Assembly: GCF_014280175.1 (NCBI RefSeq) | Contig: NZ_CP047931.1 | Span: forward strand, 1,470,001 to 1,502,000 | Origin: Synechococcus sp. A15-28 | Lineage (GTDB): Bacteria > Cyanobacteriota > Cyanobacteriia > PCC-6307 > Cyanobiaceae | Length of the DNA: 32,000 nucleotides | Reading direction: 5' to 3' | In this document: positions 1 to 32,000 of the stretch, in pieces | Layout: each line of letters starts with the position of its first letter | Numbering within the stretch: the first letter of the stretch is position 1 | The notes under the pieces: model-generated | The model's input: the letters and a program-made list of their open reading frames with translations, nothing else | Databases searched by the model: none | What the model was told of the DNA's origin: nothing | Made by a program: the position numbers and the translations under genes

Positions 1-554
1 ACCCGGTCCACCACCGCCTGCAGGATCTCGGGCACCCCCAGGCCGGTCTTGGCCGAGCAGGGGATGGCGTTGTCGCAATCGAGGCCGATGATCGCCTCCA
101 CCTCTTCCTTGATCCGATCGGGATCCGCACCGGGGAGATCGATCTTATTGAGCACCGGGATGATCTCGAGATCGTTGTCCAGGGCCAAGTACACGTTGGC
201 CAGGGTCTGCGCTTCCACCCCCTGGCTGGCATCCACCACCAGCAGCGCCCCTTCACAGGCCTGCAGGCTGCGGCTCACCTCATAGGAGAAGTCCACGTGG
301 CCAGGGGTGTCGATCAAGTTGAGGACGTACTCCTCACCATCGGCCGCCTGGAAGTTCATCCGAGCGGCCTGAAGCTTGATCGTGATCCCCCGCTCCCGCT
401 CCAGATCCATGTTGTCGAGGAACTGGTCCTGCATGTCCCGGTTGGCCACGGTGCCGGTGTCCTGCAGCAGGCGGTCAGCCAGGGTCGACTTGCCGTGGTC
501 GATGTGGGCAATGATGCAGAAGTTGCGGATCCGTGAGACGGGGGCGTCGGTCAT
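1..554 (-). CDS. lepA: Elongation factor 4 (LepA), N-terminal GTPase part; the gene runs off the window start
   Basis: Reverse translation from the ATG at 552-554 gives [30 protein letters not shown]...[14 protein letters not shown]...[10 protein letters not shown]. The G1, G3 and G4 GTPase motifs and a LepA-type N-terminus are present. It is absent from the ORF track because it is truncated by the window edge. Confidence 0.9.
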
Positions 555-637
555 GCAGCAGCGGAATCCCGTCTCGGGTCCATGGTTCTTCGTTCTCCCA
601 ATCCTAAGGAGGGGTCAGCAGTGGCGATGAAGCAGCG

Positions 638-964
638 ATGTCTCTGAGCAATCCCTGGACCCTGCTGTTGCTGGCCATCAGCGCTGAGGTGATCGGCACC
701 TCCTGCCTGCGGTTATCGGAGGGCATGACCAGGCCCCTGCCCACCCTGCTGGTGTTCAGCGCCTACGCCCTTGCGATGGTCCTGCTCTCCAAGGTGGTGC
801 TGAGCATTCCCCTGGGAATCACCTATGCCCTGTGGAGTGGCATCGGCACCGTGGTGATCGTGCTGGTGGGTCGCTTCGCATACAGCCAGATGCTGCAGCC
901 CGCGCAGCTGATCGGCATCGGCCTGATCACCGCCGGTGTGGTGCTGGTGAATCTGGCCAAGTAG
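638..964 (+). CDS. SMR-family small multidrug/quaternary-ammonium efflux protein (EmrE/SugE-like)
   Basis: The 108-aa product has four hydrophobic segments and the conserved membrane Glu in AISAEVIGTS. Size and pattern are typical of the SMR family. Confidence 0.85.
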   Translation: MSLSNPWTLLLLAISAEVIGTSCLRLSEGMTRPLPTLLVFSAYALAMVLLSKVVLSIPLGITYALWSGIGTVVIVLVGRFAYSQMLQPAQLIGIGLITAGVVLVNLAK

Positions 965-967
965 TCC

Positions 968-2476
968 TCAGCCCGTCAGTCCCAGCAGGGCATCGCTGCG
1001 TTGACGCATCGCTATCAGCAGTTCTGGATCCTGGGTCGGGTCGCCGCCGATGCTCGGCAGCAGAGCCTGCAGACGCTCCTGCCAGGGGGCACTCGCCAGC
1101 CGCTCCTTGAAACAACGCTGCAGAACCTCCAGCATGATCGTCACCGACGTACTGGCACCGGGCGAGGCCCCGAGGAGTGCGGCCAGTGAACCGTCGCTGG
1201 AGGCCACCACCTCGGTGCCCAGCTGCAGCCGCCCCCCCTCTTTGCTGCGCTTGATGATCTGCACCCGCTGGCCGGCCACCGACAGGCTCCAGTCCTCCGT
1301 GCGAGCCGTGGGCATGAACTCCTGCAGCGCGTCATGGCGTTGCTCCGGGCTCTGGCGCAGCTGGTTGATCAGGTATTTCACCAGGTCCACATTGGTGGCC
1401 CCCACCTGCAGCATCGGCAGCAGGTTGGTGGGCCGCACCGAGGCCGGCAGATCCAGCAGCGACCCCTGCTTGAGGAATTTGCTGCTGAAGCCGGCGAAAG
1501 GACCGAACAGCAGCGATCGCTTGCCATCGATCCAGCGGGTGTCGAGGTGAGGCACCGACATCGGAGGCGCCCCGACCGCGGCCTTGCCGTAAACCTTGGC
1601 CCGTTGTTTGTCCGCCAGCTGGGCGTCACCGCAGACCAGCCAGAGACCGCTGACGGGGAATCCGGCGAAATCATCCGCCTCCGGAATACCGGAGCGTTGC
1701 AGCAGCGGCAGGGCTCCCCCACCAGCCCCGAGGAACACAAACGGCGCCCGCACCTCCCGCTTGCCGGAGGGGTCCTGCAGGATCACCCGCCAGTCGGCCT
1801 CGGTCATGTCACCTCGGCGCAGGCGCTTGAGATCACGCACCTGGGTGCCGTACTCCACGCTGAGGGCACCGCTGTGCTGCAGCGGATCGAGATAAGCGCG
1901 GGTGAGAGCACCGAAATCCACATCCGTGCCGCGCTCGATCCGGGTGGCCGCCACCGGCTGCTTCAGATCCCTCCCGGCCATCACCAGCGGCATCCACTCG
2001 GTGAGTTCCGTTCGCTCCTCGCTCCAGCGCATTGAAGCGAAGGCCGGAATCTGACTCAGCTGCTCAAAACGCTGACGCAGAAAAGCGATGTTCTCCGGCG
2101 TCCACACCGCGCTGATGTGGTCGGCCTGATGCAGGAACGCCCCCGGGTCCAGCTGACCGCGTTCCCGCAGGGAACCCCAGAACTCGAGGCTGCGCTCGAA
2201 ACCGGCGTTGATGGCCACCGCCTTGGCCGTGGCCACGGTGCCGTCGGCCTGCATCGGGGTGTAGTTCAGCTCGCAGTTGGCGGCGTGGCCGGTGCCGGCG
2301 TTGTTGACCGCAGCAGTGCTCTCCCGGGCAGGGCCCTCCAGACGCTCCACCAGCAGCAGCCGGAGCCCTGGATCCAGCTCATGCAGCAGGGCCGCCAGGG
2401 TGGCGCTCATGATGCCGGCGCCCACCAGCACGGCATCGAAGCGAGCGTCTGCACTGAAGGAGCCGTCCTGCTGCAC
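968..2476 (-). CDS. mqo: Malate:quinone oxidoreductase
   Basis: The 502-aa product has an N-terminal FAD-binding motif (DAVLVGAGIMSATLA), NNAGTGHAANCELNYTP, and Mqo-typical length and motifs. Confidence 0.9.
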   Translation of the reverse strand: MQQDGSFSADARFDAVLVGAGIMSATLAALLHELDPGLRLLLVERLEGPARESTAAVNNAGTGHAANCELNYTPMQADGTVATAKAVAINAGFERSLEFWGSLRERGQLDPGAFLHQADHISAVWTPENIAFLRQRFEQLSQIPAFASMRWSEERTELTEWMPLVMAGRDLKQPVAATRIERGTDVDFGALTRAYLDPLQHSGALSVEYGTQVRDLKRLRRGDMTEADWRVILQDPSGKREVRAPFVFLGAGGGALPLLQRSGIPEADDFAGFPVSGLWLVCGDAQLADKQRAKVYGKAAVGAPPMSVPHLDTRWIDGKRSLLFGPFAGFSSKFLKQGSLLDLPASVRPTNLLPMLQVGATNVDLVKYLINQLRQSPEQRHDALQEFMPTARTEDWSLSVAGQRVQIIKRSKEGGRLQLGTEVVASSDGSLAALLGASPGASTSVTIMLEVLQRCFKERLASAPWQERLQALLPSIGGDPTQDPELLIAMRQRSDALLGLTG

Positions 2477-2555
2477 CGAGAAAGGGTGATAACCGCTCTC
2501 GTCACCCTATGGGGCCGCTCCGTAGGCTTAGAGGGCTGATCCCTGTCTGCGTCCG

Positions 2556-2801
2556 ATGAGCACCGAAACCATGGCCCTGACGTTGGAAAACGTGGAGAAG
2601 GTGCTCGATGAGCTGCGTCCGTTCCTGATAGCCGACGGCGGCAACGTTGAAGTGGTGGAACTGGACGGTCCGATCGTGAAGGTGAGACTGCAGGGGGCCT
2701 GCGGCAGCTGCCCCAGTAGCACCATGACTCTCAAGATGGGCATCGAGCGCAAGATGCGCGAATCCATCCCCGAGGTGAGCGAAGTGGTTCAGGTTCTCTG
2801 A
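2556..2801 (+). CDS. NifU C-terminal-domain (Nfu-type) Fe-S cluster scaffold protein
   Basis: The 81-aa product contains [38 protein letters not shown], including the CxxC motif of the Nfu/NifU C-terminal domain. Confidence 0.85.
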
Positions 2802-2814
2802 ACCGGGGCCTTCG

Positions 2815-3105
2815 GTGGAGCGCCTGTTCGTCTACGGCAGCCTCAAGGCCGGCGCCAGCGCCCATCACCTGCTGCAGAAGACCGTCGCTGAAGTTGAGGG
2901 TGTCTTGAATCAGGTGGAGCTGACCGTGCACGACGGTTATCCAATGCTGCCGGCCGGCTCGCAGCAGGTTCGTGGGGAGATCTACAAAGTTCCAGATGCC
3001 CTCTGGCCTGCGCTGGATGCATGGGAAGACGTGCCCAGGGTGTACAGCCGTCGCCGCCGGACGCTCCTCGACGGCAGAGACGTCTGGGTTTACGAGGCGT
3101 CCTGA
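2815..3105 (+). CDS. Gamma-glutamylcyclotransferase-like (AIG2/GGACT family) protein
   Basis: The 96-aa product starts LFVYGSLK and has the YPML...G.IY pattern of the GGCT-like fold. The start codon is GTG. Confidence 0.7.
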   Translation: MERLFVYGSLKAGASAHHLLQKTVAEVEGVLNQVELTVHDGYPMLPAGSQQVRGEIYKVPDALWPALDAWEDVPRVYSRRRRTLLDGRDVWVYEAS

Positions 3106-3800
3106 ACTGAGGCAGACGGGCAACTCCTGGCGGAGAAATCGCAGGAATACACAGCCGGCTTCTGCCAGCTGAGCGGAATCTCCAGCAGGTCACGGCTACC
3201 GGTGATGGCCTGAGCCAGGAACAACAGCGCAGCCAGAACCGAGGCACTGATGTGCAGGCGCCTGAAGCGAAGATCCCGCAGGATCTCCTGCCGTGCCGCC
3301 AGGGACGCCAACATCAAGCCCGTCACAGCAACCCCCGCCCAGTAGTGGGACTGCCAGAAGTCGCCTGATAGGGGGTTGTCCGACAGTCGCCAGACTTCGG
3401 GCTGGGCGCCGAGGCTGAGCACGCCGGTCCAGGTGATCAGGCTGAAGGCGAGGCGCAGGGATGCGGTCTTGCAGCGGAGCAAGGCCACCAGGCTGGCCAC
3501 GGTGCCTGCCAGCACCATCAGCAGTTGCGCTGCCCGCCAGACCCCACCAGCGAATTCGGATGGGGTGGTTTTGGTGGCGATCACCACGGTGAGGGCCACC
3601 AGCACGATCACCACGACAGCCGCCGCAAGCCAACGGCCGAGATCGCTGTGATCGCTTCCCACTGTGACCGGGTGCTTCACCGAGGCCACCCTTCGCTGCC
3701 GTGTCTGCCAGGCCAGTCGCACCACCACACCGAGCAGGGGGTACACCAGCACCACAGCCAGAACCGGATGCAGGATCCAGAGCCAGTCGACGGTGGTCAT
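3090..3800 (-). CDS. DUF4079-family integral membrane protein
   Basis: Motifs HPVLAVVLVYP, LGAQPEVWRLSDNP..FWQSHYW and AQAITGSRDL are present, and the protein is a paralog of the ORF at 22027-22674. The start is placed at the ATG at 3798-3800, which overlaps the upstream stop as ATGA. The ORF track extends the ORF to 3812. Confidence 0.75.
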   Translation of the reverse strand: MTTVDWLWILHPVLAVVLVYPLLGVVVRLAWQTRQRRVASVKHPVTVGSDHSDLGRWLAAAVVVIVLVALTVVIATKTTPSEFAGGVWRAAQLLMVLAGTVASLVALLRCKTASLRLAFSLITWTGVLSLGAQPEVWRLSDNPLSGDFWQSHYWAGVAVTGLMLASLAARQEILRDLRFRRLHISASVLAALLFLAQAITGSRDLLEIPLSWQKPAVYSCDFSARSCPSASVQDAS

Positions 3801-4273
3801 GGGGATGTCCACAGGTCTCTGCCTGAGACCTTTTCAAAAGACACAGGACGTTGCTTGATGCGCCAGGCCAGTCGCAAATTGATGGCAATGGCCGCGGCCA
3901 GGGCGAGATGAAAAAGATTGCCATTGGGAATCCCCATTCCCTGGAACGCGATCCAGGTGTTCACCCCCAGCAAAAAGCTGTTGATCAGGAACCAGATCAC
4001 AGCCACACCAAGCCGAACGAAGCGGCGATCCCGCAGTACCAATCGGACGGCCAGGCCACAGGTCAAAAGACCGGGTATCAAGCCGATGGAGCTGTAACCG
4101 TGAAGGATGCGCATCGACGCATCTGAATGCGCGTGGCTGAACAGGGCCGCCAGGAGGTTGAGTGAAATCAAGGCTCCCGGGTAGGGGCCAAGGGCATGAC
4201 GCAGCGGAGCCGGCCCATTCATCCAGAGGGCACCACGCAGAAGCGGGTGATGGGGCTGCGCCGGCTGAGACAT
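3797..4273 (-). CDS. Hypothetical multi-pass membrane protein
   Basis: The 158-aa ORF has high-GC coding character and about four hydrophobic helices. It is translationally coupled to the DUF4079 gene. I recognise no family. Confidence 0.6.
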   Translation of the reverse strand: MSQPAQPHHPLLRGALWMNGPAPLRHALGPYPGALISLNLLAALFSHAHSDASMRILHGYSSIGLIPGLLTCGLAVRLVLRDRRFVRLGVAVIWFLINSFLLGVNTWIAFQGMGIPNGNLFHLALAAAIAINLRLAWRIKQRPVSFEKVSGRDLWTSP

Positions 4274-4334
4274 CGCAAGACCCTGGAGGAGAGATCACTC
4301 CCTAAGTTTCAGCACGATCAGCAGCATCGGCCAG

Positions 4335-4388
4335 ATGGCATTTCGAAACTTTTGTCCAGCCCTGCTGAACAAGACCTACTTCAACTAG
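4335..4388 (+). pseudogene. Orphaned native 5' end of the class-V aminotransferase gene (MAFRNFCPALLNKTYFN-stop), left behind at attL
   Basis: An ATG at 4335 opens 17 codons that end in TAG at the island junction. Residues CPALLNKTYFN match residues 10-20 of the intact gene at 12776. Confidence 0.75.
4353..4387. repeat. attL core: 35-bp direct repeat (one mismatch) of 12803-12837
   Basis: TGTCCAGCCCTGCTGAACAAGACCTACTTCAACTA here matches TGTCCAGCCCTGCTCAACAAGACCTACTTCAACTA at 12803-12837. The sequence turns AT-rich immediately to the right. Confidence 0.8.
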
Positions 4389-4458
4389 GACGCACTACCA
4401 TTCTGACAAGCCTAGATCAACTGCAGCACAACGGCTTTTAGAGAATAGCGTTGAGAGC

Positions 4459-4480
4459 TTTAGTCACACCTTTAGTCACA
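4459..4480 (+). promoter_or_regulatory. Two TTTAGTCACA motifs spaced 12 bp start-to-start (candidate integrase arm-type sites, left arm)
   Basis: TTTAGTCACA occurs at 4459-4468 and 4471-4480. The same pair with the same spacing and orientation occurs at 12733-12754. Confidence 0.55.
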
Positions 4481-4583
4481 GAATTTGGACTCCATAGTCC
4501 TGAGGACCAGTCGCGCCAGCTGTTTTCAGGCGTTGTTTGAGCAGATGCTGCTGAAAGCTTGAGCAGACCCAGCCACCAGACAT

Positions 4584-4607
4584 ATATTAGTACGTATGTA
4601 CTGATAT
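4584..4607. promoter_or_regulatory. 24-bp imperfect palindrome immediately upstream of the first island ORF (candidate operator)
   Basis: ATATTAGTACGTATGTACTGATAT matches its own reverse complement at 20 of 24 positions. It ends 6 bp before the ATG at 4614. Confidence 0.4.
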
Positions 4608-4613
4608 CAGGCT

Positions 4614-4862
4614 ATGGGGTCAGAGGGCTTCATTCAAGATCCGGCGACCAAAGAAACCAAGCGGTTCCATAGAGACGAGAGGAGCTGGATCAGAGACCCC
4701 AAGGTCTTTGTCGACACTGGGATACCGATACCGGGAGAACCACCACTCCTCAAGACACGCGTGCACCTGCGTAGGGACGCTGCAGAGCAGCTCTGGAAGG
4801 AGTTACATCGCGTTGGCTGGCAGCAGGTGGACCCTTGTTGGGGAGCCTCTGCTGAGCCGTAA
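4614..4862 (+). CDS. Hypothetical small protein (possibly the DUF1651-like family of marine picocyanobacteria)
   Basis: The 82-aa ORF ends ...AEQLWKELHRVGWQQV. The family assignment is from memory only. An antisense ORF at 4634-4885 is treated as a shadow. Confidence 0.5.
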   Translation: MGSEGFIQDPATKETKRFHRDERSWIRDPKVFVDTGIPIPGEPPLLKTRVHLRRDAAEQLWKELHRVGWQQVDPCWGASAEP

Positions 4863-4900
4863 AGCGGAAGGGGGTACGGGGTCAATGAAGTCCTCGTATG

Positions 4901-4926
4901 TACGTAATGACCCCTCAGAAATTTTT
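4901..4926 (+). repeat. Left copy of a 25/26-bp direct repeat flanking the K+ channel gene
   Basis: TACGTAATGACCCCTCAGAAATTTTT here matches TACGTAATGACCTCTCAGAAATTTT at 6049-6073. Confidence 0.6.
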
Positions 4927-5001
4927 ATTATTCTTTGAGATCCCTTGTATGGCTCAAATAAAAAAAAATTGCAGAAGAGTTTTTTAATGCTTTAACGGCA
5001 T

Positions 5002-5862
5002 TCAAGGATCTTCTCTAGAAATCTCCGATCCCAGAAACTCAGTGAAACCTGCCGAGATAATGCCGATTGGGATTGCAATCACAGCGATCCCGCATATGGC
5101 AGTCAATGCTGCCACAAGTTTCCCCAGTGCTGTTATGGGATAGGTGTCCCCATATCCAACTGTCGTCACTGTAACTACAGACCACCACAGGCATCTTGGT
5201 ATTGATCCAAACTGTTCTTCTTGTACACGCCCTTCCACTAAAAACATTAATACACTACTAATAAAAATAACAACTCCTGAATAAATGGCGGAAATTTGAA
5301 GTTCTTCTTTTTTGGCAGTCAGCGCTTGGTTGAAATACTTGATGCTTTTCCGAAAACGCTTTGAACGACCAACTCTTCCGATCCGCGTCAGTCTAATAAT
5401 CCTGAGCAAATACAGTTCAGGGGAGATGAGACCAAAGATGGTTGGTGCGATTGCAATTAGATCCAGGATTGCCAAAGGCGTAATGGCGTAGTCCAAAGCA
5501 CCTTGAATGCCTCTTCTTGCTCCGTCCCTAAGTGGAGCGACCCAGAGTCGCGCTACATATTCGATCAGGAAGATTATTGATAACGCGACATCAGCTTTTA
5601 CGAGTAAATCTCCCAGTGATGATCGAATAACAGGTTCTGTAGCGATGATCGCCACTCCAATGGACAAGACGATCATCAGACCTATTGCCTTGACGGCATT
5701 AGTCGCCCTTCCTTGCTCGTCCGTAGAGTTCAACGAGTGGAAGAGTTTTTCTCGGAGAGTGTGCACGACAACTGGACTTTGCCAGTCCTTATCTTGCTGT
5801 AACTCATCGTTCGGCGCCACTAGCATCCTTTTCGCCAGATCCCCCCCCCTTGACCCAAACAC
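5002..5862 (-). CDS. Voltage-gated (6TM, Kv/KvAP-like) potassium channel
   Basis: The selectivity filter TVTTVGYGD is present. An S4-like segment has regularly spaced basic residues (LRIIRLTRIGRVGRSKRFRK). There are six hydrophobic helices. The start is uncertain: GTG at 5862 or ATG at 5826. Confidence 0.85.
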   Translation of the reverse strand: MFGSRGGDLAKRMLVAPNDELQQDKDWQSPVVVHTLREKLFHSLNSTDEQGRATNAVKAIGLMIVLSIGVAIIATEPVIRSSLGDLLVKADVALSIIFLIEYVARLWVAPLRDGARRGIQGALDYAITPLAILDLIAIAPTIFGLISPELYLLRIIRLTRIGRVGRSKRFRKSIKYFNQALTAKKEELQISAIYSGVVIFISSVLMFLVEGRVQEEQFGSIPRCLWWSVVTVTTVGYGDTYPITALGKLVAALTAICGIAVIAIPIGIISAGFTEFLGSEISREDP

Positions 5863-6048
5863 CTGAAGCAGATGCAGAACAGGCGTGCTGGACGCAAGTT
5901 CGATCTAAACGGAAGAGATATGGGACCTTGTGGATGGTCTGAAGTAAGCCAGGACCTCATGCGTCTGTATGACCTGGCAGCTCTTCTCCTATGTCAGCGA
6001 CCAACACTGCTACACGTTGCTGACCTGGGCAAGTGAGGTGCAGTCAAA

Positions 6049-6073
6049 TACGTAATGACCTCTCAGAAATTTT
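6049..6073 (+). repeat. Right copy of the direct repeat flanking the K+ channel gene
   Basis: See 4901-4926. The 11-mer ACGTAATGACC also recurs at 20519-20529 in island 2. Confidence 0.6.
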
Positions 6074-6142
6074 AATTGATTGTTAGCAGGTACTGATTGA
6101 TATTGGACTTGTCTTATAATGTCCATAGAGCTGCAATCTCCA

Positions 6143-6889
6143 ATGAAAGCACTTTTTAGAATGTATAAGCCTGTTACTGTTGTGCTGACTAGCGCAATAA
6201 GCATCCTCTGTGTTCAACAGAAGGCAATTGCAGATGATCATGTCAGGATTGATAAGCCAGAAGACGAGACTTATGGTGAATTTACTAATGATTCAAACTA
6301 TACAACTGAATATTCCGAAGGTGAAATCTCACAAGGACATAATAGATGCCTACAAGCAGCTGATTACAAGGGGTGTATGGAATACCAGGAAGGCTCAAAT
6401 ACGAGGATAACTGAAACTGGAAGTGAACCTGGGACTGTTGACGTAACAGAGCCAAAACCATATAACTACGATCCTGAGTCAGTTATGCAATTAAAAATTC
6501 GTGGCTCATATGGAAGGTATCTCACATTCATAGGGAAGACAGTCAATGAATATGCAGGCACTAGTGGTTACATGTTGCCTGGCTCGCCTGGATCTGTTAG
6601 TTGTAACACCTATGGAGGCTATGGAGCGTATTCCAGTACATATACCACTTGTAATAGATCAGGATATGTCGCACCTACATATGTACCTGGGACATCTGGT
6701 GGAGTGCAAAATAGAAAGTACCGCTATGAGCTGGATTGCCAAGATATGACGTTTGATCGAAAAGGTGATTATGCAGGAGGTATGTCAAACAAGGGATGGA
6801 TGAGTGTGTATAATGATCCGACTGCTCAGGCTGTAGCAAATAGGTATTGTTCTTCAATTGGATCACTGCCAAGAGCCGCAGAGAGGTAA
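6143..6889 (+). CDS. Hypothetical secreted protein (signal peptide; Gly/Tyr/Ser-rich, Cys-containing)
   Basis: From the ATG at 6143 the N-terminus is MKALFRMYKPVTVVLTSAISILCVQQKAIA, which is signal-peptide-like. The ORF track starts 8 codons earlier. I recognise no family. Confidence 0.65.
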   Translation: MKALFRMYKPVTVVLTSAISILCVQQKAIADDHVRIDKPEDETYGEFTNDSNYTTEYSEGEISQGHNRCLQAADYKGCMEYQEGSNTRITETGSEPGTVDVTEPKPYNYDPESVMQLKIRGSYGRYLTFIGKTVNEYAGTSGYMLPGSPGSVSCNTYGGYGAYSSTYTTCNRSGYVAPTYVPGTSGGVQNRKYRYELDCQDMTFDRKGDYAGGMSNKGWMSVYNDPTAQAVANRYCSSIGSLPRAAER

Positions 6890-6934
6890 GAACAATGTTT
6901 GTATACGTCTTTAAATGAAAGCTTCACTGAACCA

Positions 6935-7027
6935 ATGAACGGAAAACTCCTTGTCGTTGGAATCGTCACCTTCTTTATTGTTTTCTTTGTCTATGAGTCC
7001 TTGTTGATGCGCGGCTTACCACACTGA
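6935..7027 (+). CDS. Possible 30-aa single-helix membrane peptide
   Basis: Hand translation gives MNGKLLVVGIVTFFIVFFVYESLLMRGLPH. It is below the ORF-track size cutoff, and nothing supports it beyond hydrophobicity. Confidence 0.3.
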   Translation: MNGKLLVVGIVTFFIVFFVYESLLMRGLPH

Positions 7028-7181
7028 GTCACGTTATCAGTCTCCTCCGGCATAAGTAAATTCATTAACTCTTCCCGAAATAAGCTTTCTCCTCACAAGA
7101 CGGAGTGTATCTGTTGCTCCGTAGTGGTGACCCTATAAGTAGTGACATCACTGCGGGGGCTGGCGTTCATAAGGACCCTGG

Positions 7182-7685
7182 TCATTGAGTGAGCTTTACT
7201 GTAGGACCAACAATACGAAGAGGTTCACCCGTCCAATCCTCTAAATCTTTCCTGAAAAACTTCCAGCCATTGCTGTCACCCGAAAATAATATTCGTGCAT
7301 TTCTAATATCTGCAGAAGTGGTCTTATATTCGATACTGTATTCATAGTCAACAGCATTCGGACCATAGACACAAATGAAACCACAGTTCTTAGCATCTTG
7401 CGGAACTTGCCGTTCTGTTATTGAGAGAATCTGATTACTCTCAATCCCCTTGCTGTTGTCAACCAGCATTCGCCCCATTTTAAATTTAATCCTGCAATTA
7501 TTACCCACCTTCTTGCACCACGCTTTGTGCGTCTTATTAGATGAAAATTTCAATGATTGCTCTCGGTCTACCTCTGCTGCTCCTAGATCAGCCCAAGCTG
7601 GAATGGTAGCCAAAAGTGAGGCACCAATAAAAGCAGCGGTAGCCAAGAAACGACGCACATGAGAAGTAGCTCTCAACATTTTCAT
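7182..7685 (-). CDS. Hypothetical secreted protein, paralog of the 7682-8100 locus
   Basis: A signal peptide is present (RRFLATAAFIGASLLATIPAWA). It shares the motifs AWC..GN.C[KR][IV].F and IEY[KR]...KF[FW]R.L with the upstream gene. Confidence 0.65.
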   Translation of the reverse strand: MKMLRATSHVRRFLATAAFIGASLLATIPAWADLGAAEVDREQSLKFSSNKTHKAWCKKVGNNCRIKFKMGRMLVDNSKGIESNQILSITERQVPQDAKNCGFICVYGPNAVDYEYSIEYKTTSADIRNARILFSGDSNGWKFFRKDLEDWTGEPLRIVGPTVKLTQ

Positions 7686-8100
7686 TCTTTGATATTTACG
7701 TCAACTTGAACCCCGTCGCGATCTTTACAGTTGCGACAAGCCCTTTTTAAATCTCGCCAAAACTTTCGAGCTGTTGGGTAATGGGCTATCCATATTTCGG
7801 CAAATTCCAAGGAGCCATCGTCATTTCTGTACTCAATACCAAAAGTTAGACCATCCCAAACATAATTTCCCGACCAATCCTTTGTAATATACGTAATATC
7901 GTCGAAGTCAACAGAGTCTTTATCATTAACTGTTATTTTTCGTTCGCGAACGAAACTTTGCAATCGTTCCCCTTTTCTCCACACCATGCATCATAAGTCG
8001 CACTTTTGCTCTTAGACGCGGCTTCCCCTAGCCCTGAATGAACAGGCACCGCAAGCAGGGAGCTAGCAATCAGTAGAGGCAGAAGTAGTAGAAAGCGCAT
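7682..8100 (-). pseudogene. Frameshift-split paralog of the 7182-7685 secreted protein
   Basis: A 55-aa ORF (8100-7933) encodes MRFLLLLPLLIASSLLAVPVHS...YDAWCGEKGNDCKVSFANEK-stop. The homologous continuation ITVNDKDSV... lies in the -1 frame, which is the 101-aa ORF at 7682-7987. The switch is at an A5 run at 7936-7940. Confidence 0.6.
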
Positions 8101-8217
8101 ATCAAGCGGAGACTTACTAGTCTATTCTGATCCGTCTTGGCAATAGTGCCAACCAAGTTCTTCAGCCTCTGCCAGGTCTGCTCACAGAAACGCAGGCAAC
8201 GAAAATTATCTGAGCTG

Positions 8218-8391
8218 CTAGTGGCATTTGTAAGTAACAGTTGATGTCTTAGAGGGGTTCACAAGTATTTTCATGCCCAAGACGCGGTGATACGCCAGAC
8301 TTGGAGTCACTACTTCTCTTTGGCCGTTTTCAGCCCACTTCTTGAACTCCTCTACTTCTCGTTTGAAGGAGTCGGACATTGGTTCATTCAT
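8218..8391 (-). CDS. Possible 57-aa ORF, perhaps the tail of a decayed gene
   Basis: Hand translation gives MNEPMSDSFKREVEEFKKWAENGQ.... The frame stays open for about 100 nt upstream of the ATG without a start codon. Confidence 0.25.
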   Translation of the reverse strand: MNEPMSDSFKREVEEFKKWAENGQREVVTPSLAYHRVLGMKILVNPSKTSTVTYKCH

Positions 8392-8546
8392 TTCTTTGAA
8401 GCCATTGTATTTGTGTTGATGTGGACATAGATAGAAGGGAGACCAGAAGGTTGTCTCTTTGTTTCCTTCACTCCCATTTGCTTGAGCCTGACTTTTTCAC
8501 GTAGTTGATCTAAATAATTTGACACTGATAGATTGGTTTTAATTGT

Positions 8547-8816
8547 TTATTGATGATTGTGGTTGAACACCTTTACGGTCCTCCTCATAATCATCGAGCC
8601 AAACCCGGCCATCAATCCCATGCGTCTAGCTTCCTCCATGCGATACCTACGGCCAGTTCGTAGCCGTGGCATCGGTCCATAAACTCCAGGATTCTTCTCA
8701 AGACCAAATTCAAGCCACCAACCTTGGTTATTTGGAAGGTTCTGGGGTGGACTACATACCTTGCAGGTGCGTTCCATGGCAGCCTTGGCTGTCTTGGTGT
8801 CTATTCCTGCGTTCAC
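8547..8816 (-). CDS. Hypothetical protein, possibly a truncated zinc-ribbon protein
   Basis: The 89-aa ORF contains CKVC. An in-frame CQSC lies just upstream of the GTG start but has no canonical start codon ahead of it. Confidence 0.35.
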   Translation of the reverse strand: MNAGIDTKTAKAAMERTCKVCSPPQNLPNNQGWWLEFGLEKNPGVYGPMPRLRTGRRYRMEEARRMGLMAGFGSMIMRRTVKVFNHNHQ

Positions 8817-9026
8817 GTACGTTGTAGCACCACAGGACTGGCACTCAATGACTGTCCTGACACGGTTATTGACTTTATTTTCTCAGACGTCAAGACTACA
8901 CTTGTTAATACCTTGCTGATCGAGTGCTTTATCGGTGCTACCTATGCATTCCCGATAACAAGGCAGCTTACTGCAGAGACAGCTGCTTCTTGATACTTGC
9001 TATAACAAATGTCGTCCTATAGATGA

Positions 9027-9554
9027 TCACTCCGGGATCAATACAGTATCAATCACGTGGATTGTGCCATTCGTAGCTTTGATATCTGCCTTCGTGACTG
9101 TGGAGTGGTCAATAAAAACCATTCCATCTTTTGTCTTGATTGTAATTGACTTACCATTGAGTGTTTCAGCACTAGACAACTTGACGACATCTGCAGCTTT
9201 TACATTTCCAGCAACAACGTGATACGTAAGGATATCAGTTAATTTCTCTTTGTTTGAAGGCTTTAACAACAATGCAACTGTCCCATCAGGAAGCTTTGCG
9301 AAGGCCTCATCTGTTGGTGCAAAAACGGTGAAAGGACCTTCACCCTTGAGTGCTCCTACTAATCCAGCCTCACCAAGCGCTGCCGCTAGGGTTTCAAAGC
9401 TGCCCGTAGTAACAGCCGTGTCAACTATGTCCATGGAGGGCATGGTGTGATCCTTATCACCCATATGACCTCCTGCGAAAGCGCTCGTAGAGGTCAACAG
9501 GCTTAGGGACAATGCGGCAGCCCCTAAACGAAGCGTGCGATGGAGAACTGACAT
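9027..9554 (-). CDS. Secreted fasciclin (FAS1) domain protein
   Basis: A signal peptide is followed by [15 protein letters not shown]...LTYHVV.G......[12 protein letters not shown], the classic FAS1 H1/H2/YH motifs. Confidence 0.85.
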
Positions 9555-9758
9555 TTGCGTGAATCAAAGTCCATAAATCTTAACAAGGCACCGGTCTCTT
9601 CGGTGAGACATCCTGGCTTGGCTCTGGTTTCAGTGAGCCATAGAAAGAGAAGGCGGGGCACGAAAAGATAAAACCTACAGAATTGACAGGATGCAGTTGC
9701 TACCTGTCAACCCTGCAGATCTGATCGAAGACGCTTGGCGTAAATTCTTTTGCATGCT

Positions 9759-9950
9759 TCACTTTCTTACTACCTTTGTCTGCTGTGGAAGAGGATGCTT
9801 ATAACCTTGACTTCTGATGTAGTCAGCCAATTGTTCAAGCTCGTTTTTCTGATAAGTCATATTTGACAACTTCTGTTCTCTGCTTTTCTGGATGTGATCA
9901 CTATTGATTTGATTGTTCATTGATAAATGACTATTGTGATTTTTGATCAA
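9759..9950 (-). CDS. Hypothetical small protein
   Basis: The 63-aa AT-rich ORF starts with TTG, and an internal ATG lies at 9920. I recognise no family. Confidence 0.3.
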   Translation of the reverse strand: MIKNHNSHLSMNNQINSDHIQKSREQKLSNMTYQKNELEQLADYIRSQGYKHPLPQQTKVVRK

Positions 9951-10180
9951 TCAGATATTAGATTAAAGATTGGGTATTAGTTCACCTACATCACGAAGGA
10001 CGTAGGAGACTAATACCAATACGAACCATTGGAATTGAACCAATGCAAGGTCACCAGACGTTCGTTGAGCTAAACATACCCATCCATAAGGACGGCTTTT
10101 TTTATGACATGTGATTTAGATGAACCAGTACACCCAATCTGGTTGCTAACGGCCAATCACCTCCGTTAGCTAAGACAACC

Positions 10181-10204
10181 AACAGGTAATGCTCCTGTTT
10201 TTTA
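10181..10204 (+). terminator. Rho-independent-type terminator with no upstream plus-strand ORF
   Basis: The stem AACAGG/CCTGTT has a 7-nt loop and runs into a T tract. A weaker hairpin followed by T7 lies at 10080-10103. Confidence 0.45.
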
Positions 10205-10619
10205 TTCGCTTGAAGGTTGTTGTATCCATACAGTATGAATAGTAATATCAAGATGTCCCTTCAATGGACATAGTGATATTCAGATTCAAGCTCGGTAAAA
10301 AGATCAAGTAAACCTATTTATTTAACTTGCTGTTTGTTTTGTCCATCCACTAAACAAAGGGTTGATAAGTAGAAACACAAAGCGTTTCCAAGATCAACCA
10401 GGAGTTAGTACAAGTTAAATACAATGTGTCTTTTGGTTTACTTGTCTTTGGGCGGTACTTACGAAATGTCCGTCTCGCTGCGCTCGACCTGGACATTAAT
10501 AAAGGGGATGGTTTGTCATCCCCAAAGGTACAAAAGGAAGAGTACACCCACTCCCTTCCCCCTGTATAACTGACCACTCTAATTAAACCCAGGTGGGGAC
10601 TGATGTCTTAGGGTTACCT

Positions 10620-11027
10620 CTAACTTGCCTGCTTAGCCCTAGCAGAAGCAGTGGCTGTGAAAAATGACATGGCATGTCTTACTGCATCAATCATGTCAGG
10701 GTGAACCACACGATAAATCCGATGTTTACTACCTTTAGATGACGGCATTAAGCCTTCAGCCTGAATAAAACCTTTGTCAAGGAGCAAATCAATGGCATTA
10801 ATTACCTTTGCTTTCCCCATACTAAGTGTTTCAGCAATGGCCTTGTGTGACCAATTTGTTGTGCCACCACAGTCTCTACGATCTTTCCATTTCCTGTACA
10901 TCCGTTTATCATATCGTAGATCCTGATACGCAGATTGATACATCAGGCTATACACGGCTACTGCTGCATAGCCCAATTTTGCTATTTCGGTAATTGGAGG
11001 AACGGTGTCTTTAAGAATAACTGTCAT
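10620..11027 (-). CDS. Winged-helix DNA-binding protein, candidate replication initiator or regulator of the island
   Basis: The 135-aa product has an HTH-like segment SHKAIAETLSMGKAKVINAIDLLLDKGFI. The iteron array begins 47 bp upstream of its start. Confidence 0.65.
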   Translation of the reverse strand: MTVILKDTVPPITEIAKLGYAAVAVYSLMYQSAYQDLRYDKRMYRKWKDRRDCGGTTNWSHKAIAETLSMGKAKVINAIDLLLDKGFIQAEGLMPSSKGSKHRIYRVVHPDMIDAVRHAMSFFTATASARAKQAS

Positions 11028-11073
11028 TTAGATAATACTTACTTGTGTTCTATTTGGAACGCATTAGTTGACT

Positions 11074-11247
11074 AGGTTGTGATCAGGGTCGGATCGTCAG
11101 ATCCCCCTATATAAGGGTCGGGTCTCCAGATCCCCCTGTATAAGTGTCGGATCGCCAGATCCCCCTGTATACGTGTCGGATTGCTGCTTCCCCCTATATA
11201 ACTGAGGGGTCTCTACTTCCCCCTGTATAAGGGTCGGATTGCGTGAC
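11074..11247. repeat. Iteron array: five full copies and one partial copy of a 29-bp unit (consensus about CCCCCTRTATAAGKGTCGGATYGC)
   Basis: The CCCCC blocks start at 11103, 11132, 11161, 11190 and 11219, an exact 29-bp period. A half copy lies at 11074-11102. Confidence 0.85.
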
Positions 11248-11537
11248 GGTATTGAACCTGGCTGGCCACTCAGAGACGCCATACGCGTCTGTATTGATTA
11301 CTAGATCCTTCTGTGACGGAATCCCTTTGTTTTGCATTTTGGATACCTTGTAGAGGCATATAGGGGTCTCTGGCGCTTTTGTGATTGTGACTCCTTTGAC
11401 TTGACGTGCTCACAATGCCGCCTGAACCCGATTACAAGTAATTGCTAGTGATTGTGAAATTGATTGAACTTTTGTAGTATTTGAGCAAGCTTACGAATGA
11501 TGCTGGACAGCCTTGTCCATTTTGTCTCTTCAAAGTC

Positions 11538-12731
11538 TTAGAGAAGATTCACAGCTCGCTCCAATTCACTCCAAGGAGTAGCGCCATATGCCATAGAAAT
11601 AGAATTAGGTGTGTGGCCAAGCAAAGTAACGACAACAGCCTCATTCATGTTATGTGCTCTCAATATGGTTGCAGCTCTGTCTCTAAAACCTTTGGGAGTT
11701 ATTCCAACTATTTTCCTACACGGCTTTGAAAGATTGACTCCCCAACGCTTATTAGCCCCTTGGTACTGACCCGGCCACAAAAGATCTTTCCTTTCGCGCA
11801 TCTCAATAGACAATGACTTCAATCTTGGATGAATTGGAATTGACCTCGCAGAGGAATCGCTCTTCAAGGGTCTTAACGCATTGGGTCGGATCAGTATCCG
11901 GTCATCAAGCAGGTCTTCTGCTTGCAAGCCAGCAATCTCAGCAAGTCGAGCACCAGTGAAATAAAGGAACTTGAAAATCTCTATCTGTTGACCCGACCCA
12001 TTCCACTGTGATGGATCGGTGATTGTGACATCAAGTTTTCTGACTTTAACGACCTTGATCCGTGTATTTAAGCCCTTGAATATATGGGTGCAATCGGGTC
12101 GTAGTTCACAAAGCACTGACCAGAGTCCACAAAGAAATGCGAGACGCGTTTTGACAGTTGAAGGACTTAGACGTGACAGCAACGAGGAGCGATAAGCAAC
12201 GGCGTGTTGGCGTGAAGCAGACGTTGGGTACGTGACTGCAGAGTGTGCCAAGAAATCGTCCAAGGCAGCCTTCCAAGCGATCTCCGTCCGTGCTGCAGGT
12301 GACTTCAGTGCCTTGGCCTGCTGGATCAGCTCTTCTTTGGAAAGGTGGTCTGGTGGCTGCTTCTCACCCTTCAAAATCGCTCTGTATCTGGCCGCTTGAT
12401 CGAGAGTTATCGACCCTTCCTCAACCTCAACATCACAGCCAGTAAGCAGCGTTTCAACAATTTCTGGATCAGACAGATCAAACCGTTGAGGAACCAAATC
12501 AATTAGCTCGTCGCCAGTCAGTGAAACCTCATTGCGAGCCTCAGCAATCAGTCGATCTGTCTTTGCTGCAAATGCAGCTGAGAGCCTCTGTGCGACGCGG
12601 TAGGTCGATCCAGCAGCCTCAACCCAAATCGTTTTGCCTATGACTGGCTGAACGTCCTTGGGAACGCCACGCTGCAACTGGTAACCATTGCGGGCCTGAC
12701 GCACGTATGTCGGATGCTTCCGAAAAGGCAC
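11538..12731 (-). CDS. int: Tyrosine recombinase / phage-type integrase
   Basis: The 397-aa product has box I (FTGARLAEI), LKSDSSARSIPIH, box II (GFRDRAATILR...LLGH) and a C-terminal Tyr (SMAYG). The gene abuts attR. Confidence 0.9.
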   Translation of the reverse strand: MPFRKHPTYVRQARNGYQLQRGVPKDVQPVIGKTIWVEAAGSTYRVAQRLSAAFAAKTDRLIAEARNEVSLTGDELIDLVPQRFDLSDPEIVETLLTGCDVEVEEGSITLDQAARYRAILKGEKQPPDHLSKEELIQQAKALKSPAARTEIAWKAALDDFLAHSAVTYPTSASRQHAVAYRSSLLSRLSPSTVKTRLAFLCGLWSVLCELRPDCTHIFKGLNTRIKVVKVRKLDVTITDPSQWNGSGQQIEIFKFLYFTGARLAEIAGLQAEDLLDDRILIRPNALRPLKSDSSARSIPIHPRLKSLSIEMRERKDLLWPGQYQGANKRWGVNLSKPCRKIVGITPKGFRDRAATILRAHNMNEAVVVTLLGHTPNSISMAYGATPWSELERAVNLL

Positions 12732-12732
12732 C

Positions 12733-12754
12733 TTTAGTCACAGTTTTAGTCACA
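12733..12754 (+). promoter_or_regulatory. Two TTTAGTCACA motifs spaced 12 bp start-to-start (candidate arm-type sites, right arm), plus a partial TAGTCA at 12758-12763
   Basis: The motif pair is identical to 4459-4480. It lies between the integrase start and the substitute aminotransferase start, so it may also overlap both promoters. Confidence 0.55.
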
Positions 12755-12775
12755 CCCTAGTCAGCCAAAAGCCAG

Positions 12776-13957
12776 ATGGACACAAACAAGCTGCGATCAC
12801 AATGTCCAGCCCTGCTCAACAAGACCTACTTCAACTACGGCGGCCAAGGCCCCCTGCCGACGCCATCGCTGGAGGCGATCCAGGCCAGCTGGCGGCGCAT
12901 TCAGGAGCTGGGCCCCTTCACCACGGATGTATGGCCATTCATCGGGGCCGAGGTGTCCAGCACCCGGCGGCGCCTCGCCCAGCTCTGCGGCGTGGCCCCC
13001 CATCGCCTGGCCCTCAGTGAAAACGTCACGAGCGGTTGTGTGCTGCCGCTGTGGGGACTGCCCTTCGACAGTGGCGATCGTCTGCTGATCAGCGACTGCG
13101 AACACCCTGGGGTTGTGGCCGCCTGCGTGGAGCTGGCCCGGCGTGAGGGGCTGACGATCGACACCCTGCCGGTGAAGCAGCTGCGCGGCGATCAACCCAG
13201 CACCGATGCGGGCGTGATGGACGCCCTGGAGCAGAGCCTCACCCCCCGCTCGCGGCTGGTGGTGCTGAGTCATCTGCTCTGGAACACGGGCCAGATCATG
13301 CCCATCCCCGCCGTCGCGGAACGGCTCGCCCAGCACCCCCAGGCGCCCTATCTGCTGGTGGATGCCGCCCAGAGTTTCGGGCAGATTCCTGTGCAGGACG
13401 CTGCTGCCGCCGCTGACATCTATGCCTTCACCGGCCACAAGTGGGCCTGTGGCCCGGAAGGCCTGGGTGGCGTGGCCCTGTCGGAACGGGTGCTGAACGA
13501 AGGCCAACCTACCGTGATCGGCTGGCGCAGCTTGCAGGATGAAAGCAAAGCGGACCTGAGCAGCTCCGATCCGTTCCACCACGACAGCCGCCGTTTTGAA
13601 GTCGCCACCAGCTGCGTGCCCCTGATGGCGGGCCTGCGCTGTTCGCTGGAGTTATTGGACCAGGAAGGATCGGCGGAAACCCGACTGATGCGGATCCGTC
13701 AGCTCAGTGGTGATCTCTGGAGCGGACTGCGGGAGATGCCTGGAGTCAAGCCTCTGATGGAGGTGCCACCGGCCAGTGGCCTGGTGAGCTTTCAGCTGAG
13801 CTGTGACGCAGCTCCTGCAGAGGTGGTGCAGCAACTTGGCCAACAGGGCCTGTGGATCCGCGACCTGGCGGACCCCAGCTGCCTGCGCGCCTGCACCCAT
13901 GTGACCACAACTGAGGCTGAAACGGAGGCACTGACGACGGCAATTGCACGATATTGA
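12776..13957 (+). CDS. Class-V aminotransferase / cysteine-desulfurase-like PLP enzyme
   Basis: The 393-aa product contains YFNYGGQGP, LLVDAAQSFG and FTGHKWACGPEG (PLP lysine). The first 9 codons and the upstream region are island-derived. Confidence 0.85.
   Translation: MDTNKLRSQCPALLNKTYFNYGGQGPLPTPSLEAIQASWRRIQELGPFTTDVWPFIGAEVSSTRRRLAQLCGVAPHRLALSENVTSGCVLPLWGLPFDSGDRLLISDCEHPGVVAACVELARREGLTIDTLPVKQLRGDQPSTDAGVMDALEQSLTPRSRLVVLSHLLWNTGQIMPIPAVAERLAQHPQAPYLLVDAAQSFGQIPVQDAAAAADIYAFTGHKWACGPEGLGGVALSERVLNEGQPTVIGWRSLQDESKADLSSSDPFHHDSRRFEVATSCVPLMAGLRCSLELLDQEGSAETRLMRIRQLSGDLWSGLREMPGVKPLMEVPPASGLVSFQLSCDAAPAEVVQQLGQQGLWIRDLADPSCLRACTHVTTTEAETEALTTAIARY
12803..12837. repeat. attR core: direct repeat of 4353-4387
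   Basis: See the attL entry. The core lies inside codons 10-21 of the aminotransferase gene. Confidence 0.8.
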
Positions 13958-13995
13958 CAACATATCCTATTGATATATCACCCATTTCGTGCCTC

Positions 13996-15498
13996 TCAGC
14001 GTCGCTGTCTCAGGGCCTGCTCCGCCTGCTCGCGGTCATCAAAATGCACCTTCTCCGTACCGAGAATTTGATAGTCCTCATGGCCCTTGCCGGCGATCAG
14101 CACCAGGTCCGCTGGTGATGCTTCAGCAATGCCCTCCGCAATCGCCCTGGCCCGGTCGCGCTCAACCCTGAGTTCGGTGCCGGATGGAATGCCCGCCACC
14201 ACATCGGCCAGGATCTGATCAGGATCTTCTGTGCGCGGGTTGTCAGAGGTGACCACGACCCGATCCGCCAACCGGGCCGCAATCGCTGCCATCTGAGGCC
14301 GCTTGCCCCGATCCCTGTCGCCGCCGCAGCCAAACACGCAGACCAGCCGACCCGCCGCAAATGGTCGAGACGCCGCCAGTGCATTCTCGAGACCATCGGG
14401 GGTGTGGGCGTAATCCACCAGAACAGTCGGCAACGCGGCAGCTTCAGCCCCCTCAACGACCACCCGTTCCATGCGGCCGGGCACACCCCGGAAGCTACCG
14501 ACGGCCTCCAGCAGCGGATCGAGGGGCAGACCCCGTTGCAGCAGGACCCCCACCGACTGCAACAGGTTCATCAGGTTGAAGCGCCCCAGCAGCGGAGAAT
14601 GGAATGCGCAGGATCCAACGGGACTGATCAAGCGTCCGCTGACGCCCTGTCCGGTCATCTGCAGGTCAGCCATCTGCAACTCCGCCTGCGGGTCCGCCAG
14701 GGAGCTGCACCAGCAGCGCTCCCCCAGTTGCTCAGCAAGCCGGCTCCCCCAGGGGTCATCGCCATTGACCACCGCCGCTGGTCCATCTCCCTCCAGCAGT
14801 GGAGCCGCAAACAGACGAGTCTTGGCCTCGAAATAGGCCTCCATCGTCTGGTGGTAATCGAGATGGTCCTGGGTGAGGTTGGTGAACACCGCCCCCGCGA
14901 AGCGACACCCCGCCACCCGATCCTGCACCAGGGCATGGGAACTCACCTCCATCGCCGCCAGCTGACTCCCCGCCCTGGCTGCGTTGGCCAGCTGGGCCTG
15001 CAGGCGATCCGCCACCGATGTGGTGTGGGTCGCCGTGATGCTGTGGCCAGGCCATCGGTTGACCAGGGTGCCGAACAGGGCGGTGGGCCGACCGGCTTGG
15101 ACCGCCAGATGCTCGATCAGATGGGTTGTGGTGGTTTTGCCATTGGTGCCGGTGACACCGATCAGCCCCATCCGATGGCAGGGATGTCCCCAGTAAGCGG
15201 CCGCCAATTCACCGACGGTGCGCGCCACCGAATCCGCTACCACCACCACCGGCTGGCCAGCCCCGGGGGGGAATTCTTGCGCTGCGGCAGGACCGATCAC
15301 TGCTGCTGCGGCGCCATCCTGCAGCGCCTGATGCCAGAAACGACCGCCATCAACCCGCTCGCCCGGCAGCCCTAGGAACAGTGTTCCCTCTCCCACCAGG
15401 CGCGAATCACTGGTGATGGACGAGATCGGGAGGTCAGCCAATGCGGCAGGGACGTCCAGGCCGACATCGCGCAGCAGGGCATGCAACGACTGACCCAT
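13996..15498 (-). CDS. murE: UDP-N-acetylmuramoyl-L-alanyl-D-glutamate--2,6-diaminopimelate ligase
   Basis: [14 protein letters not shown], the DNPR motif ([11 protein letters not shown]) and Mur ligase architecture are present. The start is set at the ATG at 15496-15498 (MGQSLHALL); the ORF track extends the ORF upstream. Confidence 0.9.
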
Positions 15499-15523
15499 GC
15501 GATCGGCCACAACTCGGCTCGTT

Positions 15524-15805
15524 CTAAGCCGATCCAGAGGGGTTGGACAGCGCCCGTTGCAACCAGTTGAACAGGCCCTCACCGGACAGCCGCGGCGAGA
15601 CCCGTGGCAGCTCTCGGCCCTGGACCATCAGCACCGGCACTTCAAGGTCGTAGCGGGCCTTCAGTTCGGGTGTCACGCCAGCCCCATCCAGGTCAATCAC
15701 CTGCAGGGTGACCCCGAGCCCCATCAGGTTCAGGGCTTCGAGGCGCTGTTCGAGCCCCTCACACAGGCAGCAGCCCTGGCGGCTGTAGAGCACCAGCTCC
15801 TGCAT
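15524..15805 (-). CDS. Glutaredoxin-like (DUF836/thioredoxin-fold) protein
   Basis: The 93-aa product begins [18 protein letters not shown]... and contains a CxxC motif. It is the C-terminal part of the 375-aa track ORF, and its start overlaps the yidD stop (TGATG). Confidence 0.75.
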
Positions 15806-16119
15806 CAGTCCGGCACCGGATCGCAACCACAGGGGGTGAAGGGGTGGCAGCGCAACAGCCGCCGAACAGTGAGCCACCCTCCTTTCCAGGGACCATGCCG
15901 CTGAATCGCCTCCAGGCCATAGGCGCTGCAGGTGGGAGTGAAACGACAACGCGGACCGATCAGCGGCGAAATGAAACGCCGGTAAAAGCCGATCAACGCC
16001 AGCATCACCCAGGCCAGGCCACGGTTCAAGCTGGTGACGATGGGAGCCAGTGGGCTGCCCGATACAGTGGTTGGTTCGTGCACTGGCGAAGGCACCTGGG
16101 GCTGATCCGGTTCCAGCAT
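15805..16119 (-). CDS. yidD: Membrane protein insertion efficiency factor YidD
   Basis: [32 protein letters not shown] is present. The start is chosen at the ATG at 16117-16119 so that the gene does not overlap rpsD. Confidence 0.8.
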
Positions 16120-16159
16120 GCCCAAACCCGGCACGAATCCAACCTCTACCTTCCCATCC

Positions 16160-16768
16160 ATGGCTCGATACCGCGGCCCTCGTCTGAGGATCACGCGGCG
16201 CTTGGGAGACCTCCCTGGTCTCACCCGGAAGGCCGCAAAGCGGTCCTATCCCCCCGGTCAGCACGGCCAAGCCCGTCGCAAGCGCTCTGAATACGCAATC
16301 CGTCTCGAAGAAAAGCAGAAGCTTCGCTTCAACTACGGCATCTCCGAGCGTCAGCTCGTGCGTTACGTGAAGAAAGCGCGCGCCCAGGAGGGTTCCACCG
16401 GAACCAACCTGCTCAAGCTGCTCGAGAACCGTCTCGACAATGTCTGTTTCCGCCTGGGCTTCGGTCCCACCGTGCCCGGCGCCCGTCAGCTGGTGAACCA
16501 CGGCCACGTCACCGTCAACGGCCGCGTCACCGATATCGCCAGCTACCAGTGCAAGGCCGGCGATGTGATCGCCATCCGCGAGCGCAAGTGCAGCAAGCAG
16601 CTGGCTGAAGCCAACCTCGAGTTCCCGGGTCTGGCCAACGTGCCGTCCCACCTGGAACTGGACAAGGCCAAGCTCAACGCCAAGGTCACCGGTCGCTGTG
16701 AACGCGAATGGGTTGCCCTGGAGATCAACGAACTGCTGGTGGTGGAGTACTACTCCAGAAAGGTTTAA
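16160..16768 (+). CDS. rpsD: 30S ribosomal protein S4
   Basis: [22 protein letters not shown]...[10 protein letters not shown] matches S4. The true ATG is 14 codons inside the track ORF. The last codons and the stop are supplied by island-side sequence. Confidence 0.95.
16749..16764. repeat. 16-bp direct repeat ACTACTCCAGAAAGGT at the rpsD 3' end (also at 20099-20114)
   Basis: The match is an exact 16-mer. The sequence turns AT-rich right after it here. At 20099 it is followed by a stop codon and a strong terminator. Confidence 0.7.
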
Positions 16769-16827
16769 GTTCGGTTCATAACGAGAGCTCTCAGCTTTTT
16801 ACGAGTACCCATTCAAACTTTATTCAA

Positions 16828-16872
16828 TCTCCTGATACCGTTCAATAAAAACGGTATCAGGAGACTTTTTTT
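16828..16872 (+). terminator. Strong rho-independent terminator now serving rpsD
   Basis: A 15-bp perfect stem, TCTCCTGATACCGTT / AACGGTATCAGGAGA, is followed by a T7 run. Confidence 0.8.
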
Positions 16873-16904
16873 GATTTTTTCCTTTTAGTTAAACACCATT
16901 TTGT

Positions 16905-18326
16905 CTAATTAATTAGCGTCTGATACATTACCCTTGAAAGCAATCTAATGCCATCGTCATCTTTCAAAGTTTGAAAATCAGGCATATTATTGTAAAAAAT
17001 TGACAAATCTTCTAGCAATTCAGGATGAAATTGGAAAGTAAACGATTTTCGTATTTTTTGAGTTTGAAAATCTAAATAATTTATGCAAGTAGCTGCTACT
17101 TCTGTGCAGACTTCTCCATTTATACGAGTTGAGCAAACAATTTCAACAGATGTTGGTAGATTCAAAATCCAAGATAGATCTGATATCAATATCTTCTTTC
17201 TTATAGGATAAACTGCCTTGTGCAATTCTCCGAATGCCCAATTAGCAAAAAGAATTGCTTCCTGGTTAACTACATCGCTATGAAACATTTCTATATGGAG
17301 GTTTTTTTCATATGTAATAAATTTTTCGACAACACCCAGTTCATGCTCGTGAGATAGCTCATGACACATAAGTAAATTTGAAAATTCATCACTAGGATGC
17401 AGTCCAGAATGCGAATATTTCTTTAGGTCTACTTTGCCGACCTCAGGCTTATGGTTAAGCGCAACTGCAAAACAACTATCATTCCAGCCTTTTGCAACTA
17501 TCTTTTCATTTCTATAAACACATAAACTTTCTCCAACCAAGATAATTTCCGTACACTTCTTCCTGAGGTTGTCTAGATAGTAATTACTATCTTCAGAATT
17601 AATCAAAAATGATAAACAGTCATCAGTCGCTCTTTTGATTATCTCTATATGAGCCTGAGCAGCAAGTTGATGACCTAGGCAAATAAATATAGCAGGAGAT
17701 GAGTTTGAATCCCTTGAAAGTATAATTTCCTCAGCAACTTCTTGCAAATCTTCTAGCTTAATACTTGTATCATCAAAGCTTTTGCAATCTTTTAAAGTTG
17801 GATAACCCCCCTCTACGAAACACATAATACAGTTTTTAATCAATTCTATTAAAAGTTCATTATTTAAAGGACCAGCCTCCCAGAGTGGTATCAATATTGA
17901 ATCGCAGTCGGCTATATATTGAGACAAGTACGCAATATTTATAGATGCTTTAACCTCATTCCCATATGGATTTACGCCGACATGCTTAGCGGGCTCTATT
18001 ATACAAATAGAATTTCTATAAATTCCAGGATATTTTAGAATTTCTTTTAAATCATTATTCGATCTTACAACTCTTTCCAAAGGACCTTCTTCTCCCCATT
18101 GACTATTGGCAAGTAAATCCAATTTCTTATCATAAAAAGGTTCAAGCAAACTATTTGAATCTCTATCATTTATGAAATCGGCCAAAAGAAATTCAATACT
18201 TGTTCGATTTGATTTTCCAGGCCTGAAAAAGCCAGCCATAGCTTTAAATACTAACATTTTCCATATTAGCTTCTTTGTCAACCGTATTTTAGTATCTAGT
18301 ACGACAGAGTGGCATAGCATTAGCAC
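16905..18326 (-). CDS. Atypical class-I glutamine amidotransferase-like protein (473 aa)
   Basis: A nucleophile-elbow motif AIFICLGHQ lies near residue 216 and FQFHPE near residue 434. The gene is very AT-rich. The spacing and the N-terminal extension are much larger than in canonical GATase1 domains. The start is uncertain (GTG 18326 or ATG 18320). Confidence 0.7.
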   Translation of the reverse strand: MLMLCHSVVLDTKIRLTKKLIWKMLVFKAMAGFFRPGKSNRTSIEFLLADFINDRDSNSLLEPFYDKKLDLLANSQWGEEGPLERVVRSNNDLKEILKYPGIYRNSICIIEPAKHVGVNPYGNEVKASINIAYLSQYIADCDSILIPLWEAGPLNNELLIELIKNCIMCFVEGGYPTLKDCKSFDDTSIKLEDLQEVAEEIILSRDSNSSPAIFICLGHQLAAQAHIEIIKRATDDCLSFLINSEDSNYYLDNLRKKCTEIILVGESLCVYRNEKIVAKGWNDSCFAVALNHKPEVGKVDLKKYSHSGLHPSDEFSNLLMCHELSHEHELGVVEKFITYEKNLHIEMFHSDVVNQEAILFANWAFGELHKAVYPIRKKILISDLSWILNLPTSVEIVCSTRINGEVCTEVAATCINYLDFQTQKIRKSFTFQFHPELLEDLSIFYNNMPDFQTLKDDDGIRLLSRVMYQTLIN

Positions 18327-18364
18327 TTTAATGATAATTAAAACGTAATCGATAGTGAAATAGA

Positions 18365-18544
18365 ATGTCTATTTATTGCTTATCTAGTGTGTCAAGCGTC
18401 CACTCACAAGGGCGAGCAATCAAGATCTCGTTGACCACTGTATTGGGAGCTGCTGAGGCATTTATTGCCAAGTACGCAGAGTGGATCAATAGTCACGGCG
18501 TTGATCTCACCTCGGCTCAACCAAGCGAATGGGCGGCTAGCTAA
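18365..18544 (+). CDS. Possible 59-aa ORF
   Basis: Hand translation gives MSIYCLSSVSSVHSQGRAIKISL...EWAAS. It is below the track cutoff and has no recognisable motifs. Confidence 0.25.
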   Translation: MSIYCLSSVSSVHSQGRAIKISLTTVLGAAEAFIAKYAEWINSHGVDLTSAQPSEWAAS

Positions 18545-18614
18545 AAATCAGTGTTGGCAGCGGTTCAGATCCTTAGAGCGTTCTGTGTCAGAAGGTCAGC
18601 GGCATAACCAACGC

Positions 18615-18675
18615 TTAGCCAGCTCCAGGAGCCCAACCAGCCTCAGTACGCCAAGTTGGTGCTAGAGCTTGCACC
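18615..18675 (+). repeat. Copy 1 of an approximately 60-bp repeat containing two hairpins, the second terminator-like
   Basis: TTAGCCAGCTCCAGGAGCCCAACCAGCCTCAGTACGCCAAGTTGGTGCTAGAGCTTGCACC is followed by GGTTTTTA. The stems are CCAAC/GTTGG and GGTGC/GCACC. Confidence 0.6.
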
Positions 18676-18773
18676 GGTTTTTATGCGTGCTGAAGTTTTC
18701 CAGATGGTTCGTTCCAATACAGTTCACACCCCTAAAGGAGCTTTATAACGGACTTACAACTGAAGGAGGTGCC

Positions 18774-18968
18774 ATGAGTCGATCAAGGTCGTACAACCGC
18801 TTTCATCGTTATCTGGCTCGGCAGAAACGCTGTGGACTGCGCTCCGTCCTGCCGCAGTACCAGATGGAGTATGAGTACTACGGAACGCCCATTGATCACA
18901 GCCAAGACATGCTCAACAGGCTGAAAAGACGTGAAATCGAGCTTGAGCTGCTGGAAGCTCAGGCCTGA
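18774..18968 (+). CDS. Hypothetical small basic protein (64 aa)
   Basis: The ATG is preceded by GAAGGAGGTGCC, a strong Shine-Dalgarno sequence. The product begins MSRSRSYNRFHRYLARQKR.... The track ORF starts further upstream at 18669. Confidence 0.5.
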   Translation: MSRSRSYNRFHRYLARQKRCGLRSVLPQYQMEYEYYGTPIDHSQDMLNRLKRREIELELLEAQA

Positions 18969-18976
18969 CTAACTAA

Positions 18977-19037
18977 TTAGCCAGCTTCAGGAGCCCAACC
19001 AGTTTCAGCACGCCACGTTGGTGCCCAGAGCTTGCAA
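18977..19037 (+). repeat. Copy 2 of the approximately 60-bp repeat (about 7 mismatches by eye)
   Basis: The copy reads TTAGCCAGCTTCAGGAGCCCAACCAGTTTCAGCACGCCACGTTGGTGCCCAGAGCTTGCAAC. It lies 362 bp downstream of copy 1. Confidence 0.6.
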
Positions 19038-19142
19038 CTCTTCTGAGAAGGGCGCCTGGGCCAGCTGGCCTCAGAGCCTTCGGTGGAACGCCCAACGTGA
19101 TCGACATTAATTGAACGGGCAGAACGTTGAGCTCAGCTCGCT

Positions 19143-19526
19143 TTGACTGACTTCTCAGAGCTAGAGGCGCATCCCGGCAATCGTGACTTCGAGAGAGTCA
19201 ATGCACTGGTCTGCATGGGCTGGGAAGGCATCGAGTCAGCAGCAGTCCAAGAAGAGCCAACAGCAGAACTCTTCATCGCAGAAGACAAGAGCTTCGTTGA
19301 ATGCACATGGACCGCAGGCTTCAGCCTGAGTTCAGGCTCCTACGAGTTTTACGGCGAGGGCGAGACCTACACCGGTGAAGAGGATGCTGTCGAGAAGTAC
19401 GACACCAGTTCACTGGAGGGCGGCCTTCAGGTTGCAGTGAGAGTTCTTGAGGAATTGCTTGGCGTTGACCAAGTCGAATCAGCAAGAAAGATCGTTGAGC
19501 AACTTCAGGAGACCAATCCAGAGTGA
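19143..19526 (+). CDS. Hypothetical acidic protein
   Basis: The 127-aa ORF starts with TTG and is rich in Glu/Asp. I recognise no family, and the start is uncertain. Confidence 0.45.
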   Translation: MTDFSELEAHPGNRDFERVNALVCMGWEGIESAAVQEEPTAELFIAEDKSFVECTWTAGFSLSSGSYEFYGEGETYTGEEDAVEKYDTSSLEGGLQVAVRVLEELLGVDQVESARKIVEQLQETNPE

Positions 19527-19600
19527 TTCCGGCTTAGTTCCTGAACAGCGCCGCCTCCGTATTCACTGCGCATTCCTAATCAACTCGTCAAACTAGTCCA

Positions 19601-19632
19601 ACCAAAAAGAAACCCCCGCTTGAGGCAGGGGC
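19601..19632 (-). terminator. Rho-independent terminator of the DUF4278 gene
   Basis: The minus strand reads GCCCCTGCCTCAAGCGGGGGTTTCTTTTT: a GC-rich hairpin followed by a T tract, 23 nt after the stop. Confidence 0.6.
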
Positions 19633-19654
19633 TTGGGATCTGATTCAGCCTTGA

Positions 19655-19822
19655 TCACTTGGTGTAAGAAGCACCTCGGTAGGTCAGGCGTGGATGAGCG
19701 TTGCGAGCGACTTCTTCGCGGCAGGTGTTGTAGTGCTCGCGGCGGTAGGTCAGCTCGACACAAGCTTTGAGCGAAGGTGCTTGGGCTTCGTAGGAGTGAC
19801 CTCTGTAGAGAAGAGCAGTCAT
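19655..19822 (-). CDS. DUF4278-like small protein
   Basis: From the ATG at 19822 the product is MTALLYRGHSYEA...LTYRREHY...LTYRGASYTK. The repeated YRG.SY motifs are typical of cyanobacterial DUF4278. Confidence 0.65.
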   Translation of the reverse strand: MTALLYRGHSYEAQAPSLKACVELTYRREHYNTCREEVARNAHPRLTYRGASYTK

Positions 19823-19901
19823 GGTTTGTCCCTCAGAAAATTCCAAGTCCCCGTTCCGTGGCTTGGAGTGTCTGCGCCCCTGCGTACAGAGGTGAACGTT
19901 T

Positions 19902-19917
19902 TGTAGCAGATGCTACA
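19902..19917. promoter_or_regulatory. Candidate NtcA binding site (TGTA-N8-TACA palindrome)
   Basis: TGTAGCAGATGCTACA has perfect 7-bp arms. Its centre is about 88 nt upstream of the DUF4278 ATG. Confidence 0.5.
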
Positions 19918-20098
19918 GACAGATCATACGCCCGGGTCAAGCCCATGAACGTGCGTAACAACCTCGCTTAATCGCCCGCGCAGGTTTGTCGCTATTTGTC
20001 TTTGTTGAGCCAAGTGCCTGATGGGACAAGGCATATACTCAAACCCTACTCAAACTCTAAAAACAGGGTCAAAAAGCAATGCAGCACTGAAAACGTGG

Positions 20099-20118
20099 AC
20101 TACTCCAGAAAGGTCTGA
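20099..20118 (+). pseudogene. Remnant A of the rpsD 3' end (..YSRKV-stop)
   Basis: ACTACTCCAGAAAGGTCTGA encodes the same C-terminal residues as 16749-16768, with a TGA stop. Confidence 0.7.
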
Positions 20119-20148
20119 TCCGTTTCAAGACCTCTGTGTCCCCCGATG

Positions 20149-20181
20149 CGCAACCCTGGGTTCAGGGTTGCGTTTTTCTTT
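20149..20181 (+). terminator. Orphaned rho-independent terminator following rpsD remnant A
   Basis: The stem is CGCAACCCTG-GGTT-CAGGGTTGCG, followed by TTTTTCTTT. Confidence 0.75.
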
Positions 20182-20312
20182 GGCTGATCCCCAGATACTG
20201 CAGGCGCTCACAAGCCGGGACGGTGCAGAAAACTTTTCCAAACTCCAGCCCCCATTAACCGAAAAAGGTGGCAGGACTTTTTCTTAAGGCAAGAGAATCT
20301 GATTCCAAGCAG

Positions 20313-20504
20313 TCACTCGGCGATTTTCAAAGACTGCTCTAAATGATTAACGTGTCTTTCCAGGGTGATTTCACGACGGTGCATCTCAAGCTCACGCTCA
20401 TGGGTTTTCTCATCGATCCTGGTGCGGCCGCCATTCATCATCTCCGAGTAAGTCAGAGCTCTTGGCTTTTTTCGAGGAAGGTCATGTTCGTGCATCCAAG
20501 TCAC
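20313..20504 (-). CDS. Hypothetical small charged protein
   Basis: The 63-aa ORF has a GTG start or an ATG at 20495. The ACGTAATGACC motif lies 15 nt upstream. Confidence 0.35.
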   Translation of the reverse strand: MTWMHEHDLPRKKPRALTYSEMMNGGRTRIDEKTHERELEMHRREITLERHVNHLEQSLKIAE

Positions 20505-20663
20505 TGATTAATCGACTAACGTAATGACCAACCTAGTGGCACTCAAGGAAATGTCACCCTAATGCACCAATTCAGACCAGAATCTTAAGAATTCGGCTCA
20601 GACAATTCAAACAAGCGCCCAACACATTAATTCAAGACCTATCAACCAAGTGAGCTCATCCCC

Positions 20664-21785
20664 TTGAACAGTGACGCCACCACAAACCTTCGTTCAAGCG
20701 CACTTAGGCGCATTGATTTGAACATCAAGCCTTACATAAAAAGTGATGACATAATTGCCGCTTGGCAAATCATTAGCACGATAATCCCGTTAATCATATG
20801 CTGCATTGCAATTGGCAATATCACCAGTCAGCTAACATTAGTTTCAGTCATTCTAACCCCAGCACTGTTTCTATTAATAATCCTATTTTTGAGTAGAAGC
20901 TTTTCGTTGATGCACGACTGCGGTCACCACAGCTTATTCAGGTCAAAAACTGCTAATCGGATTGCCGCCTTTGCCTTGAGCATTATCCATGCAATGCCTC
21001 ATCACCCCTGGTCTAGGGGCCATGCATTTCACCACAAACACAATGGTAATTGGAACCGCTACAGAGGCCCGTCCGCTTTAACAACGCTTCGCGAGTACAA
21101 GGCAATGAACAAAGGCTCTCAATTCATTTACCAACTCTTGCGGCACCCCATATTACTTCTTCCGGGAGGTTTTTACTATCTCGTTATTAAACCAAGAGCT
21201 GCGCTACTCCTTGGACTCATTGAGTTTGTCGTCAAAGCAGTAGCCGATGGATTTCGCAAACTTTCAAACGGACATAACTTCAGCATACGTTCGTTTTTAA
21301 ACAATCACAAATCAAGCTTCTTTTATACCAAAGAGGAAGTTTACGACACTATTGCCAATACCACGTGCGTTGCACTCGCCTGGTACTTTATTGGGAGCAC
21401 GATTGGTCACTGGCATTTCTGGATTTTATACATCTCAGCCATGAGCGTCAGTGCAGCGATCATGATTGCTGTATTTTTTATTCAACACAACTTTCCAGGA
21501 TCCTATACTAGCAGCGACGAAAATTGGGACTACTTTAAAGGCGCCATCGAAGGCTCATCTTTTCTCATTATGCCTCGTTTCCTAAACTGGTTTACAGCAG
21601 ATATTGCTTACCATCATGTTCACCATTTATCCGAAAGAATCCCTAATTACCGCCTACGCATGTGCCATGAACACAACGAGAAAAAATTCGGCAGCGTTAG
21701 GCGACTGCATCTGCATGAATTCCGGAACTGTTTTTCATTGATCCTTTGGGACGATGAAACCCTTCAACTCACCTCAATCGAATGA
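20664..21785 (+). CDS. Membrane fatty-acid desaturase family protein
   Basis: Three histidine boxes are present: HDCGH, HAFHH (HAFHHKHN) and HHVHH. Several transmembrane segments are present. The start (TTG) is uncertain. Confidence 0.85.
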   Translation: MNSDATTNLRSSALRRIDLNIKPYIKSDDIIAAWQIISTIIPLIICCIAIGNITSQLTLVSVILTPALFLLIILFLSRSFSLMHDCGHHSLFRSKTANRIAAFALSIIHAMPHHPWSRGHAFHHKHNGNWNRYRGPSALTTLREYKAMNKGSQFIYQLLRHPILLLPGGFYYLVIKPRAALLLGLIEFVVKAVADGFRKLSNGHNFSIRSFLNNHKSSFFYTKEEVYDTIANTTCVALAWYFIGSTIGHWHFWILYISAMSVSAAIMIAVFFIQHNFPGSYTSSDENWDYFKGAIEGSSFLIMPRFLNWFTADIAYHHVHHLSERIPNYRLRMCHEHNEKKFGSVRRLHLHEFRNCFSLILWDDETLQLTSIE

Positions 21786-21930
21786 AAATGGCTTTGATAT
21801 CAAAGCAATATGCGAAAAAAAGCATTCATGTTGACTGCATTAACGGAAGAATTTATGCTCAATTAAAATATTGAGTTCTAAACACTCCGGACGCCGAGAG
21901 CGCTAGTGGGTGGCCCTGAGGACTGACGCA

Positions 21931-22026
21931 TGTTGGTGGTGAGGCATACCCACCCGAAGTTCCGGTGCGCTTCGACACCCTTGTGCCCCCGATGCGCGAC
22001 GCTGGTGAAAGGACTGCAATTTTTTT
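21931..22026 (+). repeat. Remnant B: decayed copy of the rpsD tail plus a terminator-like region
   Basis: TGTTGGTGGTGAGGCATACCCACCCGAAGTT resembles rpsD TGCTGGTGGTGGAGTACTACTCCAGAAAGGTT. TGTGCCCCCGATGCGCGAC matches TGTGTCCCCCGATGCGCAAC at 20135. Both are followed by a T-run and TTGGCTGA. Confidence 0.45.
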
Positions 22027-22674
22027 TTGGCTGAATCTGAGGCTCTGCAGAACCTCAGCTCCCAGCAATGGTGGGGGCTGATTCATCCAGTACTGATGAT
22101 CCTGTTCGTCTACCCGGTGACAGGGGCAACCATCCGCCTGGGAATCCTGGCGCGGGAGAGGAGGTTGAAGATCAACCCAATTGCGGAAACCGTGCCCATC
22201 GAACATGCCCAGCACGGCGCCTGGGTGACCGGTGGAGTGCTGGTGGCGCTGCTGATCAGCCTCAGCCACAGCCTGGTGGGTGGAGCCAACGGCATGCTTC
22301 TGCTGTTGGGGGTTGTCACGCTGATCGGATACCTCTCCCTACTGCGCAGCCGACTGATCTGGCAGCGGCTGCTGGCGGGCTCCATCTGCTGGGGAGCGTT
22401 ATTGACCCTTGGGCTGCAACCGACCGTGGAACGGCTCAGTGATCAGCCCTGGACGGTACTGTTCTGGCAATCCCATTTCTGGATGGGATGGATTCTCACC
22501 GGACTGCTGCTCAGCTCAACAGCAATTCAACCGCTGATCGCTCAATGCCCGCGGCTACGGCGCTGGCACGTGGCCACCAACGTGGTGGTGGCGTTGCTGC
22601 TTGCGATGCAGGCCATCTCGGGCAGCCGCAACCTGGTGATCAGCGGCCTGCAGACCATCCATGGGGCAAGCTGA
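22027..22674 (+). CDS. DUF4079-family integral membrane protein (paralog of 3090-3800)
   Basis: HPVLMILFVYP, LGLQPTVERLSDQP..FWQSHFW and MQAISGSRNL are present. The start is TTG. Confidence 0.75.
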   Translation: MAESEALQNLSSQQWWGLIHPVLMILFVYPVTGATIRLGILARERRLKINPIAETVPIEHAQHGAWVTGGVLVALLISLSHSLVGGANGMLLLLGVVTLIGYLSLLRSRLIWQRLLAGSICWGALLTLGLQPTVERLSDQPWTVLFWQSHFWMGWILTGLLLSSTAIQPLIAQCPRLRRWHVATNVVVALLLAMQAISGSRNLVISGLQTIHGAS

Positions 22675-22692
22675 ACCTATGTAGGAGCACCC

Positions 22693-22917
22693 ATGTCCAA
22701 AGCAAGAGATCTGATCAATGCCCATCTGTATCCGGTGCTGGCCACGTTTGCCGTGATCTATGGAGCGATTCAGATCGCACCCATTGCACAGCAGGCGCGT
22801 TACTTCAACCGTTGCGTCGAAGCAGCACCCCAAGGAGTCAACACAGCAAGGGCTGTGATGTTCTGCCACGGCCGGCCAGCGATGCTCAAAAAGACAAATA
22901 ACGAATTAAAGCTCTGA
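22693..22917 (+). CDS. Hypothetical small protein with one hydrophobic helix
   Basis: The 74-aa ORF has an AGGAG Shine-Dalgarno sequence 5 nt before the ATG. Confidence 0.5.
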   Translation: MSKARDLINAHLYPVLATFAVIYGAIQIAPIAQQARYFNRCVEAAPQGVNTARAVMFCHGRPAMLKKTNNELKL

Positions 22918-23033
22918 ACAAAATCAAGCTCATCAATTCAACAAAAACAGGAGGTTGAGCATTGTTCAAAGAACACTGTTAACGTCCTCGTGCTCGGCCG
23001 TGACATCCTCAAACTGATTGGCGAAGTCAAGGT

Positions 23034-23240
23034 ATGCCAACAATCTCTCGCCAGAACGCACAAAGTCAGCAGAATTGTCAATTCAGTCATGAGTCACCCG
23101 ACATGCCCAACTGGATCAAGCGCTCTTTGTCAGCTGGTGTCGCAGCGGGCACAGCACTCTTCACATTTGCTGTGAACGTCGCCTGGAATGTCTGCGCTGT
23201 AGTTGGGGCATCCATCCTCATCGGCGCAGTATTCGTCTGA
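23034..23240 (+). CDS. Small hydrophobic protein (alternative start at 23103, MPNWIKRSL...)
   Basis: The C-terminal half, AGVAAGTALFTFAVNVAWNVCAVVGASILIGAVFV, is membrane-like. Its stop overlaps the next ATG. Confidence 0.4.
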   Translation: MPTISRQNAQSQQNCQFSHESPDMPNWIKRSLSAGVAAGTALFTFAVNVAWNVCAVVGASILIGAVFV

Positions 23241-23374
23241 TGGGGGATTTACTGAAAGGACTGAAAACAGCATTGATGACATCGACTGTTGCTATTTTCC
23301 TGTTTGTTGCACCAGTTTTCGCCACTATCATCAAAGGGTTGATAACCGCGACAAGCATTGTTTTTGGCGTTTAG
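23240..23374 (+). CDS. 44-aa hydrophobic peptide, translationally coupled to the preceding ORF
   Basis: Hand translation gives MGDLLKGLKTALMTSTVAIFLFVAPVFATIIKGLITATSIVFGV. The TGATG overlap is at 23238-23242. It is below the track cutoff. Confidence 0.35.
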   Translation: MGDLLKGLKTALMTSTVAIFLFVAPVFATIIKGLITATSIVFGV

Positions 23375-23499
23375 GCTCCATCGACAAAAAGATCTGCATG
23401 TCCTGGGGTGCCTCAACTTACGCACTCCCAATACTTAAAAAGAAACTCATATTTCTTCATCAAGCAAATAATTCAGTAGGGTGCTTTCTTTGAACTGAC

Positions 23500-23691
23500 T
23501 TGTTGCCTGAGAAGACCACAATTCATGGGCAGTGGGTAGACATCTCCTCAAATAGTCGCATTATTTGTCTAATTAATCTACCCTTCGCTAACCACCCGAA
23601 CAAAGGACCAGGCTTTGTTTATGATTTCTTTTCAACTAAAGAGGAAGAAGACCTGCTGAGTCACGAGACGTTTTTCAAAGGGATCAAATGA
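23500..23691 (+). CDS. Hypothetical small protein
   Basis: The 63-aa ORF starts with TTG and overlaps the next ORF as ATGA. Confidence 0.3.
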   Translation: MLPEKTTIHGQWVDISSNSRIICLINLPFANHPNKGPGFVYDFFSTKEEEDLLSHETFFKGIK

Positions 23692-23870
23692 ATAAAAAAT
23701 TCATCATCTTTTGCGCCTTAGCCATCCCTTTGATCGTCCTTGTGTTGATCAAGGTGACCCAGAAATCCGAACCTTGTCCAACGATGGAACAAATCAAGGC
23801 CGCCAAACAATCAAATCCTGAACTATTTGATCGCTATCTTCATGGCTTTGAATACCAGCAATGCCGGTGA
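23688..23870 (+). CDS. Small signal-anchored or secreted protein
   Basis: MNKKFIIFCALAIPLIVLVLIKV forms an N-terminal hydrophobic segment. The product is 60 aa. Confidence 0.45.
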   Translation: MNKKFIIFCALAIPLIVLVLIKVTQKSEPCPTMEQIKAAKQSNPELFDRYLHGFEYQQCR

Positions 23871-24226
23871 GGGATCAAGAAAGATTTTAGTTTTCACATT
23901 CTTTTAAACGGCTTTATGTTGAGATGACCACGCATTGTGCCTGACGCCTCGCTTGACTTAAGTCACTGGCATCCATCCATCCGATGACAACGTCGCCAAG
24001 AGCACGGTTGAGCAGCTTCTTGGCACACCGCTGGAAGGAAATGGGGGAACCCTCGCTGATGCGACAGCACAAATACTCATTACTGTTGAGAAGCATTCGT
24101 GCAGAAAAACGGTTGGTCGCCTTGGAATTACTTGATCTCATGCTTGAAGATACCTGCCAACAACTCGACAGCATCTGAATCGACGTATGACATTGACCAT
24201 CAGTTTCCCCTGATCAAGTCACACTG

Positions 24227-24511
24227 ATGACCAGCCTGACTCCGCTCCTTCTTGCCACAGCGGTCAACCTTGTCATGGCGCAAGCCGCTCAGGAGCCCAA
24301 GCAGTGGATCGGTCGCTGTGAGCCGGTCAATGCCGTAATGGTCATGAATCAAGCCCTGACAGAGGGGAAAACCGATGCCGAGGCCTTCGCTGCAGTGGTG
24401 GAAGCACGGTCCTTTGATGGCTCCAAAGCCTGCATCGACTTCATCCGTGAAGCCTCCATGAACATGAGGGAGGGATATCCACGAACATTTCAGTCGCTTT
24501 GGATGGACTGA
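24227..24511 (+). CDS. Hypothetical secreted protein
   Basis: The 94-aa product has a signal-peptide-like N-terminus, MTSLTPLLLATAVNLVMAQA. Confidence 0.6.
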   Translation: MTSLTPLLLATAVNLVMAQAAQEPKQWIGRCEPVNAVMVMNQALTEGKTDAEAFAAVVEARSFDGSKACIDFIREASMNMREGYPRTFQSLWMD

Positions 24512-24589
24512 CGGCGACACGACAGAAGGCGACCTGACAGTGACACCAGATCTGGTGTGTCAACCAGCAGAACTCCCTGTCTGCCCAAC

Positions 24590-24613
24590 AAAAAAGCCGC
24601 CACAACGGGCGGC
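24590..24613 (-). terminator. Terminator-like hairpin on the minus strand with no obvious upstream ORF
   Basis: The minus strand reads GCCGCCCGTTGTGGCGGCTTTTTT. Confidence 0.5.
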
Positions 24614-24843
24614 CGGGTGATGGGGATATCCACAACCTAGCTCAGAAAGCCAGTGGTGCCAGCCTTTTCCAGAGCCAAGGTGACAAAGAACACATCCCGG
24701 CTGTCCACAACCTGTGGAACGTCAAGGCGACGCCATCAAGTCTTTACAGAAATCCCACTAGATCTAGTGCATTTTTAAGATCGCCCGGTCATCAGGCCCT
24801 ATCTTTGGTGCGTTGGCTGGGTGATGGGGATCGCCTGTCCTGT

Positions 24844-24872
24844 AGCCCCCCTGATGTTGAGGGGGGCTTTTT
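24844..24872 (+). terminator. Strong terminator on the plus strand more than 330 bp after the nearest plus-strand stop
   Basis: The stem is AGCCCCCC-TGATGTTGA-GGGGGGCT, followed by TTTT. Confidence 0.65.
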
Positions 24873-24967
24873 ACTGACAACAGCACCATCACAATCCCCT
24901 CAGCCCACCACCAGTCGCCAGGGACAGTCCTGGAAACTGGCTTGATCTGACTGGACAGAACAGGAGA

Positions 24968-25345
24968 TCAATTCATGACGCTGATGCTCGTATCCGCTGG
25001 CTTTCTCGGCCTTCTCTGGCTGACGCAAACCCTGGTGAGACGAAACCTGGACAAACGCCAGGAGCCGCGATGACATGGCCATGACCATGCCGGGCCGTCT
25101 CGGTGACGCGCCTGCCTGATCAGCTCATACTCTTGGTCCGACAGCTCCTGCATGAGAAACACGGAGTTGAGGCGACGGTGATAACGGCAATAGCCGAGAG
25201 AGGCATGAACACCAATGAGCAGTCCCCCAAACAGCAGCAACAGCGACTGATCGGCGGAGGCCCCCACCACCGAGGCAAAGCCCCAGGTGAGCAAGAGCGC
25301 CAGGAGAGCACTGCGGATCAACCGTCGCAAGGGAAGGAAGACCAT
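24968..25345 (-). CDS. Hypothetical two-helix membrane protein, last gene of the maf-mscS-Erv operon
   Basis: MVFLPLRRLIRSALLALLLTWGFASVVG... lies 13 bp downstream of the preceding stop codon (25361-25363). The C-terminal part looks low-complexity and Arg-rich, so its extent is uncertain. Confidence 0.45.
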   Translation of the reverse strand: MVFLPLRRLIRSALLALLLTWGFASVVGASADQSLLLLFGGLLIGVHASLGYCRYHRRLNSVFLMQELSDQEYELIRQARHRDGPAWSWPCHRGSWRLSRFRLTRVCVSQRRPRKPADTSISVMN

Positions 25346-25360
25346 GGACACCCTTGCTGA

Positions 25361-27604
25361 CTAGTTCTCAGTGAACTGGCCACTGCGCGCCAGGATCTCC
25401 TCAGCCGCACTGAAGTGAGGCTCCTCCAGCACCAGATCCTGGTTGTAGCGGTAGTTCTCGTGCAGAAACCTGGACTGTGCCACAGCTTCTTCCACGCCGT
25501 TGATGGCACCGACTGCCCGTGAGCGCACGCTCTTCTGCTGCTCCAGGTCGTCGGCATGCAGTGAGAGCTGCAGTTCATCCCGCAACACCGACAGATGAGC
25601 GGCGCTCTTCACCACGCCATAGATGCGTTGAACCCGATCCCGCTCGATCGATTCCACCCCCAGGGTGTGGGCCCGTTCCAGTTCGGAATCCAGACTCGGC
25701 CAGTAGCGAGAGGTGTAATAAGCACCGGAGTCCTGGTGATACCAGGCTTCACTGCGGGCGATGGAGGAAGACACGGTGTTGTGCAGCTTCCACAGGAACA
25801 AGCGCAGCGATTCACCATCGCTGACCCGGTCGAGCTTGTCCTGCAGGGAAACCTCAATGGTGCTTGTGGCCTCATCCGATCCCAGCAGCAGGTACTCGAT
25901 GGGATACATCGACACCTCGCGGTTGCGCACCACGTAGCGATTGAGATGGAAACGGCAATACGGGCAGGGATACATCGTGGCCAGTGCAGCGAAGAAAGCC
26001 TTGAACGCCTCCACCGATTGCTGCTGCTGCCCATCCGGTTGGTCTGCGATCAGTTCCGCGCTGGTGTGCATGAAGCGCCAGGTCGCGGGGCCGATGTAAT
26101 AGGGGAAGCTCACCCGCATCTGGCTGGCCTCCACGTCATGCCGGCCGACGTGCAGATCCAGGAAGGCGACGTACTGACACAGGAAACCGGATTCACGCCC
26201 GAATTCCTCACGCTCCCGGCGTTTCTGAACACCGTTGAGATAGTGACGCGTCAGCTCCCAGGCCCGCTTCAGCTCCTTCTTCACGCCAAGAGGACGGGAA
26301 TTGAAGGCCTCTTCAGTGGCGTGGCCATAGAGATCGAACTCGCCTGCGGCATGGCGTTCGGCGAACCAGGCATTGAGATCGGCATCATCGGCGTCGTCCC
26401 AGGCCGAGATGTCGTCCTTGGTCACGACTGAGCTCGCCCGCAGCAACAGTGGCATGAACTCGTCGTACCAGTAAGCCGTCGGCATGATCGATCCGGCGAA
26501 GCGCTCATCGTCGGGGTCTACGATCACGCGCTGCCAGCTCTCGTGATACGGACGGCTTGATGCCGGTTTCTGATGATCCAGCTCAGCGGTGACCTCGCGA
26601 TGGTCATCCAGCTGGCGCAGGCGATTCAGCTCATGGCTCTGCAGATCCTCATTGGTGACCTGATCCGGGCTGTGGCCATGCAGCGCCGCCGTGAGCAACA
26701 CCTCCAGCACCACGGAAATGATCTGATGGTGATGGTCGAGCTCCGCCAGTTCCTGCTCCAGCCGACCCTCCGCCTCCAGCATCGCCTCGCTGGGAGACAT
26801 TGACTCCCAGTTGGCCATGCGCTCGCGCAAGGCCTCTTCAGCACCATTCACCGAAGCCCGCAGGCTTTCGAAGGGCTCCTCAGCGCCAGGCTCAACAATG
26901 CCAAGGGAGAGGTAGAGATCCACAGCCGCATTCACGAACCGAACAAAGTCCGGAATCGTGTAGGGAAGGTCGTAGGCCCGGAGATGGGTCTCGGAATTGG
27001 CGGAATAGCTCTCGCGGAAACTGCGGTAGGCCGCACCCTGGATCAATCGGAACCAACCGATCTGCATCTGCAGCGGCGACGTGCCCTTGTGATCACCCTT
27101 GTGACCCCGATCTGAAAGGGAGGCACCGCGGGACACCGCGTGGGAATCAACGGCTCGATGCCCGCCGGTGTAAGCGCGTGGATGGGCTTCGAACCCTTCG
27201 GGCAGGTAATCCAGCAGTCGCTGGAGGTCAATGCGTTCTGAGCCATCCCGTGCCATCTCGATCGCGATGGCATCGGCCGTCTGCTCGGACACCTCAAACA
27301 GATGGATCAACCGTTTGAGATCCTCCAGCTCGATCCAGCCATCACCGTCCTGATCGAGCAGTCGGAACGCCTCGCGGGCCTTGAGATCGGCATCCCCCAC
27401 CTGGAGAGCCAACAGGATGCGCCAATCGTTGAGGGTGATGGCTCCATCCTTAAGCCGGTAAGCGTCAATGGCGCCCTTCAGGTCGTCCACGGTCATGTCC
27501 GCTCCGCCAGCTTGCAGCCGGTCAGCCATGAGCTCCGCCGTCAACCCGCTGGGGGGCAAATAGTCGAACAACCTCTCAAAGGTGACCGATGCCATTGCAG
27601 CCAT
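25361..27604 (-). CDS. EF-hand calcium-binding plus Erv1/ALR-type sulfhydryl-oxidase-like multidomain protein (about 747 aa)
   Basis: A canonical EF-hand loop, DQDGDGWIELEDL, is present. The Erv/ALR signature is TWRFMHTSAE...YPCPYCRFHL...LWKLHNTVSSSI. The start is placed at MAAMASV (27604 or 27595) so that the gene does not overlap mscS. Confidence 0.8.
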   Translation of the reverse strand: MAAMASVTFERLFDYLPPSGLTAELMADRLQAGGADMTVDDLKGAIDAYRLKDGAITLNDWRILLALQVGDADLKAREAFRLLDQDGDGWIELEDLKRLIHLFEVSEQTADAIAIEMARDGSERIDLQRLLDYLPEGFEAHPRAYTGGHRAVDSHAVSRGASLSDRGHKGDHKGTSPLQMQIGWFRLIQGAAYRSFRESYSANSETHLRAYDLPYTIPDFVRFVNAAVDLYLSLGIVEPGAEEPFESLRASVNGAEEALRERMANWESMSPSEAMLEAEGRLEQELAELDHHHQIISVVLEVLLTAALHGHSPDQVTNEDLQSHELNRLRQLDDHREVTAELDHQKPASSRPYHESWQRVIVDPDDERFAGSIMPTAYWYDEFMPLLLRASSVVTKDDISAWDDADDADLNAWFAERHAAGEFDLYGHATEEAFNSRPLGVKKELKRAWELTRHYLNGVQKRREREEFGRESGFLCQYVAFLDLHVGRHDVEASQMRVSFPYYIGPATWRFMHTSAELIADQPDGQQQQSVEAFKAFFAALATMYPCPYCRFHLNRYVVRNREVSMYPIEYLLLGSDEATSTIEVSLQDKLDRVSDGESLRLFLWKLHNTVSSSIARSEAWYHQDSGAYYTSRYWPSLDSELERAHTLGVESIERDRVQRIYGVVKSAAHLSVLRDELQLSLHADDLEQQKSVRSRAVGAINGVEEAVAQSRFLHENYRYNQDLVLEEPHFSAAEEILARSGQFTEN

Positions 27605-27639
27605 CAGGAAAGCAATCCAGTGACTTGAAGTTAATGAGA

Positions 27640-29394
27640 TCAGCGGCCTCCGGCCGTACCCGGCAGCACGCTGCCGAGATCCAGCCCGTCCGCCAGTTGA
27701 ACCCCTCGGCGATGCAGCGCCCGCAGAGCACGGCGTTGAAACTCCCGTTCCGTCGTCCATTGCTCGCCGGCCCGAGTCACCAGCAGCACCTGCATCTGCA
27801 CACCGAGAGCCGTGGTGCGCTTGATGCCCCGAAGGATCGGATCCCCCAGCAACCGATTGCCCCAGACAGGGTCCACACAGAAGTCTTCGATCTCAAGGGA
27901 CAACGTCCGGTAGACGATCTCCAGATCCGTTTGACGGTGGGAAATCACAAAGGTGACCAGGCTTCCGGAGCGCAGCTTCGTGTGGTTTCGCATCTGCAGG
28001 ATCGAGGAATTGTCGAGGATGTTCATCCGTTGATCCAGGCAGCGGATCTGGGTGCTGAACAGGCCCATCTCGATCACTTCTCCTTCGATGCCCGCCACCT
28101 CGATCCAATCGCCAACGGCGTAACGGTCCTCCAGCAACATCACCAATCCAGCCGAAAAATCCCTCAGCAATCCCTGGAACACAAACGCCAGCGCTCCCAG
28201 CAAGGCACCACCGGCCAGCACCAACGACACCGACGCGGAACGCACACCGGGGACATCCAGCAGCACCCAGAGCAACACCACGCCGATCCCGACCACATTG
28301 ATCAGCCGATGGGTTGTGCTCAGCAAACTGCGATAGCGCTGCTGACGCCGGGCCTGCAGCCGCCGGGGGACATCCACATCCCCCGACCACTGGCTGAGCA
28401 GGAAGGTGCTCAGACTGCGCAACAGGAACGTGGCCAGGGTCACCGCCAGAAACTTGATCACAGCAAGCGATGGCTGCAGCACCAGCTCAATCCCTAGAGG
28501 AACTTTCCCGGGGATGGCCACCACCAGGACTCCGATCATCAAGACCAGCAGGTACAGCATCAGCAGCAGCAGCAGCACAGCGATGGTCAGAGCCTGTTCG
28601 GCGTGTAACCGGGTCTCCCCCCTGCGGTCAGAACGGCCCTTGGCCCGAAGCTCGCCATGCAGGCGTGAGGTGCGTTGCCGCAGTCGGCGCCAGAGCAGCA
28701 GCATGGCCGCAAACAACAACAGCAGCATCAGTTCCGTCACCACGACCAGACGGAAGCGTCGGGCCAACTGCGGCGGTGCGTAGATCCTCCGGGCATGGTT
28801 CAGGCGCCCCTCCAGGCGTTCCCGCCAGGCCTGGGCCAGCGCGAGCTCCCGCGCCCCATTGATCTCGGCATCGGCACGGGTCACGGTGAGAAGTGGGAAC
28901 GGTTGCTCACGTCCCGGCAACCGCGCCGCCAGCTGATAGGGACCACTGCCGTCCCGCAGCACCTCCAGGGTCAGTGGCGTGCCGGAACGATCCAGGCCGT
29001 AGCGCTGACCCGCCGTGCAGACGTGAGCGTCGGACTGAAGCAGGCGGTCCAGCATCCACTCGCTGAGCCGCTCGCCGAAACTGCAGAGCTGGTTCGGGTC
29101 GTAGAGGGCGCGCAGATTCCCTTCAATCACCCTGGCCCTGAGCGACGCCTCAATCCCGCTCGGCTCCCCCAGCTGTACCGGGCTGGCAACGGTGATGGCA
29201 GGCACCCCCAGAACCCGAACCTTGGCCAGCTCGTATTTCCCCTCGAACTGCGCCTGCCTGTCCTGTTGTTGCGCAGGGGAGCCCGCCGGACTTGGTGGAA
29301 TGAAATCGAGGATCGAGGCCTGAGCCACCAGGGGCATCAACGCCAACAGCGCTGCCGTTAACCAAAGACCCAGGCGTCGTCTGAAGCGAAACAC
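27640..29394 (-). CDS. MscS-family mechanosensitive ion channel with a large N-terminal periplasmic/transmembrane extension
   Basis: The MscS core LLEDRYAVGDWIEVAGIEGEVIEMGLFSTQIR is present, along with multiple transmembrane helices and a signal-like N-terminus. The start is GTG at 29394 or TTG at 29400, which overlaps the maf stop. The track ATG at 29451 overlaps maf. Confidence 0.85.
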   Translation of the reverse strand: MFRFRRRLGLWLTAALLALMPLVAQASILDFIPPSPAGSPAQQQDRQAQFEGKYELAKVRVLGVPAITVASPVQLGEPSGIEASLRARVIEGNLRALYDPNQLCSFGERLSEWMLDRLLQSDAHVCTAGQRYGLDRSGTPLTLEVLRDGSGPYQLAARLPGREQPFPLLTVTRADAEINGARELALAQAWRERLEGRLNHARRIYAPPQLARRFRLVVVTELMLLLLFAAMLLLWRRLRQRTSRLHGELRAKGRSDRRGETRLHAEQALTIAVLLLLLMLYLLVLMIGVLVVAIPGKVPLGIELVLQPSLAVIKFLAVTLATFLLRSLSTFLLSQWSGDVDVPRRLQARRQQRYRSLLSTTHRLINVVGIGVVLLWVLLDVPGVRSASVSLVLAGGALLGALAFVFQGLLRDFSAGLVMLLEDRYAVGDWIEVAGIEGEVIEMGLFSTQIRCLDQRMNILDNSSILQMRNHTKLRSGSLVTFVISHRQTDLEIVYRTLSLEIEDFCVDPVWGNRLLGDPILRGIKRTTALGVQMQVLLVTRAGEQWTTEREFQRRALRALHRRGVQLADGLDLGSVLPGTAGGR

Positions 29395-29396
29395 GC

Positions 29397-30041
29397 TCAA
29401 CCCGAGGTTGTCTGGACCATTTTGCTGTCCCTGAGGACGGTTCGCAGCCACGGAAGGCTCAGACCGATCACGTTTGAATAACAGCCTTCTAATCCCGCAA
29501 TCAGGGGAGCACCGCGGCCCTCCAAAGCGAAACCGCCGGCGCAGTGAAGTGGCTCCCCGGTGGCGACGTAGGCGTGGATCTCCTCCTCCGTGAGCGCAGC
29601 GAAGTGGACCCTGGTGCTGATGCAGATCAAACGGTTCTCACCGCCGCGAACCAGCAGGGCGTGACCGGTGAGCAGCGAACCGCTGCCTCCGGCCATGCGC
29701 CGCCAGCGCGCGACAGCCTCCTCCGCATCCTGAGGTTTGCCGAACACCTCCCCCTCGAACAGCAGCAGCGAATCGCACCCCAAGACCAGGGAGATGTCAG
29801 GGTCAATGTCCTCCCGAACGGCAGAGGCCTTGGCCAGGGCCAACTGCTGCACCAGCTGGGAGGGATCGTCGTTACGGATGGTGCTTTCATCCACGCCGCT
29901 GACGCGCACGCGATGGGGGATCTGCGCCAGTTCAAGCAGCCGGCGGCGGGCCGGCGATGCAGAAGCCAGAAGCAGCACGGAATCACTCCGGCAGGAACAC
30001 TCCGTAGGCTGCCAGCACTGGGAGATTCCGCCATCGAGCAT
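29397..30041 (-). CDS. maf: Maf-like nucleoside-triphosphate pyrophosphatase / septum formation protein
   Basis: [15 protein letters not shown]...GCDS...GKP......AGGFA.EG matches the Maf family. The start is the ATG at 30041. Confidence 0.85.
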
Positions 30042-30089
30042 CCCACTGAGCTTCTTGATCAACGCAGCCGAGCACGGGCCCTGCGCTCC

Positions 30090-30413
30090 ATGCGCTGCCT
30101 GCCCTTTTCGGCAGCGCTATACCGGGAGCTGCAGCGGCAGGGGCTGGATGCCGACACCATCTGGCAAGACAAGTCCCGCTTCGGTCGTGGCCCGACCTGG
30201 CCACGGGATGGGGAACACCTTGAAGACGATCTGCGCTGGCTGATCACCGTGGGCGTGCTGCGGCGGGAAGTGGACGGCCAGGGGCTCACCAGTCGCTTTC
30301 GACTCACACCCCTGGGACGGGATCTGCTGGAGGCCCGTCAGGCTGAGCTGCTGCAGCCACCGGGCTGGAACGATCGTCTACGGCAGGCGCTGCGGCGCCG
30401 CTGGCCGTTTTGA
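30090..30413 (+). CDS. Conserved hypothetical protein (107 aa)
   Basis: [25 protein letters not shown]... is the C-terminal part of a long track ORF. The upstream part of that ORF is antisense to maf. The stop overlaps the cobQ start. Confidence 0.5.
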
Positions 30414-31900
30414 ACGTGCAGCGTCCACTGATGGTGCTGGGGACCTCCAGTGGTGCCGGCAAATCCCTGATGACCGCCGCCCTCTGCCGGGTGCTGCGCC
30501 GCCACGGTGAACAACCCCTGCCGTTCAAAGGGCAGAACATGAGCAACAACGCCTGGGTGGATGCCGATGGCGGCGAGATGGCGTACTCCCAGGCGATGCA
30601 GGCCTGGGCTGCCGGTCTGGAGCCCTGCTGTGCGATGAATCCGGTGCTGCTCAAGCCGCGGGGCGACAGCACCAGTGAGGTGATCCATGGCGGCCGCAGC
30701 GTTGGCCTGGCCCGAGCAGAGCATTACTACCGCGACTGGTTCCGTCCCGGCTGGCAGGCGATCCGCAGCGGGTTGAGCGAGCTGCAGCAGCGGTGGCCCC
30801 AAGGCCGGCTGGTGCTGGAGGGGGCCGGCAGTCCGGTGGAGGTGAATCTGCAGCGACGGGACCTCACCAACCTGCGACTGGCTCAGTACCTCCGCGCCAA
30901 CTGCCTGCTGGTGGCGGACATCGAACGCGGCGGCGTCTTCGCCCAGATCGTCGGCACGCTGGCACTGTTGCGCCCGGTGGAACGGCACTTGATCAAAGGC
31001 ATCCTGATCAACCGTTTCCGCGGGCGACGGGAGCTGTTCGATGAAGGGCGCAGCTGGCTGGAACAACACACAGGCGTTCCGGTGCTTGGCGTCATGCCCT
31101 GGCTGAACGATCTGTTCCCACCGGAGGATTCCCTCGATCTGCTGGAGCGCAAACCGAGCCGAGGGCCCACCGATCTGGAGATCGCGGTGCTGAAGTTGCC
31201 GTCAATCAGCAACTTCTCCGATCTGGACCCATTGGAAGCAGAACCCAGCCTGCGGCTGCGCTGGGTACACCCTGGCGACAGCCTCGGAAGCCCTGATGCT
31301 GTGCTGCTGCCCGGAAGCAAACAGACCCTGCGGGACCTCGAGGCTCTGCGCAGCAGCGGACTGGACCGTCAACTGGTGGAATTCACCAGTCGTGGAGGCT
31401 CACTGCTGGCGATCTGCGGTGGCATGCAGCTGATCGGGCGCGCGTTGCACGACCCAGATCAACTGGAGGGAGGCGATGGGGTTGGGCCCTGGCCCGGGCT
31501 CGGGCTGTTGCCCCTCACCACGCGCTTCGGTGGAACAAAGGCCCTGCGGCAACGCGAGGTGCAAGCGCTCTGGCCGGAAACAACCCCGATCTCCGGCTTC
31601 GAACTGCACCACGGCAGCACCCAGGCCAGCGATGACCTGCTGCCGCTCTGCCATGAGCCGGGTCTCGGCTGGTGGAGCTCAACGCCATCTGGTGGGACCA
31701 TCATCGGCACTTATCTGCATGGTCTTCTCGACAACGGCCCCTGGCGGCGTCATTGGCTGAATCAACTGCGCAAACGCAAGGGGCTGACGGACCTGGCCAC
31801 CAACCTGCCGAACCATGGGGAGCACCGCCATCAACTGCTCGAACGCCTGGCCGATGCCTTCGAGCAACATGTGGACCTCTCACCCCTGTTGCAGTCGTGA
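30410..31900 (+). CDS. cobQ: Cobyric acid synthase
   Basis: [20 protein letters not shown] is the P-loop-like CobQ N-domain. The C-terminal GATase3 domain contains ICGGMQ and HG. The product is 496 aa and the start is uncertain (TTG 30410 or GTG 30416). Confidence 0.9.
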
Positions 31901-32000
31901 GCAGCATCGCCGTGCGCTGGCCGGATGGCCACACCACACAGGAGACCGTTGGCAGCGACTGGTTGCAGGCTGCTGCCAAGGCGGGGGTTGCCATTCCCAC
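31897..32000 (+). CDS. Partial ORF, possibly a 2Fe-2S ferredoxin-like protein; runs off the window end
   Basis: A GTG overlaps the cobQ stop. The product begins [34 protein letters not shown]. The family guess rests on the N-terminal pattern only. Confidence 0.3.

Follow-up and report, generated by a model that had tools for sequence, protein, structure and literature searches.

An island bounded by direct repeats at the 5' end of a core aminotransferase gene in Synechococcus sp. A15-28 and its probable entry by a tyrosine recombinase

Boundaries of the island

Genomic islands of marine picocyanobacteria have so far been explained mainly by elements that target tRNA genes. The window analyzed here, a 32,000-nucleotide stretch of the Synechococcus sp. 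A15-28 genome, contains no tRNA or tmRNA gene, and an AT-rich block within it ends inside the coding sequence of an aminotransferase gene, which raises the question of how the block came to lie there and what became of the gene. Two 35-bp copies of a direct repeat, attL (4353..4387) and attR (12803..12837), were found by repeat and 20-mer searches and are identical at 34 of 35 positions, the sole mismatch being G4367 versus C12817. The 8450 bp between them have a GC content of 45.2%, compared with 62.5% in the upstream and 65.5% in the downstream flank. The repeat with its single mismatch and the AT-rich block of about 8.4 kb had both been described in the original prediction, as had an integrase gene adjoining the right repeat, whose ORF indeed starts 72 bp from it. 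Direct repeats at both ends with an integrase beside one are the layout of an attL/attR island, and the repeat and island anatomy at the 5' end of the aminotransferase gene are confirmed. We consider it very likely that positions 4388-12802 are a small cargo-carrying integrative element that was inserted site-specifically by its tyrosine recombinase into codons 7-17 of a core aminotransferase gene.

The right 20 bp of the repeat, AACAAGACCTACTTCAACTA, occur in the whole window at 4368 and 12818 only, with up to 3 mismatches allowed, when shuffled sequences lead one to expect 0 occurrences; the repeat is thus not a dispersed motif. The 20-bp run had been named as the likely crossover segment. 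It is identical in the two repeats and invariant among copies, at attR (12818-12837) in nearly all copies examined, but the crossover cannot be pinned to it, because the 30 bp to its left (12788-12817) are variable, with 7 differences between two elements that are otherwise 99.7% identical.

The aminotransferase gene and its exchanged N-terminus

The interrupted gene encodes a class-V aminotransferase or cysteine-desulfurase-like protein of 393 aa (12776..13957, plus strand; PF00266, E 5e-32), which is fused but intact. This core gene is convergent with murE, beside which its orthologues were found in 80 picocyanobacterial species. To the left of the island, the start of a 158-aa upstream gene (3797-4273, minus strand) borders a divergent intergenic region that is native and precedes the former aminotransferase start (4274..4334, plus strand); this region aligns with a locus whose site is empty (L001) and presumably holds the native promoter, now cut off from its gene. 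Next comes the orphaned native 5' end (4335..4388, plus strand), whose reading frame, ATG4335-GCA-TTT-CGA-AAC-TTT-TGT...AAC-TAG(4386-4388), gives a 17-codon stub, MAFRNFCPALLNKTYFN*, closed by a TAG made at the junction. The stub resembles the native N-termini of empty sites (..FRELCPAL in L001 and MFRDLCPAL in L030), and the same TAG-GACGCACTA junction was found in L003, L084/85 and L087.

At the right end, the element supplies a start codon and N-terminus of nine codons, MDTNKLRSQ (12776..12802, plus strand), in frame with the host gene, and ATG12776 translates to MDTNKLRSQCPALLNKTYFNYGG...; six native residues have been exchanged for nine different ones. Both the stub and the fusion had been read correctly in the original prediction. 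Since an in-frame TAG lies at 12758-12760, ATG12776 is the only possible start of the aminotransferase. Nine supplied codons of the form M-x4-L-R-x-x precede the core CPAL in all related elements, one of which (L098) starts with GTG, and the supplied L and R match the native LRxL-CPAL motif. Across copies the leucine codon is CTG, TTG or CTA and the arginine codon CGA, CGG or CGC, and these synonymous differences imply that the segment is translated. The claim that the element mimics the native start context stands for the window, where GCCAGATGG matches 9/9 at both starts, but does not hold generally, because CCAGATG is a feature of the element family and native start contexts in other hosts differ from it. 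As no sigma-70-like promoter was located in the region searched (12600-12800), it is the geometry of the junction that suggests that the element would control aminotransferase expression, with transcription probably starting from element DNA, either in the 44-bp spacer that precedes the supplied start or slightly upstream of that spacer.

Integrase and attachment arms

The integrase (397 aa; 11538..12731, minus strand) points inward from the attR end and matches PHROG 1 integrase (E 1e-23); its PF00589 score of 26.8 bits lies just below the cutoff of 27.1, and its N-terminal domain has a weak match to DUF6538. In an alignment of nine homologues, down to 36% identity, R262, K290, R350, H373 and Y382 are invariant and position 347 is K or H. 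Thus both the catalytic residues and a family-profile match of the tyrosine recombinase superfamily are present. A profile of the integrase found the XerC-like structure 4a8e (E 7e-10), XerD and others in the PDB, while a single-sequence phmmer search of the same database gave no match.

The P arm, a 44-bp divergent spacer from the integrase start to the new aminotransferase start (12732..12775), is conserved in 12 of 12 related copies. It carries TTTAGTCACA twice (12733 and 12745) and a degenerate third copy, CCTAGTCAGC (12757), that contains the in-frame TAG. The P' arm (4388..4480) has two further exact copies (4459-4468 and 4471-4480), 72 and 84 bp from the core. These four are the exact matches present in the 32 kb, as pairs with 12-bp spacing, and the distance from the core to the P' pair is 72-73 bp in the window as well as in L003, L084/85 and L087. 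Such pairs, present on either arm with their distances preserved, have the appearance of arm-type integrase sites, which the N-terminal domain of the integrase may bind, and the attP of the element probably measures about 200 bp. No excisionase was identified in the element, which may still be able to excise.

In the mechanism that we propose, attP would begin with a P arm of two exact and one degenerate direct TTTAGTCACA repeats, followed by a 27-bp module (ATG and eight codons). Next would come the core, 35 bp in which the host codons for CPALxNKTYFN are duplicated, and then a P' arm that holds another two TTTAGTCACA and whose start would be placed so that the host frame meets a TAG immediately. 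Recombination would occur in the core, most likely in the invariant 20-bp run. At attL it would leave the 17-codon orphan stub behind the native promoter, and at attR it would join the remaining gene to the start codon and N-terminus of the element.

Empty, occupied and joined sites in other genomes

Comparison with other genomes supports the original reading of an island inserted in the 5' end of the aminotransferase gene, a reading that also withstood the refuting conditions set for it. In L001, where the site is empty, 80 bp separate the aminotransferase gene from the homologues of both upstream genes (61% and 68% identical), and similar unoccupied sites were found in L013, L011, L005, L010 and L027 (WH7803). 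Relatives without the low-GC block also lack MDTNKLRSQ and have stub-like native starts such as ..FRELCPAL and MLRDLCPAL. The attP junction that had been predicted was found in two metagenome contigs (L084 and L085) of a related element with an 81% identical integrase; integrase, P arm, one core and P' arm are contiguous there in 9.3 and 11.9 kb of 44% GC sequence with no host flank. These contigs have no terminal overlap, and their junction could represent a tandem array and not a free circle. For this exact element or strain, neither an excised nor an empty form was observed, and the copy in the closest lineage (L100) is occupied as well. A 4.8-kb sister element (L087) has its own attL stub, VTMRDICPALQNKTYFN*.

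Integrases with 98.9-99.7% nucleotide identity lie beside aminotransferase genes that are only about 78-85% identical. Between strain A15-24 and the window, identity is 98.9% for the integrase, 84.6% for the aminotransferase and 85.1% for murE; between L081 and the window it is 99.7% for the integrase and falls to about 78% from 12788 on. Near-identical elements are mosaic in the 30 bp to the left of the invariant run, and the history of the locus therefore involved more than a single clean integration. Accordingly, we weighed a somewhat unlikely alternative, that the island did not integrate recently into this genome but is an old inherited occupant whose interior was replaced through homologous recombination with a related incoming element, for instance by tandem integration and later deletion between the two integrase genes; the integrase may or may not still be active here. 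The window and A15-24, which are related hosts, share an unusual core-proximal CAA-TGTCCAGCCCTGCTC, where most element copies, including the attP contigs, have CTG-TGTCCTGCCCTGCAG, and the break in identity with L081 at 12788 lies 15 bp to the left of the repeat, outside it. The island segments shared with A15-24 are 96-97.5% identical and the integrase is nearly the same, with the middle wholly replaced, and L003 seems to hold a second, older stub upstream. All of this fits an old occupant. Set against it are the intact state of both att sites, the four exact arm repeats and the integrase, and the drop from ~99% to ~85% identity at the att site, given that homologous transfer of a whole island predicts that flanking core genes would come along. 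An old occupant would concern the arrival of the island, not its nature.

Cargo and replication-like genes

Downstream of attL, the first plus-strand gene encodes a DUF1651 protein (4614..4862; PF07864, E 3e-22). It is followed by a gene for an ion-channel protein of the voltage-gated or K+ channel type (5002..5862, minus strand; PF00520, E 2e-26; PF07885, E 7e-14), which is 98% identical to the copy in the A15-24 island. Four cargo ORFs of unknown function (6119-6889, plus strand; 7182-7685, 7682-8100 and 8547-8816, minus strand), several with signal-peptide-like N-termini, had no match in Pfam, PHROG or PADLOC, and other sequence takes the place of the 6119-8816 stretch in the A15-24 island. 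A fasciclin-domain protein is encoded at 9027..9554 (minus strand; PF02469, E 7e-39).

Closer to the integrase lies the gene for a winged-helix DNA-binding protein of 135 aa (10620..11027, minus strand) with weak NCBIfam matches to Sta1/Lrs14, an AlphaFold model of generic winged-helix fold (pLDDT 74) and 299 homologue clusters in metagenomes; its gene adjoins the integrase in L083, L090 and L094. An iteron-like array of 5.3 copies of a 29-bp unit with the motif CCCCCTRTATAA (11085..11242), which L094 has as well, lies on one side of this gene and an extra copy (10555-10573) on the other. Candidate roles of the winged-helix protein in the element are regulation, excision and the initiation of replication. 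Apart from this protein and the iterons, the window island has no recognizable primase, helicase or polymerase. Elements with integrases 49-58% identical to that of the window do have primase/helicase genes, with PriCT_2 and AAA_25 domains in L101-L103 and a VapE-like protein in L097.

Size and layout, with an integrase at one end, a small DNA-binding protein, iteron-like repeats and these primase/helicase-linked integrase relatives, would also suit a phage satellite, PICI-like island or prophage remnant that needs a helper phage to move. We regard this as improbable, since Pfam and PHROGs searches of the window island and L085 found no capsid, terminase, packaging or interference genes such as would mark a PICI, and neither the integrase nor the attP junction had a match in 2.9 million viral contigs. 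There is practically no probability that the repeat has nothing to do with the island ends and reflects chance, a dispersed motif or a partial duplication, made locally, of the start of the gene. L061 does have a longer 5'-end duplication 2.2 kb upstream with host-like GC, but this explanation is refuted by the 20-mer count, by the sequence after the left copy (GGACGCACTA...arm repeats), which is kept in unrelated hosts, and by the attP contigs, in which that sequence is joined to the integrase end.

Recurrent use of the site and its implications

Of 75 species loci, 8 have an integrase or its remnant at most 2.5 kb upstream of the core, and the site is in use in hosts ranging from marine Synechococcus through freshwater Cyanobium to low-light Prochlorococcus. 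Integrases that are 37-60% identical occupy this one site too, and their subclades each carry a different arm repeat. A TTG within the arm repeat CTTGACCCACGC is the sole candidate start codon in a second subclade, and in the window arm-type-like repeats occupy the 44-bp spacer that separates the integrase start from the supplied one; from these two arrangements it follows that integrase occupancy could gate the host enzyme directly. We offer, as a doubtful and tentative extension, that one core enzyme gene of cluster-5 picocyanobacteria has had its start codon, N-terminus and promoter replaced again and again by a diversified integrase clade, with occupancy gating its expression. If so, wherever just integrase remnants persist, what looks like the "native" beginning of the gene would be a fossil left by an earlier element, and a host sulfur/PLP enzyme would be tied to the state of the element.

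A protein-gene target adds to the tRNA-centered account of picocyanobacterial islands. Such an element must equip a core host gene with a functional start of translation and probably with a promoter, and so exemplifies in nature the permanent capture of a housekeeping enzyme's 5' control region by mobile DNA. Across the group, AACAAGACCTACTTCAACTA, the target core, is near-invariant, and the attP of about 200 bp together with the integrase is a candidate tool for site-specific insertion in strains that are hard to engineer.

Comparison with known systems

Insertion at the 5' end of a protein gene had been expected to be rare, and among streptococcal ICEs 7 of 73 tyrosine integrases have such targets (PMC4701971). 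These ICEs enter rbgA, ftsK or ebfC at the 5' end (Ambroset et al. 2016, PMC4701971), and Tn5253 integrates at rbgA (PMC6079316). As in the window, they have a tyrosine integrase and direct repeats, which cover conserved sequence at the beginning of a core or essential gene; the reading frame is restored by the element, and in some cases the upstream region including the promoter is replaced. The target N-terminus is reported to be unchanged in the ICEs, whereas here it is altered. The ICEs are also conjugative and tens of kb long, whereas no relaxase, coupling protein or type IV secretion domain was found in any island ORF by Pfam or PHROGs, as an ICE or mobilizable element would require.

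In the gene-restoring islands and prophages of protein-coding genes surveyed with TIGER/Islander (cited in PMC12884075), attP likewise carries a copy of the displaced gene end, and for that reason the target gene stays functional; in most described cases it is the 3' end that is restored, while here the 5' end with the start codon, and presumably the promoter, is replaced. The putative attP would resemble that of lambda in its short core and in a second, unrelated motif in direct copies tens of bp to either side, and differs in that its P-arm repeats lie within the 44 bp that part the integrase's start codon from the one supplied to the host gene.

A further close resemblance is to the tycheposons, cargo-carrying integrative elements of Prochlorococcus (Hackl et al., bioRxiv 10.1101/2020.12.28.424599), which were described at seven tRNA/tmRNA genes; the same preprint mentions non-tRNA-associated recombinases without naming their target. 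Shared features are a marine picocyanobacterial host, a size of 2-10+ kb, an inward tyrosine recombinase at one end, low-GC niche-type cargo, an optional small replication module beside the integrase, integrase relatives linked to primase/helicase genes, and one site used repeatedly and in tandem, with decayed remnants. The window copy differs in having no recognizable primase or helicase and in its target, the 5' end of a protein gene in place of a tRNA or tmRNA gene with a partial tRNA. The island, with its inward integrase at one end and its cargo, is a tycheposon-like variant with a protein-gene target.

The repeat and its junctions

The 35-bp direct repeat that the original prediction placed around an AT-rich block was confirmed: 34 of the 35 positions are equal between 4353-4387 (attL) and 12803-12837 (attR), the sole mismatch being G4367 versus C12817, and the GC content of the 8450 bp inside the repeats is 45.2% versus 62.5% in the upstream flank and 65.5% in the downstream flank. 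With up to three mismatches tolerated, the right-hand 20-mer AACAAGACCTACTTCAACTA was found at two sites only in the window and at none in shuffled sequence, which excludes a dispersed motif. At the left junction, the frame from ATG 4335 reads MAFRNFCPALLNKTYFN and is stopped by the TAG at 4386-4388. This TAG, followed by GACGCACTA directly after the repeat (the core), is conserved in related copies as well, and the orphaned host frame therefore stops at once. At the right junction, the frame from ATG 12776 reads MDTNKLRSQCPALLNKTYFNYGGQGP... and encodes a full-length class-V aminotransferase of 393 amino acids (PF00266, E value 5e-32); since an in-frame TAG lies at 12758-12760, this ATG is the only possible start of the fused gene.

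Empty sites in relatives

When a single genome of each species was scanned for the aminotransferase locus, 80 orthologous loci were obtained, and at nearly all of them murE lies convergent downstream of the aminotransferase gene. In one relative (L001), the two genes upstream of the island (158 and 240 amino acids, the latter DUF4079) have homologues that come to within 80 bp of the aminotransferase gene, and a DNA alignment pairs window positions 4338-4360 with the native 5' end of that gene. The DUF4079 gene is also near the aminotransferase in L013, L011, L005, L010, L017 and L027 (WH7803). The native N-termini at empty sites, ..FRELCPAL (L001), MFRDLCPAL (L030) and MLRDLCPAL (several others), resemble the stub left at 4335-4388, and MDTNKLRSQ, proposed to be supplied by the element (12776-12802), was present in none of the aminotransferase genes of these relatives without the low-GC block, as predicted. 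Two DUF4079 membrane-protein paralogues flank the island region in the window (3090-3812, minus strand; 22027-22674, plus strand), and tblastn with the protein of the first also picked up, in some loci, a downstream paralogue with a weaker match.

The integrase and the attP site

The integrase ORF (397 amino acids; 11538-12731, minus strand) starts 72 bp from the right repeat. It matches PHROG 1 "integrase" (E value 1e-23), scores 26.8 bits against PF00589, slightly below the cutoff of 27.1, and has a weak DUF6538 match at its N-terminus. A phmmer search of the PDB with the single sequence gave no match, and a profile search was therefore needed; the profile of a nine-sequence alignment matches XerC-like, XerD, XerA, IntI4 and HP1 integrase structures, the top one being 4a8e (E value 7e-10). 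R262, K290, R350, H373 and Y382 are invariant in the integrase and eight homologues, down to 36% identity. The ORF thus encodes a tyrosine recombinase.

Four exact matches to TTTAGTCACA occur in the window, as two pairs at 12 bp spacing that both fall within the element (12733/12745 and 4459/4471); a degenerate third copy, CCTAGTCAGC, follows the first pair at 12757. The pair in the P' arm (the attL side, 4388-4480) keeps a distance of 72-73 bp from the core, both in the window and in L003, L084 and L087. This layout is that of a lambda-type attP with putative arm sites. The joined attP junction expected of a circular form was found continuous in two contigs of a related element, L084 and L085 (9.3 and 11.9 kb, 44% GC throughout, without host-like flank), in the order integrase start, arm repeats, ATGGAAACAAACGAATTGCGATCACTG, core, GGACGCACTAG..., arm repeats. 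A terminal overlap test on both contigs was negative, and they may be excised circles or tandem-array junctions; in either case, site-specific recombination produced the attP-type junction.

Movement between hosts and mosaic history

Several comparisons indicate that the element moves between hosts. The related host Synechococcus A15-24 has the same arrangement as the window, with 98.9% nucleotide identity in the integrase versus 84.6% in the aminotransferase and 85.1% in murE; this comparison reaches a 10-kb flank, and the left island end lies beyond it. The metagenome contig L081 is 99.5-99.7% identical to the window over 11317-12731 and 98.2% over 12732-12787 (covering the integrase-side P arm, 12732-12775), and drops to approximately 78% in the aminotransferase gene. 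Another contig (L100) belongs to the window's own lineage, being 99.6-99.8% identical throughout with the site occupied too. A 195-kb contig (L087) carries a 4.8-kb sister element whose attL stub reads VTMRDICPALQNKTYFN before its stop and whose attL and attR have an identical run of 26 bp in common. A scan of viral contigs matched neither the integrase nor the attP junction, and there is therefore no evidence of packaging.

The original prediction had taken the 20-bp run AACAAGACCTACTTCAACTA as the likely crossover segment. In essentially all copies this stretch does not vary, and attL and attR of the window have no longer identical stretch in common, making it the best crossover candidate. 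Between the window and L081, however, whose elements are elsewhere 99.7% identical, 7 of 30 positions differ over 12788-12817, and the variant CAA-TGTCCAGCCCTGCTC is common to the window and A15-24. When parental-type sequences were compared, no one crossover position fitted the window, A15-24 and L081 jointly, so that this core-proximal segment must be mosaic. The mosaic probably arose by recombination of resident with incoming elements, for example by tandem integration followed by deletion.

One further contig, L094 (JACLAD010011909.1), has most of the window's island, its left end lacking attL and the arm repeats. Comparison of its reverse-complement 1-1407 with window 4493-4947 and 19985-20857 showed that this end joins an inverted copy of 19985-20857 at 92% identity; the contig represents either a chimeric assembly or an inversion between the island and a site at a distance of approximately 15 kb.

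The supplied N-terminus and expression

Every copy whose integrase belongs to the window's subclade, or is related to it at 54-60% identity, has nine codons, M-x4-L-R-x-x, before (C/M/L)PAL, with synonymous variation across copies (Leu as CTG, TTG or CTA; Arg as CGA, CGG or CGC) and a GTG start in L098. The supplied segment, which agrees with the native LRxL-CPAL motif, is thus translated. In SufS/CsdA-type enzymes the counterpart of this motif is the R-x-x-FP-x-L start, and the NCBIfam TIGR01976 alignment begins at residue 2 of the aminotransferase. Because the LRxL-CPAL segment belongs to a conserved protein, the element must copy it. The fused enzyme would begin with (M)DTNKLRSQCPALLNK.

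Mimicry of the host start context had also been proposed. In the window GCCAGATGG does match at 9 of 9 positions at both start codons. CCAGATG is a trait of the element family, whereas the contexts of native starts differ among hosts, and the likeness may reflect shared ancestry or chance. A distance of 8.4 kb, with a stop codon and genes on the opposite strand, now separates the native promoter region (4274-4334) from the fused gene, from which we infer that transcription of the fused gene must start inside the element. A promoter and terminator scan found no sigma-70-like site in 12600-12800, and promoter-like sites overall were no more frequent than in shuffles; the new promoter therefore could not be placed.

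Repeated use of the site

Of 75 species loci, 8 have an integrase or its remnant upstream of the core at a distance of no more than 2.5 kb; it is full-length in L003, L028, L029 and L050 and reduced to an N-terminal remnant in L009, L014, L016 and L059. The integrase of L003 (MIT S1220) is split into two ORFs and one arm repeat is missing, indicating that this element is decaying. Protein look-ups added further members: L098/L099, with a 54% identical integrase abutting the aminotransferase gene; L101-L105, with a 58% identical integrase and a PriCT_2 primase and AAA_25 helicase module; and L097, with a 49% identical integrase, a resolvase, a VapE-like primase-helicase, and an attL without the immediate stop. 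The arm repeat differs by integrase subclade (TTTAGTCACA in the window's, and CCTTTAGCTACGGCTTTAGTCACA, CTTGACCCACGC and TGGGCCACA), and by eye that of Prochlorococcus MIT 0707 is seemingly ATACCAACA. Common to all subclades is the core AACAAGAC(C/G)TACTTCAACTA, which encodes NKTYFNY, the best-conserved stretch near the aminotransferase protein start. A clade of diversified integrases has thus made repeated use of this site.

In the subclade with CTTGACCCACGC repeats (L016, L028, L014, L039, L040, L044), ATG and GTG are absent before the conserved LRxL, and a TTG inside the repeat is the only in-frame start candidate. L039, L040 and L044 keep this motif, yet the 2.5 kb preceding the core showed no integrase-like sequence, and the 5' end of the aminotransferase gene in these loci looks like the fossil of an earlier element. 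In L003, the attL stub at 2343-2440 (..DQATQIRLESPALANKIYFN, then stop) looks unlike the native sequence and the 2 kb upstream (1-2400) is only 46% GC, which points to an older element, or to a tandem remnant, separating the present element from the DUF4079 gene. L061 has a second copy of the first ~100 bp of its aminotransferase gene at a distance of 2.2 kb upstream (7755-7900 versus 9953-10100), in DNA of host-like GC (0.66); the copy extends well past the att core and is a duplication of part of the gene rather than an att repeat.

Cargo and other features of the window

Pfam identified a DUF1651 protein, an ion channel and a fasciclin-domain protein among the island cargo, together with several proteins of unknown family that are probably secreted. 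The cargo gave no defence or phage family matches (PHROG; PADLOC on ten island ORFs), and there were no Rfam matches inside the island. A 135-amino-acid winged-helix protein (10620-11027) adjoins an array of a 29-bp unit containing CCCCCTRTATAA, with 5.3 copies upstream of the gene (11085-11242) and one downstream (10555-10573). The array was found in L094 too, and the A15-24 island lacks the entire winged-helix and iteron module. Its predicted fold is a generic winged helix, and fold search gave generic MarR/Lrs14/Rep-N-like matches only, all with E values >0.004, which fit a regulator as well as a replication initiator; the protein is possibly a regulator, excision factor or replication initiator. 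Two overlapping ORFs (7682-7987 and 7933-8100, minus strand) combined resemble by eye the neighboring 167-amino-acid protein (within 7182-8100, minus strand), which has a signal peptide followed by a W-C-x-K-x-G-N-x-C motif, and they may be its frameshifted paralogue.

Outside the island, rpsD (16118-16768) on one side and higher-GC DNA on the other enclose a block of 35% GC with a 473-amino-acid ORF (16905-18326, minus strand). The sole family match of this ORF is a sub-threshold one to GATase, and A15-24 has a 450-amino-acid gene at the matching position. This block looks like a second small foreign insert, without an integrase. A Glutamine-II riboswitch aptamer (19842-19901, minus strand; 58.5 bits versus a gathering score of 33, E value 7e-12, Rfam) borders a lower-GC stretch. 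A 799-amino-acid protein (25361-27760, minus strand) has both EF-hand motifs and an Erv1/Alr sulfhydryl-oxidase domain, a pairing that to our knowledge is unusual for a cyanobacterium.

Comparison with known systems

Integration in protein genes that restores the gene is well known (PMC12884075). The proposed rarity of 5'-end integration was borne out among streptococcal ICEs, where 7 of 73 tyrosine integrases have 5'-end targets, in ftsK, rbgA and ebfC (PMC4701971). In those cases the N-terminus is unaltered and the upstream region is replaced in some (PMC4701971), whereas the island alters the host N-terminus. A literature search for this aminotransferase target site found no description of it. 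The nearest known system by host, size and layout is the tycheposons, cargo-carrying integrative elements of Prochlorococcus described at seven tRNA/tmRNA genes (Hackl et al., bioRxiv 10.1101/2020.12.28.424599), in contrast to the protein-gene 5' end used here. The island is thus tycheposon-like, but it targets a protein gene at the 5' end and changes the N-terminus of the host protein.

Follow-up and report, generated by a model that had tools for sequence, protein, structure and literature searches.

A tandem 29-bp repeat array and a winged-helix gene in an island of Synechococcus sp. A15-28: a possible origin-plus-initiator-like cassette

The window analysed here is the whole 32,000-nucleotide stretch of Synechococcus sp. 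A15-28 (contig NZ_CP047931.1, positions 1,470,001 to 1,502,000). It contains an 8.4-kb low-GC island with 40-bp att repeats at its ends, and a tandem repeat array and a winged-helix (wHTH) gene lie inside this island. The features, in window coordinates, are as follows.

4353–4392, no strand: attL core, the left 40-bp direct repeat, 93% identical to 12803–12842
4458–4480, plus strand: CTTTAGTCACA doublet of the left end, a candidate arm-type site for the integrase
10494–11393, minus strand: portable wHTH cassette of ~0.9 kb, 93% identity to the related locus L004
10504–10523, minus strand: terminator-like hairpin with a T run, 3' of the wHTH gene
10555–10573, minus strand: isolated repeat unit, oriented as the array, just 3' of the wHTH stop codon
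10620–11027, minus strand: gene of the 135-aa wHTH protein, with its ATG at 11027
11028–11044, minus strand: A/T-rich -10-like segment (TAAGTATTAT), whose end is 5 nt upstream of the ATG
11045–11062, no strand: 18-bp palindrome GTGTTC-N6-GAACAC between array and ATG, putative operator over the wHTH promoter
11085–11242, minus strand: tandem array of a half unit and five 29-bp units, upstream of the wHTH gene
11274–11290, no strand: perfect small hairpin AGACGC-N5-GCGTCT within the conserved cassette, kept in L044
11358–11375, plus strand: the repeat core in inverted, degenerate form (TATAGGGGTCTC), from the repeat search
11538–12731, minus strand: tyrosine integrase (DUF6538 N-terminus and Phage_integrase), facing inward and adjoining attR
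12732–12754, plus strand: CTTTAGTCACA doublet, candidate arm-type site at the right end
12803–12842, no strand: attR core, in codons 10–22 of the aminotransferase gene (12776–13957)

The attL core is the displaced original 5' end of this class-V aminotransferase gene, whose new start codon and first nine codons come from the island. The same att junction was found in L021, L026, L172, L173, L175 and L177. Cargo genes of the island encode a fasciclin protein, an ion channel and a DUF1651 protein, and its small, conserved ORFs of 89, 57, 45 and 63 aa gave no family matches. No tRNA genes were found in the window. Primase, helicase and polymerase genes were absent from the window island as well as from L044, L045, L046 and L172–L181; for primase and helicase, the gene families of the island bear out what had been reported from the first reading of the DNA.

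The CTTTAGTCACA motif matched four times in the window against 0.3 expected. In other loci the doublet motif varies with the integrase lineage, which the array does not. A role of the array as integrase arm sites was rejected, since it lies 1.56 kb from the core and is identical beside an unrelated integrase. Near the att ends (4353–4480 and 12732–12842) there were no copies of the repeat or of the palindrome. A classical excisionase role of the wHTH protein is thus unlikely, and it was rejected on these grounds and because the doublets covary with the integrase lineage and not with the wHTH gene. Among the fetched loci, no attP junction of a window-type element was present. On a wholly low-GC contig of the sister element L004, an attP-type junction connects the distal end to the integrase side through a 45-bp core, which indicates that circular or tandem forms exist in nature. 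This one contig is the sole indirect sign of autonomous replication.

Similar small islands are the tycheposons of Prochlorococcus, which target tRNA genes and carry a replication module of 2–4 kb with a primase, helicase or polymerase, and for which circular and tandem junctions are known (bioRxiv 10.1101/2020.12.28.424599). The window island shares with them the size (~8 kb), the cargo and the host group (marine picocyanobacteria), and likewise has, at one end, a tyrosine recombinase that faces inward and adjoins a small module. It differs in its target, an aminotransferase gene entered at the 5' end, and in carrying just the 0.9-kb wHTH cassette; among the elements of that study, its likeness is to the ‘cryptic’ half (bioRxiv 10.1101/2020.12.28.424599). 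The likeness to tycheposons proposed earlier therefore stands for the inward recombinase and the cargo, and is otherwise loose, as the target is protein-coding instead of a tRNA gene and the hallmark primase and helicase genes are missing.

The strict 29-bp periodicity and tandem nature of the array were confirmed by tandem repeat detection (TRF), motif matching and shuffling. Matches to CCCCCTRTATAA start at 11103, 11132, 11161, 11190 and 11219, spaced by exactly 29 bp and with 0–1 mismatch, giving five in-phase units beside the half unit. TRF reported 11085–11239 with a period of 29, 5.3 copies and 75% matches, together with a 58-bp super-period, and an independent repeat search of the window returned the same register. 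When two mismatches were allowed, CCCCCTRTATAA matched seven times in the window against a shuffle mean of 2.08, and 0 of 100 shuffled windows gave seven matches. Two details of the preliminary description had to be amended. The half unit ends ~58 bp from the ATG at 11027, where a distance of 47 bp between array and gene had been given, and the CCC/GGG arms described for each unit are not a conserved feature, the GGG arm being present in just 2–3 of the five units; among related loci, the CCCCC side alone is conserved.

Read in gene sense, the conserved 23-nt part of the unit is aTCC-N5-c(g/t)TATA(C/T)AGGG(G/A)GA, which can also be expressed as aTCC-N5-cgTATACAGGGAGA. The direct repeats consist of this 23-nt site and a free spacer of ~6 nt. 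The isolated downstream unit is kept at about +458 in L004, L005 and L006, and an inverted degenerate copy was also found in L004 and L044. Neither of these copies (10555–10573 and 11358–11375) had been mentioned in the preliminary description. A structured RNA or ssDNA element in the array was rejected, as the Rfam scan of the array was empty and the fold z-score was -1.1.

Across related marine loci, the 23-nt unit aTCC-N5-cgTATACAGGGrGA occurs upstream of wHTH homologues in ~25 of 33, always facing the gene, and an unbiased 8-mer count recovered TATACAGG in 25 of the 33. On the sense strand upstream of the homologues, TATAYARGRR has a density of 3.1 per kb versus 0.029 per kb in the rest of these loci, an enrichment of the core of more than 100-fold. 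Conservation covers the 23 nt and then falls to zero, with spacers that differ from locus to locus. The arrays comprise 2–9 units with periods of 26–34 bp, not ~22 bp, and the copy number between elements ranges from 0 to ~9: no copy is present in 7 and a single copy in 9 of the 32 non-redundant loci. In L004, this array and a wHTH protein of 98% identity adjoin an unrelated integrase, and in all the cassette accompanies four or more unrelated integrase lineages. The wHTH gene and the array thus travel as a separate module, and the array goes with the wHTH gene and not with the integrase. This cassette, swapped among unrelated integrases, is the only conserved integrase partner in a family of 7–9 kb cargo islands.

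The variable copy number raises the question of whether the array has a function of its own. A single promoter-side site might have been amplified by slippage or unequal recombination, with the copy number drifting ever since, as suggested by exact 29-bp steps in copy number between otherwise identical elements, by the duplication of whole units including the spacer within a locus (with the 58-bp super-period) and by the presence of zero or one copy in 16 of the 32 loci. We nevertheless consider this improbable. The 23-nt core has been kept although the spacers have wholly diverged between loci, and arrays with periods of 26–34 bp are present independently in at least four cassette lineages, both of which argue for selection on the repeated sites.

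Downstream of the array, the -10-like segment is kept as AAGTAnnTAT in all loci, and from its position the wHTH mRNA is probably leaderless or nearly so. The gene is apparently monocistronic and followed by the terminator. The palindrome, which the preliminary description did not include, reads GCGTTC...GAACAC in the window and covers the -35/-10 region of the wHTH gene. It was found in all loci with upstream sequence, GAACACAA being present in 32 of 33. By comparison of these loci, the palindrome and not the repeat is the sole universally conserved DNA site. The conserved core of the repeat does not include the palindrome arms (GTGTTC/GAACAC), and a half-site common to the two was rejected, as a weak GACAC likeness is seen in some window-type units only and is not conserved. 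Since the palindrome accompanies the gene everywhere, even in a phage, the wHTH protein perhaps binds the palindrome alone. A scan of IMG/VR for the palindrome gave a match count equal to the chance expectation and is hence uninformative.

The overall order of the cassette is direct repeats, palindromic operator over a near-leaderless promoter, wHTH gene, extra repeat and terminator. Such an order may be purely regulatory: the wHTH protein would then be an autoregulated island transcription factor acting on the palindrome, without any replication, a possibility that we hold somewhat doubtful in itself. The direct repeats would, with the same reserve, be auxiliary operator, activator or titration sites, or would insulate the gene from integrase read-through. 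The position of the one universally conserved site over -35/-10 speaks for this, as does a related palindrome upstream of the phage homologue in L171, in which the arms change symmetrically from GTTC/GAAC to GTCC/GGAC. So does the freedom of the repeat number, which varies between 0 and 9, and between 1 and 5 where the protein is identical. Such identical-protein elements have 1, 2, 3, 4 or 5 units, a count to which short-read repeat collapse could contribute, and this is not what an essential origin would normally tolerate.

The surroundings of the array also agree with regulation, as neither a DUE nor DnaA boxes were found by it. When the related loci were compared, no DnaA box and no consistent AT-rich unwinding region was seen beside the array; the most AT-rich 40-mer is the wHTH promoter or the 3' end of the integrase gene, with no conserved block by the array, and the conserved 8-mers of the related loci include no DnaA-box-like element. 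Against a regulatory role, five to nine tandem 29-bp sites at 60–400 bp upstream of the promoter are unusual for an operator, and no target is evident besides the wHTH gene itself.

To place the 135-aa protein, profile searches were combined with structure prediction. The AF2 model (pLDDT 77.5) has the topology H-H-wHTH-H, which confirms the ORF as a winged-helix protein, with one wHTH domain and no second WH domain in the model. The protein ends ~25 residues beyond the wing and is without a C-terminal helicase- or loader-recruiting domain. In the phage-borne relatives P0135, P0150 and P0152, an acidic C-terminal extension is conserved. Every Pfam match was below the cut-off (HTH_36 at 15.3 bits, with a curated cut-off of 25), and the wHTH family is without a Pfam model. 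No match to Rep_3, RepA_C or the RPA family was obtained in Pfam and NCBIfam, and none to MarR, MarR_2 or GntR in Pfam. Fifteen of 26 family members matched phrog_391 ‘replication initiation O-like’, and the phage homologue did so at 1.2e-7; the distant members P0177 and P0180 matched phrog_270 at 3e-8. In a library of 1.8 billion sequences, the family HMM reached the 2xHTH_36+DnaD_N proteins P0245 and P0247 at ~1e-4, and the hhalign probability for the initiator link of the family is 90%. The top BFVD fold matches include phage replication initiators.

The sole consistent remote matches are therefore the O-like, DnaD-like and HTH_36 initiator families. These HMM matches, weak but consistent, place the protein near the DNA-binding domain of phage O-like/DnaD-like initiators, and they point to initiator families and not to the regulator families that a regulatory cassette would call for. 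A clustering with MarR or GntR regulators, which would have spoken against an initiator, was not observed: there was no Pfam match, a PHROG MarR family was matched by one of the 26 members, at 0.038, and with the family profile MarR was found in the PDB at E=0.56. Favouring regulation, the nearest solved structures in the PDB are generic wHTH regulators, and one source annotates a cluster member as ‘MocR family regulator’. No homologues of the protein were found among 72,556 plasmids with three queries. A covariation of the recognition helix with repeat presence gave no clean pattern.

With the O-like/DnaD-like organisers (HTH_36, Phage_rep_O, DnaD_N), consistent remote similarity is confined to the wHTH. 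Lambda O recognises four repeated sites in which C/G arms flank an A/T centre. The O-like proteins differ in their length of ~300 aa (135 aa here), with a C-terminal domain that binds the helicase loader, and in having the iterons inside the gene.

In the iteron plasmids pPS10, pSC101, R6K, F and P1, the direct repeats come first, then an operator of inverted-repeat type that lies over the rep promoter, and then the rep gene, with extra repeats beyond the gene (incA, incC), and the initiator is a winged-helix protein. The window cassette has the same order of repeats, operator, gene and downstream copy, and with 5.3 units it has more than the minimum of at least three direct repeats near the gene that is used to recognise an iteron replicon. 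The initiators of these plasmids contain two WH domains (Rep_3 and related families), the window protein one. Iterons of the plasmids measure 17–22 bp and are spaced by ~22 bp, compared to units of 29 bp in the window, and the half-sites of the operator belong to the iteron sequence, while the arms of the window palindrome lie outside the conserved repeat core. The layout of an iteron-controlled Rep gene, claimed in the preliminary description, holds in the repeats, the palindrome over the promoter, the gene and the downstream repeat, and fails in the DUE and DnaA boxes, which were not seen, in the second WH domain, which is missing, and in the period of 26–34 bp.

An island with an experimentally proven iteron replicon beside int/xis is SGI1, which encodes a RepA (IncN2/N3-like) with an oriV of four 16-bp iterons and replicates transiently, after excision (PMC7826253). 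Like SGI1, the window element is an integrative island with an end-located tyrosine recombinase that adjoins an initiator gene and direct repeats, the initiator here being a candidate known from its sequence. The SGI1 iteron consensus GGGGGHRATTATGCGY combines a G-run and an A/T-rich part, like CTTATAYAGGGGG in the window. RepA of SGI1 is a full-size RepA_C-family initiator, unlike the 135-aa single wHTH of an unannotated family; its oriV, in which an AT-rich region is accompanied by an inverted repeat and by DnaA boxes, lies downstream of repA, whereas the window array lies upstream of the wHTH gene and has neither a DUE nor DnaA boxes beside it.

Based on these comparisons, we tentatively favour the reading of the array as the iteron-like sites of an origin-plus-initiator-like cassette, in which binding of the repeats by the wHTH protein and initiation of replication are both inferred; a role in regulation alone has almost the same probability. 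In the integrated island, wHTH dimers on the palindrome would keep their own gene auto-repressed. Once the integrase has excised the 8.4-kb circle, the protein could load cooperatively onto the direct repeats, and the resulting nucleoprotein complex at the array might recruit the host replisome, or possibly that of a phage. The excised circle would thereby undergo short-term plasmid-like replication or maintenance, as is experimentally the case in SGI1.

The question behind this is how islands persist after excision and pass from one cell to another in marine picocyanobacteria. To our knowledge, marine Synechococcus and Prochlorococcus have almost no plasmids and few prophages, and no conjugation is known in them. 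A replicon function of the cassette would account for the survival of excised circles up to their transfer; the wHTH protein would then be the smallest known winged-helix initiator, and the cassette would provide picocyanobacteria with a native vector backbone of very small size. As a regulator, the wHTH protein would be the islands' master switch. Either way, this protein family and its two putative DNA sites are now directly testable.

A maintenance or tethering module, in which a centromere-like array and its binding protein keep the excised circle without initiating replication, is the least probable of the alternatives and in our view very unlikely. Its appeal is the arrangement of a small DNA-binding gene with tandem direct repeats upstream, as in TubR/tubC and StbA/stbS; TubR is a wHTH protein that coats direct repeats, and StbA functions without an NTPase of its own. 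A partition NTPase is found in no island, no scan gave sequence similarity to TubR, ParR or StbA, and the array is missing in many elements.

The cassette may finally be a phage-interaction device by which the island exploits an infecting T7-like cyanophage, through recruitment of the phage replisome, a TerS/pac-like packaging specificity or units that are promoters of a phage RNA polymerase. T7-like phage contigs hold the only wHTH homologues outside islands. In AP013546 the homologue opens the late operon and is immediately followed by terL, and in L171 it is in the early region, two genes downstream of the phage RNA polymerase, a place that corresponds to the position of the T7 primary origin. 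Every unit faces the wHTH gene, and the conserved 23-nt span ending in TATA(C)AGGGAGA resembles the -17..+6 architecture with the initiation region of T7-group promoters.

This phage-directed role is unlikely all the same. A search of Syn5, P60, S-CBP2, uvMED S37-C6 and L171 showed no enrichment of the unit motif, and units as T7-type phage promoters are retained as a low-probability rival only. The phage homologues are without an array, the wHTH family has no TerS-family match in PHROG or Pfam, and none of its members was found among 2.9 million IMG/VR contigs. The palindrome as a promoter of the phage RNA polymerase was rejected, as it occurs once in L171, where another repeated element is promoter-like.

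A combination with the origin-plus-initiator reading, which we regard as a distinctly improbable variant, would see in the 135-aa single-domain wHTH protein and the T7-promoter-like 23-nt units a minimal helper-responsive replicon, and in the islands satellites of T7-like cyanophages. Podovirus infection would then draw the phage RNA polymerase or replisome to the excised island, which could be replicated, and perhaps packaged, at the expense of the phage.

The 29-bp tandem array and the adjoining gene for the 135-aa winged-helix (wHTH) protein together make up a portable cassette of integrative islands in marine Synechococcus that had not been described before; the array and its association with the gene, both noted in the preliminary description, are confirmed and generalised here beyond the window. 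Some 300 homologues of the protein were found, almost all in marine metagenomes and a few in Synechococcus single-cell genomes, and 56 loci were examined. Where at least 500 nt upstream were present, a tyrosine integrase always lay directly upstream of the wHTH gene on the same strand, and these integrases fell into four or more lineages unrelated to one another. Related locus L004 carries a wHTH protein 98% identical to that of the window and the same array, yet next to an unrelated 461-aa integrase. The DNA shared by L004 and the window runs from window position 11393 to 10494 with 93% identity, and this stretch defines the portable 0.9-kb cassette. The mapped features were as follows.

4353-4392 and 12803-12842: 40-bp direct repeat bounding the low-GC block, copies 93% identical (attL and attR)
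4458-4480 and 12732-12754: CTTTAGTCACA doublets beside both att cores
10504-10523: terminator-like hairpin downstream of the wHTH gene
11045-11062: 18-bp palindrome between the array and the wHTH ATG
11538-12731 (-): tyrosine integrase, 397 aa, DUF6538 + Phage_integrase, directed inward from attR
L004 4097-4118 and L001 3238-3277: att-side doublets in two related loci

The flanks of the window have 63–67% GC and the low-GC block, at ~4.35–12.85 kb, 41–47%. The right 40-bp copy lies within codons 10–22 of a class-V aminotransferase gene (12776-13957), and the left copy carries that gene's original, now displaced start and terminates in a stop codon; insertion of the island thus took place in the 5' end of a protein-coding gene, which received a new start from it. 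No tRNA was found in the window. The aminotransferase ATG and nine codons, presumably with the promoter, come from the island (12776-12842), the original start remains at attL as a 17-codon stub (4336-4392), and the aminotransferase-island junction recurs in many metagenomic contigs.

The gene next to the integrase is the 135-aa ORF at 10620-11027 (-), and the 510-bp spacer between both contains the array. The att-side doublets vary with integrase lineage (CTTTAGTCACA for the window type, TACAAACTTTG for the L004 type and TCGCAGAACTC for the L001 type), which identifies them as sites of the integrase rather than of the wHTH protein; they are probably of the arm type. Copies of the repeat unit or the palindrome were absent near either att core. 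Because the doublets follow the integrase and the cores lack both elements, a classical excisionase role for the wHTH protein was disfavoured.

Within the array, CCCCCTRTATAA starts at 11103, 11132, 11161, 11190 and 11219, in steps of exactly 29 bp as first described, and this count was attained in 0 of 100 shuffles. TRF placed the array at 11085-11239 (5.3 copies, period 29, super-period 58 bp). The distance to the ATG, initially given as 47 bp, was corrected, the half unit ending 58 bp from it. Of the CCC/GGG arms ascribed to each unit, the GGG arm is present in some units only and is not conserved in other loci. Further unit copies lie directly past the wHTH stop codon in array orientation (10555-10573) and, inverted and degenerate, at 11358-11375. 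Two copies of the element TCACAATCAC lie in the stretch from the integrase stop codon to the array (11381-11390 and 11448-11457), the second copy marking the upstream edge of the cassette; the element recurs at ~-335 in 12 of 33 loci.

Across loci, TRF detected arrays upstream of the wHTH gene in 14, with a period of 26–30 bp. Unbiased 8-mer counting in 33 non-redundant upstream regions yielded two elements, GAACACAA from the promoter palindrome at ~-23 (32/33 loci) and TATACAGG from the repeat unit at ~-145 (25/33). The degenerate core TATAYARGRR occurs on the sense strand at 3.1 per kb upstream against 0.029 per kb elsewhere, in constant orientation except for one inverted copy in window-type loci. 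In a locus-weighted logo, 23 nt are conserved, aTCC-N5-c(g/t)TATACAGGG(a/g)GA, and conservation falls to zero immediately past them. Spacers between repeats are similar inside one locus and unrelated across loci; together with the 23-nt conservation, this pattern marks a repeated binding site that is under selection and multiplies by tandem duplication. Under strict matching, no unit was counted in seven loci, one in nine, two in six, three in four, and four, five and six in two loci each; looser matching gave up to nine. Ten contigs (L172-L181) encode one identical wHTH protein, a cluster-mate of the window's (P0252), with integrase-wHTH spacers of 394, 422, 452 or 510 nt, that is 1, 2, 3 or 5 units; their unit number differs in exact 29-bp steps, for which short-read repeat collapse could partly account. 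The repeat units are rather probably binding sites of the wHTH protein.

The palindrome, absent from the preliminary description and found here, is present in every locus as GTGTTC-N6-GAACAC, directly followed by AAGTAnnTAT and ending 5–15 nt before the ATG. Its left arm coincides with the -35 position, and next comes an A/T-rich -10-like hexamer, so a bound dimer would occlude the promoter; the wHTH mRNA is probably leaderless. In L171, a T7-like phage contig, GTCCACATAGGACAC lies ~150 nt upstream of the gene for a 235-aa homologue, with the same centre as the island palindrome and a symmetric change in both arms. Given its presence in all loci and this related version, the palindrome has the firmest link of any site to the wHTH protein. 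No conserved half-site common to palindrome and repeat unit was found, which differs from canonical iteron/operator pairs, and binding of the protein to the repeats thus remains putative.

AlphaFold2, run with a 26-sequence alignment, confidently modelled a single winged-helix domain (pLDDT 77.5) with two helices before it and two more after. Among solved structures, its neighbours are generic wHTH proteins (MarR, ArsR, TrmB and TFE; E ~1e-3, TM ~0.45–0.5), with DnaD-N at rank 30; sequence profiles were more discriminating. All matches of the window protein are sub-threshold (HTH_36, 15.3 bits; phrog_391 'replication initiation O-like', 0.0018). Weak PHROG matches of the 26 family members go nearly all to replication-initiator families (phrog_391 in 15/26, phrog_678 in 8/26, phrog_270 in 7/26, DnaD-like in 3/26, MarR in 1/26). 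When 1.84 billion representatives were searched exhaustively with an HMM, only 134 relatives emerged, almost all of 60–250 aa. More distant members match phrog_270 at ~3e-8, and the family HMM extends to two 380–390-aa proteins with two HTH_36 domains and DnaD_N, which match phrog_270 at 1e-28; hhalign over the helix-turn-helix gave 90% probability, and the top BFVD fold matches are phage 'HTH domain' and replication-initiator proteins. From these matches, the family fits best next to the DNA-binding domain of O-like/DnaD-like initiators, as a putative rather than a demonstrated member, and is not one of ordinary MarR/GntR regulators. A 397-aa protein in L170 (P0123, 1344-2537) carries the wHTH-family domain twice in tandem, adjoined by a transposase; this naturally fused pair of winged helices recalls RepA-type initiators.

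Outside the islands, only two homologues were found, both on T7-like marine phage contigs: one (AP013546.1 31208-31633, Autographiviridae, 41% identity) is the first late-operon gene, directly before terL, and the other (L171 6195-6902) lies two genes past the phage RNA polymerase. Both have a conserved acidic C-terminal extension, and neither has an array. In span and initiation region, the 23-nt unit, ending TATA(C)AGGGAGA, resembles T7-group promoters, and the unit motif was therefore sought in five podovirus genomes. No enrichment was found there; a role of the cassette in hijacking phages, though conceivable, is unsupported.

We describe the cassette as an island-borne iteron-like module. 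That it serves as origin and initiator for the excised circle is a tentative reading, though the likeliest single one. In its favour, the layout is that of iteron replicons: direct repeats first, then the operator, the gene and one extra copy. The integrative island SGI1 has an experimentally shown iteron-type replicon beside its integrase and reaches 4–8 copies after excision (PMC7826253). An attP-type junction in L004 (3598-4147; OZSS01003329.1), on a contig low in GC throughout, joins the distal end of an L044-like element, through a 45-bp core, to the integrase side; it stems from a sister element that is either an excised circle or present in tandem, and tandem junctions are known in tycheposons (bioRxiv 10.1101/2020.12.28.424599). 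Counted against an origin were the lack of a conserved AT-rich block or DnaA box flanking the array, the period of 26–34 bp across loci, the highly variable repeat number and the lack of a second domain in the wHTH protein. Also against it, no relatives were found on PLSDB plasmids, and the islands carry no other replication gene. A purely regulatory cassette is only somewhat less likely than one with an origin and initiator; the remaining probability is shared by phage interaction, tethering and drift.

ORFs of 89, 45 and 57 aa without family match (8218-8816), the latter two overlapping by 4 nt, are common to islands with differing integrases (L001, L004, L006, L018, L024, L042 and L044) and may be further backbone genes, e.g. 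an excisionase or a toxin-antitoxin pair. A 5.9-kb contig labelled as a Crocinitomicaceae MAG (L003, PBXW01000126.1) carries an L001-type integrase (89% identity) and the wHTH cassette, and is almost certainly a piece of a Synechococcus island wrongly binned with a Bacteroidota MAG. More low-GC patches (35–45%), without integrase, lie at 16500-18500, 20000-22000 and 23000-24000; they encode a GATase-like 473-aa ORF, a fatty-acid desaturase and DUF4079, and could represent flexible genes or what is left of older islands. A glutamine-II riboswitch aptamer, typical of marine picocyanobacteria, was detected at 19842-19901 (-) (Rfam RF01704, 58.5 bits).

Follow-up and report, generated by a model that had tools for sequence, protein, structure and literature searches.

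The locus described here raises the question of how a block of DNA with no recombinase gene of its own came to lie between two copies of the end of rpsD. In the window, i.e. the whole stretch of 32,000 nucleotides that was analysed, this block, island A (16765-20098, about 3.3 kb), is bounded by two copies of a 16-mer at the rpsD 3' end. We consider it quite probable that island A is a non-autonomous, site-specific integrative element that was placed at rpsD by a family of picocyanobacterial tyrosine integrases.

The boundaries of island A were examined by searching the window for the 16-mer, ACTACTCCAGAAAGGT. It was found at 16749-16764 and 20099-20114 only, even when up to two mismatches were allowed, and no match was obtained in shuffled sequence (0/100 shuffles; chance expectation 0), which confirmed the exact recurrence claimed in the preliminary description. 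At the first copy rpsD reads ...AGA AAG GTT TAA, and the second copy continues with GTC TGA, which is likewise Val-stop. The end of the target gene is thus reconstituted at both copies of a 16/16 direct repeat (at 16749 and 20099), and the block lies, as had been proposed, precisely between a functional and a displaced rpsD tail. The last 20 nt of rpsD consist of the 16-nt core of the host and a part that belongs to island A, namely the third base of the last codon and the TAA stop. The strong new terminator reported at the first copy and the well-formed one at the second are both real: the former has a perfect 15-bp stem (16828-16864) and the latter 11 pairs (20148-20173), each followed by a T-run. 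The second terminator (20149-20181) had been called orphaned, which is true in this strain only; in the commoner allele without island A it is the normal rpsD terminator. Island A is compositionally foreign to its flanks, which have about 64% GC: its own GC content is 31-36% at 16800-18400 and rises to 51-55% at 18400-20000. Low-GC DNA extends beyond 20181. The features of the region were as follows.

16160..16768, plus strand: rpsD, ribosomal protein S4 (Pfam Ribosomal_S4 and S4 domains)
16749..16764, plus strand: attL core, the 16-nt identity segment that would contain the crossover (four-way comparison of attB, attP-like, attL and attR)
16765..16872, plus strand: left arm of island A, collinear with the stretch from rpsD tail to integrase start in integrase-linked elements (alignment A5)
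16905..18236, minus strand: cargo gene of about 443-473 aa in the AT-rich segment (weak Pfam GATase match, 1.5e-4)
18365..19526, plus strand: variable middle with small ORFs at 18365-18544, 18774-18968 and 19143-19526; the variants in L103/L104 diverge past about 18460
19655..19822, minus strand: cargo gene for a DUF4278 small protein (Pfam DUF4278, 1.1e-8)
19842..19901, minus strand: Glutamine-II riboswitch directly 5' of the DUF4278 gene (Rfam RF01704, 58.5 bits vs gathering score 33)
19981..20098, plus strand: right arm of island A; alignment A6 shows its conservation in L101, L103 and the L022 attR
20099..20114, plus strand: attR core, second copy of the 16-mer (16-mer search and four-way junction comparison)
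20115..20225, plus strand: displaced native rpsD end, comprising C-TGA, an intergenic stretch with the terminator at 20148-20181, and a copy of DUF4079 codons 1-15 (sequence comparison)
20226..21886, no strand: island B, an older insertion with 44-48% GC, found in all same-species contigs that extend far enough to cover it
20313-20504, minus strand: 63-aa ORF in island B
20664-21785, plus strand: fatty-acid desaturase in island B
21887..22026, plus strand: third rpsD tail (21887-21962) and second intergenic copy (alignments; repeat families D2 and D5)
22027-22674: the real DUF4079 gene, preceded by the second intergenic copy

The rpsD protein was 97% identical in amino acids to that of Synechococcus PH41509. 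For the 443-473 aa cargo protein 320 homologues were found, some of them annotated as GMP synthase-like amidotransferase, and it appears to represent a conserved cyanobacterial hypothetical family that resembles class-I glutamine amidotransferases; a comparison of the 443-aa form with solved structures was not useful (best E-value 0.08, squalene synthase). An 81%-identical homologue is cargo beside a tmRNA gene and an integrase in contig L100. The small ORFs of the middle (18365-19526) had no family matches, and a 48-nt direct repeat was found there at 18615-18662 and 18977-19024. Because a glutamine-amidotransferase-like protein is accompanied by a small protein under a glutamine riboswitch, the cargo of island A may be linked to nitrogen metabolism. 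Searches of the ORFs against Pfam, PHROGs and NCBIfam, and tblastn with proteins of integrase-bearing relatives, found no recombinase in 16765-20098, in agreement with the preliminary description. Its statement that no tRNA is involved was also borne out, as neither tRNA nor tmRNA genes were found in the window; an Rfam search for an RNA gene that might be the actual target at the att site matched only the cargo riboswitch.

Next to this occupied site, the empty site was sought in metagenome contigs. Eight contigs of the same species (L090, L091, L093, L094, L096-L099) join 16764 directly to 20099 and read rpsD...GGAGT, the 16-mer and CTGATCCG, which is the arrangement of rpsD followed by 20115 onward that had been predicted; in strains without island A, 20115-20225 lies directly 3' of rpsD. 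The flanks of contigs with and without island A are 98-100% identical, so its gain or loss was recent. Two other assemblies, L103 and L104, carry an attP-like junction in which the right end of island A (AAAACGTGG), the core and the left end (TTAAGTTCGG) follow one another. The right part of this junction is only 92.6% identical to the window, and in both assemblies the left arm leads into the AT-rich gene of island A (98% identity); the structure may represent a circle or, alternatively, two related elements arrayed in tandem. The attL and attR in the window are the two recombinant combinations, and the four junction types are mutually consistent. Island A is therefore a real and precise insertion with reciprocal junctions, and its presence or absence is polymorphic in the population. 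The preliminary description had held that two rpsD tails in relatives without the block would speak against insertion. A degenerate second tail is in fact still there in such strains, but the exact 16-mer is single-copy in them.

The abrupt fall in GC from 64% to 31% could also have arisen if low-GC DNA had been mis-joined into a high-GC contig during assembly. The independent occurrence of the left arm with the AT-rich gene in L103 and L104, an 86%-identical homologue whose neighbouring DNA in L101 and L102 is of higher GC (44-57% per kb), and the position of both junctions exactly at the att core leave such a chimera a negligible probability.

Island A is not the only insertion between rpsD and DUF4079, as island B also lies in this gap, together with a decayed rpsD tail that brings the number of tails in the window to three; L101 has two. 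The third tail corresponds to the final 75-85 nt of rpsD but is decayed and interrupted by in-frame stops, and its region is 69% identical over 167 nt to the contiguous rpsD end, intergenic stretch and DUF4079 start of contigs without island A. The region 20115-20225 has 81% identity with the spacer between rpsD and DUF4079 in L001. Compared with L001, the second copy of the rpsD end is 81% and the third 72% identical, a difference that is small for deciding which copy is native at island B. Island B is bordered by long repeats of about 165 nt that have diverged to 69% identity, and for these a homology-driven event seems the better fit. Picocyanobacterial islands are often swapped by homologous recombination in conserved flanks, and this frequent exchange, together with the repeats around island B, would favour gain or loss of island A as well by general or illegitimate recombination without a site-specific enzyme, i.e. 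homologous island replacement or slipped deletion between the 16-nt repeats. However, RecA would not recombine efficiently over only 16 nt, the arms of island A are conserved and integrase-linked, and the reciprocal junction exists. Six further genomes of Prochlorococcus and Synechococcus also have the rpsD tail repeated around islands with unrelated cargo, and in seven independent lineages the left edge of the repeat always falls 17-28 nt 5' of the rpsD stop. An enzyme-free origin of island A is thus very unlikely.

The arms were analyzed for shared motifs. The left arm contains, in order, T-TAA (the end of the Val codon and the stop), a small hairpin, an arm motif (TCAAACTTTATTCAATCTC, 16813-16831) and the strong terminator at 16828-16872, which folds with -32.5 kcal/mol (z = -5.5). 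In the right arm the motif (TCAAACCCTACTCAAACTC) is at 20039-20057, and a conserved AGCACTGAA box adjoins the core. The consensus TCAAACY-N4-TCAAWCTC occurs exactly twice in the 32-kb window (0.02 expected), once per arm, +49 nt from one core and -42 nt from the other. Across all fetched DNA the motif was rare, with 42 matches in 3.8 Mb when both strands are counted, but it was found within 150 nt of 26 rpsD tails, and also 5' of family integrases with other targets. Alignment A5 showed that the left arm is collinear with seven integrase-linked arms, in which the integrase start codon follows a T-run; in island A it is absent there. In alignment A6 the right arm matched the attR arm of L022. 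The arms are thus shared with integrase-bearing elements, and this species also has such elements at the rpsD site. The left arm and that of the integrase element in L092 are homologous but only about 55-60% identical; a blastn figure of 96% was rejected as dominated by rpsD. We assume that the L092 integrase would nevertheless recognise the arms of island A. From their position and conservation the TCAAAC pairs are presumed to be arm-type binding sites of the family, although they could instead be an operator or promoter element.

The integrases themselves were then compared. L092 and L095, of the same species, carry the rpsD tail, an arm of about 100 nt and a 461-aa tyrosine integrase; their rpsD protein is 100% identical to that of the window, and the flanks have 96% nucleotide identity. 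The integrase matched PHROG_1 (3e-18) and Pfam Phage_integrase (4.6e-5, below the curated cut-off). Its family is small, confined to picocyanobacteria, and adjoins the rpsD tail in 12 loci. The gene lies directly 3' of rpsD in L110, L111, L118, L128, L129 and L130, after an rpsD tail without an rpsD gene in L116, and beside an inverted tail in L105, L108 and L109. In a 13th locus, L022, a decayed N-terminal fragment follows rpsD immediately. The island of Prochlorococcus MIT 1201 (L105) is complete, with 9.7 kb, a 19-nt rpsD-tail repeat at its bounds and the integrase at one end. The L092 integrase is divergent, and to the one tmRNA-adjacent integrase compared, that of L100, it showed only weak local similarity (E 0.003 over 37 aa). 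L092 also encodes a 238-aa protein that weakly resembles a RepB regulator, and an ORF in the rpsD island of L045 resembles DnaB helicase as judged by eye. A scan of viral contigs found no relatives of the L092 integrase. Viral contigs were also considered as a source of attP, and were rejected since their nine rpsD-tail matches all lie in one unrelated phage gene with the motif in frame.

The following mechanism is proposed. An integrase of this family would recombine the attP of the element, composed of right arm, 16-nt core and left arm, with attB, the last bases of rpsD. Crossover within the 16-nt identity would complete the rpsD body with sequence from the element, namely the final base of the Val codon, the stop and the strong terminator, which would insulate the cargo. 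The stop and terminator of the host would thereby come to lie 3.35 kb farther downstream. Island A has retained both arms, each with the paired TCAAAC motif found beside the integrase gene in autonomous relatives, and lacks that gene exactly where it starts in them. We infer that the insertion was catalysed by the L092-type family. Since island A has no integrase, further movement would need one in trans from a relative, which might be tandem-integrated at rpsD or transiently present.

The preliminary description had read the block as an island lying exactly at the rpsD 3' end, with the end of the gene restored, no recombinase present, and either decayed or mobilised in trans, and the empty site, the reciprocal junction in two assemblies and the tail repeats elsewhere support this reading. 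It had named as a possible helper the integrase of island 1 (11538-12731), which is the only recombinase in the window and also targets the end of a protein-coding gene, with a 35-nt repeat (4353-4387 and 12803-12837) at the 5' end of a class-V aminotransferase gene. This suggestion was unsupported. The island 1 integrase has no significant similarity to the rpsD-site family (best BLASTP E-value 0.46), its 35-nt att core is unrelated to the rpsD core, and island A lacks the arm repeats of this enzyme, TTTAGTCACA, which are confined to both termini of island 1. Island A bears the TCAAAC motif of the other family. Mobilisation by this enzyme is extremely improbable.

Island A might also be a dead fossil, an element that was once autonomous, lost its integrase and is now immobile, fixed cargo, which strains without it never received. 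This would agree with the lack of any integrase or remnant in island A (tblastn of all ORFs of integrase-bearing relatives against the window), with the absence of a visible family integrase from the 32-kb window, and with the majority of rpsD islands in other genomes being without integrase. However, the cores are still perfect (16/16), both arms are intact with their motif, the near-identity of occupied and empty flanks indicates a recent event, two assemblies contain the right-end/left-end junction, and integrase-bearing relatives circulate in the same species. Such a fossil is thus rather unlikely, and we give island A about an even chance of still being able to excise.

A broader interpretation can be offered only tentatively, as it seems to us possible but short of probable. 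In marine picocyanobacteria the rpsD 3' end may be a cassette-exchange platform, served by an undescribed integrase family that is specialised in the ends of protein-coding genes and targets rpsD, a comM-like gene and at least one other conserved site; cassettes like island A would keep complete attP arms and be routinely shuttled as circles by competing helpers at the same site. If so, island building in the style of tycheposons would extend beyond tRNA genes. The 16-nt core is defined, the arm motifs can be recognised, an integrase family is dedicated to the site, and empty, occupied and attP-like junctions exist in nature, so that the locus offers a compact, testable system for the transfer of non-autonomous cargo in organisms without plasmids and conjugation. 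An rpsD tail followed by a TCAAAC pair is a simple signature for finding further islands.

No papers were found that link rpsD, genomic islands, Synechococcus and integrases together. Among known systems, island A resembles streptococcal rpsD islands, tycheposons and CIMEs. In Firmicutes, Streptococcus agalactiae carries the phage-inducible islands SagCI, PICI1 and PICI2, which measure about 15 kb and encode a 398-aa integrase of their own as well as a primase and a lysogeny module (PMC4129442, PMC7487436). They too lie at rpsD, and are likened to island A by target gene; in contrast to them, island A has no recombinase. Tycheposons share with the present elements their hosts (Prochlorococcus and Synechococcus), a divergent tyrosine recombinase at one element end, proximal or distal, adaptive cargo, many integrase-less remnants, and repeated integration at one site that leads to tandem arrays separated by partial target copies. 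Such arrays with att remnants and cargo were found here, in the window and in L101. However, the attachment sites named in two papers on tycheposons are tRNA/tmRNA genes only, seven sites plus tRNA-Phe (bioRxiv 10.1101/2020.12.28.424599, Hackl et al.; PMC8995045, Grebert et al. 2022). The att site of island A is instead the 3' end of a protein-coding gene, rpsD, and neither island A nor the sequenced portion of L092 showed a primase/helicase module.

CIMEs (cis-mobilizable elements) are located at the fda 3' end in Streptococcus thermophilus and are related to ICESt1 and ICESt3. They have no recombinase, are flanked by functional att sites of the related autonomous element, and can move when that element, a conjugative helper, integrates alongside (accretion). 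Island A likewise is att-flanked, occupies the 3' terminus of a housekeeping gene and lacks recombination genes, but it differs in phylum and integrase, and no conjugation genes were seen at it. By this analogy island A may be mobilised, and the right arm-core-left arm junctions in L116 and L103 are compatible with accretion. The locus shows, at the end of an essential ribosomal protein gene, the tandem, cargo-carrying dynamics that the two tycheposon papers tie to tRNA/tmRNA genes.

A copy of the 3' end of rpsD lay on either side of the 3.3-kb block at 16765-20098 (island A). The 16-mer ACTACTCCAGAAAGGT occurred at 16749-16764 and at 20099-20114, and no further copy was found in the window with up to two mismatches allowed. 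This recurrence was pointed out in the preliminary description; none of 100 shuffles gave a match. The first copy continues GTT TAA and then AT-rich DNA, the second continues GTC TGA, and a terminator follows each rpsD tail (a copy of the last bases of the gene):

16160-16768, rpsD, with Pfam S4 domains
16828-16864, terminator after the first tail, a perfect 15-bp stem and then a T-run
20148-20173, terminator after the second tail, an 11-pair stem and then a T-run

The stems and T-runs showed that both proposed terminators are real. The GC content was about 64% outside the block, fell to 31-36% at 16800-18400, and was 51-55% at 18400-20000. No tRNA or tmRNA gene was found in the window, in agreement with the claim that no tRNA is involved. 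The block had also been described as lacking a recombinase. No ORF in 16765-20098 matched one, and tblastn queries with all ORFs from the integrase-bearing relatives described below detected no remnant of an integrase element in island A. The preliminary observation was confirmed as a whole.

The locus was then compared among ten metagenome contigs encoding exactly the rpsD protein of the window, with flanks 96-99.9% identical. In eight of these same-species contigs (L090, L091, L093, L094 and L096-L099), window position 16764 was joined straight to 20099 across a single 16-mer, which is the empty site that had been predicted; the gene order in L091 was rpsD, a 60-aa ORF, the desaturase and DUF4079. 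Because these contigs lack island A and have an exact junction at the 16-mer (the core), the presence of island A is polymorphic, and its boundary lies precisely at the core. Among homologues of the AT-rich gene in the cargo, the closest (97% identity) was located on contigs L103 and L104, from the different assemblies ERZ17293469 and ERZ27286646, in which window 19805-20114 (92.6% identical) was joined via one 16-mer to window 16749-18460 (98% identical). Compared side by side, the four junctions matched one another as exact reciprocal recombinants.

Junctions at the core
attB (empty target): left ...GGAGT, core 16-mer, right CTGATCC
attP-like (element ends joined): left ...ACGTGG, core 16-mer, right TTAAGTT
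attL (left junction): left ...GGAGT, core 16-mer, right TTAAGTT
attR (right junction): left ...ACGTGG, core 16-mer, right CTGATCC

The attP-like junction is that of a circle or of two related elements in tandem, and the 2.3-kb contig fits both; in either case the junction arose by recombination at the core. A mis-join at the L104 junction is unlikely because the shared 16 nt are far shorter than the k=119 given in the contig name.

The remaining two of the ten contigs (L092 and L095) carried the same rpsD tail, an arm of about 100 nt, and then a 461-aa ORF. This ORF bears tyrosine recombinase box motifs and matched the integrase PHROG_1 (3e-18) and Pfam Phage_integrase (4.6e-5, under the curated cut-off). 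In L092, proteins of 82 aa and 238 aa are encoded next to it. The family was small (37 clusters, E up to 0.001), and its only organism-named members came from Prochlorococcus MIT 1201 and MIT 1318, the remainder being mostly metagenome assemblies. A metagenome scan using the family alignment returned 80 loci. At L110, L111, L118, L128, L129 and L130, rpsD lay about 100 nt upstream of the integrase in the same orientation, while L116, which had an rpsD tail without rpsD and right-arm-like sequence before the tail, is another attP-like or tandem junction. Prochlorococcus MIT 1201 (L105) contained a complete 9.7-kb island with a 19-nt rpsD-tail repeat at its bounds and the integrase at its distal end, and in L108 and L109 an inverted rpsD tail adjoined the integrase, as in MIT 1201. 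In Synechococcus CUG2158 (L022), the first ORF of a 2.8-kb rpsD island was a decayed N-terminal fragment of the same family. A search independent of the integrase found an rpsD-tail repeat around unrelated cargo in 6 of 80 species-representative genomes, its left edge always lying 17-28 nt before the stop codon. The link of the L092-type integrase family with rpsD is general and extends beyond the same-species contigs. In MIT 1318 (L106 9797-20600), a comM-like Mg-chelatase gene contained a family element, and the displaced 3' fragments of the gene lay at a distance of about 10 kb. Eight loci from metagenomes (L113, L115, L117, L119-L121, L125 and L126) had in common a conserved sequence, AATAATCCACTCCACGCTTGAGGTC..., upstream of a family integrase.

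The arms of island A were analyzed by alignment. Alignment A5 comprised seven integrase-linked arms, six with the full gene and that of CUG2158 with the decayed fragment, and island A 16765-16872 was collinear with their stretch from rpsD tail to integrase start. Each arm contained, in order, the stop codon, a small hairpin, two TCAAAC-type half-sites separated by four bases, and a strong hairpin and its T-run. In all seven relatives the T-run was followed by the start codon of the integrase (ATG, GTG or TTG, with ATGCC in five of the seven), whereas in island A it was followed by unrelated AT-rich DNA. The right arm (about 19985-20098) was conserved in L103, in the array contig L101 and in the attR of CUG2158 (alignment A6), including a second TCAAAC pair and a AGCACTGAA box adjoining the core. 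Thus, island A has the arms of the rpsD-site integrase family without the integrase gene. TCAAACY-N4-TCAAWCTC occurred exactly twice in the 32 kb, at 16813-16831 and 20039-20057, with 0.02 occurrences expected. A looser form was rare (42 matches in 3.8 Mb of retrieved DNA, both strands counted); it lay no more than 150 nt from 26 rpsD tails, with 22 cases at +52 to +76, four at -58 and one at -126. The motif also preceded family integrases with a non-rpsD target, and therefore it travels with the integrase and not with rpsD. We infer that the TCAAAC pairs are putative arm-type sites bound by the integrase, or else its operator. In three low-GC Prochlorococcus single-cell genomes (L008, L013 and L020), the rpsD-island repeats (about 80% identical) extended more than 200 nt past the tail and included the TCAAAC pair and a terminator, so the apparently native region downstream of rpsD there may represent an older element's left arm.

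The preliminary description had named the integrase of island 1, a separate element, as a possible helper:

11538-12731, island-1 integrase
4353-4387 and 12803-12837, 35-nt direct repeat (island-1 att), at the 5' end of a class-V aminotransferase gene

The 35-nt repeat duplicates roughly codons 10-21 of the aminotransferase gene. Two tandem copies of TTTAGTCACA lay just inside each end of island 1 (within 4353-4480 and 12733-12837), near the integrase, and are probably its arm sites. This integrase was not significantly similar to the rpsD-site family and has its own att and candidate arm repeats, and no copy of the island-1 repeats was found in island A; it is therefore unlikely to be the helper, and this part of an interpretation otherwise supported overall was not upheld. 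About 85 nt of island 1 (10438-10520) reappeared in inverted orientation at the far end of L092 (4096-4179; 94% identity) and also at L090 174-250 (87% identity), which points to sequence modules common to island 1 and rpsD-element types.

The cargo of island A included two features on the minus strand:

16905-18236 or 18326, minus strand, 443-473-aa ORF of a conserved cyanobacterial family
19655-19901 including a riboswitch, minus strand, small DUF4278 ORF in the right-hand module

The 443-473-aa family had weak similarity to class-I glutamine amidotransferases. An 81%-identical homologue was found on contig L100 in a low-GC island whose first genes are those of a tmRNA and a XerC/D-like integrase, and therefore the gene moves between island types. 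A glutamine-II riboswitch (RF01704, 58.5 bits) lay directly upstream of the DUF4278 ORF, and both are cargo alongside the amidotransferase-like gene. The middle of island A (about 18460-19800) differed between the window and L103/L104, and the island is a mosaic. A 48-nt direct repeat, 90% identical (18615-18662 and 18977-19024), brackets a small ORF at 18774-18968. Contig L101 (2868-3910) carried an inverted, 86%-identical cargo homologue, an A-type right arm and tail, and a 183-aa membrane-protein ORF followed by a 230-nt frameshifted rpsD remnant; the rpsD remnants in arrays therefore comprise a short class (16-28 nt) and a long class (85-230 nt).

Downstream of island A, 20115-20225 consisted of native spacer and a copy of DUF4079 codons 1-15, resembling the spacer between rpsD and DUF4079 in Synechococcus PH41509 (L001), which is uninterrupted. 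A second block followed:

about 20226-21886, island B, GC 44-48%, with a 63-aa ORF and a fatty-acid desaturase

Beyond it lay a decayed rpsD tail (last 75-85 nt, with in-frame stops), a second spacer copy and the real DUF4079 gene. All same-species contigs of sufficient length contained island B, which lacked the TCAAAC motif. Its flanking duplication was long and diverged (69% identity over 167 nt), running from the end of rpsD through the intergenic DNA to the start of DUF4079, with the decayed tail in the right-hand copy (to 22026). Such flanks would fit homology-driven insertion of a fragment with donor flanks, or a different recombinase. A third low-GC stretch (22680-25360, 43-54%) with small ORFs lay between DUF4079 and an Erv1/EF-hand gene; in PH41509 the gap from DUF4079 to the mechanosensitive-channel gene was only about 1.1 kb.

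Island A is likely to have been inserted by site-specific recombination of the L092-type integrase family and to be non-autonomous; we give about an even chance that it still moves. In streptococci, an integrase-less element with intact att sites is termed a cis-mobilizable element (CIME), and island A, without an integrase and with its att sites intact, would be CIME-like. It also resembles tycheposons, integrative elements of the same hosts, in its association with a divergent tyrosine recombinase, in carrying cargo, and in tandem arrays that contain partial copies of the target. However, the targets given for tycheposons are tRNA and tmRNA genes only (bioRxiv 10.1101/2020.12.28.424599; PMC8995045), and therefore island A, at the end of protein-coding rpsD, lacks their defining feature. 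The 3' end of rpsD is already known as the target of the S. agalactiae islands SagCI, PICI1 and PICI2 (PMC4129442, PMC7487436). Among the papers searched, none linked rpsD, a genomic island and an integrase in Synechococcus. Given the likeness to tycheposons and CIMEs and the use of rpsD in S. agalactiae, island A belongs to a type of element already known, while its att site and integrase family are new for picocyanobacteria.

Follow-up and report, generated by a model that had tools for sequence, protein, structure and literature searches.

Erv/ALR oxidases are usually assigned to the organelles of eukaryotes and to large DNA viruses, and bacterial disulfides are thought to be made by DsbB or VKOR outside the cytoplasm. 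A gene of Synechococcus sp. A15-28 (positions 25361 to 27604, minus strand; here called erv) follows an MscS-like channel gene, and a sequence-only reading of the window, the 32,000-nucleotide stretch of DNA that was analyzed, had proposed that its product fuses an EF-hand to an Erv/ALR domain and links mechanosensitive or Ca2+ signaling to disulfide chemistry. We asked which functions the conserved features of this protein support, and whether its position next to mscS carries any meaning.

The longest possible ORF would encode 799 residues. The homologues, of which a homology search returned 560, are about 750 residues long, which supports a start at the ATG at 27604 and a product of 747 residues plus a stop codon. 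In this product a calmodulin-like domain would be followed by a helical domain of about 330 residues, an Erv FAD-binding domain with a single C-P-Y-C site and an insert of about 39 residues, and a C-terminal helical domain.

The Erv/ALR domain and its active site

The predicted FAD-binding domain covers residues 498 to 640 (25685 to 26113, minus strand) and was matched by the Pfam profile Evr1_Alr (PF04777) at an E value of 5.9e-11; its score of 43 bits exceeds the curated cut-off of 27.6. Sequence comparison with the PDB returned AtErv1 (2hj3, 3.7e-6), Erv2 (1jr8, 4e-5) and ALR (1oqc, 6e-5); the core of mimivirus R596 (3gwn) was matched at an E value of 1.2 only. The motifs W..MH, CPYC and LWKLHNTV, from which an Erv/ALR signature had been proposed, are all present, the second within Y545-P-C547-P-Y-C550. 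As both PF04777 and EF-hand_6 (see below) exceed their cut-offs, the fusion of the two domain types is genuine.

The translated active site, C547-P-Y-C550 (25955 to 25966, minus strand), is conserved as the sequence-only reading had demanded of it: all of the 51 close orthologues and 78 of 79 genome-derived orthologues have the CxxC. Among 61 distant relatives, 58 retain a CxxC, which reads C-P-[YFH]-C in 55 and is followed by R-x-H in nearly all. FAD is contacted in yeast Erv1 by Gly91, Trp95, Tyr128, Cys133, Phe137, His162, Val165, Lys171, Arg182 and Trp183 (PMC4721541). The aligned residues are G505, W509, Y545, C550, L554, H608, V611, R617, R633 and W635, of which R617, R633 and W635 were mapped by spacing. 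Like C547 and N609, these equivalents of FAD contacts do not vary in 78 of the 79 orthologues, which are only 40 to 80% identical overall. The helix-1 histidine, H513, is invariant as well as W509, H608, N609 and V611, while Arg92 of yeast Erv1 corresponds to an invariant Pro506 and Asn166 to Ser612. Since the CPYC and the FAD-contact positions are invariant in 78 of 79 orthologues, the protein is likely to be an active flavin thiol oxidase, FAD binding and activity both being predictions from sequence conservation.

C547 and C550 are the only cysteines conserved among the 51 members, which share no second (shuttle) pair; C476 is Cys in 34 of them and Ser in 17. The CX16C structural disulfide of Erv1/ALR is absent. 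The family-specific insert of about 39 residues (residues 560 to 598; 25811 to 25927, minus strand) separates the CxxC helix from the HNxV helix, carries an invariant Y567-PIEYL-x-x-G575 and is conserved in the giant-virus-like protein P0168. It is seen in the PF04777 match, in which 113 residues are needed to cover 81 profile positions and which HMMER splits in two.

The AlphaFold model of the full protein is of moderate confidence (pLDDT 73), with values of 58 to 65 for the insert and for the segment around the CxxC and beyond it. Erv enzymes hold FAD in a bundle of four helices plus a fifth helix; in the Erv region the model places helices at residues 506 to 520, 524 to 544, 548 to 554 and 597 to 616. 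Foldseek searches with the full model returned EF-hand matches only. A C-terminal sub-model of low quality (pLDDT 64.8) retrieved no Erv structure from the PDB, its matches being non-specific helical proteins.

Several hundred residues between the EF-hand and Erv parts had been described as unrecognizable, and this is borne out by the profile searches: neither this region nor the C-terminal 107 residues matched any Pfam, NCBIfam, PHROG, PADLOC or PDB sequence. A variable linker of low confidence (residues 146 to 172; 27089 to 27169, minus strand), with pLDDT below 50 at residues 151 to 171 and a gap-rich alignment of variable length, leads into a conserved all-helical middle domain defined by alignments (residues 173 to 497; 26114 to 27088, minus strand). 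This domain holds the most invariant stretches of the family, namely GTSPLQMQIG..RLxQGAAYRSFRxSYSAxxETHLRAYDLPYTI, WQRVIVD, YWYxxFMP and YLNGVQKRREREEFGR. Foldseek against the PDB gave only noise for its fold. An origin from a pseudo-Erv module, as in QSOX, found no support, as hhalign gave probabilities below 1% for all domain pairs. The C-terminal domain (residues 641 to 747; 25364 to 25684, minus strand), also defined by alignment, is modeled as a long helical hairpin and ends in an invariant PHF..EE.LARSG.

No signal peptide was detected and the N terminus is not hydrophobic. The highest Kyte-Doolittle mean over 19 residues is 1.38, and no transmembrane helix was found, which argues against a membrane or secreted location. 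The protein is thus predicted to be soluble and cytoplasmic.

The calmodulin-like domain and its calcium ligands

Residues 1 to 145 (27170 to 27604, minus strand) form a domain that both Foldseek and the family profile assign to the calmodulin type. The full model matched calmodulin, NCS-1 and calaxin over 130 to 155 columns (Foldseek probability 0.97 to 0.99), and the family profile matched caltractin and calmodulin at 7e-11 over residues 74 to 141. A helix-loop-helix EF-hand pair, with centrin and calmodulin as matches, is therefore detectable by profile; Pfam EF-hand_6 scored 30.4 bits (cut-off 25) and EF-hand_7 29.7 bits, just below its cut-off of 30.

The canonical-type motif that the sequence-only reading had picked out, DQDGDGWIELED, is present at 27320 to 27355 (minus strand) and constitutes loop 1, which is near-canonical. 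It has D1, D3, D5, G6, I8, E9 and D12, the Asp in place of Glu at position 12 being acceptable but atypical. Loop 2, ARDGSERIDLQR (27218 to 27253, minus strand), is non-canonical when aligned to the loops of calmodulin and centrin: Ala occupies position 1 and Arg position 12, so that ligands are absent at both. The proposal of Ca2+ binding thus keeps its near-canonical first loop and its profile match, but it is overstated for this strain, as the second loop is without its position-1 and position-12 ligands, which are mostly absent from picocyanobacterial orthologues too.

The loops differ between clades. Of 79 loci, 17 have two canonical loops, and these 17 are without exception filamentous or related; a canonical loop 1 is found in 38. 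Filamentous cyanobacteria retain two textbook EF-hand loops, whereas picocyanobacteria and an alphaproteobacterial clade have degenerate ones. We considered whether the protein might be a Ca2+-gated thiol oxidase in this strain too, with loop 1 binding Ca2+ or Mg2+ and the calmodulin-like domain opening or closing access to the CPYC site. The residues of loop 1 and the EF-hand_6 score speak for such gating, as do the EF-hand Pfam matches retained by close relatives (P0001-P0003 and P0049) and the textbook loops of the filamentous orthologues, because of which Ca2+ control is probably ancestral. However, Asp occupies position 12 of loop 1 in only 4 of 51 family members, the others having S, A, L, Q or V, and an orthologue that is 81% identical (locus L003) has Thr there. 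This variability, combined with a partner loop without ligands at positions 1 and 12, indicates that selection on Ca2+ ligands has evidently been relaxed in picocyanobacteria. We therefore regard Ca2+ gating in this strain as unlikely. The EF-hand pair is more probably an ancestral Ca2+-binding regulatory module that is intact in filamentous cyanobacteria and that, in picocyanobacteria including this strain, has probably degenerated for the most part into a structural domain that retains one weak metal site at best.

Gene neighborhood and spread of the family

Four genes on the minus strand are packed or overlapping, as had been noted from the sequence: maf, encoding a nucleotide pyrophosphatase (29397 to 30062; Pfam Maf 8.5e-52, TIGR00172 4.6e-54), the MscS-like channel gene (27640 to 29451, 603 residues; PF00924 2.4e-16), erv, and a small hydrophobic ORF of 127 residues (24968 to 25351) that is weakly conserved and matched no Pfam or NCBIfam family profile. 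If mscS starts at the GTG at 29451, its ORF shares 55 nt with that of maf. The measured distance from the mscS stop codon to the erv ATG is 35 nt, as previously reported, and that from the erv stop codon to the start of the small ORF is 9 nt. No terminator-like site was found in the 35-nt gap, and co-transcription of erv with mscS is plausible in this strain.

Such an arrangement could be read as one operon for a disulfide system coupled to Ca2+ or mechanosensing, in which Ca2+ entering or signaling through the channel would switch the oxidase on via the EF-hand. The short gap on one strand, the near-canonical loop 1 and an identical gene order in two further marine loci (L003 and L006) are in keeping with this model. 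However, when synteny was assessed by tblastn and ORF clustering over 80 related loci, mscS adjoined erv in those two only. In sister strains of marine Synechococcus, no gene separates maf from erv (L004, L005), or the slot is taken by the small transmembrane ORF (L001, L036) or by a gene on the opposite strand (L007, L008). No MscS gene lies near erv in freshwater picocyanobacteria, Prochlorococcus, Nostocales or alphaproteobacteria, and the clade in which mscS adjoins erv is exactly one in which the EF loops are degenerate. Synteny with mscS had been set beforehand as the test of the linkage, and since it holds in only 2 of 80 loci, both the conserved linkage and the proposed tie between mechanosensing and disulfide chemistry fail; we consider the coupled system very improbable. 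The position of erv next to mscS is a strain-specific accident in a variable intergenic slot rather than part of a conserved operon.

The other neighbors behave similarly. maf is a conserved upstream neighbor of erv in marine Synechococcus only (synteny in 8 marine loci), and neither maf nor mscS was found near erv outside this group among the 80 loci. Of 10 marine loci, 4 have a homologue of the small ORF, which flanks erv on one side or the other or lies at a distance of 2.6 kb. On the tblastn searches and ORF clustering over the 80 loci, we rejected a conserved operon of erv with any of these three genes (mscS, maf and the small ORF), and no neighbor is conserved across clades. In freshwater Cyanobium, erv is found with amidase, racemase and polyprenyl synthase genes; in Nostoc with genes for RtcA, a FAD_binding_4 protein and a hybrid histidine kinase; and in Rhizobiaceae with GMC oxidoreductase, ferritin-like, TIM-barrel and ODP genes. 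These neighborhoods are clade specific and have no common theme, and guilt by association across clades was discarded as a guide to function.

Some of them could nevertheless suggest that the protein is a redox or O2 sensor or a signaling scaffold rather than a bulk disulfide catalyst, with the FAD/CxxC site reporting the redox state and the helical domains transmitting it to partners. In 12 loci of a Nostoc clade, erv is followed by the gene for a 1428-residue hybrid histidine kinase, and in Rhizobiaceae it overlaps by 4 nt a metallo-beta-lactamase-fold gene of the ODP family (oxygen-binding di-iron type). Moreover, conserved non-catalytic helical sequence makes up two thirds of the protein. 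Yet these supporting neighborhoods are clade specific and differ from one another, no output domain is recognizable, and no Erv-fold protein is known to be anything but an oxidase (PMC3509050, PMC4721541). A sensor role thus appears quite improbable.

The fusion had also been called unusual for a bacterium, which overstates the case. The family is already named in NCBI ("ERV1/ALR-related protein") and UniRef, and relatives are present in 232 species genomes of picocyanobacteria, Nostocales, Oscillatoriales, Rhizobiales and Rhodobacterales. The Synechococcus sp. A15-28 gene is an ordinary orthologue in this widespread, annotated family. Some of the Prochlorococcus genomes among the carriers are very streamlined (L023 and L034; GC 30%). 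That PF04777 occurs in cyanobacteria and proteobacteria has been mentioned in passing (PMC4555120, PMC10598087), and our literature search for a characterized bacterial Erv or for experiments on this family returned only such mentions of Pfam distribution.

Proteins of the alphaproteobacterial clade are 50 to 55% identical to those of picocyanobacteria, whereas picocyanobacterial proteins are 40 to 41% identical to those of filamentous cyanobacteria. Contamination was dismissed as the source of the alphaproteobacterial copies: two Rhizobiaceae isolates have flanking genes in common at 75 to 94% identity, and the locus is genuine there because the flanks are shared. The family probably spreads by horizontal transfer among aquatic bacteria.

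Proposed function and comparison with known systems

Taken together, these features make it probable that erv encodes a soluble cytoplasmic multi-domain Erv/ALR flavoenzyme that works as a stand-alone unit, with a decayed EF-hand and a non-functional adjacency to mscS. By analogy with the chemistry of other Erv enzymes, a substrate dithiol would reduce the C547-C550 disulfide, and the electrons would pass to the bound FAD, which would hand them on either to O2, with H2O2 as the product, or to a different acceptor. As no shuttle cysteine pair is conserved, the substrate itself would have to reach the disulfide next to FAD, much as it does in minimal viral Erv oxidases. For the large helical domains, substrate docking or oligomerization is the most plausible task. 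Against this reading, an oxidase that makes disulfides and H2O2 has no obvious role in the reducing cytoplasm of a cyanobacterium, and some of the Prochlorococcus that carry the gene are, as noted, very streamlined.

Abundant cyanobacteria of the sea and of fresh water, as well as some alphaproteobacteria, thus have strongly conserved large Erv proteins whose active site is invariant. If active, they would be flavin thiol oxidases and a source of H2O2 in the phototroph cytoplasm, possibly under Ca2+ control, and the core that they have in common with giant-virus proteins bears on the origin of the Erv fold. A bolder proposal, which we hold to be unlikely, is that these "long Erv" proteins are cytoplasmic enzymes with which oxygenic phototrophs and their aquatic neighbors generate disulfides under Ca2+ control, oxidizing regulatory dithiols (e.g., thioredoxin targets) or making cytoplasmic disulfides, and that the core shared with giant viruses reflects either a prokaryotic origin of the Erv fold of viruses and eukaryotes or a transfer from virus to bacterium. 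If true, either origin would overturn the usual view of Erv oxidases as an invention of eukaryotes and viruses.

The Synechococcus protein shares with Erv1, ALR and Erv2 (PF04777; 2hj3, 4e0h, 1jr8, 1oqc) the helix-1 G..xW...H motif, the helix-3 YPCxxC..H and the helix-4 aromatic..HNxV. In contrast, it is about six times larger, has neither an N- or C-terminal shuttle disulfide nor the CX16C pair, and carries the conserved insert of about 39 residues between helices 3 and 4. It has CPYC at the active site where these enzymes have CEEC, CGEC or CNWC, and Pro replaces the conserved Arg that follows the helix-1 Gly. Its predicted location is the bacterial cytoplasm, whereas these enzymes reside in the mitochondrial intermembrane space or the ER.

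QSOX proteins are built in the order Trx-Trx-pseudoErv-Erv. Like the Synechococcus protein, they are multi-domain, single-chain Erv oxidases with a helical domain before the Erv module (PMC3616962). Unlike them, the Synechococcus protein has no thioredoxin domains, and no sequence similarity was detected between its middle domain and its Erv domain (hhalign below 1%). At the N terminus, the closest parallel we drew is with CSE, an EF-hand Ca2+ sensor of filamentous cyanobacteria (PMC13578307), a pair with canonical 12-residue loops as in the Nostocales orthologues. CSE is a stand-alone sensor of 77 residues, whereas the Synechococcus pair is the N-terminal domain of an enzyme and is degenerate here.

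Viral Ervs without a shuttle disulfide and with extra domains have been documented (PMC3509050), and the Synechococcus protein, without signal peptide, transmembrane helix or second cysteine pair, resembles the minimal viral Ervs. In mimivirus R596, baculovirus Ac92 and ASFV pB119L, as in the Synechococcus family, helical segments the size of a domain and with an unknown or novel fold are joined to the Erv core, and many viral Ervs have a single FAD-proximal disulfide and act in a cytoplasm (PMC3509050). The extra domains of R596, Ac92 and pB119L are unrelated in sequence to those described here, and the family described here has an EF-hand domain and is cellular, its members being bacterial. 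The similarity goes further in Yasminevirus sp. GU-2018, whose A0A5K0UAY3 (1140 residues, annotated "Histidine kinase") was matched by Foldseek at an E value of 2.9e-15 over 731 columns, and in metagenomic P0168, P0170, P0171 and P0175. P0168 is 28% identical over 512 residues (BLASTP 1e-54) and is encoded on a contig that also has actin, HSP70 and TROVE genes. In these giant-virus and virus-like proteins, other N-terminal regions replace the EF-hand, the C termini differ and identity is 20 to 28%. Nevertheless, they have a middle helical domain and an Erv domain, with the YPIEY insert and CPYCRxHLN, all collinear with those of the bacterial family; a conserved core of middle helical domain and insert-bearing Erv domain is thus common to the bacterial family and giant-virus proteins.

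Domain architecture of the EF-hand/Erv protein

The gene at 25361..27604 on the minus strand lies in a reading frame of at most 799 aa, and its homologs, about 750 aa long, begin at the position corresponding to the ATG at 27604. We therefore adopted this start, and the protein length of 747 aa given by the sequence-only reading is borne out. That reading had also described a fusion of EF-hands with an Erv/ALR sulfhydryl oxidase, and both assignments proved sound. In Pfam searches, Evr1_Alr (PF04777) scored 43 bits (E 5.9e-11; curated cut-off 27.6), EF-hand_6 scored 30.4 bits (cut-off 25) and EF-hand_7 scored 29.7 bits, slightly below its cut-off of 30; NCBIfam had no model for the protein. 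Residues 470-650 alone matched solved Erv structures in the PDB, those of Arabidopsis Erv1 (2hj3, 3.7e-6), yeast Erv2 (1jr8, 4e-5) and rat ALR (1oqc, 6e-5), and the family profile recovered the same structures. The alignments run from I-G-x-A-T-W-x-F-x-H-T to Y-P-C-x-x-C-x-x-H, with a weak second stretch pairing LWKLHNTVSSS with WLCHVHNTVNRS. The PF04777 match is stretched, its 81 profile positions being spread over 113 residues. The cause is a conserved insert of about 39 aa at residues 560-598, which contains an invariant YPIEYL..G and lies between the CxxC and HNxV helices.

For the EF-hands, a whole-family profile matched caltractin and calmodulin over residues 74-141 (7e-11). The full AlphaFold model was all-helical (pLDDT 73.2, pTM 0.69), and Foldseek aligned it with calmodulin-like proteins over 130-155 columns (probability 0.97-0.99). 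Because of these two matches, the N-terminal ~145 residues look like a two-lobed calmodulin-like domain in the model, of which the sequence reveals the second lobe only. The middle domain (residues 173-497) and the C-terminal domain (residues 641-747) had no match in Pfam, NCBIfam, PHROGs, PADLOC or the PDB, and no credible fold match when the full model was searched with Foldseek. The FAD bundle was looked for in a model truncated to residues 488-747, which was of low confidence (pLDDT 64.8, below 50 in the CxxC segment); its Foldseek matches were non-specific helical proteins and gave the bundle no structural support. We also considered a QSOX-style pseudo-Erv domain; hhalign detected no internal duplication that would support one. 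Since the most hydrophobic 19-residue window of the protein has a mean of 1.38, too low for a membrane helix, and the N-terminus does not resemble a signal peptide, we infer that the protein is cytoplasmic.

Genomic neighborhood

The gene belongs to a stretch of four minus-strand ORFs. It is preceded by maf (29397..30062; Pfam Maf 8.5e-52, TIGR00172 4.6e-54) and by a gene for a 603-aa MscS-like channel (27640..29451; PF00924 2.4e-16), and it is followed by a small hydrophobic ORF of 127 aa without a family match (24968..25351). The spacing is as claimed, with 35 nt from the mscS stop to the erv ATG and 9 nt from erv to the small ORF; maf and mscS overlap, provided that the GTG at 29451 serves as the mscS start. 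No terminator-like hairpin was seen in the 35-nt gap. The small ORF is followed by two strong terminator-like GC hairpins with T-runs (24844-24868 and 24595-24614), one with a 9-bp stem on the plus strand and the other with a 7-bp stem on the minus strand. The minus-strand transcription unit and a convergent plus-strand gene probably end there.

We probed 80 loci, from the best 80 of 232 matching species genomes, with the Maf, MscS, small-ORF and CobQ proteins of the window. mscS lies between maf and the erv gene in two of them only (L003 and L006). In the other marine Synechococcus, maf is still upstream and the slot between the two genes varies: it is empty in L004 (72 nt) and L005 (~240 nt), holds the small TM ORF in L001 and L036, and holds an unrelated opposite-strand ORF of 255-269 aa in L007 and L008. 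Of 10 marine loci, just 4 had a detectable homolog of the small ORF, which flanked the erv gene on one side or the other or lay 2.6 kb off. Outside marine Synechococcus, neither maf, mscS nor the small ORF was found near the erv gene in the 80 loci. All-against-all clustering of flanking ORFs revealed no neighbor common to different clades, and the clade-specific neighbors are functionally unrelated to one another. The functional coupling to mechanosensing that had been proposed thus fails the synteny test set for it, because adjacency to mscS is rare and no neighbor is common across clades, and the link should be dropped. Co-transcription of mscS and erv is possible in Synechococcus sp. A15-28 and would be incidental.

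Two clades have neighborhoods of their own. In two Rhizobiaceae isolates (L035:5075-5896 and L031), an upstream gene for an ODP-family metallo-beta-lactamase-fold protein overlaps the Erv-family gene by 4 nt. The two belong to a same-strand cluster that also encodes a GMC oxidoreductase, a ferritin-like protein (PF12902), two xylose-isomerase-like TIM barrels, a PCC domain and DUF2938, and that is possibly a redox operon particular to that clade. In 12 Nostoc-clade loci (L059:3260-7546 and 11 others), a 1428-aa hybrid histidine kinase with GAF, PAS, HisKA, HATPase and two receiver domains is encoded a median of ~600 nt downstream. The "histidine kinase" mis-annotation of some Nostoc orthologs, and even of a relative in Yasminevirus, may stem from this kinase.

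Other features of the window were recorded. A low-GC island (4000-12731; GC 0.41-0.48 vs ~0.64 in the flanks) holds a voltage-gated-type ion channel gene (5002..5862, minus strand; Ion_trans 2.2e-26) and ends with a tyrosine-recombinase-like ORF (11538..12731, minus strand), whose matches to Phage_integrase (26.8 bits) and DUF6538 are both slightly under their curated cut-offs. No tRNA gene was found in the 32,000 nt. Further low-GC patches lie at 16905-18326 and 20000-24000, with GC of 0.35 at 17-18 kb and of 0.45 at 20-22 and 23-24 kb. Among their genes are a 473-aa ORF with a sub-threshold GATase match only and a fatty-acid desaturase gene (20664..21785, plus strand); the patches may be small strain-specific islets. 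A second thiol-redox protein, a 375-aa ORF with a C-terminal glutaredoxin-like domain (15524-16651, minus strand; PF05768 4.2e-18), is encoded ~9 kb away from the Erv gene and immediately downstream of a Mur-ligase gene (13996..15582).

Distribution of the family and variation of its EF-hand loops

The family to which the gene belongs, as an ordinary ortholog, is widespread and has been annotated computationally. A protein search returned 560 relatives, the best 120 of which are all 750-850 aa or fragments of such proteins, and when one genome per species was scanned, 232 of 185,579 species had a relative. Database names include "ERV1/ALR-related protein" (Synechococcus sp. MIT S1220, KORDI-100) and "Erv1/Alr family FAD-linked sulfhydryl oxidase"; Nostoc members are called "histidine kinase", "EF-hand domain-containing protein" or "thiol oxidase". 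A literature search for functional studies of the family yielded passing mentions of PF04777 alone, one placing it in "some proteobacteria, cyanobacteria" (PMC4555120) and another touching on its distribution (PMC10598087). The alphaproteobacterial copies are real, as two isolates, Rhizobium sp. FKL33 and Pararhizobium antarcticum, have six upstream genes in common (75-94% identity) around the erv-family gene. That clade is 50-55% identical to the picocyanobacterial proteins, which are themselves 40-41% identical to those of filamentous cyanobacteria, and this closer kinship points to horizontal transfer.

In loop 1 of the A15-28 protein, DQDGDGWIELED, positions 1, 3 and 5 carry ligands, position 6 is Gly and position 8 is Ile; position 12 is acidic, with Asp in place of the usual Glu. 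Loop 2, ARDGSERIDLQR, should be unable to bind Ca2+, since position 1 is Ala and position 12 is Arg. In filamentous cyanobacteria both loops are textbook examples, such as DEDGSGQITADE and DHDGDGSIDFEE. Of 79 loci, 38 have a canonical loop 1 and 17 a canonical loop 2, and key ligands are gone in all picocyanobacteria and in the Rhizobiales/Rhodobacterales clade; even the L003 protein, 81% identical to the query, has Thr at position 12 of loop 1. This survey shows that an EF-hand pair fused to the enzyme is a family trait and makes Ca2+ control of the enzyme a reasonable inference for Nostocales. In A15-28 the module appears to be relaxing toward a structural role, and the EF-hands probably represent an ancestral Ca2+ switch, largely decayed in picocyanobacteria. 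In Nostoc just two Ca2+-binding proteins have been analyzed and many putative EF-hand proteins are unstudied, according to a 2026 paper on the cyanobacterial sensor CSE (PMC13578307); the present family is one of the unstudied ones.

Giant-virus relatives and the Erv active site

An exhaustive profile search (1252 matches at E<=1e-3) uncovered other architectures, namely EF-hand-less forms of ~620-670 aa, and longer proteins (885-1018 aa and ~1480 aa) with differing ends. All keep the middle and Erv domains collinear, with weak to significant Evr1_Alr scores. The 1482-aa protein P0175 is encoded on a 198-kb contig of 31% GC with densely packed ORFans, an actin gene and Exo_endo_phos genes, and the 895-aa protein P0168 has HSP70, actin, ABC1 and TROVE genes as neighbors. 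BLASTP aligned the erv protein with P0168 over 512 aa (28% identity, E 1e-54), from GTS..Q.QIG..RL through YWYDEFMPLLL and YPCPYCR.HLN.YVV.NRE to the YPIEY insert and W.(K)(L/F)HN.VSSS. Among predicted viral structures, the sole strong Foldseek match of the full model was a 1140-aa Yasminevirus protein mis-named "Histidine kinase" (E 2.9e-15, probability 1.0, 731 aligned columns). Collinearity across the variant, P0168 and Yasminevirus proteins shows that the conserved unit consists of the helical middle domain and the insert-bearing Erv domain, to which bacteria have added the EF-hands. The large helical domains most plausibly bind substrate or mediate assembly.

On two giant-virus-like metagenomic contigs (L081 and L083), a long Erv gene lies near actin and isochorismatase-like genes in similar order, which suggests conserved synteny within a viral lineage. 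The 618-aa P0135, without EF-hands, is encoded on a 34.5-kb JGI contig (L084) whose other genes have eukaryote-like domains (Hikeshi, NEL E3 ligase, IBR/Ariadne, Sel1); this contig may come from a giant virus or from a bacterium living inside cells.

Conservation of the active site was followed in 79 species genomes, among the best 80 of the 232, spanning marine Synechococcus, Prochlorococcus, freshwater Cyanobium-like lineages, Nostocales, Oscillatoriales and alphaproteobacteria, with between-group identity of just 40-61%. Identical in 78 of the 79 orthologs are G505, P506, W509, H513, Y545, C547, P548, Y549, C550, R551, H553, F603, W605, H608, N609, V611, S612, R617, W621, R633 and W635. In HMMER alignments, conserved positions match Gly91, Trp95, Tyr128, Cys130/133, His162 and Val165 of yeast Erv1, and the counterparts of Lys171 and Arg182-Trp183, assigned by spacing, are also conserved; the main FAD-binding contributors in yeast Erv1 include these residues (PMC4721541). 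Two classical positions are altered yet invariant (Arg92 to Pro506, Asn166 to Ser612). More distant relatives (a 50%-identity library) keep the CxxC in 58 of 61 cases, as C-P-[Y/F/H]-C in 55, followed by R-x-H in nearly all. Such a pattern is expected of an active flavoenzyme, not of a decayed domain.

Among 51 non-redundant close members (51-91% identity to the query), C547 and C550 are invariant and no other cysteine is conserved, C476 being Ser in 17. The best-supported reading is a putative FAD-dependent thiol oxidase that is cytoplasmic and has one CPYC disulfide, and the family, regarded as a distinct architectural variant of Erv oxidases, and its giant-virus relatives are worthwhile subjects for biochemistry. 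The missing shuttle disulfide is not disqualifying, because many viral Erv oxidases, some of them with extra folded domains, likewise have the FAD-proximal pair only (PMC3509050).
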